Assembly (NCBI GenBank): GCA_001662655.1
Contig: KV460215.1
Origin: Pseudogymnoascus verrucosus
Lineage: Eukaryota
Strand: one strand, 5' to 3'
DNA length: 64,000 nucleotides
Shown here: in pieces, positions 1 to 64,000 of the stretch
How positions within the stretch are numbered: position 1 is the first letter of the stretch
Layout: every line of letters begins with the position of its first letter
Made by a program: the position numbers and the translations under genes
Notes under the pieces: generated by a model
Told to the model about the DNA's origin: nothing
The model's database searches: none
What the model saw: the letters and a program-made list of their open reading frames with translations, nothing else

Positions 1-709
1 AAAACATATTAACGGCAAGAACCTTGAGGAGAAACGTGAGGTTGTCATCGTTCGAGTAGTGTTCTAGCTTGGTGATCATGGCAACCGTTTTTTTGCCTTT
101 GCGAACTCTTTTGCCTCCAATTTTGAACATACACGGCGTGCTATCGTGGTCACGCTTTGCCCCTAGACAGGTATACGCGGAGGTGTATTGGAAGCAATCC
201 AATACGCCTTCTATTTCATTTTCAATCGGTTCGATTGGCACTGCCTTCTCGTCTCCAACTGGAAAAACCTTCTTCCAGACCTTGATTCGAGCGGCTTTCG
301 GTTTGGGTTTAATGTGGTACTTGCAAAAAGCTACCACTGCAAGCATCTCAAGCTGGTCTGGAAGCTCCCGGGACGCTTGAGTTAGCGTTGTCATAGACCC
401 GATCTGACTTGTAATGTCACTAGGATTAGGGTTATTGCATGGAGGGTTTCCCTCCTTCTTTGTAGGAGACCCGCATTTTCCGATGCCGAGGCCTAAGAGA
501 GTTGTTAGAGCCGCAGGGTCCATCGGAGCTGCGAGAGCTATAGCTTTGACGGTCTCCACAGATCCATTCTTCGAAGGTGTTGTTGGAGGGGTAGGTGCGT
601 AATTGCTAGCTCTTGTTGGAGAGCGTTCATTCTGGCGTGCTTGGTCCCCATCGATCCTCACCCTCGGCGGGGAGGGCGTATTCGGGGGACTGGGATAAGA
701 TGATGACAT
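1..709 (-). CDS. Partial (3'-truncated) hypothetical protein with repeated C-x-C...C-xx-H...W units; resembles the N-terminus of fungal T5orf172/MUG113-like proteins
   Basis: ATG at 709 opens a stop-free frame of about 236 codons that runs off the window (MSSSYPSPPNTPSPPR...KCGSPTKKEGNPPC...LAVVAFCKYH...W...TCLGAKRDHDSTPC...LAVNMF). It is absent from the ORF track because no stop codon lies in the window. The family assignment is inference. Confidence 0.6.
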   Translation of the reverse strand, partial: MSSSYPSPPNTPSPPRVRIDGDQARQNERSPTRASNYAPTPPTTPSKNGSVETVKAIALAAPMDPAALTTLLGLGIGKCGSPTKKEGNPPCNNPNPSDITSQIGSMTTLTQASRELPDQLEMLAVVAFCKYHIKPKPKAARIKVWKKVFPVGDEKAVPIEPIENEIEGVLDCFQYTSAYTCLGAKRDHDSTPCMFKIGGKRVRKGKKTVAMITKLEHYSNDDNLTFLLKVLAVNMF

Positions 710-1881
710 GTTGTGTTCTATCGCGGGAATGGTTCGACACTGTAATTTGGCCTGACTGTTAATCATACAATAGAGGCCAGTTTCCAGTTGGATTGAAAGT
801 GGGCTGCGACTAGAGGTCTTCAAGCTAGGCACAGGATGTGAAATGAGGTACCAGGAGCAGTAACTTCAAGCGTGCCTAGAACAATCGGGCGGGCAGTTAG
901 ATAATATAATCATTGCTTAGAAGCGAGAGAGTATTCCGTAGATGCTGTGAACGAAGGAGATGAGCCAGCAGGCCAGGCAAGCGAGGAGCCCGATGGGAGC
1001 CTAAATGTTGCGCGACCAGGAGGGAAGGCTGTGCTCATAGTTAGGCGCCGGGCCGTACCCACCGCGTACTTCATGGGGGGGGACGGACCTTCCCAGGAGA
1101 AATCGTGGCGTTTCACGCCCGAAACAGCACGTTTTCTCTGGAGAATCGTCGAGTTCCCTGGTTGGGTCTTGGTTTGGCTGGTGGCCCAGGCACGGCTTGA
1201 CAGGGTTTTGGGGGGTATCCCCTAGGCCTACAAGCAACATACGTAGACCCGTAGAATAGATAGCAATTCAATTGATTATATTATAATTATCCTATATACT
1301 GTACTCTACTGTGTGGCTTCTGTTAAGTCGTGCCAACACTGATCACGGTAGCCGGGGATGCCATACACATTGGCCTGGTTCCCATAGTCCAGGGTTACCT
1401 CTAACAGTCGCCAAACACTATAGGTCGAACACCACGATCTAGACTATGGTATATAGAAGTGTGTATTTTATTATTTAAAATATAAATAATAATAATATAG
1501 TAGGAGCACTAAGGAAAAAAATATGTTGCAGGTCCTGTATGTATCCTCAGATCGTACGGATAGGTCAAAATCATGACGGATAGGATATATCCGGATCAGT
1601 ATCCGGATCGGGTCGGGTCATTCACGATCTGTGCCGAACGCTGTAAAATAACAGTACGCCTAAGTTATCGTCTCTTGTTATTAAGTTCTCAAATAACTCA
1701 TCGTGAACATTGGGGGTGTTGATGGTTTCGGACAGTGGCACAGACATTTAGTCGTGTTGTTTCACCCCAGCATTAATTTACATGAACTATTAACAAGTCC
1801 AACCTCGATGACTCTAACCAACGGCTGCTGTTAGAATATTTTGTATGGATCCACATATGCCAACTTTAGCGTTAGACCGCG

Positions 1882-3272
1882 ATGATGATGCCACGGTCCG
1901 CGGCTCGTTCCCTGAGCCTCTTTAAGCGCCCAAAAGTGTCTCACCACATCGCGACCAAAGCCCATCTAATCGAAGAAGGAACGCTGAAGCACTATAACCC
2001 GGAACTATACTGCCCCGTTCATACAAACGAACTTTTCCATCAGAGATATAGAACATGCGTCAAACTAGGCTACGGTGGATACTCAACCGTCTGGCTCTGC
2101 GTTGACGAGACGTACGTTCCATGACACAAGCGCGTATGCCATGTTCTAACCTAAAGTAGAAATAACTCATACAAGGCCCTAAAGGTTGGGACTCGCAGGG
2201 TTAGCAAATCTATGACAAAGGAAGTCCAAGTTCTAGTGTACCTTAGAAGCCTGAAGTCTGTGCACGATGGCCAATCTTGGGTTCGAATGCCTTGCGATAC
2301 CTTCCAGATAGATTCCCCTGGCGGCTCACACGCCTGCTTAGTGTACGAGCCCCTTGGCATAAGCTTGCTAGAGCGCATCGATCTCCAACCTGGCAAAAGG
2401 CTCGAATTACCCCTTGTGAAAGTGGCTACATACTGTTTACTCTTGGCAATTGATTACCTCCATAGCTCTGGGGTTATCCATACAGGTAAATATCCATTCT
2501 AGATCAAGATTGTTGTTTTCTAACACCCAGTCCGTGAATTTAGACATCAAACTAGATAACATCCAAGAAGCGCTTCTAGATGAAGACACGGAAGTTCTCA
2601 ATAGGCTCGGCGAAGCAGAGCGCAGACAGCCAAGCCCCCAAAAGATTGTAACTGATAGAGCGACCATATACACCTCTCGCCGACTAGACTACGAATCGGG
2701 TGTCGTATATCCAATACTCACGGATCTAGGAATGGCTGTCTTTGGCTCAGCGGAATATACTCATACGATCCAAGCGATCCCGTATCGTGCCCCAGAAGTC
2801 ATTCTTGGAATGAAGTGGAACGAAAGCGTGGATATTTGGAATCTTGGCATCATCGTCAGTAAAGATGAATATTTGGCTATCTAGAACTAACGACGAACAG
2901 GTATGGGAGCTCCTCTGTGGAGAACACCTATTTGGTAGAGACAACGAGCTGGACACCCTTGCCTCGATGATCAAATATTTAGGACCGCCCCCAGCAGAAT
3001 TCCTAAAGCGTGGTGATAAGCATTTGCAGTATTTCGACGAGCAAGGTGAGCGCCCCATATCACCAGCAATTATATTAGAGGAGCCGAAACTGACCCAGTA
3101 TCCACTAGGAAACTGGAAAGGAACTCCTCTAGAACCTACCTCGTTAAAGGATAGACTGGAGGAGGGTGGGGATATCGACATGTTTGTTGATTTCGTGCAA
3201 GCTATGCTGTCGTGGGAGCCGGAGAAGAGACTGTCAGCTGCGGCGCTACTTAAGCATCCGTGGCTACAGTAG
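1882..3272 (+). CDS. SRPK-like (CMGC) Ser/Thr protein kinase, 5 exons
   Basis: Motifs KLGYGGYSTVWLC, YKALK, IHT-DIKLDNI, LTDLG, YRAPEV, VDIWNLG, LLKHPWL. GT-AG introns at about 2112-2159, 2486-2543, 2855-2900 and 3046-3108 give one continuous frame. Confidence 0.88.
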
Positions 3273-3524
3273 TAGATTGTACCATTGTAATTATAACGGC
3301 TGTATTAAAAGATAGGAATCGTGGATGTGGGAGATTGCGCCTCTTTGTTTTCTTCACAGAAACTGTAAACAGTTGCCTTTAGCACAGTCGCTGTCTTTAG
3401 CTTTGATATGCCACGAGAATCTGCTACTTGAGAGGCAACCAGAACTGTGAAAACTTGAACAAAATATTATATTAAAAATCAACGCCTTCATCTTTTACCC
3501 TTACTCCCCCATTTTTTCCTTTCC

Positions 3525-6500
3525 TCACTCTCCGACGGTCTGATGCATAACATTAACCCTATAACTCTCCGACCTCTCCAATAACTCCTCGTGTCCCCCC
3601 CGATCCACACACCGGCCCCCCTCTACCAAGAAAATAGTATCCGCCTTCCTAATCGTATGCAACCTATGCGCAATCGCAATCACCGTCACCCCCCTCGCCA
3701 CCTTATCCAGACCCTCCTGCAGCAAACGCTCTGACTCTGCATCTAATGCACTGGTCGACTCATCAAGAATCAACAACGTCGGCTTCCGCACCAGCGCCCG
3801 CGCGATGGAAAGGCGCTGCTTCTGACCTCCAGAGAACTGACTCCCGTTAGGCCCGCAGAGAGTCTCGTAACCCTCCGGTAAGGCGACGATGACATCGTGG
3901 ATGTTGGCGAGTTTACACGCGTCTTCGATCTCCTGTGTGGTGACCTCGTGGCCGGGGCGGGCGCCCAGACCAATGTTGAAAGCGATGCTGCCTTCGAAGA
4001 GCATGCTTTCCTGCGGGACGAGGGCGATGGAGTCGCGGAAGGAGGTATCGCGGTGGGCAGTTACGTCGACGCCGTCGATAATTATACCGCCTGATTGGGG
4101 AGTGTAAAGGCGCTCGATGAGGGCAATGATTGTGGATTTACCAGCGCCGCTGGGTCCGACAAGGGCGCAGAAGCTGCCGGGTTTGATGTTGATGTTTAAG
4201 CCGTTTAGGACTTTCATGTCGGGGCGGGCGGGATAGGAGAAGTGTATGTCACGGAGCTGGACGCTTGAGGCAGTGGTTCCGGATGGGAGAGGAGATTTCG
4301 TCTCAGCTGTTCCTTCGAGATCCTTTTCGGAGGTCACAGCGAGGGCATTCCTTGGGGTGATGCGTCCCTGCATTCCGTCCGATCCCTCCTCGATCAGGCC
4401 TAGGATTCTCGCCATGGCCGCTCTGGCGCTAGAAATTTCTGGCGCGAGAGCGAACATCTGACTCCATAGTAGCGCGCTGACGAGAAGGGAGAAGACAACA
4501 ATCAAGAACTGTGTCTGGGTGTAGTTGCCCGCAATGATCTGCTTGGCTCCCCACCAATACGCCAGGGCATTCACAAGATTTCCAAGGAAATAAGTAATTG
4601 CCTGGCAAAGACTTGCTTGCACAGTGACCTTGAGCGTCTCCTTACGAGGCCCCTTTAATGACCGGCGGTAGATGTTTAGAGTCTCTTCTTCAAGCGAGAG
4701 GGCAGCGATTGTCTTGATAGACGTGATAGCTTCGACGCCAATGTCAACCGACTGGGTATACGCATTCTCATGACGCTCCTCAAATTGACCGAGGACTCGG
4801 AGCTCCATGACACCAGCTCCAAGTAGAAGCGGTACCAATGACAGACATACCAATGCGATTCTCCAGGCAATAATGTGAGTCAAAATGATTGCCGCAATGA
4901 GATTGACGGTGATAGAGAACAGCGTGCCAATAACAGATCCGCTCAACCCAGCCAAGGCACTGCCGTCTCTAGTGATATAAGACAACAACGACGCTGGGGT
5001 TCGACCCTTCGACTGGTGCCACTGGAGATCCTGCTCAAATAGCGACCTAAAAGACAAGACCCTCACAGAGTAGACAATCTTCTCAGAAACCCATCCGAAC
5101 GCAGACCAACTCACCAAGTTCGCGAAGAACTCAATAATGGCGAGAACGAAGAACATGAGACCGTAGAAGTTACCGCGAGACCGGATACTATCCGCGCTGT
5201 TGCAAGGATTCAGACTGCCAACTGTATTTCCAAAAATGACAGCTTCGCCAGAGAAGGCTCCGCCGACAATAATGGAGCCGAAGAGCGCCATGACGAGTAC
5301 GAGTAGATGAGGTCTCAATGCCGGAGAGTATCCTCTGATGAGGACTCCCAGGCTTTTGGATGGGGTCTCAGGCTCTTGTTCTTCTGCGGTGCCTGTGGCT
5401 GGAGTGTCCTCGGTATTCGAAGCCTCCGTTTCCAGGGCCTCCTTCTCGATATCGACATCTGTCACAGAGTCTTGGAGAGTCTGGACACTGTTTAAGCTAG
5501 TCCTTTTTTCAATTTTGCCAGATGCAGATCCGAGAGTTTGAAGGTTAACCAAGTTGGCGTACGGCCCATTATTAGCCATCAAGGTCGCGTGGTTGCCCTG
5601 CTCCGAAATACGTCCTTTGTCCATAACAACGATATTATCCGCGCCTGTGATAGTCGACAAACGATGCGCAATTGTGATCACCGTCCTGCCGCTAGCAATG
5701 TTCGCGATGGCACGCTGGATGCGCTGTTCGCTTCGAGAATCCAAAGATGAGGTGGCTTCATCCAGGATGAGGACCGCGGGGTTCTTGACGAGGGCGCGAG
5801 CAAGGGCAATTCGTTGTTTTTGACCACCACTGATGAGTCGACCACTCGAACCAACTGTGGTTCCGTATCCGTATTGAAGAGCAGTGATGAAGGTGTCCGC
5901 ATCTGCAAGCACTGCAGCTTCTCGGACAAGAGTAACAATTCTGACCACTTCCGGGCCTCGTTTCTCTGCTGCAACCGTAAGATCTTCACCTTCCCTGAGG
6001 GTTGCTGCTAGATCCGCGAGCTCGGGACCTAGAAGTGCCGTCTTTAGAGATGTATGATCAGGGTTGCTAGAATTGATCAAGCCGTGTGCGATGTTCTCCA
6101 AGAGTGAGCGGTTGAGGAGAGAAGGCTCCTGCTGCACCAAGCCGAGGAAACTTCTAGAGTTCCGGACATTCAGATCACAAAGATCGTGACCATCAAAGAG
6201 GATTTGTCCCGCCGTTGGATCATATAATCTTGTAATAAGACCTGCGACAGTCGACTTTCCGCTTCCAGACAGGCCGACAATGGCAGTGTGTTTGTTGGCG
6301 GGCATCGAGATATTAATCTGATCCAGGACCGTGATATCTGGCCTTGACGGGTAAGTGAATGAAACATTCTTGAACTCGAAGCCACCCTCTGCCTGTGTTA
6401 GGCACAGGCCTGAACCACCAGTGCCATCAATGAGCGACTCGCGATCAATGTCCTCGCGCATCTTCTGGTATGAGGCAACGGCAGCCGAGAATAGATGGAG

Positions 6501-7515
6501 GAAGGGTGCAACCTGACTCAAAAGCAATGTAGCTGTTCATTGTGTTAATACACTCCAATGGTAGGATTATAGTCGACTAACCTTCAATGAGAATAAAAAT
6601 GACTGTAAACGTAGCACCGACGGTGGTGGTAGGAGAGTCTGAATGTGCAGCTATAGCGATACGCTTGCTTCCTTGCCAAAATGCCAGACCATTCGCGGAA
6701 TATGCAATAAAGTATAGGACACCGGATTGTATGCCAACTGCCGTGGCCTTCTTCAAGCCCTGTTGCTCTGATGCCTTGAGCGAGTCCGAGAATTTGTCCT
6801 CCAGCCTCACATTCGCGCCAAAGGCCTGGACGACGAGGATGTTGGAGAGCGCCTCCGAAGCAATCGACGCGGCGGTAGCGGCATAATCGGACATGAGTCC
6901 AGAGTACTTCTCGATATAATATCCTCCGACAAAGGACATTATGAAGAAGGCAGGGACCAGCGAGACAAGCATCGCCGCGAGGAGGTAGTCCTTGATGAAA
7001 GCCACGATATACGCCGTGATGAAGAACGACAAGCTGGAGAGGCATATCCCCACCTTCTCAGACGTGCCTGAGCGGATGGCCTGGATATCGCCATTGAGTC
7101 TCGAGGCGATCTCTCCTGGCGGAAGTTTATCAAAGTATGACGGTTCCTGTCGGAGTAAGTTCTGGAGATACCGTTCTCGCAGCCTCTGGGCTAGGCGAGC
7201 GCCGTTCAATGTCCAGCATGTTAGGTGGACATAGATAGTGATGAACTGAGCGATGGCCAGGTACACGATGAGGAGGATTTTGCTGTTGATGCTGGCTTGG
7301 TATTCTGGGCCCGAGTCTGTCGTATCGACAGCATCACACGTGATGGCATTGAAATCGTCCAAGAGCTGTCCAAAGACGATTCCGATTAGTGGAAAAGGAA
7401 CCCCGGATGCGATTGCAGCGACTACGCCTAGTAGAAGAGTGCCAATGTCGAGTTTCGTAGGATTCCCAGCTAGAAGCAGCTGGTGATAGCCCGAAAGCTT
7501 CTTGATGATCTTCAT
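3525..7515 (-). CDS. sitT: ABCB/MDR-type ABC transporter (TMD-NBD-TMD-NBD) of the siderophore cluster, SitT-like
   Basis: Two Walker A motifs (GLSGSGKST, GPSGAGKST), signatures ISGGQKQR and FSGGQKQR, Walker B ILDE twice. Intron 6533-6581 joins the two ORFs. It lies next to sidF/sidH/sidD, as in Aspergillus clusters. Confidence 0.88.
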
Positions 7516-8294
7516 TGCGTCTTGAAGTTGGTGATCAGCATTCTACCTTGTCACAAAGTGTATGAGTAGAGATGCATGGAGTGATAAGAAAACTCTTGGG
7601 CACAGAATCATAAATGGAGCTACGCTAGGATGCGGCAGTTGGAGAAAATGCGTCCGGGCAATTGTCAAATTCCATTTGATTCTGAGCCTGTATGAAAGGC
7701 CTCGTCGGCTCTATGGAGACCGAAAGATCATCGCTGGCAGGGTAGCTATGACGAGCTGCTAAGAATTCAACCAGGAGGCCCTGGAACTGGTCCAGGGTGA
7801 TACCGACATCGGTATTGAGCTGTTTGCTGTAAATTCTTGAGCGGACACAACCCATTGGGTGTATTCTCAGAGAATACACCCTTGATAAGTCGTAACATTG
7901 CTGCCATGTATCAGTGGATCCCATGGATCAACCAATGCTACGATACAAGCAACGCATGTACCACGAAGCCATACACTACTTACAGTAATTCGCGGCACGA
8001 CCCTGCACTGCCAAGACTAACCAAGTCCAACTCGGAAAGGTGCTAGGGCTGTTGAATATACGTAATGGCTATGGCTGAGCTAAGAACTCGGGACCTTACG
8101 GGTATTGAAGGAAAGGGAAGGAGCGATGGCGCCCCAAAACCGAAAAAGACGGGAAGGAACGACGGAGGCCAAGAAATAAAAACTTGGGAAAGCACGCCCT
8201 TCGTTCCTTCCTCACAAGCTTTTCTTCCCCCTATCCCCTGCGCAAACACACTTCTTGCGCCAAGATGCGCTAAGGCAACTGATGTGAGAATCCA

Positions 8295-8391
8295 ATCTAA
8301 TCAGATGATCTTATAAGTCCCAAATCGGGCCGAATAACCGGCTGGGCAGTGGAGAGTGGGGGTGAGGAGGTCGCAAAGAAAGTTATCAGAT
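8295..8391. promoter_or_regulatory. SreA-type GATA iron-repression elements upstream of sitT
   Basis: ATCTAATCAGAT at 8295-8306 and TTATCAGAT (reverse complement of the SreA consensus ATCWGATAA) at 8383-8391. Confidence 0.7.
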
Positions 8392-8963
8392 CCGTTTAGC
8401 CTACAGTGGGGCGTTGGTGGGATGGTTGTGTGTGTCGCTTAAAATATCCGGGAGTGGATGGGTGTGTGGGATGGGACATGGAGGTTGCATTTGCATGTGC
8501 AATGAGTGAGGTACGGGTATGGCGGAAAGTGGGGGGAAGAGAGCAGCATTGAGGGAGCTGTTATGCATGCACGCCTGACTCAGACTCACATGGTAGAAGC
8601 TGTCACAAGCTGTCGTAGCTGTCGCAGCGATGATCGTTTTATTTTTGGTTGAAGGGTAACTGACGATCGGGTTGAAATAATTACTTCAAACATGGGGAAG
8701 AGGAACAATGGATGAGAGTGAAGCCTGTCTCTCGAGAATCGGTCTTTTTAGAATGCAAATATATACATTTTAGATTTTATATCCAACTTCGTAGCTTCGG
8801 TCTATTGCCAGTTGATCCAAGAAATAAACCACAGATAGCCAACCGTAAAACTATGTTCGCCCGAACACCAATTCCAATGGCACATTCACTTCTCCAAAGT
8901 GTTCCTTACCTGCTTTTGAATCCCTCTGCTGTCCCCTCTCTATTACCGACAATTTAGCCCCCC

Positions 8964-10298
8964 CTAAAGCTTTGCATTCCACGCCGCCCGATCCGCGCTC
9001 TCCAGCGGCCTCTCCCTCCCATCCCAAAAGATCGGACAAAGCTGAAACCACTTCTCGCGGCTACAAACCGAGTGCACACTCCTCTTATGTCCCAAATCCA
9101 CATACTTCCCAATCGTCAGCCCCTGCGCATTCTCATAGCTCAGAATCGTCCCCCCCGTCGCCTTCGGCTCGCCAACAACATTCGCGCACCGCACGTCGTC
9201 GAGGAAGCAGTAGTGGATGCACGAGGAGTACCAGGCGTTGACGCGCTGGGCGCCGCGGAAGGAGTCGTCGCCGACGAGGGAGTGGCGACCACGGTCGTAG
9301 GGCGCAGCGTCGTAGTGCGCGCCGTAGTGGTCTTCTTTTGACCAGTAGAGCTCGAAATAGGCGAAACGGGTGTTGTCGAAGCGGCCGAAGAGGCAGAGGA
9401 CGTGGGGATCATTGTGGAGTTTGCGGAGGTAATTCCTGTGCTCGTCCAGTGTGCCGGTCTCGTTCCAGCCTTGCGCGACGCGCGGGTCGTTTTGCCATTT
9501 GTTGAAGAGCGCGAGGTGGGCTGCGTCTTCGTAGTTGACTACCTCGAGGGAGAAGTGCTCTGCGATTTCGGGGATGTAACGGCTGTAGACGATGGATCCT
9601 GGGTGCGGCTTGGGGCGGCGCGTGGGGTGGCGCGTGTAGACTGGCTCGTCGGGGAATTTCATCGTGACCTCGTAGTTCTCGGGCATGATGGGGTACTGGG
9701 CCAATGGCTCCCGGACTGGTCCGTCTGTACCATCTCCCACTGCCCAGATAGGGCGCGGGCCAGCGGGCGACGCGGCGCCCTGCCAGAATGCGCTGCGAAG
9801 AATGAGAAAGTCGTCAGGGCGGGTGGTGGTCTTGAACTTGGGGTGCCATTGGGCGGGGTGTTCGATTCCGAGACCAGTTGTGAGGAGTTCGGCGCGGATG
9901 ATTTCGTTACCAGTGCCGACGAGAGTGACGCGGAAATACTCATGTGTAGGGTGAGCTGTGTAGATGGCGTGAATTATGTTCCAGATCTGGCCCAGAGTTG
10001 GAGTGCTGTTTCCTGTCCACTGGAAGGTGGTTTGTGGGCTTCGGCGAGCACGTGCCCAGGCGCTGTTATTTGAGGTTGGGGGACGGTCATCTTTGGGTGC
10101 TAATGATAGTTCCATCCATGAGAGAGTGTCATTGTGAAGCGGTTGTGCAAGTGGGCGTCCTGCTGGAGGCTGGCCAAGGGGTGCTAAGGTGAGTTTGGCG
10201 GGCGTCGTTTCGGCGACTGTCTGAACTCGATATTCAGTGAGAAAAGGGTGTGGCAGTTTTACCAGAGGATATCTGCGTGGTGTTGAGCTGGATGCCAT
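8964..10298 (-). CDS. sidF: N5-hydroxyornithine:anhydromevalonyl-CoA transacylase (IucB/AlcB-like acyltransferase)
   Basis: [61 protein letters not shown]-terminal PTS1 AKL. First ATG at 10298. Divergent from sidH. Confidence 0.92.
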
Positions 10299-10696
10299 CT
10301 TATTTGCGATCTTATCAACAACGTAGCGACGCAAATCGTGCTGGACTGGGGACGAGGATCAACGGGAGATCGAAGTTACTGTAGATAGGGACCCAAAAAA
10401 ATCGACCGAGGACAAGGCCACATATTTGAGAGAGTCCGCCGGCATCTGTTACTCCGCATCCCTACCATTACCGACGTAGTACACCCTAGTTTCATCAAAC
10501 CTCGCCCTGAGAAGGATCATTCCCGCAAGCGAATGCACTAGGAATGCCGGTGGTAGGCATGTCGGCAGCACGAACCAGCTTGCAAAGTATAAAGTCAATG
10601 GGAGGAGCTGGTCAGATTACACCATACCGTTAGAACGTTTGCTTCCGATCGATTGGCTGACAAACCACCCCGCCAACAGTCGAATCCACTCCCGAG

Positions 10697-11583
10697 ATGT
10701 CTCTCCGGTCAAGATCCCTGAATTTCAAGTACTTTAATGTGTCGTTCCCGGATGACAAGATTGTGCAGGTCACATTAAACAGGCCCGAGAAGTTGAACTG
10801 CATTGACCTACCTACGAGCCGGGAAATCCAAAAGATCTGGGAGCTGTTCGACCAAGATGGGAGCTTGTGGGTTGGCATTATCACTGGCACTGAGAGGGCT
10901 TTCTGCACCGGGGCCGATCTACAAGGTAAGCTTGCCATTTTCTGTGCTACATCGGTATTCCCGTTGACGAGAACCGACCGCTGACGCGTGTAGAATGGAA
11001 CGCCATGAACAAGGCCGGGGTGGTTAACGACATGGCTGCACCAGGTCTCGCTGGGCTGCCCCGCCGGAGTGGCAAGAAGCCGATCATCGCAGCAGTGAAC
11101 GGGATATGCATGGGTGGGGGCCTCGAGATGGTAGCTAACTGCGACCTCGTCATTGCATCCTCTTCGGCGATCTTCTCCCTGCCCGAGGCAAAGCGAGGAA
11201 TCGTCCCTGTGGCCGGCTGTCTGCCACGGCTAACACGCACCCTTGGCCTTCAGCGAACCATGGATCTCGTCCTGACGGGGAGGAGCGTGAGTGCCGCGAC
11301 GATGTATGAATGGGGCCTTGTTACGCGTCTGGTGGATGCTGGGTCCGATGTTGCCCGGGCAGCTGTTCAGGTGGCGCAGGAGATGTGCAAGAATAGCCCG
11401 GATGCGTTGATAGTTGGGCGACTTGGAGTGCGGATGAGCTGGGAGGCAGGGAGCGTGGAGGAGACGGTGACGACGCTGGCGAATGAATGGTACCCCCACC
11501 TAGTCAAAGGCGCCAACTTTGCAGAGGGCATCCAGGCATTTGTGGAGAAGCGACAACCTAAGTGGACAGACTCGAAGCTGTGA
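10697..11583 (+). CDS. sidH: Mevalonyl-CoA hydratase (enoyl-CoA hydratase/crotonase family)
   Basis: TLNRPEKLN, AFCTGADL, KPIIAAVNGICMGGGLE, FSLPEAKRG. Intron 10926-10993. C-terminal PTS1 SKL. Cluster context. Confidence 0.92.
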
Positions 11584-11822
11584 GAAGGGATAGCGGCCGA
11601 AATGCAATGTTGGGCTAGGATGAACCTCGGAATAGGGGAAAAGAACTAAAAATTAATCTAAACTATTGAAACGCCCTTGTTAAGTAAATACGCATGGTTG
11701 ATATAGCGTATTATGTTGTATTGGTTAGGACCAGTTGTTTCCCTTGTGGAGTCTGCGTCTTTGCGTCTTGTTGGATGCAACTGCGCTCCTTCCTTGTCAT
11801 CGTTAACGTGGCGTCAGGGGTC

Positions 11823-12499
11823 ATCTTATCAGATGGTACTAGCGTACTTATCAGATGGTACTAATTTTATTATCCCTGCTTGGCGTCTAACTAACCGGTA
11901 CTAGGCGGTACCAACCAGTTGAGTACTGACAGAGCTGTACTCGCTTCCCCCAAATCATCCCAGCTGTCCCGTCCCGGTTTCTTCCAAGTGAAACCCTGTG
12001 GACCGTGTTACGTGTGAACCCTTACGCCATGTGAAAAATCTTCATCTTATCAGATCCTGCATGAGCGATTAACCCCCCATAGCGGGGTACATGTCAGTGG
12101 AGTATTGCTCGGCGGTGTCTTCGCTTCTGTGCACCTTACTAGTAGTGAAGAGGAGCATTGAGCTGTAGCTCTAACATGGGCCCAAAGCCTACAGATAATC
12201 CTGCCAAGTGATAATCCTGTCTAGCAACATGTGCTAGCTGCTACCTGTCAAGTGTATTCCGTGCGGATCGACACGTTTGGTTTAGCTCGTTCCTTCCATA
12301 GAGTACTCGTATACTTGTCGCTCTAGTACTTACGATGCTACACTTTCTCTGCCGTGTATTCCGTAGCTGCTCCCGTCGTTCTAATACTGACCCCCATGTG
12401 GCTGCTCCAATTCTCTTAGCCAAGGCCATAACCCCCCCCCCCCCTGACCCACGAGATGTGTCAAACGGCGATGATATTTATCACGCCATCTGATTAGAT
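11823..12499. promoter_or_regulatory. Cluster of SreA-type GATA elements upstream of the siderophore importer
   Basis: ATCTTATCAGAT at 11823-11834 and 12044-12055, TTATCAGAT at 11848-11856, ATCTGATTAGAT at 12488-12499. Confidence 0.75.
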
Positions 12500-12886
12500 T
12501 TGATAATCGGCAAGTGTCCGCCTTGCCTTCCCTCCGCAAGCTGGTGTGATGGTGGAGTTTGCGTGGGGTTAGGGGGACTACTGTAGGTGGGATAGATGGG
12601 AACCCTACGCGTGGGCTCGTGTGGGCGGCAGAGTCTGCACAGACTGAGAATCCTAGACACTGGTGCATACGACCATGAAGGAAAAGCCCAGAGTCCCTGT
12701 CAATACTTGGCATACACCAGCTTCTCGGCAATAATGATCCGACCTCGGGGTCAATCAATCTTATCAGTATATGAATCTGCATGGCGCTAGAAGTAGACAC
12801 AGCTATAAGCGTAAGGATTTCCATTGTATTTATCCTTTTCGAGTTCTTGGCACACTGTCGTCTTGCTTCTTTCAAAGTCATCAACA

Positions 12887-14908
12887 ATGGCATTGCTTCC
12901 CAAGATTCAGTCTGTTTTCGGTCGTCGGGCGACCGATGATGGAGTAGACTCTGTCCCCGTGGAGTTGGTTGATGAAAAGAAAGATGCTGTCAGACAAGAT
13001 CCTATCAGTGAAGGAAATGAGAAGAACAGAGAAGATCCGGCCATTGGCACAACTGGAACGGACAGCAATGATGAGCAGGACCAACTTCCTACCCAAGATG
13101 CACAACGTGGTGTCCACGATGTTGAGGCCGTCACTCTGACCTGGACCAAGACGACGCTGGTCGCAGTCTTCCTCAAGTACGTTGCTATCCATGCCGCCGA
13201 CTGTCTCTGGCAAGGCCCATCTAACAGTGCGCGTCAACAGCATCTGGTTACTTTACTTCGTCAACGCATTCCAATCCTCGATCCTCTACAACTTGCTTCC
13301 CTACGTTACGAGCGAATTTGAGTCGCATTCGCTGCTGACTGTCATTTACATCGTCGCAAGCGCCATGTCGGCCGCGACGTATATTCCATTGTCAAAGGTT
13401 CTCGATGTCTGGGGTCGTGCTGAAGGCTTCCTTATCATGGCAACTTTCTCCACGCTGGGATTGATTCTTATGGCTACATGCCATAACCTTCCCACCTTCT
13501 GCGCCGCATATGTAAGATTATTTCTTATGCTGTGGCAAGACTTGAAATATTCTGTTGATGCTAACGGTTGGATGCTAGGTGTTTTACAGCATTGGCTTCG
13601 GAGGTATTACTTACTGCGTGGACGTCATCACGGCCGACGCGTCCAAGCTGAAGAACCGAGGATTGGCATACGCCTTCACGTCCTCGCCATATATGATTAC
13701 GGCATTTGCTGGAGCGAAGGCATCGGAAGATTTCTACTATAACGTCAGCTGGAGATGGGGTTTCGGCTGCTTTGCGATCATCTTCCCCATTGTGGCTGCT
13801 CCTCTATACGTTATGTTGAAGGTCAACCTTAAGAAAGCCGAGAAACGAGGCCTCTTGGTCAATGAGAACAGCGGCCGGACGTTTTTGCAAAACGTCTGGT
13901 ATTACGTCATTGAGTTTGATGGTGCGTAACACAGCTTTTGAAGATACCCATGTTGCAAAATACTGACCTTCAATAGCATTTGGAGTCCTCCTGTTCTCTG
14001 TCGGTCTCACCGTGTTTTTGCTGCCCTTCACCATCGCGGATAGCGCCCCCAACGGCTGGTCCTCGGGCTACATCATTGCCATGCTTGTCATCGGATTTGT
14101 CGCGCTTGTCTCCTTTGGCTTTTACGAGGTGTACTTGGCCCCGACACCCATGCTCAACTTCAGCTTTCTCACCGACCGAACCGTCATCGGCGCGTGTATT
14201 CTGAGCATTACATACCAGATCTCTTATTACTGCTGGGCCAACTACTTCACGTCCTTTCTACAAGCCGTCAACAATGTTACCATCGCCCAGGCCGGATACA
14301 TTGGTAACACCTTCGACGTTGTGTCTGGCGTGCTTCTCCTGATTGTCGGTTACTTGATCCGCCGCACCGGCTACTATAAGTGGCTCCTCTACATCGCGGT
14401 CCCGCTGTACATCTTCTCCCAGGGCCTAATGATCTACTTCCGCCGCCCCAACCAGTCAGTCGGCTACCTAGTCATGTGCCAGGTCTTCATCTCCATCGGT
14501 GGTAGCATCTTCATCCTCATCGGCCAGGTCGCCATTCTAGCCGCGGTTGACCATCAGCACGTCGCTGCCGTGCTTGCCCTCCTCAACGTCGCCGGAACCA
14601 TCGGCAACGCCATGGGATCGACTATCTCCGGTGCTATCTGGACGAACACCTTCGAGAAGGCGCTTGAGCGGAATCTGCCTACCTCCGCGCTGCCCGATCT
14701 GTCCACTATTTATGAGGATCTCGAGACGCAGCTAAGTTACGAGGTCGGTAGCCCAACGAGACTGGCGATCCAGGAGTCGTATGGGTATGCGCAGACAAGG
14801 ATGTTGGCTGCAGGGACGGGAATCATGTGCCTTGCGTTCATTTCTCTCATACTGATTAGGAATATTAATGTTGCGAAGGTGGCACAGGTCAAGGGTACCG
14901 TCTTCTAA
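12887..14908 (+). CDS. Siderophore-iron transporter (SIT family MFS), MirB/MirD-like; by cluster position probably the MirD orthologue
   Basis: AQRGVHDVEAVTLTW, FESHSLL, LDVWGRAEG, DVITADASKLKNRGL, SWRWGFG, many transmembrane segments, C-terminal QVKGTVF. Introns at about 13177-13240, 13512-13578 and 13922-13976. Confidence 0.9.
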
Positions 14909-15502
14909 GTGTGCGCGATTCAGCCGTTGGCTTGGAAGAGGTATGTTGGGATAAAATTGTTGGAGATAGTAAGATTGGTGGTATATACTCGCAGATATTT
15001 TGTTTATAATATAATTCATTTAAAACGATCACACCTTTAAAAGACCCTCTCAATACTAGTATCATACACTCGAAGAGACAGCTAAGCGTGGTCTCGCCTA
15101 CTGCCCAACGATAACAGGAGGGAAAGCGCGACAGACCTAGCGGTTGAAACGATGACGAAAGGAGCAAGGGTAGTTGATAATGGATAGGAAAGAGCGATGG
15201 TAAGGTGGTAGCTGCGAATAAGAGGGAAGGGGCGATGGCAGATGACATGAGATATCGAATGGAAGGAGCAACACATCACGGGAGAAAGAATAAGGTGGCA
15301 GGAGCGAATGCCACTTGCTCTGATCCGCTTTCCACCAACTCCCGTGGTAATGACATACGATTCGGGCTGTTGAGCCTTTACGTACTTAAGCACATTTGAT
15401 ATTTAATAATTTACTGATACTAAGAGAATAGTAACAACATACAAAATACTGGCCAGCGCTACATGATCAATCTATTTGGTCCCGTTTCTGGCCGGACCAT
15501 AA

Positions 15503-18500
15503 CTACGCCGCCGCTTCAAACAGTCCACCAAGCATCAACAACTCCGACTGCCGAACCACGAGTTCCTCAACAACAGCAGCTAGCTCCTTCAACACCTCAT
15601 CCACAAACTCAGCATCCCTCTCACTTCCCACAATCCCAACATGCAACACCCCACCCTTAATGAACGACACTGCCTTAAAAGGCGCAGCCGCATCCCCATG
15701 CGGATTCAAAATATCCACCTTACACTCTCCACCAGCAAACGGCATTGTATCGAAGTCCTCAAAGTCCTGATGATGGACAATGGAATCCACTCCCGCCTCC
15801 TTTGACCACTGCGTGCACTTTTCCTTGATGGCGCTGAAGCCCACGTAGTCGTGGGCAGCTGACTCGGCGCTCTGGTTCTGGATGAAGCGGAGTAAGTCGA
15901 TCGCTGTCCACTCCTGCGAAAAGGCGACGCGGAGGGGTGTGAGCTGGTAGCAGGGACCCATGACGTTCTCGATGTTGGGGAGGTTGTTGGTGCGGCCTGA
16001 GGTAACGCTGGCGAATGTTACGTCTGCAGTGCGGAGACGGCGGGCGAGGAGGAGTGCCCAGGCCGCTGATAGAAGAGTGGCCGTCGTGATGTCCTGGAGG
16101 GGGGTGAAGGTGGGGACGGGGTGAGTCTGGAAGGTTGCTTTGTCCGTGGGTTGGGTGGAGGGGCCGGGTAGGATGGAGAGGGTGGAGGCGTTTAGGAGGT
16201 TACGCCAGTAAGCGAGGGCATTGTTGTGGGCACCAGTGTTCGAAACCAGTGTCATGTACGAGGAGAATGGTTCGAAGTCGACGATTTTTGCGCCGGTGTA
16301 TAGGGTTTCCAGGTCTTGGAGCAGGCGGGGGAGAGACATGCCGTCGTATTGGGCGTGAGAGAGGCCTATGATGAGGCACTCTTGGCCGTCATTGCATTCG
16401 ACATGTAGCAGCTTGAAGAAAGATGATCCAAGGCGGAAGTCTGATTCTATGTGCGTGTTGCAAAAGTCGGCAACATATTGCTTAAGATCACCATCCGCCT
16501 TATGCGTCATCACAGGTGATTCAAACTCATCCAAGACGACTTGATAGAAGGTTGACTCGTGCTCGATGAAAACGGTGCGTAGGATATCGTGGGTCTTGAC
16601 TAGCTCCTTACAGGCGTCAAACAATTTCTGGCGATCGATGCCGCTATCGAAGTACAACATGGTATATTGCATCGACGTCCGCGGTACCTGGAGGGTTCCT
16701 CTAATATCAAGTGCTTGGGAATCCGTCACTGTGCATACATCCTGAATAGAACAACGCGGGTCGACAAGTTGCGGCCGAACAATCGTCGATAGGAATAGAT
16801 CCTGATCCAAATTGCCCAGTGTCGAAAAGCGCCTGTAAGGCTGGACCTTCGGTTTTGGAGCTTCACCTATTTTCATCACTTTGGCTGCGTCACCGAGACG
16901 CATGTGCCGGAATATATCGGCAACAGTCAAAACGTGTCCCAGGGTACGGAGACGTGATACCAATTTCATGGCGTAGACGGAGTCGCCTCCAATACGGAAG
17001 AAGTTGTCATCAACGTCTATCTTCTCTGCGTCGATTCCAAGAATAGTAGCCCAGGAAGACCGCAGAATATCCTCAGCAGGTGTCAAGTTTTCATTCGCAG
17101 AGCTTTTCGTCCATGCTTCCTCTGTACTTTCATGGATCTGAGTGAGTACGTGTCGTGGAATGGTGGAGGCGAGCTTGTTGAGCACACCATGGTTAATCTC
17201 GTTTGACTCCGCGGGCAGTTTGTCAACTACGACGTATGCTGAGGGGACCATGTATGACGTGAGAGAGTCTTGAATGAATTTGTCGAGCTTCTTCAGTGCC
17301 ACTACAAGACCGAGGGGAATATTGGCACATATGGCCGTCTTGAAACTTTGTGGGTCAGACGGGTCGGATGTTATATCGTGTGGGACCGACATGATCTCAA
17401 CACTGTCTCCCTGAGAAGGCTGCTGTTCGATGAAGATGACTAGTTCTTGCTCCGGCACCTGCTGAGTAGTATCCGATGATTGGAAGAGGGCTGCAGCGGC
17501 ACGAATAGTAGGTGGAAGAAGTCTTCTGAAGTGGCCCTCAAGATCTCCAATATCCACTGTGTGCCCCTGGAATGACACGACATTCTCCTTTCGACCGATA
17601 AATACCAAGGTGTTATCTGGTTGCAACTGAACCATGTCGCCTGTCGCCTGCGCTCGGCCCCTGCGGCCGACACATGTAGAGCTGCCAGCCTTGAGCCAAG
17701 GAGGAGACTCAACAGTTTCGCCAGAAAGGAAAGCCCCCTCAAGCCACAGCTCGCCAGTACAGCCGATGGGCGACAATAAGGATGAGTTTCGCGGATCACA
17801 CACCCAAGGTATCACTGCGCGAGGATAGATCGCCCCTTGTGTAATACTTGCACCTGCTCGAAGTCTCGAAGACTCGTCCAAGGCCAATGGTGGAGTTTGA
17901 TTCCATTGCCAGATCTGGTCCAATTCCACCTCTGGAACGCATGATATCTCGTCGACTCTCCGGGATGGGTCTTTGGTCAACTGTAAACACGCCATTTCTA
18001 GTTGCGCAAGGATTCGTTCCATTTGCTTAACCTCGATCAGGCTGCTGTCAAAACTGGCACAGACTCTGAAGCCGGCCTTTTGGATTCCACAGGCTAGCAT
18101 AAGTGGATAGGGGTTGAAATGGAGCGCTTCGCGCACGGCGTCTCCTTGGCTGAAGCCAAGATCGCCGTCTACATACACTGGCTCTGGCTGAATGACCAAG
18201 CCTGTGCTGGCCTCGCATGCATGCTGAGCGTCTCGGCTGACCTTTCTGATGTTCTGCATCCCCATATGCTGATACGGCGTGCGAGCTAATATGCCTTGTT
18301 GCACAGCACTCAGATAAGATTCGACTGAGCTCTTACGGTCAAATTGTATGCGAACGGGTACTGTAGCTATCAATGGACCGATGATACTTTCAACCTCCTG
18401 CAACGGAATATCTCGACCCATGAGTGTCTCGCCGAACACGACATCATCGCTTCCTGTGTACTGCGATGCTACGAGCGCCCACGCGCCGCGAATCAGTGTT

Positions 18501-21500
18501 GCCAGTGTGAATGGCGATCCGCTAAGTTTCTCAAGGGGTATGAGGTGCTCAATCATGGCATCTGGAGTTGGCAAGTAGTCTCTAGATGGAAGACGTGGGA
18601 ACTGAGGTCCAACGGCGCCTTTCAGCTCCTGCCGCCAAAACTCCTGCATGGCAGTCTCATCTGTGTCCCGCACAAATTTAACGAAGTCTCGCATTTGTGT
18701 TTTAGTCGTGATGCGCTGGTCTTTCAAGGCGTTGGAGATCTTTTCGAGGATCAATGGCTCTGACCACCCATCGTAGAGTACGTGGTGGACCGTCCAGACC
18801 ATGTATCGCTTGTCATCGCCTGGAGAGCTGATAATAGCATATCGAGCCAAGCTTTCACCGAGATTCATCTTCTCAGCCTTATCATCCTCGAGGTATTGCT
18901 CAAGATTAGTCGGATATTTCCAGGAGATACTTTCATTAAGGATAACTTGCTGGAGCCCAGGCTCTTGAAGTTGGGCGACGCGAGTGCGTAGGATAGGGCT
19001 TGCTTGAATAACTTCCTCCCATGCTTTTCTCCAAGCATCGAGATTTATGTGCGATGGAATACATGCAACTCTCTGAGCTACGTATGCCTTGGTCGATTTG
19101 AGCGAGAAGGTAAACAGTGACTCTTGCGTGGGTGTGCAAGGATATATGTCTTCGACTGGTTCCTGAGTTGACCCACAAGCTTGTGATGCTTCGAGGCAGG
19201 CGCTTTCGGCAGGTGTGGAAATCATAGAAAATGGCGACGATTCTGCCATCGCTTGGACGTTAGAAACGAGGATAACACCAGCCATAGCCGAGAGTGTGGG
19301 GTGGCCAAAAATGCTGGCGACTGTGAGATCGAAATCCTGCGCTCGACAGACAGACACGAGCCTCATTGCTGTTAAGGAGTCGCCACCAAGTGCGAAGAAA
19401 TTATCACTTAGCCCAATGGGTTCTTCGTCAAGTTTCAATATCTCGCTCCAGAAATGCCTCAGACGCTTCTCAGTTTCAGTCATCTCTCGAGAAGCAGTGC
19501 TCGGTGTGTCTTTATCCAAATCCCGGAGATCCACGGTAGCTCCAAACTGACGAAGCCGTTTGCGATCCGTTTTTCCTGAGATTAAAGCTGGAATATAATT
19601 GACTGGTATATATGCGTTTGGCACCATATACCGCGGTAAAACCTTCGCTATTTCCACATCGGCTTCTGAGAGCGTTTCGCGCAGCTCGCTGGGAAGTTGT
19701 GGCGATGTTAAATCGGTATCCTCGCCCTTCATGGCCTTGGAGGTGATAAATGCGACCAAAGTAGGTTGGCCACCACCCGTAGGCACAATCACCTCGGCAA
19801 CAACAGTGGTGTCCGAAGGAAGTCTGGCCCTCAACTGACTTTCGATCTCCCCGAGCTCAACACGTTGTCCACGCAATTTGACCTGGGTATCTTTCCTTCC
19901 AACAAAGACAATGCCTCCCGAACCATCGGGGTCGTATTTTCCGAGATCTCCAGTCTTGTATAGACGCCCCCGACGACCAGCGTAGCCGTTGTGTCCTGCA
20001 ACTAGCCATTTTGGGTCGTTGATGAAGACCTCTGCGGTCTTGTTGGGGTCGTTTAAGTAGCCTTGTCCTACAATAGGACCCTCGACAAGCAACTCTCCTA
20101 CGGCACCGACTGGCATTAGCGTTTCGTGGTCGTCTGGATTGGTGATCCAGATGGCGGCTCCATTGCCTGGCCCGATAGAGATATAGTCCCTGCCTGTAGC
20201 GGCGCTGCTGTTTACGGTGCATCCGATTGTGCATTCACAGGGACCATAACCGATGATAATCCTGGTGACTTCTCCCCAGAGATTAACGTCTCTCGCTGAG
20301 GCAGCCTCTCCACCCAGACCAAGGCCGCTGAGGGATGCTATAACATCATCGTCCAATATGCGGGCCAGAGAAGGGGTTAGGCCGGCGTAATTAACTTGCA
20401 TATTTCTCATCGCTCCATTAATGTCGTTGACTCTGTCCTCATCGGAAGGAATGCAAAGACAGCCGCCGTTGCCCAGAGTTAAAAGCATACTGTCGATGCT
20501 GACATCGAAAGCGTACGACGCAAAATCGAGGACCCTGGAGCTCTCTGTATAGCCAACTGCCTTTGCTCGAGGAATGGCACTGCTTGTATATGTTTCGTGA
20601 GAGATGGTGACTCCTTTCGGAACGCCCGTGCTTCCGGAAGTAAATATTATGTACATTAGTGCAGATGACGGCACAGCTGCTAACTTTGGAAGTTCTTGTG
20701 CATCTGACGAGGCGGGAAATGTGTCCGCTTCCACAATGAGGAGCTTCCCATTCGGCACGATCGATGTTGATATGTCATGCTGGCTGCGCGACGCCACCAT
20801 TATATTTGCACCCACCTGTTCTGCCATATTTTGGAGGCGGGCAAGCGGAAGTGTCGGGTCCATAAGCACGAAGGTTGCTCCAGCTTTCATCACCGCAAGC
20901 ACGGCGACAATTGTCCATTTTGACTTCTCAAAACACACAGGCAGAACATCATGCAATTTAACGCCCATTTCTTGAAGCGAGCCGGCTACGAGCGTAGAAT
21001 ACCGTTCGATTTGGCCATACGTCAAGTCTCCGTCCCATGATGAAATTGCCACTTTTTCTAACAAGCCTTGGGATCGTTCTGCGATCATGTCGTGCATGCA
21101 GAAGTTGCAGGTGGGAGGTAGGAGGTTATTCCAACCCCATATATGATCTATATCACGCGTGGTCGGACGAAGACAGTCTTCCAGGGACGCATCCGGATTC
21201 GAAATGCACATTTTGACAGTGTCAACTAGTGACTCGATATATCGCGTCACGTTGTACTCCGGCATGTTTATGTTTTGCCAGACTGGACGGATCTCGAGAT
21301 TAATACTATTAAGGCGTACCTCAAGGTGAAGGACGCCCTTTTCTCACAGTTAGCCAGGTTACATGGTAACCAAGGTACGATGCCCACTTACTTCATCTTT
21401 AGCTCCTTCGGAAGTTTTGGATAGTGAACTGGTGCTCAAGAGGAGCGACCCAGGATTGGACTTGGGTGTACGCTGACTGGGTTCCGCAGTTGTGATAAAG

Positions 21501-21856
21501 CGAGTGACTACTGCCGTGGTTTCTGTGATATTATTTTGTAATTCCGTCACTACTTCGTCTGTCGACAGACTCCTGGTCTCTAACTCATCTCCAGAAGCAC
21601 CTTCTGGGCTCTTATATGCCCAGTCGAAGCTGACTTGACCGCCCTCGCGAGTCCGAAGGAGCACGATGAGCCATGATAAAAGAAATGTTTCATCTTTCAT
21701 GCTCGTCAGGGAAAGCAACTGGTCAGATACGAGGCCAGCAACCTCGAAATATCTGAAGCCATTGCTATCTGCTGGCTCTCCTTTTGATAGTATGTCGATA
21801 GGACTATTCCTCCCCTCGTTTTCACCTGGTATCTCATCGACGAGTATAGATCCCAT
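15503..21856 (-). CDS. sidD: Extracellular siderophore NRPS (A-T-C-degenerate A-T-C), fusarinine/coprogen-type synthetase
   Basis: A domain YIIFTSGSTGVPKG, LYKTGDL, QVKLRGQRVELGEIE. T domains FFALGGDSL and FFRIGGDSV. C domains HHVLYDGWS and SHAQYDGMS. Truncated second A domain. Exon 1 (21856-21392) joins through intron 21338-21391. Confidence 0.95.
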
Positions 21857-22177
21857 TGTGACGGCAGTCCAGCTTCTCTGGTCCTGGGATCTTGGCGCGG
21901 TTCATATCGGGAGGGACGAGCATCTTTTCAATTCTTAGATCTTTACATGAGCCGAAGCTAAACTGGAGCATTTACATCCTGAGTAGTCAAGCAACAAGGT
22001 TCCATCTTGGCAGCGACATGGAAAGAAGTATATACTTTGATCACAAGTACCTGCCAGGGTCCCGGTACCGATTCCGTGATCCAGGGTCACCCACGCTATC
22101 TTGAATAGGTAGAGTTTACCGAGGCTAGGCTGTCGAGGACTTTGTCTAACGTAAACTGGGTGGTTCTCCGAGAACAA

Positions 22178-22223
22178 ATCTAATCAGATCCGCTAGTGGT
22201 GGGGCTAGAAAATCTAATCAGAT
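22178..22223. promoter_or_regulatory. Paired SreA-type elements in the sidD/sidJ divergent promoter
   Basis: ATCTAATCAGAT at 22178-22189 and 22212-22223, each within the 16-bp direct repeat AAATCTAATCAGATCC. Confidence 0.7.
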
Positions 22224-22533
22224 CCTATGAGTCTTCAGCTGCCCCTCTTCCACATCGGTCGCGTTCCAGAGACTTCATCGGCTGGTGGATTTGTTGTCAG
22301 GCCTAACAATACCTCCTGCAGATGCACAAAGCCGATCTCGGAACTAAGTTCGATTGGTAACACGGCGCGTATTTACCAAGGTAGTGCGGGATGGCACATA
22401 AGCCAATGCTGGGCATGACGTTCCCACAGGTTACTGTCGGGACTTCTCTCGACTTCAGTTCAGTGACCCCCAAAATATTTACATCCAATTTCAGTGACCC
22501 CCAAAATCTGCATATTCCTATCTTCAATCCAAT

Positions 22534-23677
22534 ATGTGTTCCAAATTCTGGCCCAAAGGAGGCCTTCCGGGCATTTTGCACCATTACGTACGTTTTGCAC
22601 TTCATCTCGACTATCCATCACTGTAGAGGTAACTAACAAAATGCAAAACAGACCGAGACTCTAGTAACCTTCGAATATACAGCAAGCGTCACCCATAAGC
22701 CTCACAGCATTGTCTTCCTTGGAGGTCTGGGAGATGGGCTCGCAACTACATCCTACATGTCCGATATCGTACGCGCGTTACAACCAACGGACTGGTCGCT
22801 CTTCACCTTAAATCTCACATCCTCATACCAATCATGGGGTCTCGGACATCTCGACAGAGACACGGATGAGGTCGCCGAATGCGTAAAATATATCAAAGAC
22901 TACAAGACCAGCAAATTTGGCGATGGAAAAATCGTCCTCATGGGCCATTCATCCGGAAGTCAATTTGTTATGCATTACTTGTATCGCCCAAATCCTCACA
23001 CAGGCATCGCACCCTTTGATCCCTCGCTGGAGCATGTCAAACGTCTGGAAATCGACGGAGCGATCATGCAAGCACCGGTGTCGGACAGGGAAGCAATCCT
23101 CCTGTGCAGAGAAATGGGGATCGGAGGCAAGACGCCGAGCGAGGTCGAAGCAGCATACCAGACGCTAGAAGCAATGGCCAAAAAAGTGAACCGCGAAGAA
23201 ATCTGCGATACGCTGTTACCTTTATCTCTGACCAGTCAGATTGGCTACCTACCCAATGTTCCAATAAGCAGCCGAAGGTTTTTAAGTCTCAACAGTCCGG
23301 AAAGCCCGCTGGCACCGGAGGAGGATGACCTTTTCAGTTCGGATATCGGTGATGAACAGTTAGCGAAGACCTTTGGAATGATCAAGGAGCGCGGGCTGTT
23401 AAATCACAAGCTGATGGTCTTATACTCGGGGGCAGACCAAGCTGTTCCGGCTTACGTTGATAAAGAGGGCTTATTGGTGAGGTGGATGAATGCCGTTAAC
23501 CATAATGGACGAGACCAAATATGGGACCGAGACCACAGCGCAGTGATACCGGGTGCTTCTCATGCGTTGAGTAACGATGACCAAGCTGAGCCGCGGAAAG
23601 ATCTTGTTAGGAGAGTATTGGGGTATTTGTTGACGGCTGAGAAAGTGCCAACAAAGCCTACGAAATCCAATGATTAA
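22534..23677 (+). CDS. sidJ: Fusarinine C esterase SidJ-like (DUF1749 alpha/beta hydrolase)
   Basis: Exon 1 MCSKFWPKGGLPGILHHY, intron 22588-22651, then FLGGLGDGL, nucleophile elbow GHSSGSQ, MQAPVSDRE, DDLFSSD, GASH. Confidence 0.88.
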
Positions 23678-23789
23678 TAGAATTTGTTTGTACTTTATTT
23701 AAATCCGCAATTTATATAATTCCTGGATAACACCTCCGCGTTTTATGATATCTATTGTGTCCAGATACCTCTCTTGAGCCCAGCGAACT

Positions 23790-25613
23790 TTATGAGACGA
23801 CAAGTTCAAATACCGCATTCTCTTTCAAGGAAAGAATGAAATCAATGGTATATACAACCTCACTTTTCCCTTGATGGTTGATATGCTCAGTTGTACCAAT
23901 CTGGGGATCTTGAGAGATTTTGGTCGAAAGTGTGCAACTGGTAGCACCTTCCTCAATTATCACAGCCCCATTTTCTATGCGTGGTCGCACGAACGATACA
24001 AACCTCTCAGCAACATCCATTGGCCGAGAAACTTTGATCTCATCCAGAAGACTCAAGCGCCCTGTCTTATTATCGAATGAGAGGCGTCGCACCAGCGACG
24101 TCAACCCGCTCACGGCGTAAGTAGGGGCAATATCCATTGAAATTGATCCATTCTGATCAAAAATGACATTTCGAGCGCAATATTCTCTCCCATCACGTTG
24201 GCTGTGTCCATCGACAATGGGAACATTGTGGCTTTTAGAAGAGGTGCAAAAGGTGTCGTAGCGATCGGGCCCAAAGTATGACTTCGTGTACTCTCCCTTG
24301 CCAATATCACATAGGAGCATTACACCATGTCTTGAAAATAGAAAGCTTCCGACATCATTGTGGTTGTGTTCCTCATCGTTATGGCCTGCTTTCGCCGCAA
24401 ATCCAGTGCCATCATTGCCGCTGCACAACAGCCACTGAGCCTTTGGGTATACCACGCAGGGTTGAGGCAGTGCCTGCTTCGACACAAGTGTATCTGTAGT
24501 CCATAGCAGATCACTTAGAGCAGGAGCAAAGTTGTAACAATGCGAGTGCATTACATCCATGGCGCTCTCTAACGGTGGGGCCATCACTTCTTCGAAATGC
24601 TCTGCCAAAAAACATGTGACGCCTGGCCGATATTTGTCGTTTGCTTCAACATCCGAGAATGTGAGCGTTGCAGCTCCTGGGAAGAAGCAATTTTGCTGAA
24701 ATAAAGCGATAGGAGCAAATCTTTTATCGGAGAGCAGGTCAAGCTTCCCAGCTGTTCGTCTGCCGAGAAGTTCTGCAAACACCACAAAAAAGCTTACTCC
24801 ATACGTCCAGTAATTTAGGCCCTCAGTGCAGGCACCATCTTCACTGAATCCGGCAATATATCTCTCCATTACAGGCAGCAGATTTCGGAGGATAGCAGCG
24901 AGATCCAGATCGTTTCCAACGAGAAGCATGGCGGCACTGCCAATGCTACCAGCGCAAACCGCACACCAGTTACTATCCAACACTTCCCAATGCTGGATAG
25001 TCGATTTATCCATGTAGCTGTCGATGACCCGACGCATGACTTCTGATTGGGCTCGCTCGACAATAAAAGGATTGAGCTTATCACCGAGCAGAGCACATAT
25101 TTCTGCAAGTGCTAAGCCAGTCTCGCAGGCGAAAAGGTCGAGGTTCAATGCAGCATCCCGGCGTTTGCTGGTGTTGGAATAACCAACATTGGTTTCAATA
25201 GTTAGGCTGGACCCGTGCATATGTGAAGGCAAACTCCACGTGTAGTCGTCACATAGGGCCCAAATACACTCCTCGAGCGTTCCAATGTCTTCCGGGTCGT
25301 TCCATAACCACGCGCTAAGAGCAGAGACCAGCAGGGTCTTGCGCCGCGAAAAGTATGGAGCTTCGTATCCGAGACGCTCGCCTACGGTATCGAACAGCTT
25401 GAACATCCGGAATGGAAGCACAGGGATGTCCTTGCCTCGAAGCTCTTCCGCAGCACTCTGGAGCTTGTCGCGAGAAGTTTGTAGAAGCGGATTGTTCAAC
25501 ACTCGATCAATGGTTTCCCGTTTTCCCGCCCATCGAAGCAGGTCATATCCAAATGCACCGTCGTCGGTTCCAGAAGCCAAATCTCTGCATAGTTTACCAA
25601 TGTCGACGTTCAT
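23790..25613 (-). CDS. Heparinase II/III-like family protein (putative oligosaccharide/polysaccharide lyase), intronless, no signal peptide
   Basis: 607-aa single ORF. Motifs DLFACETG, NWCAVC, DGACTEGLNYWTYG, FSD, AKAGHNDEEHNHNDVGSF, LLCDIGKGEYTKSYFG, SHNVPIVDG match the heparinase II/III-like architecture. Confidence 0.8.
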   Translation of the reverse strand: MNVDIGKLCRDLASGTDDGAFGYDLLRWAGKRETIDRVLNNPLLQTSRDKLQSAAEELRGKDIPVLPFRMFKLFDTVGERLGYEAPYFSRRKTLLVSALSAWLWNDPEDIGTLEECIWALCDDYTWSLPSHMHGSSLTIETNVGYSNTSKRRDAALNLDLFACETGLALAEICALLGDKLNPFIVERAQSEVMRRVIDSYMDKSTIQHWEVLDSNWCAVCAGSIGSAAMLLVGNDLDLAAILRNLLPVMERYIAGFSEDGACTEGLNYWTYGVSFFVVFAELLGRRTAGKLDLLSDKRFAPIALFQQNCFFPGAATLTFSDVEANDKYRPGVTCFLAEHFEEVMAPPLESAMDVMHSHCYNFAPALSDLLWTTDTLVSKQALPQPCVVYPKAQWLLCSGNDGTGFAAKAGHNDEEHNHNDVGSFLFSRHGVMLLCDIGKGEYTKSYFGPDRYDTFCTSSKSHNVPIVDGHSQRDGREYCARNVIFDQNGSISMDIAPTYAVSGLTSLVRRLSFDNKTGRLSLLDEIKVSRPMDVAERFVSFVRPRIENGAVIIEEGATSCTLSTKISQDPQIGTTEHINHQGKSEVVYTIDFILSLKENAVFELVVS

Positions 25614-26210
25614 TGTGCTCTTTCCCGTGATGTGTTGGTGCTCTCGCTATGACCCTTCTTGTTGGGAATATCCTGTGTGGAATCAGCGGTTTACTGGTAG
25701 AAATAGTTGTATTGGGCGTTTCCCCAATTTGTGGGCTGAATGAATTACAGAAAAGACTAGTTTAACGGCCTCGATTGTGTGGGCGGCGATTTTTGAGATG
25801 TAAGAAAGAACAGTTGTGGAAGTATGAAGATAAGGGTCGACAGTGAGAGGGGAAGCTAGAGTTTTTGAACTGGGGTTGTTCCGTACACACGGCAAGGCCA
25901 ACACGCCAAATACACTCGAGTACTTAACCCCTACACAAACACAGGCATTGGCAGTATACTAGTGCTACCTAGTGTCATTAAAGCTCGTGTGTTTACTTGG
26001 GAGCTTAGATGCTATTGCGTATGTTTTCTGCCTAACATTGCTGATTCTAAGTCTAGATCGTGGAAGTCTAGATGCGCCCGCTGTTAGAAGGTATCATACA
26101 GGAGTATTCATCATACAGGGATATATATACAATTATGTAAACCCATCGTTGTTGATCTGTACGGAGACATAGAGAGTGGTTTATTTATATACCTCTAGGA
26201 ATTGGGTAAG

Positions 26211-27535
26211 CTATGGGCCATGGAACTCATAGCCTGGAAATCTACGACTGTAACTGTAATAAGTGTCTTCATCTTGAGTGTGGTGGTGAAACCCGGACGA
26301 CATAAATTCGTAAACGTTTTCAGCACCGTTCTCCCAAAGCTGCGTCTCAAGGCGCTCGACTTCTTCCAATGTCATTTTTTCTTCTTCCAACGTTATGTCT
26401 TCTTCTTGCACCGTCACGCCGTCGACTCTTCTACTACACCTGTCCTGTTCTATAATAAAATCCGGGAGCTCGTGCAGGACGGGAAAGTCAGCCTTGTGTT
26501 CCACTTTCAAGTTACCGATAGGCCCTTCCTGGCAATGCCAGCGCTGGCGAATTCGTCGCTCGATAGTGAATAGTGACGACGAACTCTCTTGGAAGTAGTG
26601 AGTATCCGGTTTCGCATAATGTGGATGCAACTTCGGAAGATTAAGCGCGACATCCATGTGCGGCATCGTTTCCTCTTCAGAGTGAGCCTGCGTGCGTGCT
26701 AATAGAGCAGCGATCATTGGACGCATAGCTACGCGCTCGTTGACGAATGACCACGAAGGTCTATCGTCGTGGTCTAACCAGATGTGGAGGCTGCGAAGTT
26801 GCGGAAGTTGGCAGATGGCCGGCCAGAGATGCTCCCACGCAGCGCATCCTACTGATACTGCTCTCGTGTGAGGACCAACTACCAAAACCAAGTCTTCATC
26901 TTCGTCTTTCTGTAGTACCTCGTAGAAGGCTAGTGGGAGTCGGAAGGCGATATTAAGTTTACGAATTCTGGGACTTATGTAGTCGCGGAGGTTCCAGGCG
27001 CAATTTGAGTCACTAATTAGCTCATTTGGCTTCAATAGCAACATTTCCAAGGTGTCTATATCCGTGACGTTGATCGCTGTTGTCTTAACAACAACGTTGC
27101 AGGCATCGAGAAACCTATCAGTGGGAAACGACTCTAAGCAAGGGGCGAGTTTAAGTGAGGAATAAAAGAAATTGTTTACATTTTCTTGCACACAAAAAAA
27201 AGGTCGTACGTATGATAACGGCGATGCTCGCGCAAGTCCGTCCTTTCTCTGTACGCAGCCTCCTCGCATTCCCAATGCACCCCCCATGTAGACCGGAGAC
27301 GGCGGGCCCACCCAGGATCATCCCGCCTCCAGTGAGTCGTAGTTACACGCTCGCGGCCATCATGACGGTCATCACCCAAGTTCGGTTGAAGGCATGCCGA
27401 CAGCTGAATTCTGCCCTGCCACAAAAAAGCGTGAGTCTGGCCGTGGAAGATCTGAGCGTATATTGCTTGACGAATCTCGACAGGCATCGACAGCAGTTTG
27501 CTCTCATGCTGCGAGTACACGTGTTGATCAAACAT
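26211..27535 (-). CDS. Hypothetical fungal protein with F-box-like N-terminal motif (DUF7730-like), 2 exons
   Basis: MFDQHVYSQHESKLLSMPVEIRQAIY. Intron at about 27116-27178 (AAAAT|gtaaac...tgatag|GTTT) joins the two ORFs. Contains WEHLWPAICQLPQLRSLHIWLDH. Confidence 0.65.
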
Positions 27536-27851
27536 ATTAGTTGAGGGGAAGATACAAAGTAGATGTTGTTGCTTTGCAAGGTGGGATATTTGGACAGCAA
27601 TTACAATTATCCCACGCGTTTCCCCGCACCACAATATGGACCCCTGTGCGTTAATTGTGGACCCCTGGAGCTTATTCCCCGCACTTCACTCGGCATCAGG
27701 CGACAGCTGCCACCGTCGGCTGAAAGAGCTCGGGCATCGGGCGAGCTTCACCGGGATATTTAGAAGGGCATCCCCACACATTTCAGACGCCTTCACAGTC
27801 ACGCAAACCCAACACCGGAGGAATGCGTAGCAATACGGACCGGTGACTGAG

Positions 27852-30800
27852 ATGGAGTCAGAGCCTCCTATCTCGAGCCAAGTGGACGACCGACCTGCCT
27901 GTGGAGCATGTCGCAAGCGTAAGCTTCGGTGCTCACGAGAAACGCCATTATGCAATCATTGCCGAAGACAAGGTAAGCTTGGTATCCCACAAGTCCAGTC
28001 CACAGCCAAGGAATCTTGGGTGTATTTGTATTCACAGGTTGGGTATCTAGGGTCGGTCTGCGCATACGACGGTGACCGCGATAAACCTGGTCTCAAAACT
28101 GGAGCAGTTGAAGCCTTGAGGAGACGAGTTGGTAAGCGAGCCATGAAGAGTTCGTCTCTGAAAATTACAAATTTAACAGTACAGGAATTAGACGCCCTTG
28201 AGGCTGCCGTTTTTGAGCAAGGCGCGGCCTCGGGTGAAGGCGAGCGGCCAGCCTATTATAGCAACAGAGATACGGCGTCAGCAATTCGTGATGGGCTGGA
28301 ATTGCTCTTTGAGCAACTGCAAGCTCAACCACGGCGGAAAAGGCGTTGGTCACAGACGTCTGAGGCTGCCGCTGCTCGGCGTGAACATGGAGATGTGCAG
28401 CAACTGCAACTGCAACTGCAACAACCACAGGCACAAACCGAGATCCCGTCTTTGCCGTCTAATAAACGGCGAAGAGCGGATACAGGATTGATTGAGCCAG
28501 ATGATTTGGATGATCTATCTGACAGTTTACCACCACCAGAGGTTCTCGAGGCAGTCATTGACCTATATTTTTTGTTAGTTCAGCCATGGATTCCAGTTTT
28601 CCATGAGAAGAGATTTCGCCGACGGCTGAAAGACCCTAACAACAAATATCGTTTGGAGGTGGTTCTGCACGCCATGTTGGTGGCGATGCTCAAGCATGTT
28701 GATCGCAGACAGATCACAGTAGATCTTGGCGATATCGAGAGCATCTGTGAACGGTCCCGTAAAATTGTAATTTTAACCGCGATGGATGAGTTGCATGTTG
28801 AGAATCTCCAGGCACTGGTCATTATATGCTTCGAAGATGTGCGTTCTCTCTCCCCTTCTATTTTAAGGCGGGCTAGTGAATTGACTTCTCCATTTTATAC
28901 AGATTGGGTCCGGAAGAGTCTCTCGTGCATGGCCACTTGTCGGCTCTTTAACAAGGACTGTAGAATATCTTCAACTAAGTGTTGAGTCCGAGGACCATGA
29001 TAATGGTCCAATGCTCCAGCCGCGGCCTTCGTTGCCCCCATCAGAAAACTGGGTAGAGGAAGAAGAACGGCGAAGGGTATTTTGGACAATTTTCAACTTG
29101 GATAGGTAAGTCCTCCGCCGTCATAAGAGTGCTTGCGAGAAGTAATTCTAACAGCACGGGTGGCAGGTTTTGTTCTGTGACCACTGGGTTTGTTTGACAT
29201 CCCCGATAAATTTCGGGCTTATGGACTAATTTTTGTAGTTGGAATACTAGCCTAACATCAAACGATGTCCATCGACGCCTACCGGCTGATGGGGGCCTGT
29301 GGCACAATGAAGAGGCAGTCACAACCCCCTTCTTTGGCATCTGGGACAAATCCGAAGGGAAAATTGGAAATCTCATCGCCTTTCTCCCAAGAGATTACAA
29401 TGCCGCTGAACCATCTCGAGATCGATATCGCCAAGGTGCAGAAAATATTCGCGAACCCGACGCATCAGAACAAAAGGTTGACTTGTCGACTGTGGGCGCA
29501 TTCGCGTATCGGGTTGAAGCGACCGAGTCGCTGAGTCGGGTTACGACGTTTTTCCTACAGCAGAAAATAAACTATCGCAATCGACAAGAAATGGGCAGCT
29601 GGCTCATGAGATTTAAGGAGTTGGATTTACGGTTGGTTAGGTATGCATGTTCTTTTTGCTCCTACGAGTGCTCCTCGCCACCCTCACCATCCCCGCTAAC
29701 CAATGTCTACAGCTGGAAAATGTTCCTACCACAGAAATGGAAAGATTCGAATATTTCACGCCAACCAACAGTGGTAACTATGGACCCGAATTTGACTCTT
29801 GCGCATATCACCCACAACACATCAATGATTTTGTTACATCAACGGATCGCCTACCCGCCTCTCGAGTGGCTTGAAGTTGTCAAGCTTCCAACACTATCTA
29901 GTGCGGAGACTTGTGAAGCTGCAGCTTCTGAGACGGCTAATATCACTCAAAAATATATGGACAACTCTCCTGCTCAGGCTGTTGTAGATAACCAGTTTGC
30001 ATTTTGCGTCTTTGTCAGTGCACGTGTTCTTTTAGGTTTGTTTCTAATGTCCTCGTGCGACCAGGTGTTGCATTCAGTTTACGTACTGATATAATATCAT
30101 AGTTCACTGGCGCTACTACAAAACGGACCTCTCTAAAGATTACTGGACTCTAATGAAGTTTCTCGATATCATGTCAGGACGCTGGTCAGGCCAAAATCGC
30201 GCACAACCCGCAAGCCAACAAAATTCTACTGCTAAGTACTTCAACCAGCTAAACGATATATACAACAAGTGTATAATCGATCGGTCGTTTAAGTTAGATG
30301 TTCTTGGGTACTCAAATGAGATTGAATGGACAGGAAAAAGAGTTGTTTCTCGAGATAGCCAGAATGGGCACGGTGTGCGGGAAGGAGATGGTAGAGACGC
30401 CAGCGAAGTAGAGACTGCCCGTATCGACGCGGCTATGAGTACGAATGGCGATCATCAAAGTGCACAGGTTCGCCATGTGCCAGGGATGTCTCCGTTTCAG
30501 CGGCGACCAAGCGACGCCCCAGCTTATATGGGCGTTTCGTCACTGAATGACTCCTCGTCGGATATCCCACAACAACCTGTGCATAGTTTACACTCGGAGC
30601 CCTCCTCGGCGTATCATCCCTCTCAATTTATGGACGCCCAGGGGCCAGGTATACTTAATTCTAGCGACGGAAACTCAAACAATGCAGCAAATAATCCGAT
30701 GATGTTAAACTCGCCTTCTGCGCGGATGGGCTACAACACAGGAAGCCCGGATGAATTAACCGCGGTTACGTCGATTCTGCTAGACCAGCAGTACTCGGAA

Positions 30801-30863
30801 ATGGACAGGATTATTAGTTTGAACAACGCGTATTTTGCGTCAGATGTAGCATACATCCAGTAG
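27852..30863 (+). CDS. Zn2Cys6 transcription factor with fungal-specific TF (Fungal_trans) middle domain, multi-exon
   Basis: [22 protein letters not shown]...(intron)...[44 protein letters not shown]. Several GT-AG introns. Confidence 0.88.
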
Positions 30864-31232
30864 AACGGCTTTTCAATTTGTTTCTTACTTGATGGCTTCT
30901 TTTATTAAAATACATGCATTTAAGTGTGAAATAATTCCAGAATTACGATTATTTAAACTATGAAATGACTCAAAAGAGCCTGGTGGTTCCATTAAAGAGG
31001 ACTATATATACGTACATGTATGGTATTCTATTTTAAACAACTGTATGTAAGGCAAAGTAGCTATTCCAAGGGAACCGGCAAGGATTCCGAGCTCTCCAAA
31101 CTCCTCCGAGACTTAGTCCGATAGACCCCGCCACGTAAGGAAAATAACAAACAGAGCTCCCCATATATAATTATCGCCACGGAGTAAAAACAGTGCAGAA
31201 TAACAACACATTAAAAAGCGTATACTATCAAG

Positions 31233-33571
31233 ATGCCACCACTTCCCGGATTCTCAGACAATCCGTTGAAGGACAGGGACGATATCATTCAAGCTGCAAT
31301 CGCATTCATCAAGCCACTACACCAACACATTTCTCCAAGCGGAGCATTCGTCCGTCTGCCTACCTCAACCGGTGCTCACTTTGACGAGGGCGCAGCACGC
31401 CTCGAAGGCTATGCGCGCCCACTCTGGGTGGTTTCAACCCTGCTACATTCAGTGCAGTCTGATCAGGCCCACGCCGAGACAATCAGGTCACTAGCTCAGC
31501 CATGGATTAACGGTATATGTGCAGGAACAAACCCAGATCACCCCGAATACTGGGGTTCCATTTATAATGGCGATCAACGCATGGTTGAGGCCGAAGTTAT
31601 TGCCTGCGCATTGCTTTTCGCGCCAAAAGAGTTCTTCCATTCGCTTGAGGAAACGGCTCAAGCTAACATCGTATCATGGCTGCGTGGTATGAATGGAAAG
31701 GACATGCCATTGAATAACTGGAGATGGTTTCGTGTCTTCTCCAACCTGGCATTGGTACTCGTTGCGGGTATTCCTCATGCGGAAGTGAAAGAGGAGATGG
31801 AGCGAGATCTAGCCGTCGTCGATTCATTTTATATTAGCCAAGGCTGGTCGGGAGATGGGCCGTGGAAGACACCTGAGCAAGAAGCAGAAGAGGAGAGAGA
31901 AAGCGCCGAACATCGGCGGCGTGATAGGATTGGATGCGGGCGCCAAGCTGACTACTATTCTGGTAGCTTTGCTATCCAATTCAGTCAATTGCTGTATTCT
32001 AAGTTTGCGGTCAGCTTAGATCCTGAACGAACAGCGACGTACCAGCAGCGGGCTCGAGACTACGGAAGTTCCTTCTGGAGATACTTTGACGCGAGTGGTA
32101 AGTTGTTACTAGCCATCAACAGTTGAGTCGTAAATACAATTTATAACAATGAATACTAACAATGAGTACGCAGGCGCCGCTATTCCGTTTGGACGCTCTC
32201 TGACATATCGTTTTGCATGTGGCGGCTTCTTTGCTGCGCTTGCAGTCGCTGAAGTTCCAGATATGCCCACTCCTGTATCGTCACCGGGCGAAGTCAAGGG
32301 ATTTCTACTTCGACACCTTCGGTGGTGGGCCCAGCACTCCGATGATATCTTCTATCCCGACGGGACTATGAATATTGGATATATGTACCCGTAAGTTGAA
32401 ACAAATAACCCACCAGTTTCCCGCTAATACAAGTACTAGAAACATGTATATGGCTGAAGACTACAACTCTCCTCAATCAGTCTATTGGAGTCTTAAGTCC
32501 ATGGTTGTAATATGTTTGGGAAAAGACCACGAATTCTGGTCTACCCCAGAAGCTCCGTATCCCGTCTTTTCTTCCGTTAATAAGGCCGACTTGGAGAGCT
32601 CTACCCTAGAAGACATTGCCCCCGTTGAGGTGATCCCCCCACCAAATCAAATTCTATGCAATCAGCCACATGGTGGCCACCACTTCCTTCTGTCACCGGG
32701 TCAATTTGTTGCTTGGCCTATGAAAGCAAACCAGGCGAAATACTCCAAATTTGCCTACTCGTCTGCCTTCAGTTTTAGTGTTCCTACGGGTCCGCTAATC
32801 CAACAGATTGCACCCGACAGTATGTTGGCCCTTAGCCGGGACGGCGCATCTACGTGGGCTGTGAAATGGAAATGCTCACCAGTTCAGTTTTCGACTACGA
32901 AATTACAGTTAGAGTCATCGTCGATTGCAGAGACGGTACCACTGGCGCGTGTAGAATGGCGTCCCTGGGAAGACGGGCAAGTGAGTGTCACAACGACACT
33001 TATCCCGCCAACCAGACGCTGGCCTGATTGGCATGTCCGTATCCATCGGATACGACTCGGTCGCCCGGAGAAGCTCGACAGTTTACATCTGCTAGAAGGC
33101 GGGTTTGCCATCTCCCGGGTTCCAGCCAGCAGCAGCAAGAGGAACCTTCCACTACTATCAGATGATGATTCTTCCCTATTGAATATCAAAACTGGGGGGG
33201 AAGGGGTCTACTCGTCGAGTACCAGCGCTCTCGTCTTATCCGCGGCTGGTGCAAGCGGTATTCGCGGCATTGCTAGCCGTTCTGGTGACACGCCTATTAC
33301 GACTGAGCATGATGCAATGAAGCCAGACTCTAACACCAATTTGACCGCTCAAAGAACATTTATTCCCATTACAACTCACGAGATCTTCGACTTTGACTCG
33401 ACGTCCGAGATTGAGTTGGTGACAAGCGTATTCGCTATCTCGACGCCAAATGATACACACACGAATGGCAGGACGCTTCGGGAGAGATACTTGGACATTC
33501 CTAGGATTCATATTCAGGGCCGACAAACTTCATTAGAGTCAACTCAAGATAGCATTATCATTGACGGATAG
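31233..33571 (+). CDS. DUF2264 family protein (probable GH154-related glycosidase), intracellular, 3 exons
   Basis: [77 protein letters not shown]. Introns at about 32098-32173 and 32390-32440. The GH154 link is from memory of the family and needs an HMM check. Confidence 0.82.
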
Positions 33572-33842
33572 GAGTGATAGATATATGGAAATGTAGCTTT
33601 AGGTCACTTGTAATCAAATCTTAAAACATGATTTCGAACGGATTTCTCACATGAATTTATACTTGTTTCAGCCAACTCACATTTCGCGCTACCTAACCGT
33701 GAGTGCCTTCTTCGCATCCAGTTTATTTCTACCATCTGCGCACTGAATTTATGTATGTATTGAGACTCTAAATATATATAAATGAGTAAGGTATCAGTTC
33801 GAATTCCCTGTCTGGCTGTACATTTCCAACACAGCGTATGCA

Positions 33843-35522
33843 TTATAAGAGGCCCATCCTCAAAAGCTGATTGCCAAATTCTAGCAGATAATAATCAGCA
33901 TATACGAGACCGTGATTGCTGTAACGATCATGATCATTGGAATTGTGATTGGCTGTGGCATTCTTCAAAATAGCGTCAAATCGTTGGCCTGCCACGGCAT
34001 CTTCGACGCGGATCTTCTCTGGGCCACCCGTGTGGTCCGCAAATCTAGCCTTTTCAGTCGACAGAGAGAATTCCAGGGTGTCAGTGACAATTCTTATTGC
34101 TGCGGAACGGTATCTCTCTGCCAGAATTTCGTCGCCAAGTTCCACCATAGACTGCGACAGAAGCAACATGCCATTGGCGGCAATGACGCCCGCTGAAGAA
34201 TCTCGGAGAGGGTTGGATTCGTCTTCGATTGGAGCATCGAAATCCCATAACGGCACATAACGACCAATAGTTGGTGATCCGGATCCAGCGGTTGGCCGCT
34301 CGACACAGGCTGGTGACGTCTCCAATCTCCACAGGAAATACTCTGCCATGCCGCACGCCGTGGAGAGAAACTCTCTATCCCTGGACCAATTATACGTCTG
34401 CGCGTATCCGAAAATACCCCATGCCTGACCACGGGCCCAAGTTGACTCTGCACTATAACCTTGGGCTGTGCGACGCTCTTTTACTTCTCCAGTTTGTGCG
34501 TCAAAGTTGATGACGTGGTAATGAGAGTAGAGCATGCCCTTATATCGCGTATCCGTTCGGCCTGGTGGTGTTTCTGGCCTAAGATTTGATTTTATGAGTG
34601 TCTTCGCGTGCGTGATGGCGATTTCAGCGTAAACTGGGTCTGAAAAATGCGACGAGGCGTAGAACAGCAAATCAAGATTCATCATACTGTCTATAATGAC
34701 CAAAAAGTCTTGTGTCATACTGGTGATTGAGACATCTGCTTGACTCAACACATCCCAACTGCGGATTGCGCTCACAGCAGGGCTATACCGGCTGGCAAGG
34801 CTTTTTGCCGCAGTTAAAACAGCCTGCAGACTGTTCTCGTTACTCGTTAGCTCCCAATCCTTTCTTACTGATGGCTGAATGATAAACCCCATATCGTGGG
34901 TGTCTATTCGCGACTTCATTGCCTCCACAGGTCCAGTCCAGTCCTTGCATAGAGAAATAAGTTCCTGGCGAAGTAATGAACTCGAAAAGTGAAGGCTGTC
35001 CTTTTCGTGACCGAGATACGGGAACACTCGTGGATACTTGACTGCGCGCTCTCGCAATAGATATAGGATACCAGGAAAGAAGCCACACGTCCAAAAATCT
35101 GCATCTCGCAGAAAATATTTCCCTGCATCCTCGCCTCTCTGTGGAACAAACTCGGGATACACTGTGGGCGGATTCTAATGAAAATAGTTAGAAAATTAAC
35201 CAAAATTACATCTTGGCTGGACTTGTACATTATTTCCCAGTGCTTCTATTGCCACTCTTAGTGTCTTAGCAAGGATATTCTCTGAGAATATCTCTAGAAG
35301 TTTTTCCATATTATAGGACTCATTCGGAGACTGTGATGTGACCATTTCCCCAGACTGGTAGTCTGATACCGATGTATCACTTGGAGGGGTTTTCAGCGCA
35401 CTGTGGTCCGACTCGTCTTTTGATTCTCCGGAACTGATCGGAGAGGCCATATCGAGCGCTTCCTGATTGAGCACAAGAGAATCATGTGGTTGTATCGAAG
35501 TTGGAATATCCGAAGTGGACAT
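33843..35522 (-). CDS. GH88 unsaturated glucuronyl hydrolase, intracellular, 2 exons
   Basis: DFWTCGFFPG, DTHDMGF, VIIDSMMNLDLL, TAQGYSAESTWARGQAW, WDFDAP, RDSSAG, YADYYLLE. Intron 35175-35228. Confidence 0.92.
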
Positions 35523-35781
35523 GATTTGTGATTTGCTGAGTTAGGCTGTTCGTCAGAGCAGTAAGGTAACTTCACAGTTGAAAATTCTCAATGTGAATAA
35601 AAGCAACGAGTAGATGGTTAGTCTCTTTTTACGCCCTCCTACATTTATGGTGCCACCTTTCATTACCTTCAACGGCCGATATAATTCTCTAGTCTGTGAT
35701 TGGGAATCGAACTTTGAGCCAGTCAGTGCGAGTCCTACATCGGAAAAAATGTCCCCGGGCACATTTGCCCGACGCACGTTG

Positions 35782-35985
35782 CCCCGCATCCGTCCCATCC
35801 CAATTTGGCGATAGCTCCGCGCGCAAGATACGCCGACCTTTTTCCCACGCGATTGACAATTGAACACCAAAGCTTTTGCGTGACAGCTCCGACGATGCCC
35901 ATAATTAATTCGCGGAGTATAGAGGTCCACGCGCCAGATTAGCCTTAACCCCACATCCCAGCCCTCGGTTTGTCGAATTGCGGGG
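35782..35985. promoter_or_regulatory. Cluster of CreA-type (SYGGRG) carbon-catabolite repression sites in the GH88/transporter divergent promoter
   Basis: CCCCGC 35782, CTCCGC 35815, GCGGAG 35912, CCCCAC 35949 and GCGGGG 35980: five sites in about 200 bp. Confidence 0.45.
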
Positions 35986-36085
35986 AATGCTTATAAGAAA
36001 GCCTCATGAGACCGTCCCCAATGATAAATATTTTCTCCCATACAATTCCGCTGAGCCAAGAGGACTGCTACATCCAAGAGGAGCC

Positions 36086-37690
36086 ATGGCAGACTTCGCA
36101 CACTCCGACAACTTCGAGGGACTGCAACTTAAAGATGTAATCCCACAAGGGCGCAAGCCATGGTACAAGGACACGACACTCATCAAGCTCAATACTCTTA
36201 TGTTATGTGCCCTCATCACCCAAATCGCCTCCGGGTATGACAGCAGTATGCTCAATGGGATGCAATCCCTTCCTGAGTGGAAGGCTTACTTCGGCAAACC
36301 AACTGGAACCCGGCTTGGTGCCATGACGTTTGGCCCTACCGGCGGCACTTTGATTTCCGTTTTGGTTTCATCACAGCTTTGCGAGCGATTTGGTCGACGA
36401 TACCCAATTTGTGGAGGTTCTCTAATTATCATATTTGGTTCGATTTTACAGACTACTGCCGTGAACTACAGCATGTTCGTTGCTTCGCGGTTCTTTGTCG
36501 GATTTGGTCTCGGAATTGTGGCTACGGCTGCCCCACCGCTTCTGAGTGAGGTCGCATATCCTACACATCGCGGCAAACTGGTCTCGTTCTACCTTGTCAC
36601 CTGGCCACTGGGATCACTTATTGCGGCATGGGTCACATTCGGGACACGCACGATGACCGGTTCTTCGTGGACTTGGAGGCTCCCAAGCGTTCTTCAATGC
36701 TTTTTCTCACTCGTCCAGGCGGTGTTGAGTCTCTTTGCGCCAGAGTCCCCTCGATGGCTCATCTACAACAATCGCAGCCAGGAAGCATTGGATATCTTGA
36801 CCAAATATCATGCAGATGGAGACTCAAACTCACGACTGGTACGATTTGAAATGGCTGAGATCACTGCGACATTAGAAGTTGAAAAGGTGCAAAAGATGTC
36901 TCGCTGGGCCGAATGGATTTCCACCAAGGGCAATCGACACCGCCTCTTTCTTGCCCTCTTTATCCCCGCCATGCTACAATGGTCCGGCAACGGTCTGACC
37001 TCGTACTACCTTGCCAAGGTACTCACAACGATCAACATCACCGACTCCAAAACTCAGCTTATCATCAACGCCTGCCTTTCCGTGTGGAGTTTTCTTACAG
37101 CCTGTTTTTTTGCCACTCTCGTCGATCGAATGGGCCGCCGGCGTCTCTTTCTCTACGGTATGGGCGGCATGGGGATATCCTATATCATCTGGACTATCTG
37201 CTCCGCTACCTACGAGCAAAGGGGTTTCAAAGGCAAGGGGTTTGCGGCTGCGGTGTTGCTCATGATCTTCGTCTTTAGTGCCTGCTACCATATGTGCTCG
37301 CCAGTGGCGCCGACGTACATCATGGAAGTTGTACCGTACTCTCTTCGCGCGAAGGCATCCATGTTGTATCAACTAACCGGCAATCTTGCTGGTATCTACA
37401 ACAGCTTCGCCAACCCAGTTGCAATGGATGCGATCTCATGGAAGTACTATATCGTCTGGTGCGTCGTCATTGGTATAAACTTCACTTTGATTTTCTTCTT
37501 TTTCCCAGAAACGAAAGGGTTGGGTCTCGAAGAAGTAGCAGAAATTTTCGACGGACCTGATGCTCTATTTGGTATGAATGCGATGAGAGAAATGGGTCTT
37601 GATGTTAATGCGGACAAGTCTATGGCAATTGGGGATGATCAAGGGTCTATGACAGGAAAGAAGGAAGTTTCACATACTGAGAAGGCTTGA
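36086..37690 (+). CDS. Sugar porter (MFS), lactose/cellodextrin-permease-like, intronless
   Basis: GYDSSMLNGMQ, ERFGRR, EVAYPTHRG, WRLPS, PESPRWL, QWSGN, DRMGRR, FPETKG. Confidence 0.9.
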   Translation: MADFAHSDNFEGLQLKDVIPQGRKPWYKDTTLIKLNTLMLCALITQIASGYDSSMLNGMQSLPEWKAYFGKPTGTRLGAMTFGPTGGTLISVLVSSQLCERFGRRYPICGGSLIIIFGSILQTTAVNYSMFVASRFFVGFGLGIVATAAPPLLSEVAYPTHRGKLVSFYLVTWPLGSLIAAWVTFGTRTMTGSSWTWRLPSVLQCFFSLVQAVLSLFAPESPRWLIYNNRSQEALDILTKYHADGDSNSRLVRFEMAEITATLEVEKVQKMSRWAEWISTKGNRHRLFLALFIPAMLQWSGNGLTSYYLAKVLTTINITDSKTQLIINACLSVWSFLTACFFATLVDRMGRRRLFLYGMGGMGISYIIWTICSATYEQRGFKGKGFAAAVLLMIFVFSACYHMCSPVAPTYIMEVVPYSLRAKASMLYQLTGNLAGIYNSFANPVAMDAISWKYYIVWCVVIGINFTLIFFFFPETKGLGLEEVAEIFDGPDALFGMNAMREMGLDVNADKSMAIGDDQGSMTGKKEVSHTEKA

Positions 37691-38874
37691 ACACCAATTA
37701 TTATCTTCCCCATATAGTCATCGATATTACCCAGACAATACAAGAATTTTGAATAAACAGTCGTTGTCAATCCTGAAACTAGAGCCAACGCTCCCATTTC
37801 GATTCGTAAAATCGACCACCATGCCAATTGCGATGTCCAAACTCCTCTCATATGATGGCTCTGAACACCATCTAATATTGTTTCATTCACCGTACAAGAA
37901 AGTCGCCGGAGTTACTACTAACCCCGCGTTTTGGATTACCTCTCTAATGATTATTCCACCCCTACTGCCAGTCTTAAACAGAGTTACCGCCCCACTGTTG
38001 GCCCCCATAGCACTAGCGATGCTCTAGAACCCCTATTCGCGGGGAACATAGTCTATTCCGTCCTTCTGAAGTAATGTGCCGCGGGCGCGCCATTTACAAC
38101 GTATACCCTAGAGCTAGTTAGGCACATAACGACGACTTGGGCAATGTTTTTGACGGCTTAGGGGCCGAGCCAGATCAGTTTCGGGTGGGTTCATAACAAT
38201 AGCGGGGATTATGCCCGAGGCCAATGATAGAGTCAACAGCGAGTTTGTATGGGCGAGAGTGCTTGGCTATGCGCAGTAGCTTTCGAGGCAGATGCGGACC
38301 AAGGGGGTGGGAGACAGTGTTTCCATCGCGTATAAATAGCGAGTCTTGGTGGAAATACTACTAATAATGTTGGAGGCTGTGCTGGCGCTTTAGACTCAAA
38401 GGTGGATAAATGTACAGTACAGCCGCCAATGAGGATTCGTGTGTAATCTAACAAGCATAAAATCTTGATTTACGCCAGAGCCGACAAATAAACACGATGC
38501 CACCCAATTAACAGAGAATTGGGGTAAAATCCTACGGCGGCTGAGGAGTTTCCATGCGAACATGCATCGAGTGCCACAACGCCCCTTACTCGACAGCAAA
38601 AAGTAAGGCTTGTCTGTGTGACACGGGTGCCTGCTTCAGTAATACAAAATGATGCCAAAGGTGGCAAGGCAAGAAATATTAGCATAATACAGCATTTAGT
38701 TAGGCTGCAGAATATCTAATGGACCTACGTATTTTGTGTGCCCCTTTGTCACTCTGATTTTTGGCTTGAATTTGGCAAACTCCGCACCAATCTAATATTT
38801 TCCAGCCCCGATGAGACACTTATTTTAGGTCGATCTGGAGATTTAGAGCCAATAGCTCCAACATGTACTGGTAT

Positions 38875-39278
38875 GTGGCTCTAAACTGCCATCGGAAGGG
38901 CGGGAATACTATCGTCAATTGCCACATTGAGATTTATGTCTCTGTACAAGGGTTGTTCTCGTGTCTGGACCCCAAAGGAACACTAATTAGAGAGTACTAC
39001 TGCACATCTGTACGTCTATGCTTATATCGAAGAATCAGTGGGCTGTTCGAAGCATTTGAAGGATTTAAAGGTGGCTGTAAGCTGGCATCATTAGAGGGGA
39101 GATCCCATCGTCAATTGCCACATTGAGACCGATAACCGGGATAGCAAGGGTTGTTCTCGTGTCTGCACCCCCAAAAGAGCGCTAGTGAGAGTTTACCAGC
39201 GCACGGTTACACGTTTAAACTTATACTGAGGAATTAGAGTGTTGTTTGAAGGATTGAAAGGATTCGAAGGATTTAAAG
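38875..39278 (+). repeat. Degenerate tandem duplication, unit about 196-208 bp
   Basis: Copies at 38875-39070 and 39071-39278 share GTGGCT, ATCGTCAATTGCCACATTGAGA, CAAGGGTTGTTCTCGTGTCTG and GAAGGATTTAAAG in the same order. Confidence 0.85.
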
Positions 39279-39607
39279 TATCCACATAATTCGCTTACAA
39301 TGATGTAGCCGCCCCCCACGGTGCAACTATTATTATACAACACTCCCAAAGCAAATTAATTGAAGGCTCAGCTTGAGATTTGCAACTCAAATGACCTCGT
39401 ATTATGCTGGTTACCGCCATCTTGGAGCCAACCTCTGTCAGTATCACCAAAACATTGATGGGCGCCTTGGGGGCTACTATTTTGTATATATATCTCGAAC
39501 AATTCTCACAATGAAGAAAGCATCCACGACAAACATTAGCTCAAACAGTAGCTAAGAAGCACACGGATTTTTGCTTATACTTCGGATAATCATTGCAAAT
39601 TCTCATC

Positions 39608-40141
39608 ATGGTTTCTCTCAAGCAAGCCCTTGTTATGGCGATGGCATTCATCGCCGTTAGTGCCACCCCAGTCGCCGTCACCGAAACAGTTACCATGGCC
39701 AAAGACTCTATTGCAGATGATTTCCAATCATCGAATCTTCCCAATGGGATTCTAGCAAGAGGCGGCGCTTGCGGTCAAGGCAACTGTCCTGATTACAACG
39801 ACGGCGTAGACTTGATCTACCAATGGACAGTTATCCCGCAGCCTGGAGTCGGGGGCGCCCCTCCCATCCCCCTCGTCACGATGGAATACCACGGCCGTTG
39901 GAACCATTGTGGCAAGTGTGGTCGGGTCAAGACTAACGGGGACGGATGCTTCAGTTTTACAGGCTGTGGTGTCAAGCAGGACGTCTGCATCGACAAGAAG
40001 AACAAGCGCATGCATCGCATCTACAGGGATAAGAACATTAAGAAGTGCTGGGGGATTAAACAGCATGACTTGGGGGGTTGCGGGTTTATCAAAGAGACTC
40101 TAATCTGGGAGCCTACCAACCAGATCTCGTGCAATTGGTAG
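39608..40141 (+). CDS. Small secreted cysteine-rich protein (177 aa, 10 Cys), effector- or toxin-like
   Basis: Signal peptide MVSLKQALVMAMAFIAVSA, propeptide ending ILAR, basic mature region with 10 Cys ending ISCNW. Intronless. Confidence 0.8.
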   Translation: MVSLKQALVMAMAFIAVSATPVAVTETVTMAKDSIADDFQSSNLPNGILARGGACGQGNCPDYNDGVDLIYQWTVIPQPGVGGAPPIPLVTMEYHGRWNHCGKCGRVKTNGDGCFSFTGCGVKQDVCIDKKNKRMHRIYRDKNIKKCWGIKQHDLGGCGFIKETLIWEPTNQISCNW

Positions 40142-41730
40142 CCTGGACTTGGCCATTCCATATGAATTGATATGGGGCGTAAGGCCCTTGATATTATGGA
40201 GAGTCGGCTGAGTGGATCAGCAGGGGAGAATGATGGATTGGGACAAGGAGCCGGAGAGGAGAAATGCTGAGGTGGACACAGTCACTACACTTGCGCAAAC
40301 GTGGTTGAGGAATTATATTTCAGTGTGTGTGGCTGCGGAAGAGCTACAGGTTAGAAGATGTAATATTTAGCAAATTTAAAATATGCAGCAGCTCGAACAT
40401 ATGATTGTGCAAGTCCAATTATTACAACATTGAGCGAGTCTCTGTCCACTAGCTATTGTGGAAAAAAATTGCGGTGCCCGCTTGATGTTAATATTGTATG
40501 TTCCGGCTCAAACAGAGCTTGAGCTTCTAATTATTTAGCCCTACCGCAAGCCTAACTCTATGCTCTAAACTCTATAGTATATAGCGCCCGAAGGTGATAT
40601 TACCGTTCTATATTCTAATAATATGCGCTGTTGGGCCACCTCATTCGCGAAGTATGACATTCATGGTTAGGCAAACGTTTTCTAATGCAACATGTTCGTG
40701 GTTTGACAAGAGCATATTAGTCGCGTGAACAGGGTGATCGCAGGATCGAAGACGGGCTATACTCCAGTATGGAGCCCAAGGTTTTGCAAGTGCAAATTTC
40801 TTCTTTTCAGATTTGGCAAACTCGACATGCACAAGAAGTCCTTTTATGGATGAAAGATGGAATACTGTCCCTTGACCCACCTGCGGCTTTGATCCACCAA
40901 CGGGAAGCCCGCTGGCGTTACCCGTGACGGCGTCACATTGGCAGAGTCTTGGCAGGATCTAGTGTTGAAATCAGGTGCTCGGCGTTTGGTTACAGTGCAC
41001 GGACAGTGTTCCTGGCCCTGACTTTAAATGGAATCGACATTTGTCCGTTGGTGCTACAATCAGCTTCGTCGTCACCGATAGATCGGGGCTCTGCGGATAT
41101 CAATACTTACTTTCACCGGAAACTGCAGGGTACAGTATAGTATGCAGAGTAAGTGAATACGAATACGGCGCTGCTGGCAACCGGATTACGATTACGTGGG
41201 AATAACGTGTGAAGGAAGCAAACACCCTCGCTAAAATCCGGAGCTTCGGAACCAACTGCCACGTCGCACTGTTCTTGTCAGCGACTTGGCAGGGCACCAA
41301 ATCGTTGGTCAGATACGGCACGGTAAAAGCCTTTTTGTTTTGCAAATAGAGTTATTTTCCCCCAGGTACAATGCTCCGCCACCATTACGGAAATGTCGGC
41401 CTCAAATTCAACCCACGCGACCTGCAGTACCATTCTGCTCTCCTGCTGGGTGTATTGGGGTCTCAGAAACATGGGTCATTCGGTAAGCTTCAGAGGAATA
41501 ATGCAACAGATCGTCAGGCGGAGATCGCTGATGTGGTATGACCGGACTACACGTGGGTAAAGTAAGTAAGCGCTGCGCATCCTTCAGTACTTATTATGAC
41601 GAGGCTTCCCTTTACCGACTTTTAATTTCTTCATCTCACCTTGAGACCTCTGACTCGTCCTGCTTCTGCGAAAGGCAAAGCCAAGTGCGACCTCTCATCC
41701 CATATTTTAAGAGACAGCAGCACGAAAGTC

Positions 41731-43489
41731 ATGCAGCTTTCAATTGGGAGCTCGGCAGCCTTGCTGGGCCTGGTTGGCCTGGTTTCTGCTAACCCCACTG
41801 GCAATGTTGAAGCTCGCGATGCGGCGGCTGCAGCTGCGGTTGCAGCGACGGCCACGTCGCCGGGGTCGTACTGCGTAAGTGCGATGCAATGTCTCAAGCT
41901 TTGCAGCCGATGCTAGGAGTAAAGTTAACAATGCTTTCCAGTGCCAAATTCTGAAGCTTGGACTGGGCTCCAAAATATCCTTCCCAAACAGTGCGCCTTA
42001 CAACGCATCCATTGGCTCGTACTTCTCCGAACAGAATAATGTCATTACACCAGCCTGTATTGTGTCCCCAGCAACAACTAAGGATGTCCAAGAAGCTGTC
42101 GGAATCTTGAGCACGCCCTCACTGGCAGGGCAATTCTCGGGTCGCGCGTGCCAGTTCGCAGTTCGAAGTGGTGGCCATACGCCATGGGCCGGATCGGCGA
42201 CGATTCAGGACGGAGTTGACATCGACCTGAGTGCGCTCAACCACGTCACCCCCGCAGAAAATAGGAAGACGGTTTCAATTGGACCAGGAAACAGGTGGAT
42301 TGATGTCTACCTGAAGCTTGATGCTCTTGGGCTCGGAGTATCAGGTGGCCGTGTTGCTTCTGTTGGAGTTGGCGGCCTCACAACCGGAGGCGGCATGTCC
42401 TTCTTTGCGCCACGATATGGCTTCGTCTGCGATACTGTTACCGAATTCGAGGTAAGACATGAATTCTGAATATATATTTTGGGGATTGCTGTGCTCACAT
42501 GCCAAGGTTGTCCTTGCATCTGGTAAAGTTGTCGTTGCAAACGCTAAGACCAACCCGACACTTTGGTCCGCTCTCAAGGGAGGCAGCAACAACCTCGGCG
42601 TTGTCACTCGCATTGATCTCGAAGTTTTCGACCAAGGTAAATTCTGGGGTGGAAGCGTCGTTTATCCAATTTCCACAGCTCCACAACACCTCGCTGCCTT
42701 TGTCAACTTCAATGGCCAGAAGAACTTTGACGAGTATGGTGCCATTATTAATAGCTATGGCTACAGTAAGAGCCAAGGAGGGTGGTTCGTCTCCAACAAC
42801 TATGAATATACGAAAGCGCAGGAGTACCCACCAGTTTTCAATGATTTCACCAGCATCCAGCCCCAGCTGTTCAGCACCATGCGCATCAGCAACATGTCCG
42901 ACTTTGGAATAGAGATGGAGGGCTCCACTCCTTATGGGAGAGGCCAAATCATGTACACTCAGACATATGCGAATGACCTGGAAACCATCACCAACCTATT
43001 CAACCAAGCCAACACTTCGCTGCAGCCTGTTGCCGACGTTGAAGGCCTGGTTTGGTCCCTTTCGCTTCAGCCATTGCCAACCCAAATTACGAAGTGGGGT
43101 GATATTAAGGGCGGGAACTCCCTCGGTCTCCATGAATCGAGCGGCAACCTAGTTCGTAAGTGACACCGTTCTCTCGTATCTTTGCTGGCGTCACTTGACA
43201 CATAACTAATGACATTGTTCTAGTGGCGCTTATGAGTGCCTCTTGGCCAAACCCCTCCGACGAGAAGGCAGTCACCGAGGCTATAATTGACACGCTTGCT
43301 AAGGCCAACGCTTTCGCCCAGAAGAAGGGGACCTTTAATGAGTACGAGTACCTGAACTACGCACACAAGACCCAGACCCCGATCACAGGATACGGAGCCA
43401 AGAATGTGGCGAAGCTAAAGGCGGCCAGCCATAAGTACGATCCGCTCCAGGTGTTCCAGAAGAGGGTGCCTGGTGGATTCAAGCTGTAG
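41731..43489 (+). CDS. Secreted FAD-linked oxidoreductase (BBE/VAO-like), 4 exons
   Basis: Signal peptide, PACIVSP, FAVRSGGH (flavinylation His), GVGGLTTGGG, ALKGGSNNLGVVT, YLNYA, KYDP..VFQ..VPGGFKL. Introns at about 41875-41941, 42452-42505 and 43157-43223. Confidence 0.9.
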
Positions 43490-44815
43490 AATGGGGTTGG
43501 CGAAAGAATATTTTGCTTTCATATATGGGTTCATTTTTGCTATATTTGTCTTGGATAGCCGGAGCTTTAGACCCGGGGCGTTATACTTGGTCGAGCGATA
43601 TTTGTAATTCACGTTTGTTGCTTGACGCTAGATAAGCTCACTCTACTATATAAAATCAAAATTTACCACTTAGCAAAATCATGAGTCCTGATTTAGTCGG
43701 CCGACTGTGCGACAGAGTGTGGTGATGGGTGGTATCCTATGTTCACCGAGATGAATATAGGGTATATGAAACACCGCCTGGAGACGGCTGGAGACGGTCA
43801 TATCTTTCCGAAGCTCGCGAGACAGCTGGAAATAGGGGAAGGGGGGAGGAATTGCAAGATGTGCAACCCAAGAGAAATAAATATTGGCAGAACATATTCC
43901 TCGTGATACCACTTTATCGCTGTCACACTTGAGCTCAGCCATCGCGAGGGTCCCGACACATCCTATTTCAGCTTAATCTCCGTTTTCGCTCTGTGCATTC
44001 CACTTTCGCTCTCCGGTGTCTTTCTCTGCCATCGCATAAATTTCGGCTACTCTAGCTTGCAGTAGCAGCTATTAACTTGTGAGCGTTGATCTGCTATTAT
44101 AACTCTTTGTGATAAGCATATTATGAGGCTCAGATGACGTACCCTTGGGTCCAGACGGCGCTAAGGGTACGGTCTAGGCGTGTCAAACCCGCGGAGTTGC
44201 GGCGCTTTACGTCTGAAGTTGCATGCCAAGACCTGTAATTCGACGGAAGCGGCGATATTCAAACGATGCACTTCGTCGTATGTCTATGGAATGGAACGAA
44301 GCATACCATCCATACAAATCAACAAACACTGCGTTCCTATCGGACCTATATCTGGCTGCATGTGGCTGCATGCCTTGCAAGGCATTCCTACCGGATCTTA
44401 CTTCAGAGGCCGAGGTCGAGACGGTTAGGGGATGAATCATATTCTACACGCGCACTATTCGTTCTGAGATCCTTCGGCCAATATTTCGTCTTGATCGGCA
44501 CAATTTATTGTGTCCGGTGAGAGTTTTACCCCACATTGATTGGGCCCATCGGCCCCACTAATGCAACGTCAGAATTAAGCTTGGTACAGCCTCGGAGATG
44601 ACAGACCTTCGCCGCCAATTCCGAACTTTACACGAGTAACCGGTTAGGTGCTGGCAGTAACTGGTAGGTCACGAACAGACGATGCTAGTAGGTCATTATC
44701 GTCAATGTGATAGATTACTAGGTAGGTATTTAATCAGGTGGGTGCCTCTCGTGCCTTGTCATCCTATGTTTTGTGGTTTTGTTTCTTCTGGAGTTGTTGC
44801 CAGCGCCTCTCGGTC

Positions 44816-46598
44816 ATGATGTTAGCGGCTATTTTGTATATACTGCCGCTATTTACTGTCTCTGTGCTTGCGCTTCCAGCTGAGCCAGATGTCAATGTTG
44901 TTGATCTGGGCTACTCTTCATATCAAGGGACCTCTCTTGAGAATGGTGTATCGCGGTGGCTCGGCATACGATATGCTGCGCCTCCAGTAGGAGACTTGCG
45001 ATTTAGGGCGCCCACAGATCCTCTCAAGACCACAACTCTACAAAGGGCAGACGCAGTAAGTCTCGCGCACCGTCCTATTAGTTTTTTGAGAAATTAACTT
45101 AAGTGCGTCTTTACAGTTTGGCAATGTATGCATCTCGACAACTGCACCTCCCAATACCGCGGGTTACTCAGAAGACTGCCTCTTCTTAGACGTCTACGCG
45201 CCTACAAACGCCAAACAAGGGAAACCACTGCCAGTTTTTATTTATATTCAAGGTGGCGGCTTCAATTCGAATTCCAATCCTAACTACAGTGGCGTGGGTC
45301 TCGTCAAAGCCTCTGACAATAATATTATTGTCATCACATTTAATTATCGTGTTGGTCCCTACGGATTTTTGGCCAGTGATGAGATTAGGAAAGGAGGCGA
45401 TTTTAATATTGGACTGAAAGACCAGAGGAAGGTGTTTGAGTGGGTGCAAAGACATATTAGCGAGGTACGATTATCTTCATTTTTTAACCTCTGGAAGCTA
45501 GCTAACGGATGAGCAGTTTGGTGGAGATCCCAAACATGTCACGCTCGGAGGATGCAGCGCTGGAGCAGCATCCATCGATCTTCATTTAACGGCATATGGC
45601 GGTCGTGATGATAACCTGTTCCATGCTACGGCTGCCGAGAGTCCATCTTTTGGAGTCCAGTTTACTGTTAAAGAGAGCCAGTACCAATACGACGCCCTGG
45701 TGGAACGCGCTGGTTGCAAGTCGGCCTCTGACACTTTGGCTTGTTTACGAGAGCTCTCGGAAAGAGATTTACAGTCTGTCAATTTCAACATCCCAACACC
45801 AGGGGGAATGGATGATCTACCGCTCTTTATGTACTCAAACGTTGTTGATGGAGATATCACAACCGATTTTACATATAATCTTTTTGGACAGGGAAAATTC
45901 ATCAAAGTTCCCGTAATTTTCGGGTATGTTCCCACTCTCACAGTTTTCTCCAAACCCGCTGATCACAGCCTAGTGATGATACAAACGGCGGTACAATCTT
46001 CGCCCCAATGTCGGCTGATACCGCCACAGCGATGAATTACTTTCTCCGCACGCAATTTCCCCTACTTACCAAGGAGCATCTCGCGCGTATCGATGAGTTA
46101 TACCCAGAGGGCAACAAATATCCAAATGCCGGTCGCTACTGGCAGTCCACCTCCGACGCCTACGGCCACATGCGCTACATGTGTCCCGCAATGTACCTCA
46201 GCGCCGTATACGCCAATAAATCGATCCCTAGCTGGAACTACCGCTACAACGTCGAAGACCCTGTCAGCAAAGCCAACGGCCTTGGCGTTTCGCACACTAT
46301 TGAAGTGTCTGCGATTTTTGGGCCAGAGTATTCGCGCGGCGCGGCGCCGGCATCATACTACTCGATAAACAAAAATGCGGTTCCCTTGATGCAGGGATAC
46401 TGGACAAGCTTTATCCGGACGTACGACCCGAATGTGTTTCGGATGGAGGGGAGCCCAAGGTGGGAACAGTGGGGCGGGGAGAAGGGGATGAATCGGATTC
46501 GGCTTGAGACTAATACTACGGAGATGGAGGTTGTGAATATTCACCTGCAGGCGAGATGTGATTTTTTTAGCGAGATTGGCCCGTTGATACACCAGTGA
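44816..46598 (+). CDS. Secreted carboxylesterase type B / lipase, 4 exons
   Basis: Signal peptide, WLGIRYAAPPVGDLRF, SEDCLFLDV, IQGGGF, NYRVGPYGFL, FGGDP, nucleophile GCSAG, GVSH. Confidence 0.88.
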
Positions 46599-46884
46599 GA
46601 GGGAAGTAAATTTTATTAACGGATTTTTATATCATCTGATATTCTCTACATGCTCCCAGTAGCCGGTATTCAGGTGTGGTTGTCATGAAAATTAAGCATT
46701 AGAGTTAACTATGATAACGATATAATCCAAGATACTGCGCTACAGGTGGCATTCTAAAGCGGCCTCCAAGATGCCGTGTCTCAAATTGACTCGAAGCAAC
46801 AATCTAGAACACGGGTTTATTTTGGGAGCACGAAATTTTTACCAGACCATTTGAGACATCTGGATAAGCCACACAAGATATCTC

Positions 46885-47247
46885 ACACCCTCCCGTACTA
46901 CTCGCGCCCTCGCATGCGGGACCCGTGCAATTAAGGCCGCGCGTATTAAAGACATCTGAATACAAAAATGAGTCGGTCTTAGTCCAGCTCGGCTTCAATA
47001 CAAGATCTTCATTCGTGATCTTAATATTGCGCCTAGGTTTGACGGCAATACATTGGAGGCCGTAACCTTGGTATCCTTTGTGGTCACGCGGGCGGAGTGG
47101 ATGTTGATATCGGAGATCTCAAATTTGGAGGGGGTGCAGTTTTTCGGGGCCAGCACCACCTTTGAATGTCATGCACTGGGAAATGGTAGAGTGTGTGCCA
47201 CTGCCACTTTCCGGACCGGTGTCGGAGAAGTGAAGGCCTTTTGGGCC
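46885..47247 (-). pseudogene. Frameshifted C-terminal relic of a GH28 exo-rhamnogalacturonase/exo-polygalacturonase-like gene
   Basis: Read across two frameshifts: TISQCMTFKGGAG / NCTPSKFEISDINI..TTKDTKVT / LQCIAVKPRRNIKITNEDLVL...SFLYSDVFNTRGLNCTGPACEGASSTGGC. This resembles the Cys-rich C-terminus of fungal Rgx-type GH28 enzymes. It is preceded by an intron-acceptor-like CTGAC...TAG. No 5' part is present. Confidence 0.6.
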
Positions 47248-47461
47248 TAGAATTTGTGTCAGTAGTGCATGTCAGAGACAATGTGGTCTAATAATAAACA
47301 CGTTGGAGCGAAGAAACAGAAAGACTACTTACATCCATAGCCATCTCCTCTACAACTTAGAAAGCATATAGCCTGTTCACCTGTCCATGTTTTAAAGTAT
47401 GCGACGTGTAGCTTTTCAAAAACTCAACAAGTTCATTCTGAAAATAGCTACCGAGAGGGAT

Positions 47462-48452
47462 CTAGCCCGTCATCGTGATCCCAGTCTCCATTTCTAGCAG
47501 TCTCTCGCCTTTTCCCGACCTCACTGCCTTCAACATTCTGCCGGGATGCAGCAATAAAAAGGTCAAGGCCACTAGAGCCATTGGCGCCGCGTCGAAAATA
47601 TACAGAAAGATCTCGTTAGAGCCAATCGAGCCAGATCCTTCCTTCTTAGGTATAGTGATGGTGCCATCTGTATTCCGCGTCGCATAGGAAATGCCCCCAC
47701 TGGTAGCTTGTTGCGCATATTCGATGGCGCGCACCAAGTTACGCACAATAAAAAGCACGCTCACTACATACAGGCCCCAGAAGTACTTCCTGCTCATGGG
47801 CCAGCGCGATGGCATCGCCGTGTAGACCTCGTGCCGGCCATTGAGTCGGGAATGCACACGGATAGCCATCAGGACGAAGAAGGCGAAGGCGACGAGCTGG
47901 AAGATTAAGCCCCCAAGAATTGCCTTATTGCCAATGTTAATGATCTTAGGGTCACCTGAAGCCTGGATGCCTGCACCCATGAACTGGCTAACAAAGCAAA
48001 GAACATCGATAAGGATGTAGATGCGTGTGATCCAACGGGGGGCGATCATTGCGTGATCGTGAGCGTCGAGGGCGACTATGTACCGGCCTAGCGTCATGTA
48101 TACAGTGGCAGCAAGAAAGGTAGGGCCGCCGAGGATGAGTACGTTCTGTAGCATCCAAGAACCGATTTCAGATATGTTTTCGTGAGCTTTGGTGCGCCCA
48201 TAATAACCAAAGGTCTCGCCTGAGGGGGTTAGCAGTGAGGGATTAGAATTATGAAGAGAACTGACAGATGCCGCCTAAAATAAAGGACAAAAAGTACCAT
48301 GACCGCAGTGGAAACATGTAAATAATGTGTGCGATAGTAAGAAAGGCAAACGAGCCCATAAAGACGTAAGCCGCTGGGAGCGAGGGTGTGTAGGGGAAAA
48401 AGATAGCGCCAGTGATGTTGCCTCCGGGCTCTCGAATGAGTGTAATATCCAT
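47462..48452 (-). CDS. RTA1-like (lipid-translocating exporter family) membrane protein, 2 exons
   Basis: FPYTPSLPAA, GGICETFGYYGR (intron 48220-48265), PTFLAATVYMTLGR, DVLCFVSQFMG, VRNLVRAIEY, NEIFLYIFDA, HPG. Confidence 0.9.
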
Positions 48453-49126
48453 ATGTGTAGTTTGTGGCTAGACTTATTGAGGACAGAATTCAAGGCGTTG
48501 GATGATGTGAGCTGAATGCAAGAGAAATCGCGGTCTTCAATATATATACCTCCATGTCATGCATAGTACAATATATATAGAAGGTTGCGCGTACGAAACT
48601 GCCTTACCGTAACTAGGTCGTTAAGACGAATACGAAAACCCATTATATTCGATTTAATGTTTGTGATAGGAAAAGAGTGAAGAGTATGGGCATGGGTTTT
48701 TGGGATTAGACGCCGAAAGCTGTGGCTCCTAAAACGGGTCGCGAACGGGTCGCGAAGTAAAACTTTCAACCTAGTCTACTTTAGGAAATGCAGAACGAAT
48801 ACGCAACTTAGCGCCTGAACCTCACTGACTGCCGGTCTCGAGTGCGCAACAGCTTAGCAAGGGTGGGACGACCCAGAACCTTTAATCGACACTTAAATAC
48901 TTCAATCCCTCGTATGCAATATCCCAAAACGTATATTCTACACGAGAACCACGCATCTGAGCTTGTCCCAACTGCCTTGCACCTCTAGCTTCAGAAACCT
49001 GCGGTCCATACAATTGATGCCAATTAGTGCTTGCTGCAACATCTGATTGGCTTGCTGGACTTAGAAAGCCTTCTGTCCTGAAGGGAGCTGGAGGTATTTT
49101 TGGTACGGAATGCTGAATAGGATATT

Positions 49127-50385
49127 ATGACCCGGAAATCGCATTCAAAATCTCGTCGCGGTTGCCTTGCCTGTAAGAAACGCCGTATCAAGGTATGCAT
49201 CTTCATTAATAGTTACAACATACTCCTTCAGATTTGGTTTTTAAACACAGAACAATTATCATGGGTCAGTTACTGACTCTACTATGTTTGCGACCAAAGT
49301 GCGACGAGGAAAAGCCCAGCTGTAAGAAGTGTACTCTACGCGACCTAGTCTGTACCTATCCATCAACTTCAGTAATCTGGGTGCATCGAGAACCACCCTC
49401 ATTAACAGACAAAGAGGAACATGGCACAAGAGATGGAGCCTCACCACCTCAGTACAGCCTGAAAACACAAGAAGAAAAGCCATCAACCATAAAAGAATCA
49501 ACACTCAACCTCGATAACATAGATCTCATAATCCACTGGTTTACGAAGACTGTGCATACCGTCAATCCACCAACCAACCTCGCCGCGAAAGAAATATGTC
49601 AAACTGTTATCCTAGAACAAGCAAGGAAACACCCGTTTCTCCTCCACGGACTTCTCGCACTTTCTGCCCTACACCTTGCAGACTCCCACTCAGATACCGA
49701 ACCATACACTAAAATCGCCACTATCCATCACACACAAGGACTTGAACTATATTACTCCATTCTATCGAATATCAACAAGGAAAACTATTCAGCGAGTATT
49801 GCATTCGCAGGTATAACCATCATGTATGCCTTTGGAATCTCTCGGCCACGAGGAACAAAACCGCCGGGTATAGAACTCATCGACCGCCTATCACAGATCT
49901 TCCTCCTTTCACATGGGTGGCAAAGTGTTGTCAATGCCGCAGATGGGCTGGATCGCGGGACGGGAACCCCCATATTTCCTGCTCCTCATAGCCACACTGG
50001 AGCTTTACCTACAGCTACGGAAGCGGCTTTTGCACGCCTAAACGATATGAATCATGGCCGAGACACGGCGGTTTACACGCTTGCAATTTCGACACTGAAA
50101 TCCGTCTTTTACAATCTAGAAACGGACAGAGATAATCCGCATATTGCATTGCAATGGGCCCACACACTACCTAAAGAGTTCCTGGACTTACTTCATCAGC
50201 GGCAAAATCTTGCTTTGGTGATTGTAGGGTATTATTGTGTAGTGCTGGATGCATTGAAGGAAGTTTGGTGGCTTAATGGTTGGAGCATAAACCTTTTCGG
50301 TGTTATTTTAACAAATACCGATCCTTCCTATCGGGATGTGCTGGAATGGCCAATACAGATGATTGGGTTTGAGGAGGGAGAGTAA
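49127..50385 (+). CDS. Upc2-like Zn2Cys6 transcription factor, 2 exons
   Basis: MTRKSHSKSRRGCLACKKRRIK|CDEEKPSCKKCTLRDLVC (intron 49193-49299), FLLHGLLALSALHL, WWLNGWS, LEWP. Confidence 0.88.
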
Positions 50386-50510
50386 TACCTGGTACAAAGT
50401 TCTCATTCCTGTGGGAATTGAAGAGCTTTCCGAGGTTGTCCCATAGGCGACGGTCTATTATGTACATACAATTAGGGAGCAAAGGCTGCCTGAGAATTCG
50501 ATCAGATATC

Positions 50511-51419
50511 TCAATCAGTTTCCCCTATAAATCTAAATGTACAACCCGGAACCGCAGTACCATCTATCTTAATTAAGCACCTCACAACTTCGTATGCATC
50601 AGTCTCGTATTTTCTCAGCGCATCCTCGTGTTCTTCTGACATAACTTGGTATGCCGATCCCTTAACGCAGCTCCTCTCGGATCCATTAACAAGCGCTTTG
50701 TACTTTCCATTGCCCCATGTCTCCATTCTCCCTCCCATTACACTGGCATCGTACAAAATCGGAATGTCATCTCCAGAGAATGAAATAAGAGAGCATAGCT
50801 TGGGAACACTATCGAGGGTACCGTAAAAGAAATACCAAACAGGGAACTGGTTTTGTGTTCGCCCAAAGGAGTGGGGTGCACTGAGTAAATGTGAATCTTG
50901 TGGCCTGAATTGCGGGAGCGTTGTGTCCTTTCCGAGTGTTGGGTAAAGTGAGTGTGAGGATAGTTCCTTGTAGGCTATTTTGACTGGGATAAACAGAGGT
51001 CTGAATAGAGGCCCATTCCGGTTAGAAAGCCAGCTCTCGATGGCTATCTTTGTCCGGCCATCGACTTTGCAAAACACAGCATCCACGTCAACGCTACTTC
51101 CGTGGTGGGATTCTGGGATGGTTTCAAGGTTTGCGGCTATTTGAATCCTTTGTGGGGTAGAGATGGGACCATTTAGTCTGAGGAGATAAACCGCGCGTGC
51201 CTGTGCAGGCGATAGTGTTGCTTGCTGTGTTAAAGTAGATGGCTTCGTAGCGTTTTGAGTGATTCCAATTACCGCTGCAGCTTCTTCGTATGTGTAGCCA
51301 AAGCGGTCTTGCCACATCTTAATTGTTCCCTTATTTGTATGCGGTATATCGTCGTCATCGTCGGGCTCCTCATACACGGCAGCAACCGCCAAGTTCTCCA
51401 ACTCGTCAAACAAATCCAT
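50511..51419 (-). CDS. Gamma-glutamylcyclotransferase/AIG2-like domain protein
   Basis: C-terminal WYFFYGTL...KYKALV...VKGSAY...LRKYETDAYEVVRC. Intronless 302-aa ORF. Confidence 0.75.
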   Translation of the reverse strand: MDLFDELENLAVAAVYEEPDDDDDIPHTNKGTIKMWQDRFGYTYEEAAAVIGITQNATKPSTLTQQATLSPAQARAVYLLRLNGPISTPQRIQIAANLETIPESHHGSSVDVDAVFCKVDGRTKIAIESWLSNRNGPLFRPLFIPVKIAYKELSSHSLYPTLGKDTTLPQFRPQDSHLLSAPHSFGRTQNQFPVWYFFYGTLDSVPKLCSLISFSGDDIPILYDASVMGGRMETWGNGKYKALVNGSERSCVKGSAYQVMSEEHEDALRKYETDAYEVVRCLIKIDGTAVPGCTFRFIGETD

Positions 51420-51790
51420 TTAAAAGGATGGAGGGGCGGTTCATCAATCGATTTCCGAATCGGTGATCGTAATATTATCGCTTCATGGTTTTACATGACT
51501 TTATAACGTCGTCCTGCATTGTCCTGACGAAATCGTGTTTAGTGGCCGAGTGAGTCACGTTATTACCATAGTCCGCAGCTTAACAGCAGTAGCGCCCTTG
51601 TCCATGCCAACAGCTAGCTTTATCTCGGACATTATCTAATATTCGGAACATAAGAGGCATATTTGTTGTAGGTAAAGGTTTCCTGTTGTAGATACTATTA
51701 GTATCCATCGGCGCGTTGATTTGAACAAGCGGCCTAACATCGTTTGCTGAATTATCGCTGATGAATGACGTGGACCTATGTCCTTATTTA

Positions 51791-53273
51791 TTAATACATA
51801 ATCATTCCAGTCTCCTCGATCGGCCATCGTATCCAAAGTCGATGCTGTTCATCTAGTAGTTGATAGATTCGAGCTAGAAGGTGATCCCCCCAGCCACTAA
51901 TATACCAGCACGGATCAAACCGCTTCAAGATCACGCAATAAAAGGCAAAGATTGCCAAAGATTCTTGTCGCCGTTCTTTCAAAAGATTCAGATACTCATC
52001 AGAGATCTCAAAAAGCCAGAGGAAGACGTCGGCAGATTCGTATCCTTGGAACCCAGGCGCGTAAACAATATTGAACGAGCCACGGAGCTCGAATATCGCC
52101 CCAGCGTAGCAATGGACGTCTGATGGGTCGGTTACGCTCCCTCTTATAAGATTGTTGAGTATCTCGAGTTGTTCCGTTTCCCTAGTTTGCTTGATAGCCA
52201 TCTCTGCCCTCAGCGTCCTTCTCTGTCGGCCAGCTAAGAGCATCGGTCCCATGGGTCCCGAGAGTATAATTTCTCTCGACCTATTCATCACCGAGCGAGT
52301 TCCACGGAAATGGAGGAGCCATTCCGAAATCCCGGAATCTCCGACGAGGAGAATATCCTCCGGCTTTCGGGGACTTGCCAGCGTTATCAGGCAGGTCATC
52401 GCTGTGAATATGTAGACACCGGTGCAATTTTTTGGGGTGACGTCTGGCAGAATTGTTGTTGCAAGACGGAGGCCGTTTTGGTGGAGGATTGCGGCCTGCG
52501 CAACTAAATATTCGTATCGTTCTGGGGAAAATCGTGCCAGATGCAGCGCTGATAAGGCTAACACAGCGTACATGACAAAGTCAAATTCCAGTGCCAGCCG
52601 CGGGACACTGATTCGCCATAAGTCCCTGATTGTTGTGTCGCTATTAAGAGTGAGACATGTTGAGGTGGTGAAGTTATGGAGTAGTTCCAGGTGCAGCTTG
52701 TTTATGTCGGAGGTCATATCGACACTCCGAGGACTCTCGACGGCCTTGCTCGAACTGGTTATACTCTGAACGGAAAGATTCTCTGTGTCTATAGGCCTAA
52801 GGGTTTGCGGCGAATCCTCTTCCGATGGGCCTCCAGACGCCAATGGCGTTGGCTTCAACAGATACACGCACTCAAGTGATCGGTACGCACATCTTCGACA
52901 AATAGGCTTTCGCTCGTCGCACTACAATTGAAGTGGTCACATAGATCAGCCATAAGTAATAAAAACAACACCATATATGTAACAGGAAATATGACAAGTA
53001 GTTCAGTATTCCATGGGCAGACTGGACTGTAAAGATATCAATCTGCATCACGTGACATCTGATCTGTCCAGGCCATGGTCACCCACCACCAGGTGTGTGG
53101 TATGCAGATGCAGATGCAGATCGCCCTTGCAATATATTGGGGCTAAAGGGCAAACTCACTTTGACTTTTCTAGCCTTGCAAGCTTTGCATCCAGTCCTTG
53201 TCTTCCGATGCGACCTGCGCATTGCCGGCGGCCCGACGCCATCGGTGGTAGGCAGAGAACCAGAAGTGTCCAT
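51791..53273 (-). CDS. Upc2-like Zn2Cys6 transcription factor, 2 exons
   Basis: RRSHRKTRTGCKACKARKVK|CDERKPICRRC...C (intron 52922-53159), LELLHNF, YAVLALSALHL, WYISGWG, WIRWP. Confidence 0.88.
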
Positions 53274-54126
53274 TGGATAAGACTTGGCCAAACCTAAAAA
53301 TTGGCAAGGAGCAAGCAAGGTGCAGTAGCAGGTGGGGATAACACCCTGTCGAATGGCGGTCTGCAAAAGAGGATGGGTAGTTAGCCTGCGAAGAGGTTTT
53401 CCCTGGCGGTGGTGATGGCGATTCTTAGCTCAAGAACGAGGGCGGGGAAGCGGATGAGTTCAAGTGGCGACGACAACGGTTCTCGTATAGGACGAAAAGA
53501 CAGCTTCCGATGGGCCCGGCTCTCAGAAATATTATAGATTATATACGCTAAACCCTTTGCGATGTACGGATAGGAGAACGATGGATGACAAGATTAGCTT
53601 TGAAACAAAATTTGCTATCTTACATAGCCACATGCAGTACGAAGCAGTGACGTACCGCCTCGGCAAATGCTCAGGGGGTAACGGACGGCCTTGGCCAATG
53701 CTTTAACATCATGATAGTGAAGAACATCGCTCAACCCTAAGGACCAAAGAACAACCGGCAAGACTTTCAGGATCCGATATATCAATGAGGTATGCCAACT
53801 TATGCGCTACTCTGGGCCGATAATTATCGCGCATACTACCCGAGCGCCGGTGGTAGTACCCTGGAATTACAGTGGCGAGAGTGAATAATTCTCCGCGTCA
53901 TCCATACCAGGCTGAGTAACGGGAGGATGGAGGAGCTCAATGGAGGAGCTTATAGTCCACAGCATCATGCCCGTCGCCAACGTGCATGTGGAGATGAAAC
54001 GGTCACTAATATACCCCTGTGGCTATCGAATACACTAATGTGGACATAAGCTTGCTACGGAGCTTATCATTAGCCCCGAACTATGAAGTCCCGCCGACGG
54101 CGGAACGGGCAATGCCATTTTGCGGA

Positions 54127-54172
54127 GGTGCGAGTACGAGGCGCTATCATTTCGCGGGTGCGAGTACGAGGC
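54127..54172 (+). promoter_or_regulatory. Direct repeat GGTGCGAGTACGAGGC x2 (30-bp period), candidate transcription factor site
   Basis: Exact 16-bp copies at 54127-54142 and 54157-54172. The same core occurs upstream of the peroxygenase. Confidence 0.6.
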
Positions 54173-54436
54173 TAGACTTGACGCATTCGCGATTTAGTCA
54201 ATATATATTTGTATATTCGCGGCTCATACCGATTTTGGGTCGAAGAGCGGGACATGCTTACTCTAATATTCTCTCTGAGGCCGTCGGTGACGAATTGCTT
54301 CCTTGGCGGGATAATTTTGCATGAAGCTGGAGCGATATAAAGGGCGGATGATTCTCACAAAATATCGAATGGGACACCTCCTTCATCATACAATAGTGCA
54401 CTGATACATTTCATATCAACGGATATATTTTTCAGC

Positions 54437-56097
54437 ATGCGTAGTACATATCTTCTTGCCATGGGCGGAATGGCCATGGGCGGAGCTGCCCTGACCACCA
54501 CTACTTCGAAGTTACCAAGCACAGCGCCCATTGCCTGTAAATACTTCAAGGCAAACTATCCAAACATGACTCTGCTCCCAAGTGATGCCGGATATACCGC
54601 TGAAAACGAAGGTATGCTATTGCTACGTGAATCCCACTATCAACATGACCCTGACCTTATGCTTTAGTATCATGGAACGCAGGAGCTTGGTTAGGTCCCG
54701 CCTGTATCCTGTCACCAGCCAGCGCCGAACAAATGTCAACTGCAGTTAAAAACCTAGTCAGGTTTGCTACCCCCTTCGCTATGCGTGGTGGTGGGCATAT
54801 GTCCGTTCCAGAAGCCGCGAATATAAATTCCACTGGAGTTCTCATCTCGAGCACCAACCTCAAAACCTTGGAGCTTTCCGGGGACCAGAGCACTCTCTCT
54901 GTTGGTCCAGGCCCAAGATGGGGAGACGTCTATATCTATCTCGATGAGACAAAGTCTGGAAAGATGGTTGTTGGAGGGAGATATGCACCTGTTGGCATCC
55001 CAGGCCTGCTCCTTGGAGGTGGCATGGCATTCTTCAGCGGAGAATACGGGTTTGCATCAACCAATGGCAACGTGCGTGCCTATGAAGTAAGCATCCCCAA
55101 ATCTCCAGCTCCTATGCTTCAAATCTAATATATATGACAGTGTGTCCTCGCAAGTGGGAAGATCGTCGAAGCAACGGCCTCAAACCAGTATTCTGACCTT
55201 TTCTGGGCGCTACAAGGAGGCGGAAACTCCTTCTGCATTGTGACCAAATTTGTCCTTCGAACCTTTGACAGTCCCGCCATCGGCCTTGCCAACCCCTCAT
55301 ACGGTTCCGGCAGTAAAGTTAAGGATCTGTGGCTTGATAGCATTCTTAATTATGTCATCGATGGATCTTCCGACCCAAAGGCCGCCATCATTCCCGTAGC
55401 ACGATATGGCACAGGTTTTGAAGGCATCCGATACGATGCAACTCTGTTTTACAACGGAGTGGCCACCAACACTCCGGCTATTTTGAGCGATTTCCAAGGC
55501 GGCCTTCTCCCGTCCTCCAACATGACATCGTTGACAACTTTGACTATGGGAGCTTTCGCCAAGGCTGTCTTGCCCGCTTTCCAGGAAGGAGGGGAGTCCC
55601 ACGGCCTGAACCAGCGATTCCACGTCGTATCTACTGTCGCCACGCGAGAAGCGATGGACATTGTACACGACACATTTTTCGACGCTGTTAAAGCTGCGGG
55701 TCTTGCTGACTCTGCTGACTTCTTTGTTGGCCTCGCATGGAACTCTATCACGACTTCATTCCTTGAGGCCTCAAACTCGGGAACAGGTTGCCCACAAGGT
55801 GTTGCAGAGGAGCCTCTCTTCTGGGTTGAGGAAGCTTTCACATGGGGCGATAGTGCTGATGATGAGAAAATTGATAATTTCATCAAGACTGTCAACGCGA
55901 ACATTACGACTCAACTGGAGGCTATCGGTGCCACGTCCCCTTACATCTACCTCAATGATGCGGATGCGGATCAACCTGTCTTCCAGGGGTACCCAGCTGA
56001 GAATTTGAAGAGGCTTCAGCGGATTAGGGCGAAGTATGATCCGCTTAAGATTTATACCAATCTGATGCCAGGTGGATTTAAGGTCGCTCATGCGTAG
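54437..56097 (+). CDS. Secreted FAD-linked oxidoreductase (BBE/VAO-like), 3 exons
   Basis: Signal-like N-terminus, PACILSP, FAMRGGGH, GIPGLLLGGG, ALQGGGNSFCIVT, YLNDA, KYDP...PGGFK. Introns at about 54612-54668 and 55087-55140. Confidence 0.9.
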
Positions 56098-56742
56098 TTG
56101 AATATGGTACATAGAGGGTTTTAGAATTCTGAAGTAGAGTTAATAGTGTAGCATAAATCAATGAATTGACAAATTCTCGTGGTAAAAACTTGATTGAGGG
56201 TGTTCTGGCCCAACCATGAGCTATTATCCCACGGGCAATGGAATCTATCGACCGAAATCCCTAGTACTACAGTCTCCATATGATTGAAACTCCATATGAT
56301 TGAAATAAAAAGCACTCATACAGACGCCTATACTCCCATAAGCAAAAGGCCACTTATGACTAAAGCACAGAAATAAGAGAGGGTGGAATAGTGGTTCGAT
56401 TCCACAATGGAGATCTCGGTGGCAACATAACTCTGCTGCCTTATAAAAAATCAACACCAATGCGTCTTCTATTGTCCTTCATGAGTTAGCAAGTCAGCAC
56501 ATGAGCGCAATACCTCACAGTTGCATGGAACAAGAATATCCATGAGACATTGTATTCTTCGTTATTCATTTGCACCATTATTGCTCTCTATCTTAAACGA
56601 AACGTTATAAATAGTGCCACATATAGTAACATGGGCAATTTACAATTTATACCATCAAGAGTTTAGATTCTCATGCCTATTTCCCAGAACATAGCGATAT
56701 CAAGTCTCTACTTTGATTTCGAAGTTTACGCCCTTGCTACAT

Positions 56743-57772
56743 CTAAAGCCCACGTCCAGAATGCAAGTCCCGACGACGTCTAGCCGCCGGAGCCTCCTTA
56801 GGTGTAGTCAAGAGATTCGTAGCCTCACCAACAATCCCCGTAATCCTCATGATATCCTCAAGAGTCACAGGATTCTCCTTCTTAGTCCATCCCAGCTCAA
56901 CTGGAAGACGCTCGTTCTCTGTCATCTCATATTAGCATACACCCCAAACCCGGCCGGGCTATGCCCATAATGGATTGTCCAAACTCACCAAAGAAGAAAT
57001 CAATCAGGTTCTTCTCGACCGTAGCAGATTCGAGATCCCCAAAAACGATGATAGGCGCACCGACCTCGCCGAGACTGAATTGCTCAGTATTCGCAGTGAA
57101 GGTGTACTCGGGGTTCTTGGCCTTGGAGGCGAGTTGGCGGGCGAGCTTGCCGTTGGCGAGCATGTTGGCGTCGAGGACGGGACCGGTCCACCAGACTCGT
57201 GTCTCGTCGAAGGTCGCTTGGTCGAAGGCGTGGTTGTTGCCGAAGAAGGCGTCTACGCGGCTGGTGGGTGGGGGTTAGTATTGTGATGATGCGGTTGTCA
57301 CCCAGGGTGAGAACGAACCTCAAGCTTGCATCGTGCTCCAAGACATTGTGGCGGTTGAGGTTGTCCCTGAGAATATAATTAACATCAACTACATTTGAAA
57401 AGTTATGGGGGTTACCCACAGGGTGAAGAAAGTAGCATTAGGCTCCGGGTTAGCAATGATAGCCTGATCCCACATCAAGCTCGCAAGAGCTGGGTCGAAG
57501 TTGAGTCCCGCAGACAAAGCGTGAACCGCATTTGCCTTGGTGATGTTCCTGCCATCGTGAGGGAGGAAGCCATGGTTGGCCAAGGTGTTCATCATAGGGC
57601 AGGGCCCGCGGACTATATGATATTAGTATTTTGTAAAAGCGGAAAGCCGGATGGATCTCTTCAATCACAATAACTTACAGTCATCTGGCCCAGCGGGCTC
57701 CCAGCCGGAGTTGGAGCCTTGCCCGTAGGCAACGCCTACTGCCAGTGTGGTGGAAAGGATAGTGAGCTTCAT
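56743..57772 (-). CDS. Heme-thiolate peroxidase / short unspecific peroxygenase (chloroperoxidase family), secreted, 5 exons
   Basis: Signal peptide MKLTILSTTLAVGVAYG, FRGPCPMMNTLANHGFLPHDGRNIT (PCP heme ligand, intron 57613-57678), LNRHNVLEHDASLSR, FSLGE, FFENERLPVELGW. Confidence 0.92.
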
Positions 57773-58296
57773 CTTGACTTATTCGTATAGACGGGTGGGT
57801 GGGCAATTCAACGAAGTGCAGGACTAGATAGATATATACAGTACTAGACAGCATCCGCAGCGCCGTCCGTCCCTTACATCTATAGCCCCCCCGGCATTTA
57901 GCTGCCGGAGCAACTACCTTGCTTAAGGCAAGCACAGCAATATAATTCTCGGCGGAGTGATCTCGTCGCCGTCGCACGCAGATCACTCTTTTGTTTCGCT
58001 CCGTCATCAACCATGCATCCCGATATGGTCCCAGCAGCCAATTGAACGCCGGACATAACTAATGCACCACAGCATTTTCACGAGACGTCGTCGTGGAATC
58101 ATGGAGTCGCGAACCTTGCATAGTTGCGGACGGCTCCCATTGGCGCCTCGGTACGCGTATCCCCTTTACTCTCCGCGTATACCATTAGGCTCCGTGCCGA
58201 TCATTGTGAGCGGCGCCGGGAACACCCAAATCCTGAACAACAAACACACACAATTTTGCAATCGCCAAGTGAATCCCCCCTTGCTGCTGCGCATAA

Positions 58297-58336
58297 GCCT
58301 CGTACTCGCAATGCGTACTCGCACTGCGTATTCGGA
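58297..58336 (-). promoter_or_regulatory. Triplet of CGARTACG elements upstream of the peroxygenase
   Basis: GCCTCGTACTCGCA (58297-58310), CGTACTCGCA (58314-58323) and CGTATTCG (58327-58334) on the + strand. Confidence 0.55.
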
Positions 58337-59207
58337 CGGTGTTCCCCGCAATCTCATCTTCGAATATCGGGTGGTGTGGTTTGGAAACCACAGCACCGTC
58401 GCCAAGGTTGGCAGGGAAGATCCCCGTTTGCGCAACGTTGAGGCTGGCCATTCAGGTTTGCGAGAAGTTTGTTCCTTAAATGAAGTGGATTTAGAGTGGA
58501 TTAGGATGGGCCTCGGTTTGTCGATCTGCGAGGTTCTAGCCACTCGCAAGGAGGACATATTTTTGTTACAATATACTTGCATTGACGTTCGCTCGATAAT
58601 AGAAAGAGCTGAACGAATCGGACTGCTGTAATTAACAATGTGATACCTAAAAGAGAGTCCGGCCCGGTAGTTGTAGGCACCCCAGTCATCTGCCGGGTGC
58701 CTAAGCCCTATCTTGCCATGCGGTGTGGTCGGTTTCAAAAGTCGACGGAGCATCTCCAAAAAGTATATGCCTCGCTGACATGACACAGAAATACTAAATT
58801 GGAGATCATGCGAATAAATCCGAACTTACCGGAATATTCCTTCTGCCAGCATCTATTCACGTTCCTTTTGTCGACATGAAAGATCCTTTGATGCCATGAT
58901 CTCGCCCAGGCATGAAACCGGCCGCCCGTAATGCCCTTAAAGCGCCGCCGTGGACGCCTCATGCATCTCTCCCAACACCGTGCACAGACCCCAAACAATC
59001 CAATCTGTACTCCCTCCGCATGTCAACCATGTTCTTCCACTACGAGCCTTCCCCGCACCCATCTACAAACCGAAATGCCTAAAACGCCTCATATCACAAG
59101 TAAAATTTAGCTTGTGATACCACCTACCAGCGGTGGAGCGCCCCCTCCTCCTCGTGCGAAATTTAGTGTAGGCCGCCACGCGGGTGTGGCTGATAGATCG
59201 TCTCCAC

Positions 59208-61730
59208 ATGCGCCCCGCCATTAGAACTCGGGCGGTGGAGGACGGGGAGAAGGCGCAGAGAGGCGTTAATGACCGCGCTGCGAGGGCGGGTGAGGCGGCG
59301 CCGCCGTATGTGTTGGTGGAGCTTATTGGGAAGGGGAGTTATGGGCGGGTTTATAAGGGGTGAGTGCTTCTCAGCCATCTACAGCCCTGCGCGCGCGTAG
59401 TAAGTATGTAAGTTGACGCTCCTCTGTAGCGAGGATACCCGGACAGGGGAAGTTGTGGCGGTAAAGGTTATCGATATTGATGAGAGTGATACCGCTAGTC
59501 CGCGGTATGCGGATACGTATGGTGAGTTTCTGAAGGAGATTGGCGCGCTGAAGGTGTTGAGTGAGGGGAAGGCGAGGAATATTAATCATATCATCGATGT
59601 GCTGCCGGTGGGACATACGATGTGGATGGTGACGGAGTATTGTGGAGGGGGGAGTGTTGCGACGTTGGTAAGATTTTTTGTTCTATTGAGAATCCATATG
59701 TCTCTGTGTCAGGACTGATTAAGGTGCAGATGAGACCTAAGCCAGGTGGCCTGGGGGAGAAATATATCATTCCGATTCTGCGGGAGGTGGCAGAAGCACT
59801 CGGGTGGGTGCATAAGGCTGGGATTATTCATAGAGATGTAAAATGTAAGCTATTATGGCTGGAATTCGCCCTTCACACTTCCTGGTTGCTCTTTCCGTTA
59901 TTATTAGCTCTTTCCCCTCTCTCTGTCCCCATCGCTATTTCCCTATTTGCTCTTTCATGTTGATATCCCGCTCGCTCTTTCCATTGCTATTTCCCCCGCT
60001 CCTTCCCCTTACTCGTTTCCCCTCGCTCCTTCCCTATGTGTCCTTTATGTCGACCTCTCCATAGCTCCTTCCCCATCCCTCATCCCCCGAACAATTCCCA
60101 CACTAACACCCTCCCCCTAACAGGCGCAAACATCCTCATAACCACCGCCGGCGCCATCCAACTCTGCGATTTCGGCGTCGCAGCTACCCTCTCCCTCCCC
60201 TCTTTGAAACGCACAACGTTCATTGGAACCCCGCACTGGATGGCTCCCGAGCTCTTCACCTCCTCCTCCTCCTCCTCCTCCTCCTCCTCGCCTAGTTACG
60301 GGGTAGAAGTAGATATCTGGGCCTTCGGAGCCGTGGTATACGAAGTTGCCACCGGACTCCCCCCCAACGCCTCGAGTCGGATCCCTTATGGACAGCTAGA
60401 GAGTGGAGTGAGGGTGGCTGTCCCGAGGTTGGAGGGGGAGGAGTACTCGGTCCAGCTTAGGGGGTTAGCAGCGTACTGCCTGGAAGAAGATCCGAGTAAC
60501 CGGCCGATGATTGGGGAGGTGCAACTACACCCGTACATCCACTCCACCACCCTCAGTTATCCAACCAGCGCACTCGTGGACCTCATCACCGCCTTCCGAA
60601 TCTGGGAACAAGAAGGCGGGACGAGGGCTTCACTGTTCATGTCTGGCGGCGCATCGGGCCCATCTGAGGCTGGCGAAACTGAGGAGAGTGGAAGTGAGGA
60701 GTGGGATTTCAACTCCACCCTCCGCGCATCAGCCGCCAAAGATGCTGGTACCCTGTCCGAGAATCCCCAGCCTACTCCGCGCGCCAAAGGGGGGCGAAGG
60801 CGGCCGCCGAAGGAGGTGTTGGAGCCGCTGAGGGAACCGATTGAGAGGGTTTTTGATGCTAATACGCTCTCTAATTATGAGGGGAATAGTCGTGCGCATT
60901 ATTTCCCCTCCCCGTCGGATGGGGTGGGTGATTTACCACTCCGTGAACGTGACGAGGGGGGAAGTCGGCTACGAGACGTAGATGGGGATGAAACGTTGAA
61001 ACCGCCTCCACTCCATCCCGTCGCTGATTTAGATGATACCAAGCGCCGCACGCAGGACTGGACATTTGCTTCTTCCCTCCCTACGCCTCTTCGGGAAGCA
61101 GAGACGGAGGGTGATGGAAACCGCCGGACAAAGGATTGGACGTTTGCTTCCTCCCTTCCTGCACCGCGTGAATCTACAGATGCAGTGGGGGAGTTTAGTG
61201 ACGGTGGCGGTGGGTACGCACATACACCGACGAGATCTGCACGACCTATCCAGATGAACCGCATGTCGATGGGGGAGGGGTTAATTGATCTCGATATGAG
61301 TTTATCACCATCTCCACAGATGTCATCCCAGCAAGCCCAAAGTCATGCGTCGGTGGCGGAGTCGCTGATTGATTTGGATATGAGTCTCTCCCCCTCCCAA
61401 CACCCACCATCCCAGTACCCAGCAAGTCGCGCATCAACGGCAGAACCGCTGATAGATCTCGACATGAGCGTCCCACGCTCCCCTCCAGCAGAGCAAACGG
61501 CACCCTCCACCCCCACGGCGCACGCGCAAACAGTAGTAACACGCACCACCACCGCAGCTGTCAAGCCTGGTTCGTGTGGGCGTGAACTCCCTGCGCCGCC
61601 GTCGGTGGAGGCACTGAGTGGGGTGGCGGGGGTGGAGGTGATGAGAAGTGAGATGGGGAGGTTGTTGGGGGGGTTGGTTGTTGAGTTGGGGGTTGTTAGG
61701 GATGTGCTTGCTGGGCCGGGCGTAATATAA
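59208..61730 (+). CDS. Ste20/GCK-family kinase, Nak1/Kic1-like, 4 exons
   Basis: IGKGSYGRVYK, VAVK, EYCGGGS, IHRDVK, ANILI, CDFG, TFIGTPHWMAPE, DIWAFG. The C-terminal tail carries RRT.DWTF repeats. Confidence 0.88.
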
Positions 61731-61780
61731 ATTAAGAGGATAACAAACAGGGGGAAGGAAACGTAATGTATGTGTGTGAT

Positions 61781-61840
61781 TTATGGTTGTGGGTTGTGGG
61801 TTGTGGTTTGTGGTTTATGGTTTATGGTTTATGGTTATGG
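61781..61840 (+). repeat. Imperfect 6-7-bp tandem repeat (TTRTGGK)n in the intergenic region between convergent genes
   Basis: ttatggttgtgggttgtgggttgtggtttgtggtttatggtttatggtttatggttatgg. Confidence 0.8.
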
Positions 61841-62206
61841 ACAAAGGTCAGTTGGGGAATAATGTCACAAACACGCATTTTCAAAGACGTAAAAGTAAGT
61901 AGAAGAAGGATCATTCTTTATATTGCCCGGCATCCAGCGCGGGAGGGGTGTTTTTCTACGTTCTATATACAACCCCACACACCACCACTATCCTCGCCAT
62001 CCGTCCATCCATCCATCTCTTCCAACGCCATCAAATTCCCCCAGCCGAACGCCTAACAAACAAACAACCCATTAAAAAAAAGGCACAAAAAAACACAAAA
62101 GCCGTCAGCCTCAGTATAAAGGCGCGACAAGAACGCATATAAACGCAGGACATGCAGAAAAGTGCAGAAAGGCCAGACAGTCTGGGTTGGGGGGGGTATG
62201 TTCTCT

Positions 62207-63566
62207 CTACGCCCACTTCCCCAACACCGCCATCAGACCCGCACCAAGGACCATGCATCCAAACGCCGCCAGGACGACCTTGACGCTACTCCGTCGCATC
62301 TCCTGGTTAAACATGAATTCGTGAGCCATCAACTCCACCAACCCCGTGTAAATCAGGATACCCGCTGAAATCGAATCAAACACCCCATTCACGAGGAGCA
62401 TCGCGCGACCATCCGTGCTAAGGCTTTCTCTGACACCCAGCCCGACAGCGATGGCGAGGGGAGTGGAGATACCGTAGAGCGCACCGAGAATCCAGGGGAG
62501 CCATTCTCTGTCCGCGGGCCAGGGGGTGGTAGCGAGGCGGGAACCGAGACCGAGTCCTTCGAAGGTTTGGTGGAAGACGAGGACGATGTAGAGGACTACG
62601 AATTCTTCGCCCGCGACGGCGAGGGTGAGTCCGATGAAGATGGAGTGGAAGATGACGCCGAATTCGAGGATGAAGATTGAGGTCAGCTGCGCGGCGAGGT
62701 GCTCGGAGGAGGAGTGGTGGTGCCCGTGGGAGAGGTGGTCGGTGCCGCCGGGGGGGTAGGAGAATTCTTGCGAGCGGGTTGGGGAGGGGGGACAGTCGGC
62801 GTGGGGGTCGTCGTGGTGGTGTGTGTCGTCGTGTTTGTGCGATGTTTGAGACGAAGATGAAGAATCGAGTGCAGGCTGGACAGCGGCGGGAACGATGACG
62901 TCGGGTGTGGGTGACTTGAGGTCAGAAGTGTGAGTGGCGACAGCGGTGATGGGGATGGGAGGAGGGCGGGCGCATTCGGGGTCGTGGGCGTGGGAGTGGG
63001 CTCCGGGCTTGTTGACGCCGAAGAAGTCGAAGCGCATGGCCATTAGCTCGATGAAGAACATGGCGAAGATGGTCATGAGGACTATGCCTTCGACCCAGGA
63101 GTACTCGGTGATGGGGCCGGTGAGGCATTCGTTGGTGAGGGCTTCGTGGGCGGGGGCGAGGAGCTGGGGGGTGTTAGTGGTGGACGGTGGAGGTGGTAAA
63201 GGGGGAGGAGGGTGGACAGTGGATGAGGGGGAAGGGGGGGGGGAAGGTGGACTTACGTGAATGAATGCTGTGGCGATGATGACACCCGAACCGAAGTATT
63301 TAGCGACGAAGAAGGCCGATTTGGGAACGCGCATACGCTTTGAGCGTGAGGCGATGACAGGGAAGAGAGCACCTAGGTTGGGGTGTTAGTTGATCTTCGA
63401 TGTGATGAGGGTGGAGGCACGTGAGTGAAGTGAGGAAAGGGGGAGGAGTAGACATACCAAGCATTGACCCAAAGCCGATGACGAAGATGGAGGAGATGCG
63501 CAGGCCGATGCGGCCGTCATAGTCGTTTCCGCTGCCGCATTGCGGGAGTGGTTCGAGGTCAGACAT
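62207..63566 (-). CDS. zrfB: ZIP-family zinc transporter, ZrfB/Zrt2-like, 3 exons
   Basis: CGSGNDYDGRIGLRISSIFVI, KYFGSGVIIATAFIHLLAPA, His-rich loop, ILEFGVIFHSIFIG, VFHQTFEGLGLGSRL, terminal LGKWA. Second intron 63164-63256. Confidence 0.88.
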
Positions 63567-64000
63567 TGTGGGTGGAGGTATGCGGTGATGGAGGAGGTGT
63601 TGTGTGATGATTGATGGTAGTGAGTGATAGATGAAAGAAGGTGAGTGTCGAATCCTTGTGAGAGATATGTATGTGTATATCTTCTCTACTTTCTTTCTTT
63701 CTTTCTTTCTCTCTTCTTTCTCTTCCTCGATCAATCAACCTCGATCAAGCTTTTCCAAACAGACAAATCTCTCGATGACAGCGCTCTCCCGATGATGACA
63801 CTGATCAGCAGAAACAAGAACTCCTGCAGCCGGCTGGGCAAGCTTATGTCTTATACACGCGCGACAGACCGCCGGGTAGCACAGCTGGGACGGCGACGGC
63901 GGGTCGTCTGGTTTGTCTTGTCTTGGTTTCTCCACCGGGGCACGTTGTGGGTTGTGCGTGGAGGTAGGGGTAGGCGGGCTGATGGATGGATGCAGGTATG

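What the first reader, a model, noticed from the sequence alone, without database searches (positions are those of the whole stretch)
23790..25613. Intronless, bacterial-looking heparinase II/III-like gene: candidate horizontal acquisition
Seen: a 607-aa single-exon gene with no signal peptide or transmembrane segment, among mostly intron-bearing neighbours. Its stop codon is only about 112 bp from the sidJ stop. Motifs such as AKAGHNDEEHNHNDVGSF and DIGKGEYTKSYFGPDRY read like cytoplasmic bacterial heparinase II/III-family proteins. Inference: a bacterial gene recruited to the edge of the GH88/DUF2264 cluster, supplying the lyase step.
Basis: inference. Interest (0 to 1): 0.7.

Follow-up and report, generated by a model that had tools for sequence, protein, structure and literature searches.

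The report
Bacterial sugar-chain lyase in soil fungi
A soil fungus carries an intact, bacterium-derived enzyme gene for cutting uronic-acid sugar chains, placed beside older fungal genes for the next breakdown steps, which rebuilds in a fungus a gene set known from bacterial operons.

Summary
In detail: 23790-25613 (-) is one 607-codon frame with no signal or membrane segment, 112 bp from the sidJ stop, in a Pseudogymnoascus-type genome. It is not an assembly chimera. It is not PL12, 15, 17 or 21 but polysaccharide lyase family 33, subfamily 2: the best sequence and fold matches are PL33, and the Asn/Tyr/His catalytic set, the Tyr/Phe clamp and the PL33_2 valine are kept. Named fungal homologues are only Pseudogymnoascus, Oidiodendron maius and Umbelopsis. 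They form one clade (100/99) that groups with Spirochaetota (96/98) inside bacterial diversity, while the cluster's GH88 is widespread in ascomycetes. Transfer from bacteria is well supported. Donor (inside or beside spirochaetes) and route into two fungal phyla stay open. The link to GH88 is kept in six named Pseudogymnoascus assemblies and in Oidiodendron. Bacterial relatives often sit beside GH88 and DUF2264. The genome's three other GH88+DUF2264 clusters each have a lyase of a different family nearby. Likely role: cytoplasmic cleavage of imported glucuronate oligosaccharides, feeding GH88, with the DUF2264 dehydratase priming saturated ends. Substrate and expression are unproven.

The parts
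23790..25613 (-). PL33_2-type polysaccharide lyase gene, 607 aa, single frame (P0001); alpha-toroid plus beta-sheet domain
24969..24971 (-). codon of N215, matching BtPL33 N238 (carboxylate stabiliser)
   Evidence: hand mapping on the alignment; role from PMC11848413
24810..24812 (-). codon of Y268, matching BtPL33 Y291 (acid/base)
24366..24368 (-). codon of H416, matching BtPL33 H444 (activates the tyrosine)
22534..23677 (+). sidJ-like DUF1749 hydrolase, last gene of the siderophore cluster, convergent with the lyase; intron 22588-22651.
26211..27682 (-). DUF7730 gene between lyase and regulator (approximate ends, exons not resolved); probably a passenger
   Evidence: one diverged contig in run X3 joins 25624 to 27399
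27852..30863 (+). Zn2Cys6 transcription factor, intron-bearing; candidate cluster regulator
   Evidence: PF00172; GT-AG joints in run X15
31233..33571 (+). DUF2264 / former GH154 protein, 737 aa in three exons; predicted glucuronate 4,5-dehydratase
   Evidence: PMC12269599
33843..35522 (-). GH88 unsaturated glucuronyl hydrolase, 541 aa in two exons, no hydrophobic leader
35987..37690 (+). MFS sugar porter (start at 35987 or 36086), divergent from GH88; candidate importer

Best explanation
The gene encodes a cytoplasmic PL33 subfamily 2 polysaccharide lyase that fungi took from a bacterium of, or close to, the Spirochaetota. In Leotiomycetes it was joined to an older fungal cluster (regulator, DUF2264 dehydratase, GH88, sugar porter). 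Likely working: the porter imports glucuronate-containing oligosaccharides. The lyase cuts them by beta-elimination at 4-linked glucuronate: N215 steadies the carboxylate, H416 activates Y268, and Y268 takes the C5 proton and protonates the leaving sugar, with Y442/F447 closing over the chain. GH88 removes the unsaturated uronate that the lyase leaves, and the DUF2264 protein dehydrates saturated glucuronate ends so that GH88 can remove those too. Shown here: frame, fold, residues, phylogeny, conserved linkage. Taken from characterised relatives: the chemistry. Inferred: cytoplasmic location, joint action and substrate. My guess for the substrate is microbial acidic exopolysaccharide such as gellan-like or glucuronan chains (45%), animal glycosaminoglycan fragments (35%), or other glucuronate glycans (20%).
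For: Family: best solved relatives are BT4410 and BcellWH2_04512 (E 6e-39 to 5e-35, against 4e-17 for PL35). Foldseek TM 0.75-0.80 and Z 34-35, ahead of PL35 (27-30) and PL15/21/17/12 (19-25), on a model of pLDDT 90. Ten mapped BtPL33 residues match (R80, H131, L160, N215, W216, V219, Y268, H416, Y442, F447). They are kept in 31 of 31 fungal-clade sequences (R80 30 of 31) and in 83 of 83 bacterial homologues. Val at the W242 site is the published PL33_2 mark. Origin: after the fungal clade the best hits are Treponema/Spirochaetia at 43-48%. In a 441-row FastTree the 57 fungal-clade rows are one clade (100) inside a 100-row clade (99) whose other named rows are all Spirochaetota. IQ-TREE on 41 rows gives 100/99 and 96/98; the mixture model on 27 rows gives 100/98 and 95/91. 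Placing the fungi with the outgroup is rejected (p-AU 0.001). Contrast: the cluster's GH88 has named homologues in Aspergillus, Penicillium, Talaromyces, Colletotrichum, Fusarium and others at 54-72%. Linkage: lyase and GH88 locus tags are 4 apart on equal-length contigs in 6 of 7 named Pseudogymnoascus assemblies where both were seen (the seventh: 3 apart, different contigs), and accessions are 4 apart on one scaffold in O. maius. Bacterial loci: GH88 within 8 kb in 42 of 80, DUF2264 in 29 of 80, both in 25 of 80; ABC importers adjoin the two spirochaete-clade loci read in full. Own genome: the three other GH88+DUF2264 clusters lie beside a PcRGLX-type lyase (C23), an Alginate_lyase2 protein (C1) and a PF14099 protein (C12). 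DUF2264 keeps 6 of 6 alignable BcGDH active-site residues. Not a chimera: one 64.7-kb contig spans 20000-38500, and a diverged contig crosses the sidJ junction.
Against: No activity, localisation or expression of this gene in this organism was shown. The lyase upstream region shares no motif with the DUF2264 and GH88 upstream regions beyond chance. An unrelated DUF7730 gene separates it from the regulator. Two of five PL33_2 proteins tested in PMC11848413 were active on the panel, so the residues do not guarantee a known substrate. No secreted enzyme that would make the oligosaccharides was identified, and it is unknown whether a sugar porter can import chains long enough for an endo-lyase. 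34 of 80 bacterial loci have neither GH88 nor DUF2264 nearby. 'Fungi sister to, not inside, the sampled spirochaetes' is not rejected (p-AU 0.39). The AU groups were named after a first tree was seen, and 5 of the 14 'spirochaete' rows are unnamed. Only 120 of 610 and 120 of 482 hits were listed, and several members of the fungal clade are unnamed, so the fungal range is a lower bound. Two other loci (C32 GH88, C6 DUF2264) showed no lyase in the stretch scanned. One relative's copy (run X16) carries a frame-shifting 76-nt skip.
Confidence: 0.75

Rival explanations
1. Same enzyme, two separate bacterium-to-fungus transfers. Leotiomycetes and Umbelopsis each took the gene from one poorly sampled bacterial lineage, and the unnamed P0021/P0022 group may be that lineage. 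This concerns the route, not the function.
For: Umbelopsis is only 44-45% identical to the Leotiomycete proteins, no more than Treponema proteins are (46-48%). An unsampled donor would also make the fungal rows look like one clade.
Against: Among sampled sequences, splitting the fungal clade is rejected (p-AU 0.016 and 0.021). No named bacterium falls inside the clade in 441 rows.
Confidence: 0.35
2. Old vertical inheritance: one transfer before Mucoromycota and Dikarya split, or an ancestral eukaryotic gene, followed by loss almost everywhere.
For: One fungal clade whose deepest split runs between the two phyla. Composition is fully fungal.
Against: No named Eurotiomycete, Sordariomycete, Dothideomycete, basidiomycete or Mucorales hit ranks above bacterial hits at 35-48%, whereas GH88 of the same cluster is found across such groups. 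It needs very many losses, and an ancestral eukaryotic origin is at odds with p-AU 0.001.
Confidence: 0.08
3. The gene belongs with the siderophore cluster, or is a passenger whose place beside the GH88 cluster is an accident.
For: Its stop is 112 bp from the sidJ stop, and the adjacency is kept in a diverged relative. No shared promoter motif with the sugar genes.
Against: No ATCWGATAA site upstream (0, against 1 and 3 upstream of the two siderophore transporters; motif recalled). No sidJ homologue near any of 80 bacterial loci. Linkage to GH88 is kept as far as O. maius and mirrors the bacterial operons.
Confidence: 0.1
4. Bacterial contamination or an assembly chimera.
For: Intronless and bacterial-looking.
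Against: One contig of another run spans the region with 22 substitutions (flagged as a possible source), and a diverged contig of a third study crosses the junction. Orthologues at 81-97% occur in at least 15 named Pseudogymnoascus records, flanked by intron-bearing genes.
Confidence: 0.01
5. The protein keeps the PL33 fold and residues but works as a C5-epimerase or dehydratase-like enzyme, or acts outside the cell after release without a signal peptide.
For: The same Tyr/His apparatus is shared with dermatan sulfate epimerase (Z 23; PMC11848413). An endo-lyase is more useful where the polymer is.
Against: It is much closer to PL33 lyases (Z 35). Only 2 of 83 bacterial homologues have a hydrophobic leader, and the two read in full sit between an importer and GH88, which needs a lyase product.
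Confidence: 0.08

Closest known systems
PL33 subfamily 2 (ObPL33-gellan OPIT5_09595, ObPL33-CS OPIT5_11155; PMC11848413, PMC6442616)
   Same: Val at the -1 subsite, invariant R/H/N/Y/H and Y/F clamp. A Breznakiella homolactica protein (P0431, 47% identical) lies in the same clade, and that species supplies the one spirochaete entry of the published PL33_2 list (accession identity not checked).
   Different: Fungal nuclear gene. The published datasets list no Ascomycota or Mucoromycota and only two Saprolegnia eukaryotes. Substrate unknown.
PL33 subfamily 1 BT4410 / BcellWH2_04512 (PDB 8R75, 8R6Z, 8R70-8R73), hyaluronan lyases
   Same: Best sequence and fold match over the whole length; catalytic residues align.
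   Different: About 21% structural identity; Val instead of W242.
Bacteroides caccae PUL25 (PL35 + GH88 + BcGDH dehydratase; PMC12269599)
   Same: Same logic of lyase, unsaturated uronyl hydrolase and GH154-type dehydratase; the window's DUF2264 matches BcGDH.
   Different: The lyase is PL33 rather than PL35. Import is by an MFS porter and control by a Zn2Cys6 factor. No hexosaminidase or sulfatase in this cluster.
Bacillota and Spirochaetota operons: ABC importer, PL33-like lyase, GH88, often DUF2264
   Same: Gene content of the catabolic core.
   Different: Not a transferred operon: the fungal GH88 and DUF2264 carry introns, are about 25-37% identical to the bacterial ones with no special closeness to spirochaetes, and GH88 is widespread in ascomycetes.
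'PL12 lyase' noted in Umbelopsis genomes as a possible bacterial transfer (PMC7928374)
   Same: A heparinase II/III-type bacterial lyase in Umbelopsis, with GH88 also noted, and transfer suggested.
   Different: No tree, no link to Leotiomycetes, another family label in the passages seen; whether it is the same gene was not checked.
PL12, PL15, PL17, PL21 (heparinase III, exo-alginate/heparin lyases, heparinase II)
   Same: Alpha-toroid plus beta-sheet fold, PF07940 domain.
   Different: Clearly weaker matches (Z 19-25, 10-15% identity); no sequence hit at E <= 1.

Membership tests
PL33 | Sequence similarity closest to characterised PL33 enzymes | tested here: met
   phmmer E 6e-39 to 5e-35 over residues 32-524; next family 4e-17
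PL33 | Two-domain (alpha/alpha)6 toroid + beta-sheet fold | tested here: met
   model pLDDT 90; TM 0.75-0.80; Z 35, 572 residues aligned, rmsd 3.3
PL33 | Invariant catalytic N238, Y291, H444 | tested here: met
   N215, Y268, H416 by hand mapping; 31 of 31 and 83 of 83 homologues
PL33 | +1 subsite R103, H154, L174, W239 and tunnel pair Y470/F475 | tested here: met
   R80, H131, L160, W216, Y442, F447
PL33 | Conserved Zn site | tested here: inconclusive
   The loop region aligns and H418, D436, H462 are conserved. The ligands were not named in the text read; their assignment is recalled by analogy with heparinase II, and geometry was not checked.
PL33 | Lyase activity on a glucuronate glycan | not testable with these tools
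   needs purified enzyme
PL33 subfamily 2 | Val in place of W242 at the -1 subsite | tested here: met
   V219 (for the rule)
PL33 subfamily 2 | Covariant His to Tyr change above that Val | tested here: inconclusive
   Y271 aligns with the only His in that stretch (H294 numbering) and is Tyr in 83 of 83; the paper numbers the site 301, which I could not reconcile
PL33 subfamily 2 | Groups with listed PL33_2 members / CAZy assignment | tested here: inconclusive
   Groups with a Breznakiella homolactica protein; that species is listed in PL33_2, but accession identity was not checked and no CAZy or dbCAN profile is on hand
Horizontally acquired bacterial gene | Nested within bacterial diversity | tested here: met
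   outgroup placement rejected at p-AU 0.001
Horizontally acquired bacterial gene | Patchy range in the recipient kingdom | tested here: met
   named fungi only Pseudogymnoascus, O. maius, Umbelopsis among listed hits against broad GH88; listings are capped and some clade members unnamed
Horizontally acquired bacterial gene | Physically linked to host genes, not contamination | tested here: met
Horizontally acquired bacterial gene | Donor lineage identified as a spirochaete | tested here: inconclusive
   fungi + spirochaete clade 96/98, but sister versus nested is unresolved (p-AU 0.39)
PL12 / PL15 / PL17 / PL21 | Closest sequence and fold relative | tested here: not met
   all rank well below PL33 and PL35
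Glucuronate dehydratase (former GH154), for the DUF2264 neighbour | BcGDH active-site residues | tested here: met
   E74, R78, N176, N177, W178, F181 align; Y229, R285, Y289, Y354 lie outside the aligned stretch and were not tested

The most novel reading that the evidence does not exclude
One transfer from a spirochaete-like bacterium into a fungus, then a second transfer between fungal phyla (Umbelopsis and cold-soil or peat Leotiomycetes). In the Leotiomycetes the gene rebuilt the bacterial lyase + GH88 + dehydratase operon out of unrelated fungal parts. More broadly, fungal GH88/DUF2264/porter/regulator clusters would be PUL-like modules with an exchangeable lyase that sets the substrate (four different lyase families in this one genome), and the PL33 version would let these fungi eat bacterial exopolysaccharide inside the cell.
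Probability: 0.3. Interest if true: 0.75.

Novelty: new member of a known kind. Interest (0 to 1): 0.56.

Why it matters
Fungal GH88 and DUF2264 genes are common, but my searches found no paper on their clusters. This locus gives them a testable upstream enzyme, and the four paralogous clusters with four lyase families give a built-in comparison of substrates. It would add fungi to PL33, whose published member lists hold no true fungi, and offer a cytoplasmic, probably soluble PL33_2 enzyme for a subfamily with few known substrates. The shared clade between Mucoromycota and Leotiomycetes, with spirochaete-like nearest relatives, is an unusual route for gene flow. Transfer of carbohydrate enzymes from bacteria to fungi is itself well known (recalled), which caps the score.

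Tried and rejected
Composition as a sign of transfer: none. Shared promoter words among lyase, DUF2264 and GH88/porter upstream regions: 52 six-mers against 45.8 shuffled, 6 seven-mers against 4.8, no eight-mer. Expression: no listed holder is on record as RNA. RNA-like run X15 covers sidJ, the regulator, DUF2264, GH88 and the porter but not the lyase, and run X16 gives no cover from about 28000 to 38500; contigs cannot show absence, so neither was used as evidence. The metagenome scan with the fungal alignment returned no locus above 49% identity, so no fungal neighbourhood was read directly. P0021/P0022 could not be assigned to an organism. ESM Atlas only repeated PF07940 clusters. The 50% representative library has no names: 5268 hits at E <= 0.001, one high-scoring fungal-type representative among the 150 listed. 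Plasmid search gave only distant matches (24-31% among the 12 of 145 records listed, all under 60%; 110 of 145 Rhizobium). No PL8 or KduI match in the own genome, which does not show absence. Pfam scan of 65 bacterial neighbour proteins gave mixed clues (GH2, GH42, a heparinase III-like lyase, a lacto-N-biose phosphorylase-family protein, a fucosidase) and did not fix a substrate. Earlier scan notes: nothing. Literature searches found no report of this gene, of fungal PL33 or of this cluster, apart from the Umbelopsis remark; most subscription papers and the CAZy pages are outside the library. No complex prediction was run, as no binding is claimed.
Full report
Observation. The minus-strand frame 23790-25613 translates to 607 aa without a stop and holds both quoted motifs. 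There is no hydrophobic leader or membrane span by hydropathy, and the hydrophobic stretches are core helices in the model. Neighbours sidJ, DUF2264 and GH88 give whole frames through GT-AG introns, but sidF and the sugar porter read as single frames too, so lack of introns is weak evidence alone. Closest named proteins are Pseudogymnoascus at 81-97%, which places the window in that genus. It is the only PF07940 match in the genome.

Not an artefact. In one search one 64.7-kb contig of run X2 covers 20000-38500 with 22 substitutions and one 26-letter insertion; the tool flags X2 as a possible source, so it is not fully independent. A contig about 85% alike from run X3, another study, crosses from sidJ into the lyase. 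Orthologues stand in at least 15 named Pseudogymnoascus records. All runs laid were contigs, not long reads.

Family. The best solved relatives are the PL33 lyases BT4410 and BcellWH2_04512 (E 6e-39 to 5e-35), then PL35 (4e-17 and weaker). A model from 28 aligned sequences (pLDDT 90.3) matches them best by Foldseek (TM 0.75-0.80) and VIA-align (Z 34-35, against 27-30 for PL35 and 19-25 for PL15, 21, 17 and 12). I read parts 1-4 of 6 of PMC11848413 and mapped its residues by hand on the alignment, whose 8R6Z numbering reproduces the paper's: R103=R80, H154=H131, L174=L160, N238=N215, W239=W216, W242=V219, Y291=Y268, H444=H416, Y470=Y442, F475=F447. The paper gives Val at the W242 site as the PL33_2 mark. 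These residues hold in 31 of 31 fungal-clade proteins (R80 in 30) and 83 of 83 bacterial homologues. Searches of its supplementary lists found no Ascomycota, Mucoromycota, Pseudogymnoascus, Oidiodendron or Umbelopsis, two Saprolegnia entries, and one PL33_2 spirochaete, Breznakiella homolactica. A protein of that species (P0431, 47% identical) sits in our clade; its accession was not checked. Characterised PL33_2 enzymes cut gellan or chondroitin sulfate (passages of PMC6442616), and three of five tested were inactive on the panel.

Origin. Among the 120 listed of 610 hits and 120 of 482 from a second search seeded with the deepest branches, named fungi are Pseudogymnoascus and Umbelopsis. Cluster look-ups add Oidiodendron maius. 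These span Thelebolales, Myxotrichaceae and Mucoromycota. Next come Treponema, Spirochaetia and Sphaerochaetaceae at 43-48%. FastTree on 441 rows (proteins under 500 aa dropped) gives one clade of 57 fungal and unnamed rows (100) inside a 100-row clade (99) whose other named rows are all Spirochaetota, itself inside mainly Bacillota diversity (a 135-row tree agreed). IQ-TREE on 41 chosen rows gives 100/99 for the fungal clade and 96/98 for fungi plus spirochaetes. A mixture model on 27 rows gives 100/98 and 95/91, the latter also taking in a Rectinemataceae row and one unnamed row. AU tests reject fungi with the outgroup (p 0.001), Umbelopsis group with spirochaetes alone (0.016), Leotiomycetes with spirochaetes alone (0.021) and fungi with the nearest non-spirochaete clade, mostly unnamed rows (0.026). 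They do not reject spirochaete monophyly with fungi as sister (0.39). The groups were named after the first tree, and 5 of 14 'spirochaete' rows are unnamed. So bacterial origin is firm, a spirochaete-like donor is likely, and the route is open. P0021/P0022, sister to Umbelopsis, are unnamed; if they are bacteria, two transfers from one unsampled lineage fit equally well. Base and codon use are fully fungal, as expected of an old event.

Cluster. Beyond a DUF7730 gene lie a Zn2Cys6 factor, a DUF2264 gene, GH88 and a sugar porter. GH88 has named homologues across Eurotiomycetes and Sordariomycetes at 54-72% and only about 25-34% identity to bacterial GH88s, with no pull towards spirochaetes. 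The catabolic core was therefore not transferred as one operon. Lyase and GH88 are 4 locus tags apart on equal-length contigs in 6 of 7 named Pseudogymnoascus assemblies with both seen (the seventh: 3 apart, on different contigs), and 4 accessions apart on one scaffold in O. maius (KIM96765.1, KIM96761.1). In bacteria, GH88 lies within 8 kb of the lyase in 42 of 80 genome loci, DUF2264 in 29 and both in 25; 34 have neither, 14 of them short. In metagenome loci of 15 kb or more, 16 of 28 have GH88 and 9 have both. Two spirochaete-clade loci read in full show ABC importer, lyase and GH88. Passages and one section of PMC12269599 show that GH154 proteins dehydrate terminal glucuronate so that GH88 can act. 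The window's DUF2264 protein matches those structures (E 3e-7 to 7e-6) and keeps six of six alignable active-site residues.

The own genome adds a comparison. It has DUF2264 at five loci and GH88 at six. The three other places with both have, within about 10 kb, a PcRGLX-type lyase (C23), an Alginate_lyase2 protein (C1) and a secreted-looking PF14099 protein (C12). A GH88-only locus (C63) has a PF14099 match with an in-frame stop. C32 and C6 showed no lyase among the frames scanned (64 of 97 frames were scanned). CAZy names for these domains (PL26, PL7) are recalled. No chance background was computed, but four of four paired clusters with a lyase, each of a different family, fits a lyase slot filled here by the bacterial gene.

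Mechanism. Shown: frame, fold, residues, tree, linkage. From relatives: Tyr/His beta-elimination at glucuronate, GH88 release of the unsaturated uronate, dehydratase priming. Inferred: import by the porter, cytoplasmic action (2 of 83 bacterial homologues have a hydrophobic leader), joint control. Against: no shared promoter word, no expression data for this organism, no identified secreted first enzyme, and a frame-shifting 76-nt skip in a relative's copy. The siderophore rival has only adjacency for it.

Novelty. Nine literature searches found no account of this gene, of fungal PL33 or of the cluster. Passages of PMC7928374 note a 'PL12' lyase and GH88 in Umbelopsis and suggest transfer from bacteria, possibly the same gene. 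Passages of PMC13260240 describe lyase + GH88 + GH154 loci in haloarchaea. Passages of PMC13009009 did not bear on it. CAZy, subscription papers and preprint supplements were not visible and may already list fungal PL33. Verdict: a real, old, bacterium-derived PL33_2 lyase; a new member of a known family, with an interesting cluster setting and an unresolved cross-phylum history.

Noticed in passing
G000 C23:33.7-43.5 kb, C1:2-17 kb, C12:455-469 kb, C63:97-106 kb (L172-L182): Paralogous GH88/DUF2264/transporter/regulator clusters, each beside a different lyase-type domain (PcRGLX, Alginate_lyase2, PF14099); C63 has GH88 without DUF2264 and a PF14099 frame with a stop.
   Followed up: partly
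window 24863-24938, run X16: A relative's RNA-like contig (about 93% alike) skips 76 nt of the lyase frame and shows further gaps; a one-base shift would read GT..AG, so a deletion and a cryptic splice both fit. That copy looks disrupted. Another X16 contig runs on into unlike sequence at 27869.
   Followed up: partly
window 25624-27399, run X3: A diverged contig joins the lyase start region to 27399, as if most of the DUF7730 gene were absent and the lyase lay head to head with the regulator; low-likeness joints are unreliable.
   Followed up: no
named records: No record named Pseudogymnoascus destructans appeared for the lyase or for this GH88, though many other Pseudogymnoascus did; listings are capped, so loss is only a lead.
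   Followed up: no
window 33843-35522 (GH88): GH88 is as alike between Pseudogymnoascus and O. maius (83%) as within Pseudogymnoascus (84%), and its next named hits are Aspergillus and Penicillium (about 70%), not other Leotiomycetes; the whole cluster may have moved between fungi.
   Followed up: partly
L167 (G000 C37:293479-294123): PF14099 match with 21 stops (15 TAG, 6 TAA): a decayed gene, possibly by repeat-induced point mutation.
   Followed up: no
L172:4950-6500 (G000 C12, about 452-453.5 kb): Open frame with a delta-endotoxin N-terminal domain and a jacalin domain beside the C12 cluster.
   Followed up: no
L163 (G000 C1:4478-5515): This DUF2264 paralogue is one open frame of 656 codons and scores far higher on the Pfam model (390 bits) than the intron-split paralogues; it may be a separate, more bacterial-like acquisition.
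   Followed up: no
window 3525-23677: Siderophore-type cluster (ABC transporter, acyltransferase, enoyl-CoA hydratase, MFS transporter, NRPS, DUF1749 hydrolase) abutting the sugar cluster; ATCWGATAA sites upstream of the two transporters.
   Followed up: partly
PMC11848413 Dataset S2: Two Saprolegnia (oomycete) proteins are listed in PL33_2 but were not among my listed hits; probably a separate transfer into eukaryotes.
   Followed up: no
L185:4212-5273 (G000 C32): Fic-domain frame near the C32 GH88 locus.
   Followed up: no

Follow-up and report, generated by a model that had tools for sequence, protein, structure and literature searches.

In the 64-kb stretch of DNA analysed here (the window), from the soil fungus Pseudogymnoascus verrucosus, a group of adjacent genes probably encodes a cytosolic pathway that acts on small oligosaccharides after their import and uses elimination chemistry to take off β-linked glucuronic acid (GlcA), a two-enzyme scheme lately reported for gut bacteria. 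The locus is built in two layers: a recurrent core, comprising a Zn2Cys6 regulator, a DUF2264 protein, a GH88 protein and a CDT-2-like porter, and a lyase add-on. The original prediction, that uronic-acid oligosaccharides are imported and then degraded inside the cell, is supported, with recurrent linkage of the genes in fungi and of the three enzyme families in bacteria. Lyase-then-GH88 is not the conserved logic, because the lyase lies outside the widespread core. The features are as follows.

25613-23790, minus strand: PL33-like lyase, 607 aa, one exon, intronless
about 27535-26211, minus strand: DUF7730-domain gene (Pfam DUF7730, 5e-5 and 0.035 on two ORFs)
27852-30863, plus strand: Zn2Cys6 regulator, 856 aa, 8 exons (27852-27972, 28051-28131, 28180-28838, 28903-29105, 29167-29187, 29239-29640, 29713-30035, 30103-30863; acceptor of intron 2 uncertain)
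31233-33571, plus strand: DUF2264/GH154 protein, two-domain, 737 aa, 3 exons (31233-32097, 32174-32390, 32440-33571)
35522-33843, minus strand: GH88, 541 aa, 2 exons (35522-35229, 35174-33843)
35523-36085, no strand: divergent GH88/porter intergenic region, 563 bp
36086-37690, plus strand: MFS sugar porter, 534 aa, one exon, intronless

The five genes first proposed for this span each read through without interruption after splicing of any GT-AG introns; a sixth, the DUF7730-domain gene between lyase and regulator, was missing from that list. It is possibly a passenger, and it has no similarity to the fused gene model of A. fumigatus. After splicing, the DUF2264 and GH88 models show 0 mismatches to P0391 and P0407, respectively, two proteins already in the database. 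Contigs from 4 of 12 listed sequencing runs, whose RNA status is a guess, skip introns at matching GT-AG ends in the regulator (5/7), DUF2264 (1/2) and GH88 (1/1) genes; no listed run is on record as RNA, and thin contig cover of the lyase says nothing of silence. In line with the claim that lyase, DUF2264 and GH88 lack a signal peptide, a crude hydropathy screen (not SignalP) showed no N-terminal hydrophobic stretch in them, and such a stretch was likewise absent from 11 GH88 and 7 DUF2264 homologues, 7 spirochaete lyases and 13 lyases in the fungal clade of the tree. A scan of 39 of the 139 ORFs in the window turned up no gene for a secreted depolymerase or a neutral-sugar glycosidase and none resembling KduI/KduD. 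GC3 is lower in the cluster genes (0.47–0.56) than in their neighbours (0.54–0.73); it does not set the lyase apart and was left out as evidence of transfer.

Judging by fold and residues, the DUF2264 protein (Pfam DUF2264, 3e-122; DUF2264_C, 8e-58) is probably a β-glucuronate dehydratase of family GH154. Profile searches matched structures 8OI4, 9O4U and 9NWF (9e-22 to 9e-20), and the predicted fold superposed on the same three with Z 33.5–36.7 (rmsd 3.3–3.5, 366–368 aligned), the next family after GH154 reaching Z 20.2. At about 20% identity to characterised GH154 members, it retains 10/10 tested active-site residues of BcGDH (E58, R62, N161, N162, W163, F166, Y242, R296, Y300 and Y369), a set that includes BcGDH Y229, R285 and Y289; nine were matched by HMM alignment to 9NWF/9O4U numbering, and Y242 was paired with Y229 by motif across an insertion, outside that alignment. 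Across 43 aligned sequences nine of these residues are invariant, and N161 occurs in 27. According to the available text of PMC12269599, the revised description of GH154 is that of a glucuronate dehydratase preparing the substrate for GH88: dehydration is shown for two bacterial members, BcGDH and BT3677, GH88 cleaves the BcGDH product, and GH154 genes are often found with GH88/GH105.

The original prediction had made DUF2264 a hydrolytic β-glucuronidase running parallel to a lyase-then-GH88 route. That version now looks very unlikely: the fungal protein keeps the fold and the full dehydratase active site, including the Tyr/Tyr/Arg set; LacZ-free BcGDH preparations were without hydrolase activity and the enzyme has no hydrolase-type acid/nucleophile, while BT3677 too is a dehydratase (PMC12269599, available text); and a hydrolase leaves the lyase-free pairing with GH88 unexplained. 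Because the family has been re-described and the active site is kept here, a pNP-GlcA assay would probably read negative. A little less remote, though still improbable, is that the two-domain protein acts as an exo-lyase, eliminating not water alone but also the group carried on O-4, either as methanol (from 4-O-methyl-GlcA) or as a sugar, rhamnose for example. Arabinogalactan GlcA caps are frequently 4-O-methylated or rhamnosylated, and the DUF2264 model, including its C-terminal β domain, aligns full-length with PL33, PL35, PL17 and PL15 (TM about 0.45–0.49), although a common architecture does not show function. The BcGDH mechanism is described as lyase-like, but the two-domain BT3677 dehydrates methyl-β-glucuronate (both PMC12269599, available text).

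From solved structures, the gene at 33843-35522 was assigned as a candidate GH88 unsaturated glucuronyl hydrolase. All eight PDB matches (8/8) are GH88/UGL (3WIW, 3e-33; Bacillus GL1 UGL 1VD5, 2e-25), and in the alignment D192 falls on D88 and D260 on D149 of 1VD5, which we take to be catalytic. Both aspartates and their surrounding motifs are common to the solved enzymes (Bacillus sp. GL1 UGL 1VD5, Streptococcus agalactiae 2ZZR and 3WIW), from which the fungal clade differs by a roughly 70-residue acidic N-terminal extension and by being missed by PF07470. In the proposed Pfam check of the three enzymes, lyase and DUF2264 were matched, whereas no family, PF07470 included, matched at E≤0.1 in GH88 (P0407) or in its homologues from A. 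nidulans and Oidiodendron, the last of which NCBI nevertheless names GH88; since the model misses this fungal clade, a Pfam match was not counted as defining. UGL acts on lyase products, for example a xanthan trisaccharide (PMC10881899, available text).

The divergent promoter first noted between GH88 and porter holds at 563 bp, ATG to ATG, and contains two putative CreA-like sites (GCGGGG, which we take to be the consensus) and a near-palindrome around 35755. Five of the 27 GCGGGG sites in the window fall within 1277 bp of three cluster promoters; as the motif is not enriched over the whole window (27 seen, 28.8 expected) and the clustering was noticed after the fact, it is a hint only. A search of the four upstream regions for a CG-containing 7- or 8-mer common to at least three of them came back empty. 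The porter (Sugar_tr, 1e-80) appears lactose-permease/CDT-2-like by automatic annotation of its relatives, those at 42% carrying the name 'lactose permease'. The regulator matched Zn_clus (2e-4) and Fungal_trans (0.01), and has 70% identity to the corresponding portion of gene models in A. fumigatus and A. lentulus that fuse regulator and DUF2264.

The search for synteny across other genomes upheld the recurrent linkage. GH88 and DUF2264 apparently lie on the same contig, judged from contigs of equal size, in 29 of 36 non-Leotiomycete ascomycete species, where about 1 was expected; this is far beyond chance, and 18 of these contigs are under 500 kb. No contigs of equal size were seen in 7/36 species, 4 of them perhaps represented by different strains. 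None of the surveyed species appears among the 120 listed lyase matches, so the pair is mostly kept without a PL33-like lyase. Fungal synteny was read from locus tags, accessions, matching contig sizes, gene models that are fused and a single gene table from the literature; in one fused model, from Fusarium (P0300), the SDR domain is a short C-terminal tail. The published table apparently gives A. fumigatus the same four-gene order as the core, the gene after GH88 (Afu7g05100) being of 1605 nt like the porter and a cdt-2 orthologue on the strength of the listing. On bagasse versus fructose, the A. fumigatus GH88 and adjacent transporter rise together (log2FC 2.8 and 3.1), but at FPKM about 1.5, among 1181 genes up and with the presumed regulator and DUF2264 genes outside the differential lists, so that the rise is perhaps plain derepression.

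The lyase (Pfam Hepar_II_III_C, 4e-8) is predicted to be a PL33-like polysaccharide or oligosaccharide lyase with a subfamily 2 signature. Its nearest solved relatives are BtPL33/BcPL33 (6e-39), identity to solved PL33 members being about 21%. The AF2 model (pLDDT 92.7) has a two-domain (α/α)6 toroid plus β-sheet fold nearest PL33 structures, which fill Foldseek ranks 1–10 (E 1e-34 to 6e-33, TM 0.75–0.78), with PL35 after them (2e-24). By alignment, N215, Y268 and H416 correspond to the PL33 catalytic residues N238, Y291 and H444 and are invariant in 60/60 aligned relatives; R80, H131, W216, Y442 and F447 correspond to subsite residues R103, H154, W239, Y470 and F475, and the tested active-site positions are kept in 59–60 of 60. 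The subfamily 2 signature is V219 at the W242 site (60/60 relatives); invariant Y271 aligns with a His that we count as 294, the covariant His-to-Tyr change of subfamily 2 being given for 'position 301'. BtPL33HA (BT4410), BcPL33HA, ObPL33gellan and ObPL33CS have in common with it the two-domain fold, the catalytic Asn/Tyr/His, the +1 subsite Arg/His and the tunnel Tyr/Phe, and subfamily 2 the Val (PMC11848413, available text). The host here, however, is a fungus, whereas the available text of that paper names bacterial phyla only, and the placement near subfamily 2 is by residue signature, the sequences of its two characterised enzymes lying outside the comparison. Three purified PL33 enzymes were inactive on the panel tested (same source), and the characterised ones are endo-acting on polymers, a poor fit with a cytosolic enzyme supplied by an MFS porter.

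In the lyase tree the fungal sequences, by name from Pseudogymnoascus, Oidiodendron and Umbelopsis only among the 120 matches listed, nest among bacteria, and acquisition from bacteria is probable. When metagenomes were searched with the lyase, the single locus returned (L013) was bacterial, and none of the contigs was fungal. The core could then be the working pathway and the lyase a mere neighbour, transferred with another substrate or under other control. We consider this unlikely: linkage to DUF2264 is held in 9/9 Pseudogymnoascus strains listing both (3 locus tags apart in 7/9, 2 in 2/9), and in Oidiodendron a lyase 75% identical lies 4 accessions from GH88 on one scaffold. The lyase product is also the GH88 substrate by family chemistry. 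As had been proposed for DUF2264 and GH88 in bacteria, the families occur together there, all three in 2 of 13 lyase loci; they are adjacent in both (L003 and L011), and the second, from Clostridiales, runs consecutively through LacI, an ABC importer, lyase, DUF2264 and GH88. What speaks for a mere neighbour is that the DUF7730 gene stands between lyase and core, that the lyase upstream region has neither a GCGGGG site nor a shared motif, that only fragments of relatives among the run contigs matched it, that Umbelopsis has the lyase and its best-matching transporter on separate contigs, and that 9/13 bacterial lyase loci, several of the loci being short, have neither partner.

The position of the core inside Eurotiales suggests a second, fungus-to-fungus transfer. 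Pseudogymnoascus DUF2264 is sister to Talaromyces (98/96) within a Eurotiales clade (100/99), and AU tests reject a Eurotiales-only clade for DUF2264 (p 1.2e-4) and for GH88 (p 6.7e-5 with and 0.003 without Thermoascus). The trees comprise the best 120 matches of cluster genes only, without a vertically inherited control gene, and the tested groups were picked after the first tree. This sampling leaves some room for ancient paralogy with differential loss, as do the two DUF2264 or GH88 copies in several species and the Penicillium DUF2264 sequences that sit among Sordariomycetes. Besides the tree positions and AU rejections, the 70% identity of the regulator to its A. fumigatus counterpart argues against paralogy, and the 120 best matches of either DUF2264 or GH88 include no further Leotiomycete by name; we rate it rather less likely than transfer, though with a real chance.

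In the pathway that we favour, the CDT-2-like porter would bring in short GlcA-containing oligosaccharides, and GH154, going by its fold and residues, would dehydrate a saturated non-reducing-end β-GlcA to a 4,5-unsaturated uronate. GH88, whose catalytic residues are present, would by its family chemistry split this residue off as 5-keto-4-deoxyuronate, exposing the next sugar. The core would need no lyase because the dehydratase itself would make the unsaturated end for GH88. In Pseudogymnoascus and Oidiodendron the added PL33-like lyase of bacterial origin would cut internal 4-substituted GlcA and supply the same GH88, widening the range from GlcA-capped fragments to those with internal GlcA. 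The adjacent Zn2Cys6 protein, from its conserved adjacency, may induce the cluster genes. As core substrate, arabinogalactan-protein/gum-type GlcA-β-1,6-Gal is in our judgement the leading candidate, short of an even chance; bacterial exopolysaccharide (gellan/xanthan-like) comes next as a minor possibility, then all other substrates, and glycosaminoglycan seems the least likely. More tentatively, and as a joint proposal, an undescribed cytosolic dehydratase-plus-GH88 route for glucuronides, possibly removing 4-O-methyl groups as well by elimination, may operate in many moulds among the ascomycetes, including A. nidulans and A. fumigatus. The Pseudogymnoascus/Oidiodendron version would then be a two-transfer mosaic, its core either derived from Eurotiales or common to both and its PL33 lyase acquired from a bacterium related to spirochaetes, with a further passage to or from Umbelopsis, rebuilding a bacterial lyase-dehydratase-hydrolase triad in a eukaryote to feed on bacterial, plant or animal acidic glycans.

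The likeness to a bacterial PUL holds for the co-localised CAZymes, transporter and regulator; it does not extend to a SusC/SusD pair or to surface or secreted enzymes, so 'PUL' is valid as an analogy only. On our analysis, the locus may instead work like a MAL-type cluster with the chemistry of Bacteroides caccae PUL25. In clusters of the MAL and LAC4-LAC12 type a divergent promoter serves a permease and an intracellular enzyme, and a gene for a Zn2Cys6 activator is linked to them, as here (in gene content only). The fungal cluster differs from them in its uronic-acid elimination chemistry, in place of one hydrolase on a neutral disaccharide, and in its bacterial-type lyase. The PUL25 chondroitin pathway consists of BcPL35, BcGH88, BcGDH (GH154) and BcGH109 (PMC12269599, available text). 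Lyase, GH88 and GH154 in one locus, the GH154 fold with its ten residues and GH88 as exit step are common to both. By contrast, the fungal core is eukaryotic and intron-bearing, its lyase is PL33-like and not PL35, GH109 and peptidases are absent, its GH154 has two domains where BcGDH has one, and an MFS porter and Zn2Cys6 regulator stand where PUL25 has SusC/D. Haloarchaeal GAG loci with PL8, GH88, GH154 and an ABC importer follow the same enzyme logic outside Bacteroidota, but their secreted PL8 lyase and sulfatase have no fungal counterpart here (PMC13260240, available text).

In agreement with the original prediction, our literature search, with subscription journals mostly outside it, found no description of a characterised fungal pathway of this make-up. 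It returned neither a characterised fungal GH88 nor a tested function for fungal GH88 or GH154, and the available text of PMC13009009 mentions neither family. Annotated GH88 and GH154 genes are widespread in fungal genomes, and it was previously hard to see what a GH88 would do in the cytosol with no lyase; the dehydratase work of 2025 offers a concrete reading of the pair. If correct, this reading would add a eukaryotic route of glucuronate release, point to a fungal pathway for 5-keto-4-deoxyuronate as the missing piece, provide a candidate acidic-oligosaccharide importer and a fungal PL33-like lyase, and offer a clear example of how a catabolic cluster can be enlarged by a gene taken up from bacteria. 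The AN3991 locus makes the GH88/GH154 pair cheaply testable in a model mould. An01g01340, which we take to be the identifier of the A. niger GH88 (its GH88 identity since confirmed), is absent from the 120 matches listed; it depends on AraR and lies next to a regulator and a GH27 gene, an observation that we give little weight.

The window is fungal DNA whose introns are of the GT-AG type; it holds 139 stop-to-stop ORFs of at least 100 aa, of which the Pfam scan covered 39. It is laid out as follows.

3525-23677: siderophore-type cluster with an ABC transporter, a GNAT acyltransferase, an enoyl-CoA hydratase, an MFS transporter, a SidD-type NRPS (Pfam SIDD_N) and a DUF1749 hydrolase
23790-37690: uronate cluster with a Hepar_II_III_C protein (the lyase; 23790-25613, minus strand), a DUF7730 gene, a Zn2Cys6 gene, a DUF2264 gene, a GH88-like gene and a sugar porter
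41879-63385: two FAD-binding (berberine-bridge-like) oxidoreductases, a carboxylesterase, an RTA1 protein, two fungal transcription factors, a gamma-glutamyl cyclotransferase, a protein kinase and a ZIP transporter

All five genes of the originally noted cluster were found and given open spliced models, but the list was incomplete, as the DUF7730 gene also lies among them. The 563-bp divergent spacer between GH88 and porter proved exact. The spliced DUF2264 and GH88 models are identical to database proteins P0391 and P0407, and among the matches listed the nearest named proteins come from Pseudogymnoascus. In 4 of the 12 runs listed (their RNA status being a software guess), contigs skip five of seven regulator introns, one of two DUF2264 introns and the GH88 intron, which shows that transcripts of these three genes are spliced in this fungus or in near relatives. 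The siderophore-type cluster, which we take to be the fusarinine C/TAFC cluster, with the DUF1749 protein as SidJ esterase, adjoins the lyase and marks the left boundary of the uronate cluster; the Pfam content of the right flank revealed no tie to the latter.

The assignment of DUF2264 to family GH154 was borne out: NCBI labels four matches GH154, a profile from 20 fungal homologues matches only the solved GH154 structures 8OI4, 9O4U and 9NWF, and the structural model matches these three with Z 33.5-36.7 (next family, 20.2). The beta-glucuronidase activity proposed with it probably does not hold. An arabinogalactan paper had reportedly introduced BT3677, a two-domain bacterial GH154 protein, as an exo-beta-1,6-glucuronidase. 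According to PMC12269599, however, both BT3677 and the Bacteroides caccae enzyme BcGDH are dehydratases that convert non-reducing-end beta-GlcA to 4,5-unsaturated uronate; the BcGDH product is cleaved by GH88, and hydrolase signals of BcGDH disappeared in cleaner preparations. Counterparts of ten mutated BcGDH residues are E58, R62, N161, N162, W163, F166, Y242 (assigned via a motif across an insertion), R296, Y300 and Y369; across 43 sequences, nine never vary and N161 is kept in 27. The fungal protein also bears an extra C-terminal domain, and BT3677 has a second domain (PMC12269599, in part).

The GH88 protein has no Pfam match, and all eight of its PDB matches are GH88 structures. In alignment, its D192 and D260 fall on D88 and D149 of the UGL from Bacillus GL1, presumably the catalytic residues. 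Pfam PF07470 gave zero matches at E<=0.1 for three members of the fungal GH88 clade (P0407, P0172 and P0430), so cluster scans that rely on Pfam would miss the pairing of GH88 with GH154. Automatic annotation labels relatives of the porter as, for example, lactose permease (42%), and among 50%-cluster representatives its best match is from Umbelopsis (49%). Compared with regulator-DUF2264 fusion models from A. fumigatus and A. lentulus, the regulator shows 70% identity to their N-terminal part, indicating that the two genes sit side by side in the same orientation in those species, as they do in the window. At 35744-35770, the GH88/porter intergenic region contains a near-perfect 20-bp palindrome with centre CCCGGG and flanking CGG/CCG triplets, a candidate Zn2Cys6 site.

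Recurrent linkage in ascomycetes, a check suggested at the outset, was found using equal contig size as a proxy: GH88 and DUF2264 lie on a same-sized longest contig in 29 of the 36 other species present in both match lists, where about one was expected by chance, and in 18 of the 29 that contig is shorter than 500 kb. Contig sizes disagree in seven species, four of them possibly represented by different strains. Within Pseudogymnoascus, lyase and DUF2264 are 2-3 locus tags apart in all nine strains with both listed, and GH88 adjoins DUF2264 in 6/6 of these; one strain has the lyase on a different contig. Pseudogymnoascus destructans is represented neither among the 13 proteins with a named organism in the DUF2264 protein cluster of 32 (P0241) nor in the other match lists, and may lack the uronate cluster. 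In Oidiodendron, GH88 and lyase share a scaffold, four accessions apart. A. fumigatus has, in order, Afu7g05080 (1995 nt), 05085 (2103 nt), 05090 (GH88) and the cdt-2-like 05100 (PMC5883313, in part), the last equal in length to the window porter (1605 nt). From the fused gene models, we infer that Afu7g05080 is the regulator and Afu7g05085 the DUF2264 gene. A. nidulans AN3991 (64%) is the annotated orthologue of AFUA_7G05090.

Pseudogymnoascus is a Leotiomycete. Its DUF2264 is sister to Talaromyces within a Eurotiales clade (26 of 48 rows), and its GH88, with that of Oidiodendron, is placed among Eurotiales (27 of 46 rows). AU tests reject a Eurotiales-only clade for DUF2264 (p 1.2e-4) and GH88 (p 6.7e-5; 0.003 without Thermoascus). 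Since the groups were picked after the first tree, paralogues exist and the trees lack a control gene, fungus-to-fungus transfer of the core (regulator, DUF2264, GH88 and porter) is likely, short of proof.

The lyase appears to have a separate history. Its closest solved relatives are PL33 enzymes (6e-39; PL35, 4e-17), and BtPL33 and BcPL33 are the first structural matches of its AF2 model (pLDDT 92.7). In the numbering of PMC11848413, the catalytic triad corresponds to N215, Y268 and H416, the GlcA-binding pair to R80 and H131, the tunnel residues to Y442 and F447 and the subfamily-2 signature to V219; of 60 aligned relatives, 59-60 retain each. Organisms are named for 24 of the best 120 of 610 matches: nine Pseudogymnoascus (81-97%), one Umbelopsis (44%), 12 spirochaetes (44-48%), one Anaerolineaceae and one Cohnella. 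A protein-cluster look-up adds Oidiodendron maius, two further Pseudogymnoascus strains and a second Umbelopsis. In a 94-row FastTree and a 46-row IQ-TREE subset, both drawn from these 120 matches, fungal lyases and five further rows form a single clade (100/99) nested among bacteria, in which P0020 and P0021 could be bacterial; its position among spirochaetes has moderate support (82-89). This nesting and the missing introns argue for acquisition by bacterium-to-fungus transfer.

Taken as a whole, the cluster is best read, and probably correctly, as a pathway in which short beta-glucuronyl oligosaccharides would be imported, terminal GlcA would be dehydrated by the GH154 protein or internal GlcA cut by the lyase, and GH88 would release the unsaturated uronate as 5-keto-4-deoxyuronate, under control of the linked Zn2Cys6 regulator. 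As noted originally, the three enzymes lack a signal peptide by a crude hydropathy screen, and so do 38 homologues, spirochaete relatives of the lyase among them; Afu7g05090 is given without one as well (PMC5883313). This reading is weakened by the low identity to characterised enzymes and by how poorly an endo-lyase fits MFS-sized cargo. The proposed likeness to a bacterial PUL holds for the inferred chemistry, which would resemble that of B. caccae PUL25, but the cluster falls outside a strict PUL definition and shares its layout with MAL-type clusters. Searches of the open literature turned up neither a fungal GH88-GH154 cluster nor a fungal PL33.

On substrate, the hints for core and lyase differ. 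On steam-exploded bagasse versus fructose, 1181 A. fumigatus genes are up, among them GH88 (log2FC 2.78) and the transporter (3.08), which reach only ~1.5 FPKM; Afu7g05080 and Afu7g05085 are absent from the differential lists (PMC5883313). AN3992, number-adjacent to AN3991, is likened to a predicted beta-glucuronidase in PMC8359064, and an A. niger GH88, a possible orthologue of the window GH88, is AraR-dependent (PMC5617896, PMC5701360 and PMC5847190). As hints, these tend towards plant arabinogalactan-type glucuronides as the substrate of the core; neither a hexosaminidase nor a sulfatase occurs in the uronate cluster. Family membership would tilt the lyase towards gellan- or chondroitin-like chains: gellan or chondroitin sulfate are substrates of characterised PL33 subfamily-2 enzymes, and some assayed members cleaved nothing on the substrate panel (PMC11848413, in part).

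The expected co-occurrence of DUF2264 and GH88 in bacteria was seen among 13 loci that encode relatives of the lyase (24-33% identity), several of them short and none from the closest spirochaete group: DUF2264 is present in three, GH88 in three and both in two. A Clostridiales locus (L011:641-15829) encodes LacI, an ABC importer, a PL33-like lyase, DUF2264, GH88, GH2 and GH95, and is a compact bacterial version of the lyase-DUF2264-GH88 triad. Mucoromycota walls contain glucuronic-acid polymers, which are a possible substrate. The same two Umbelopsis strains carry a fungal-clade lyase and the best-scoring porter relative, on separate contigs (P0036, P0387, P0453 and P0603).
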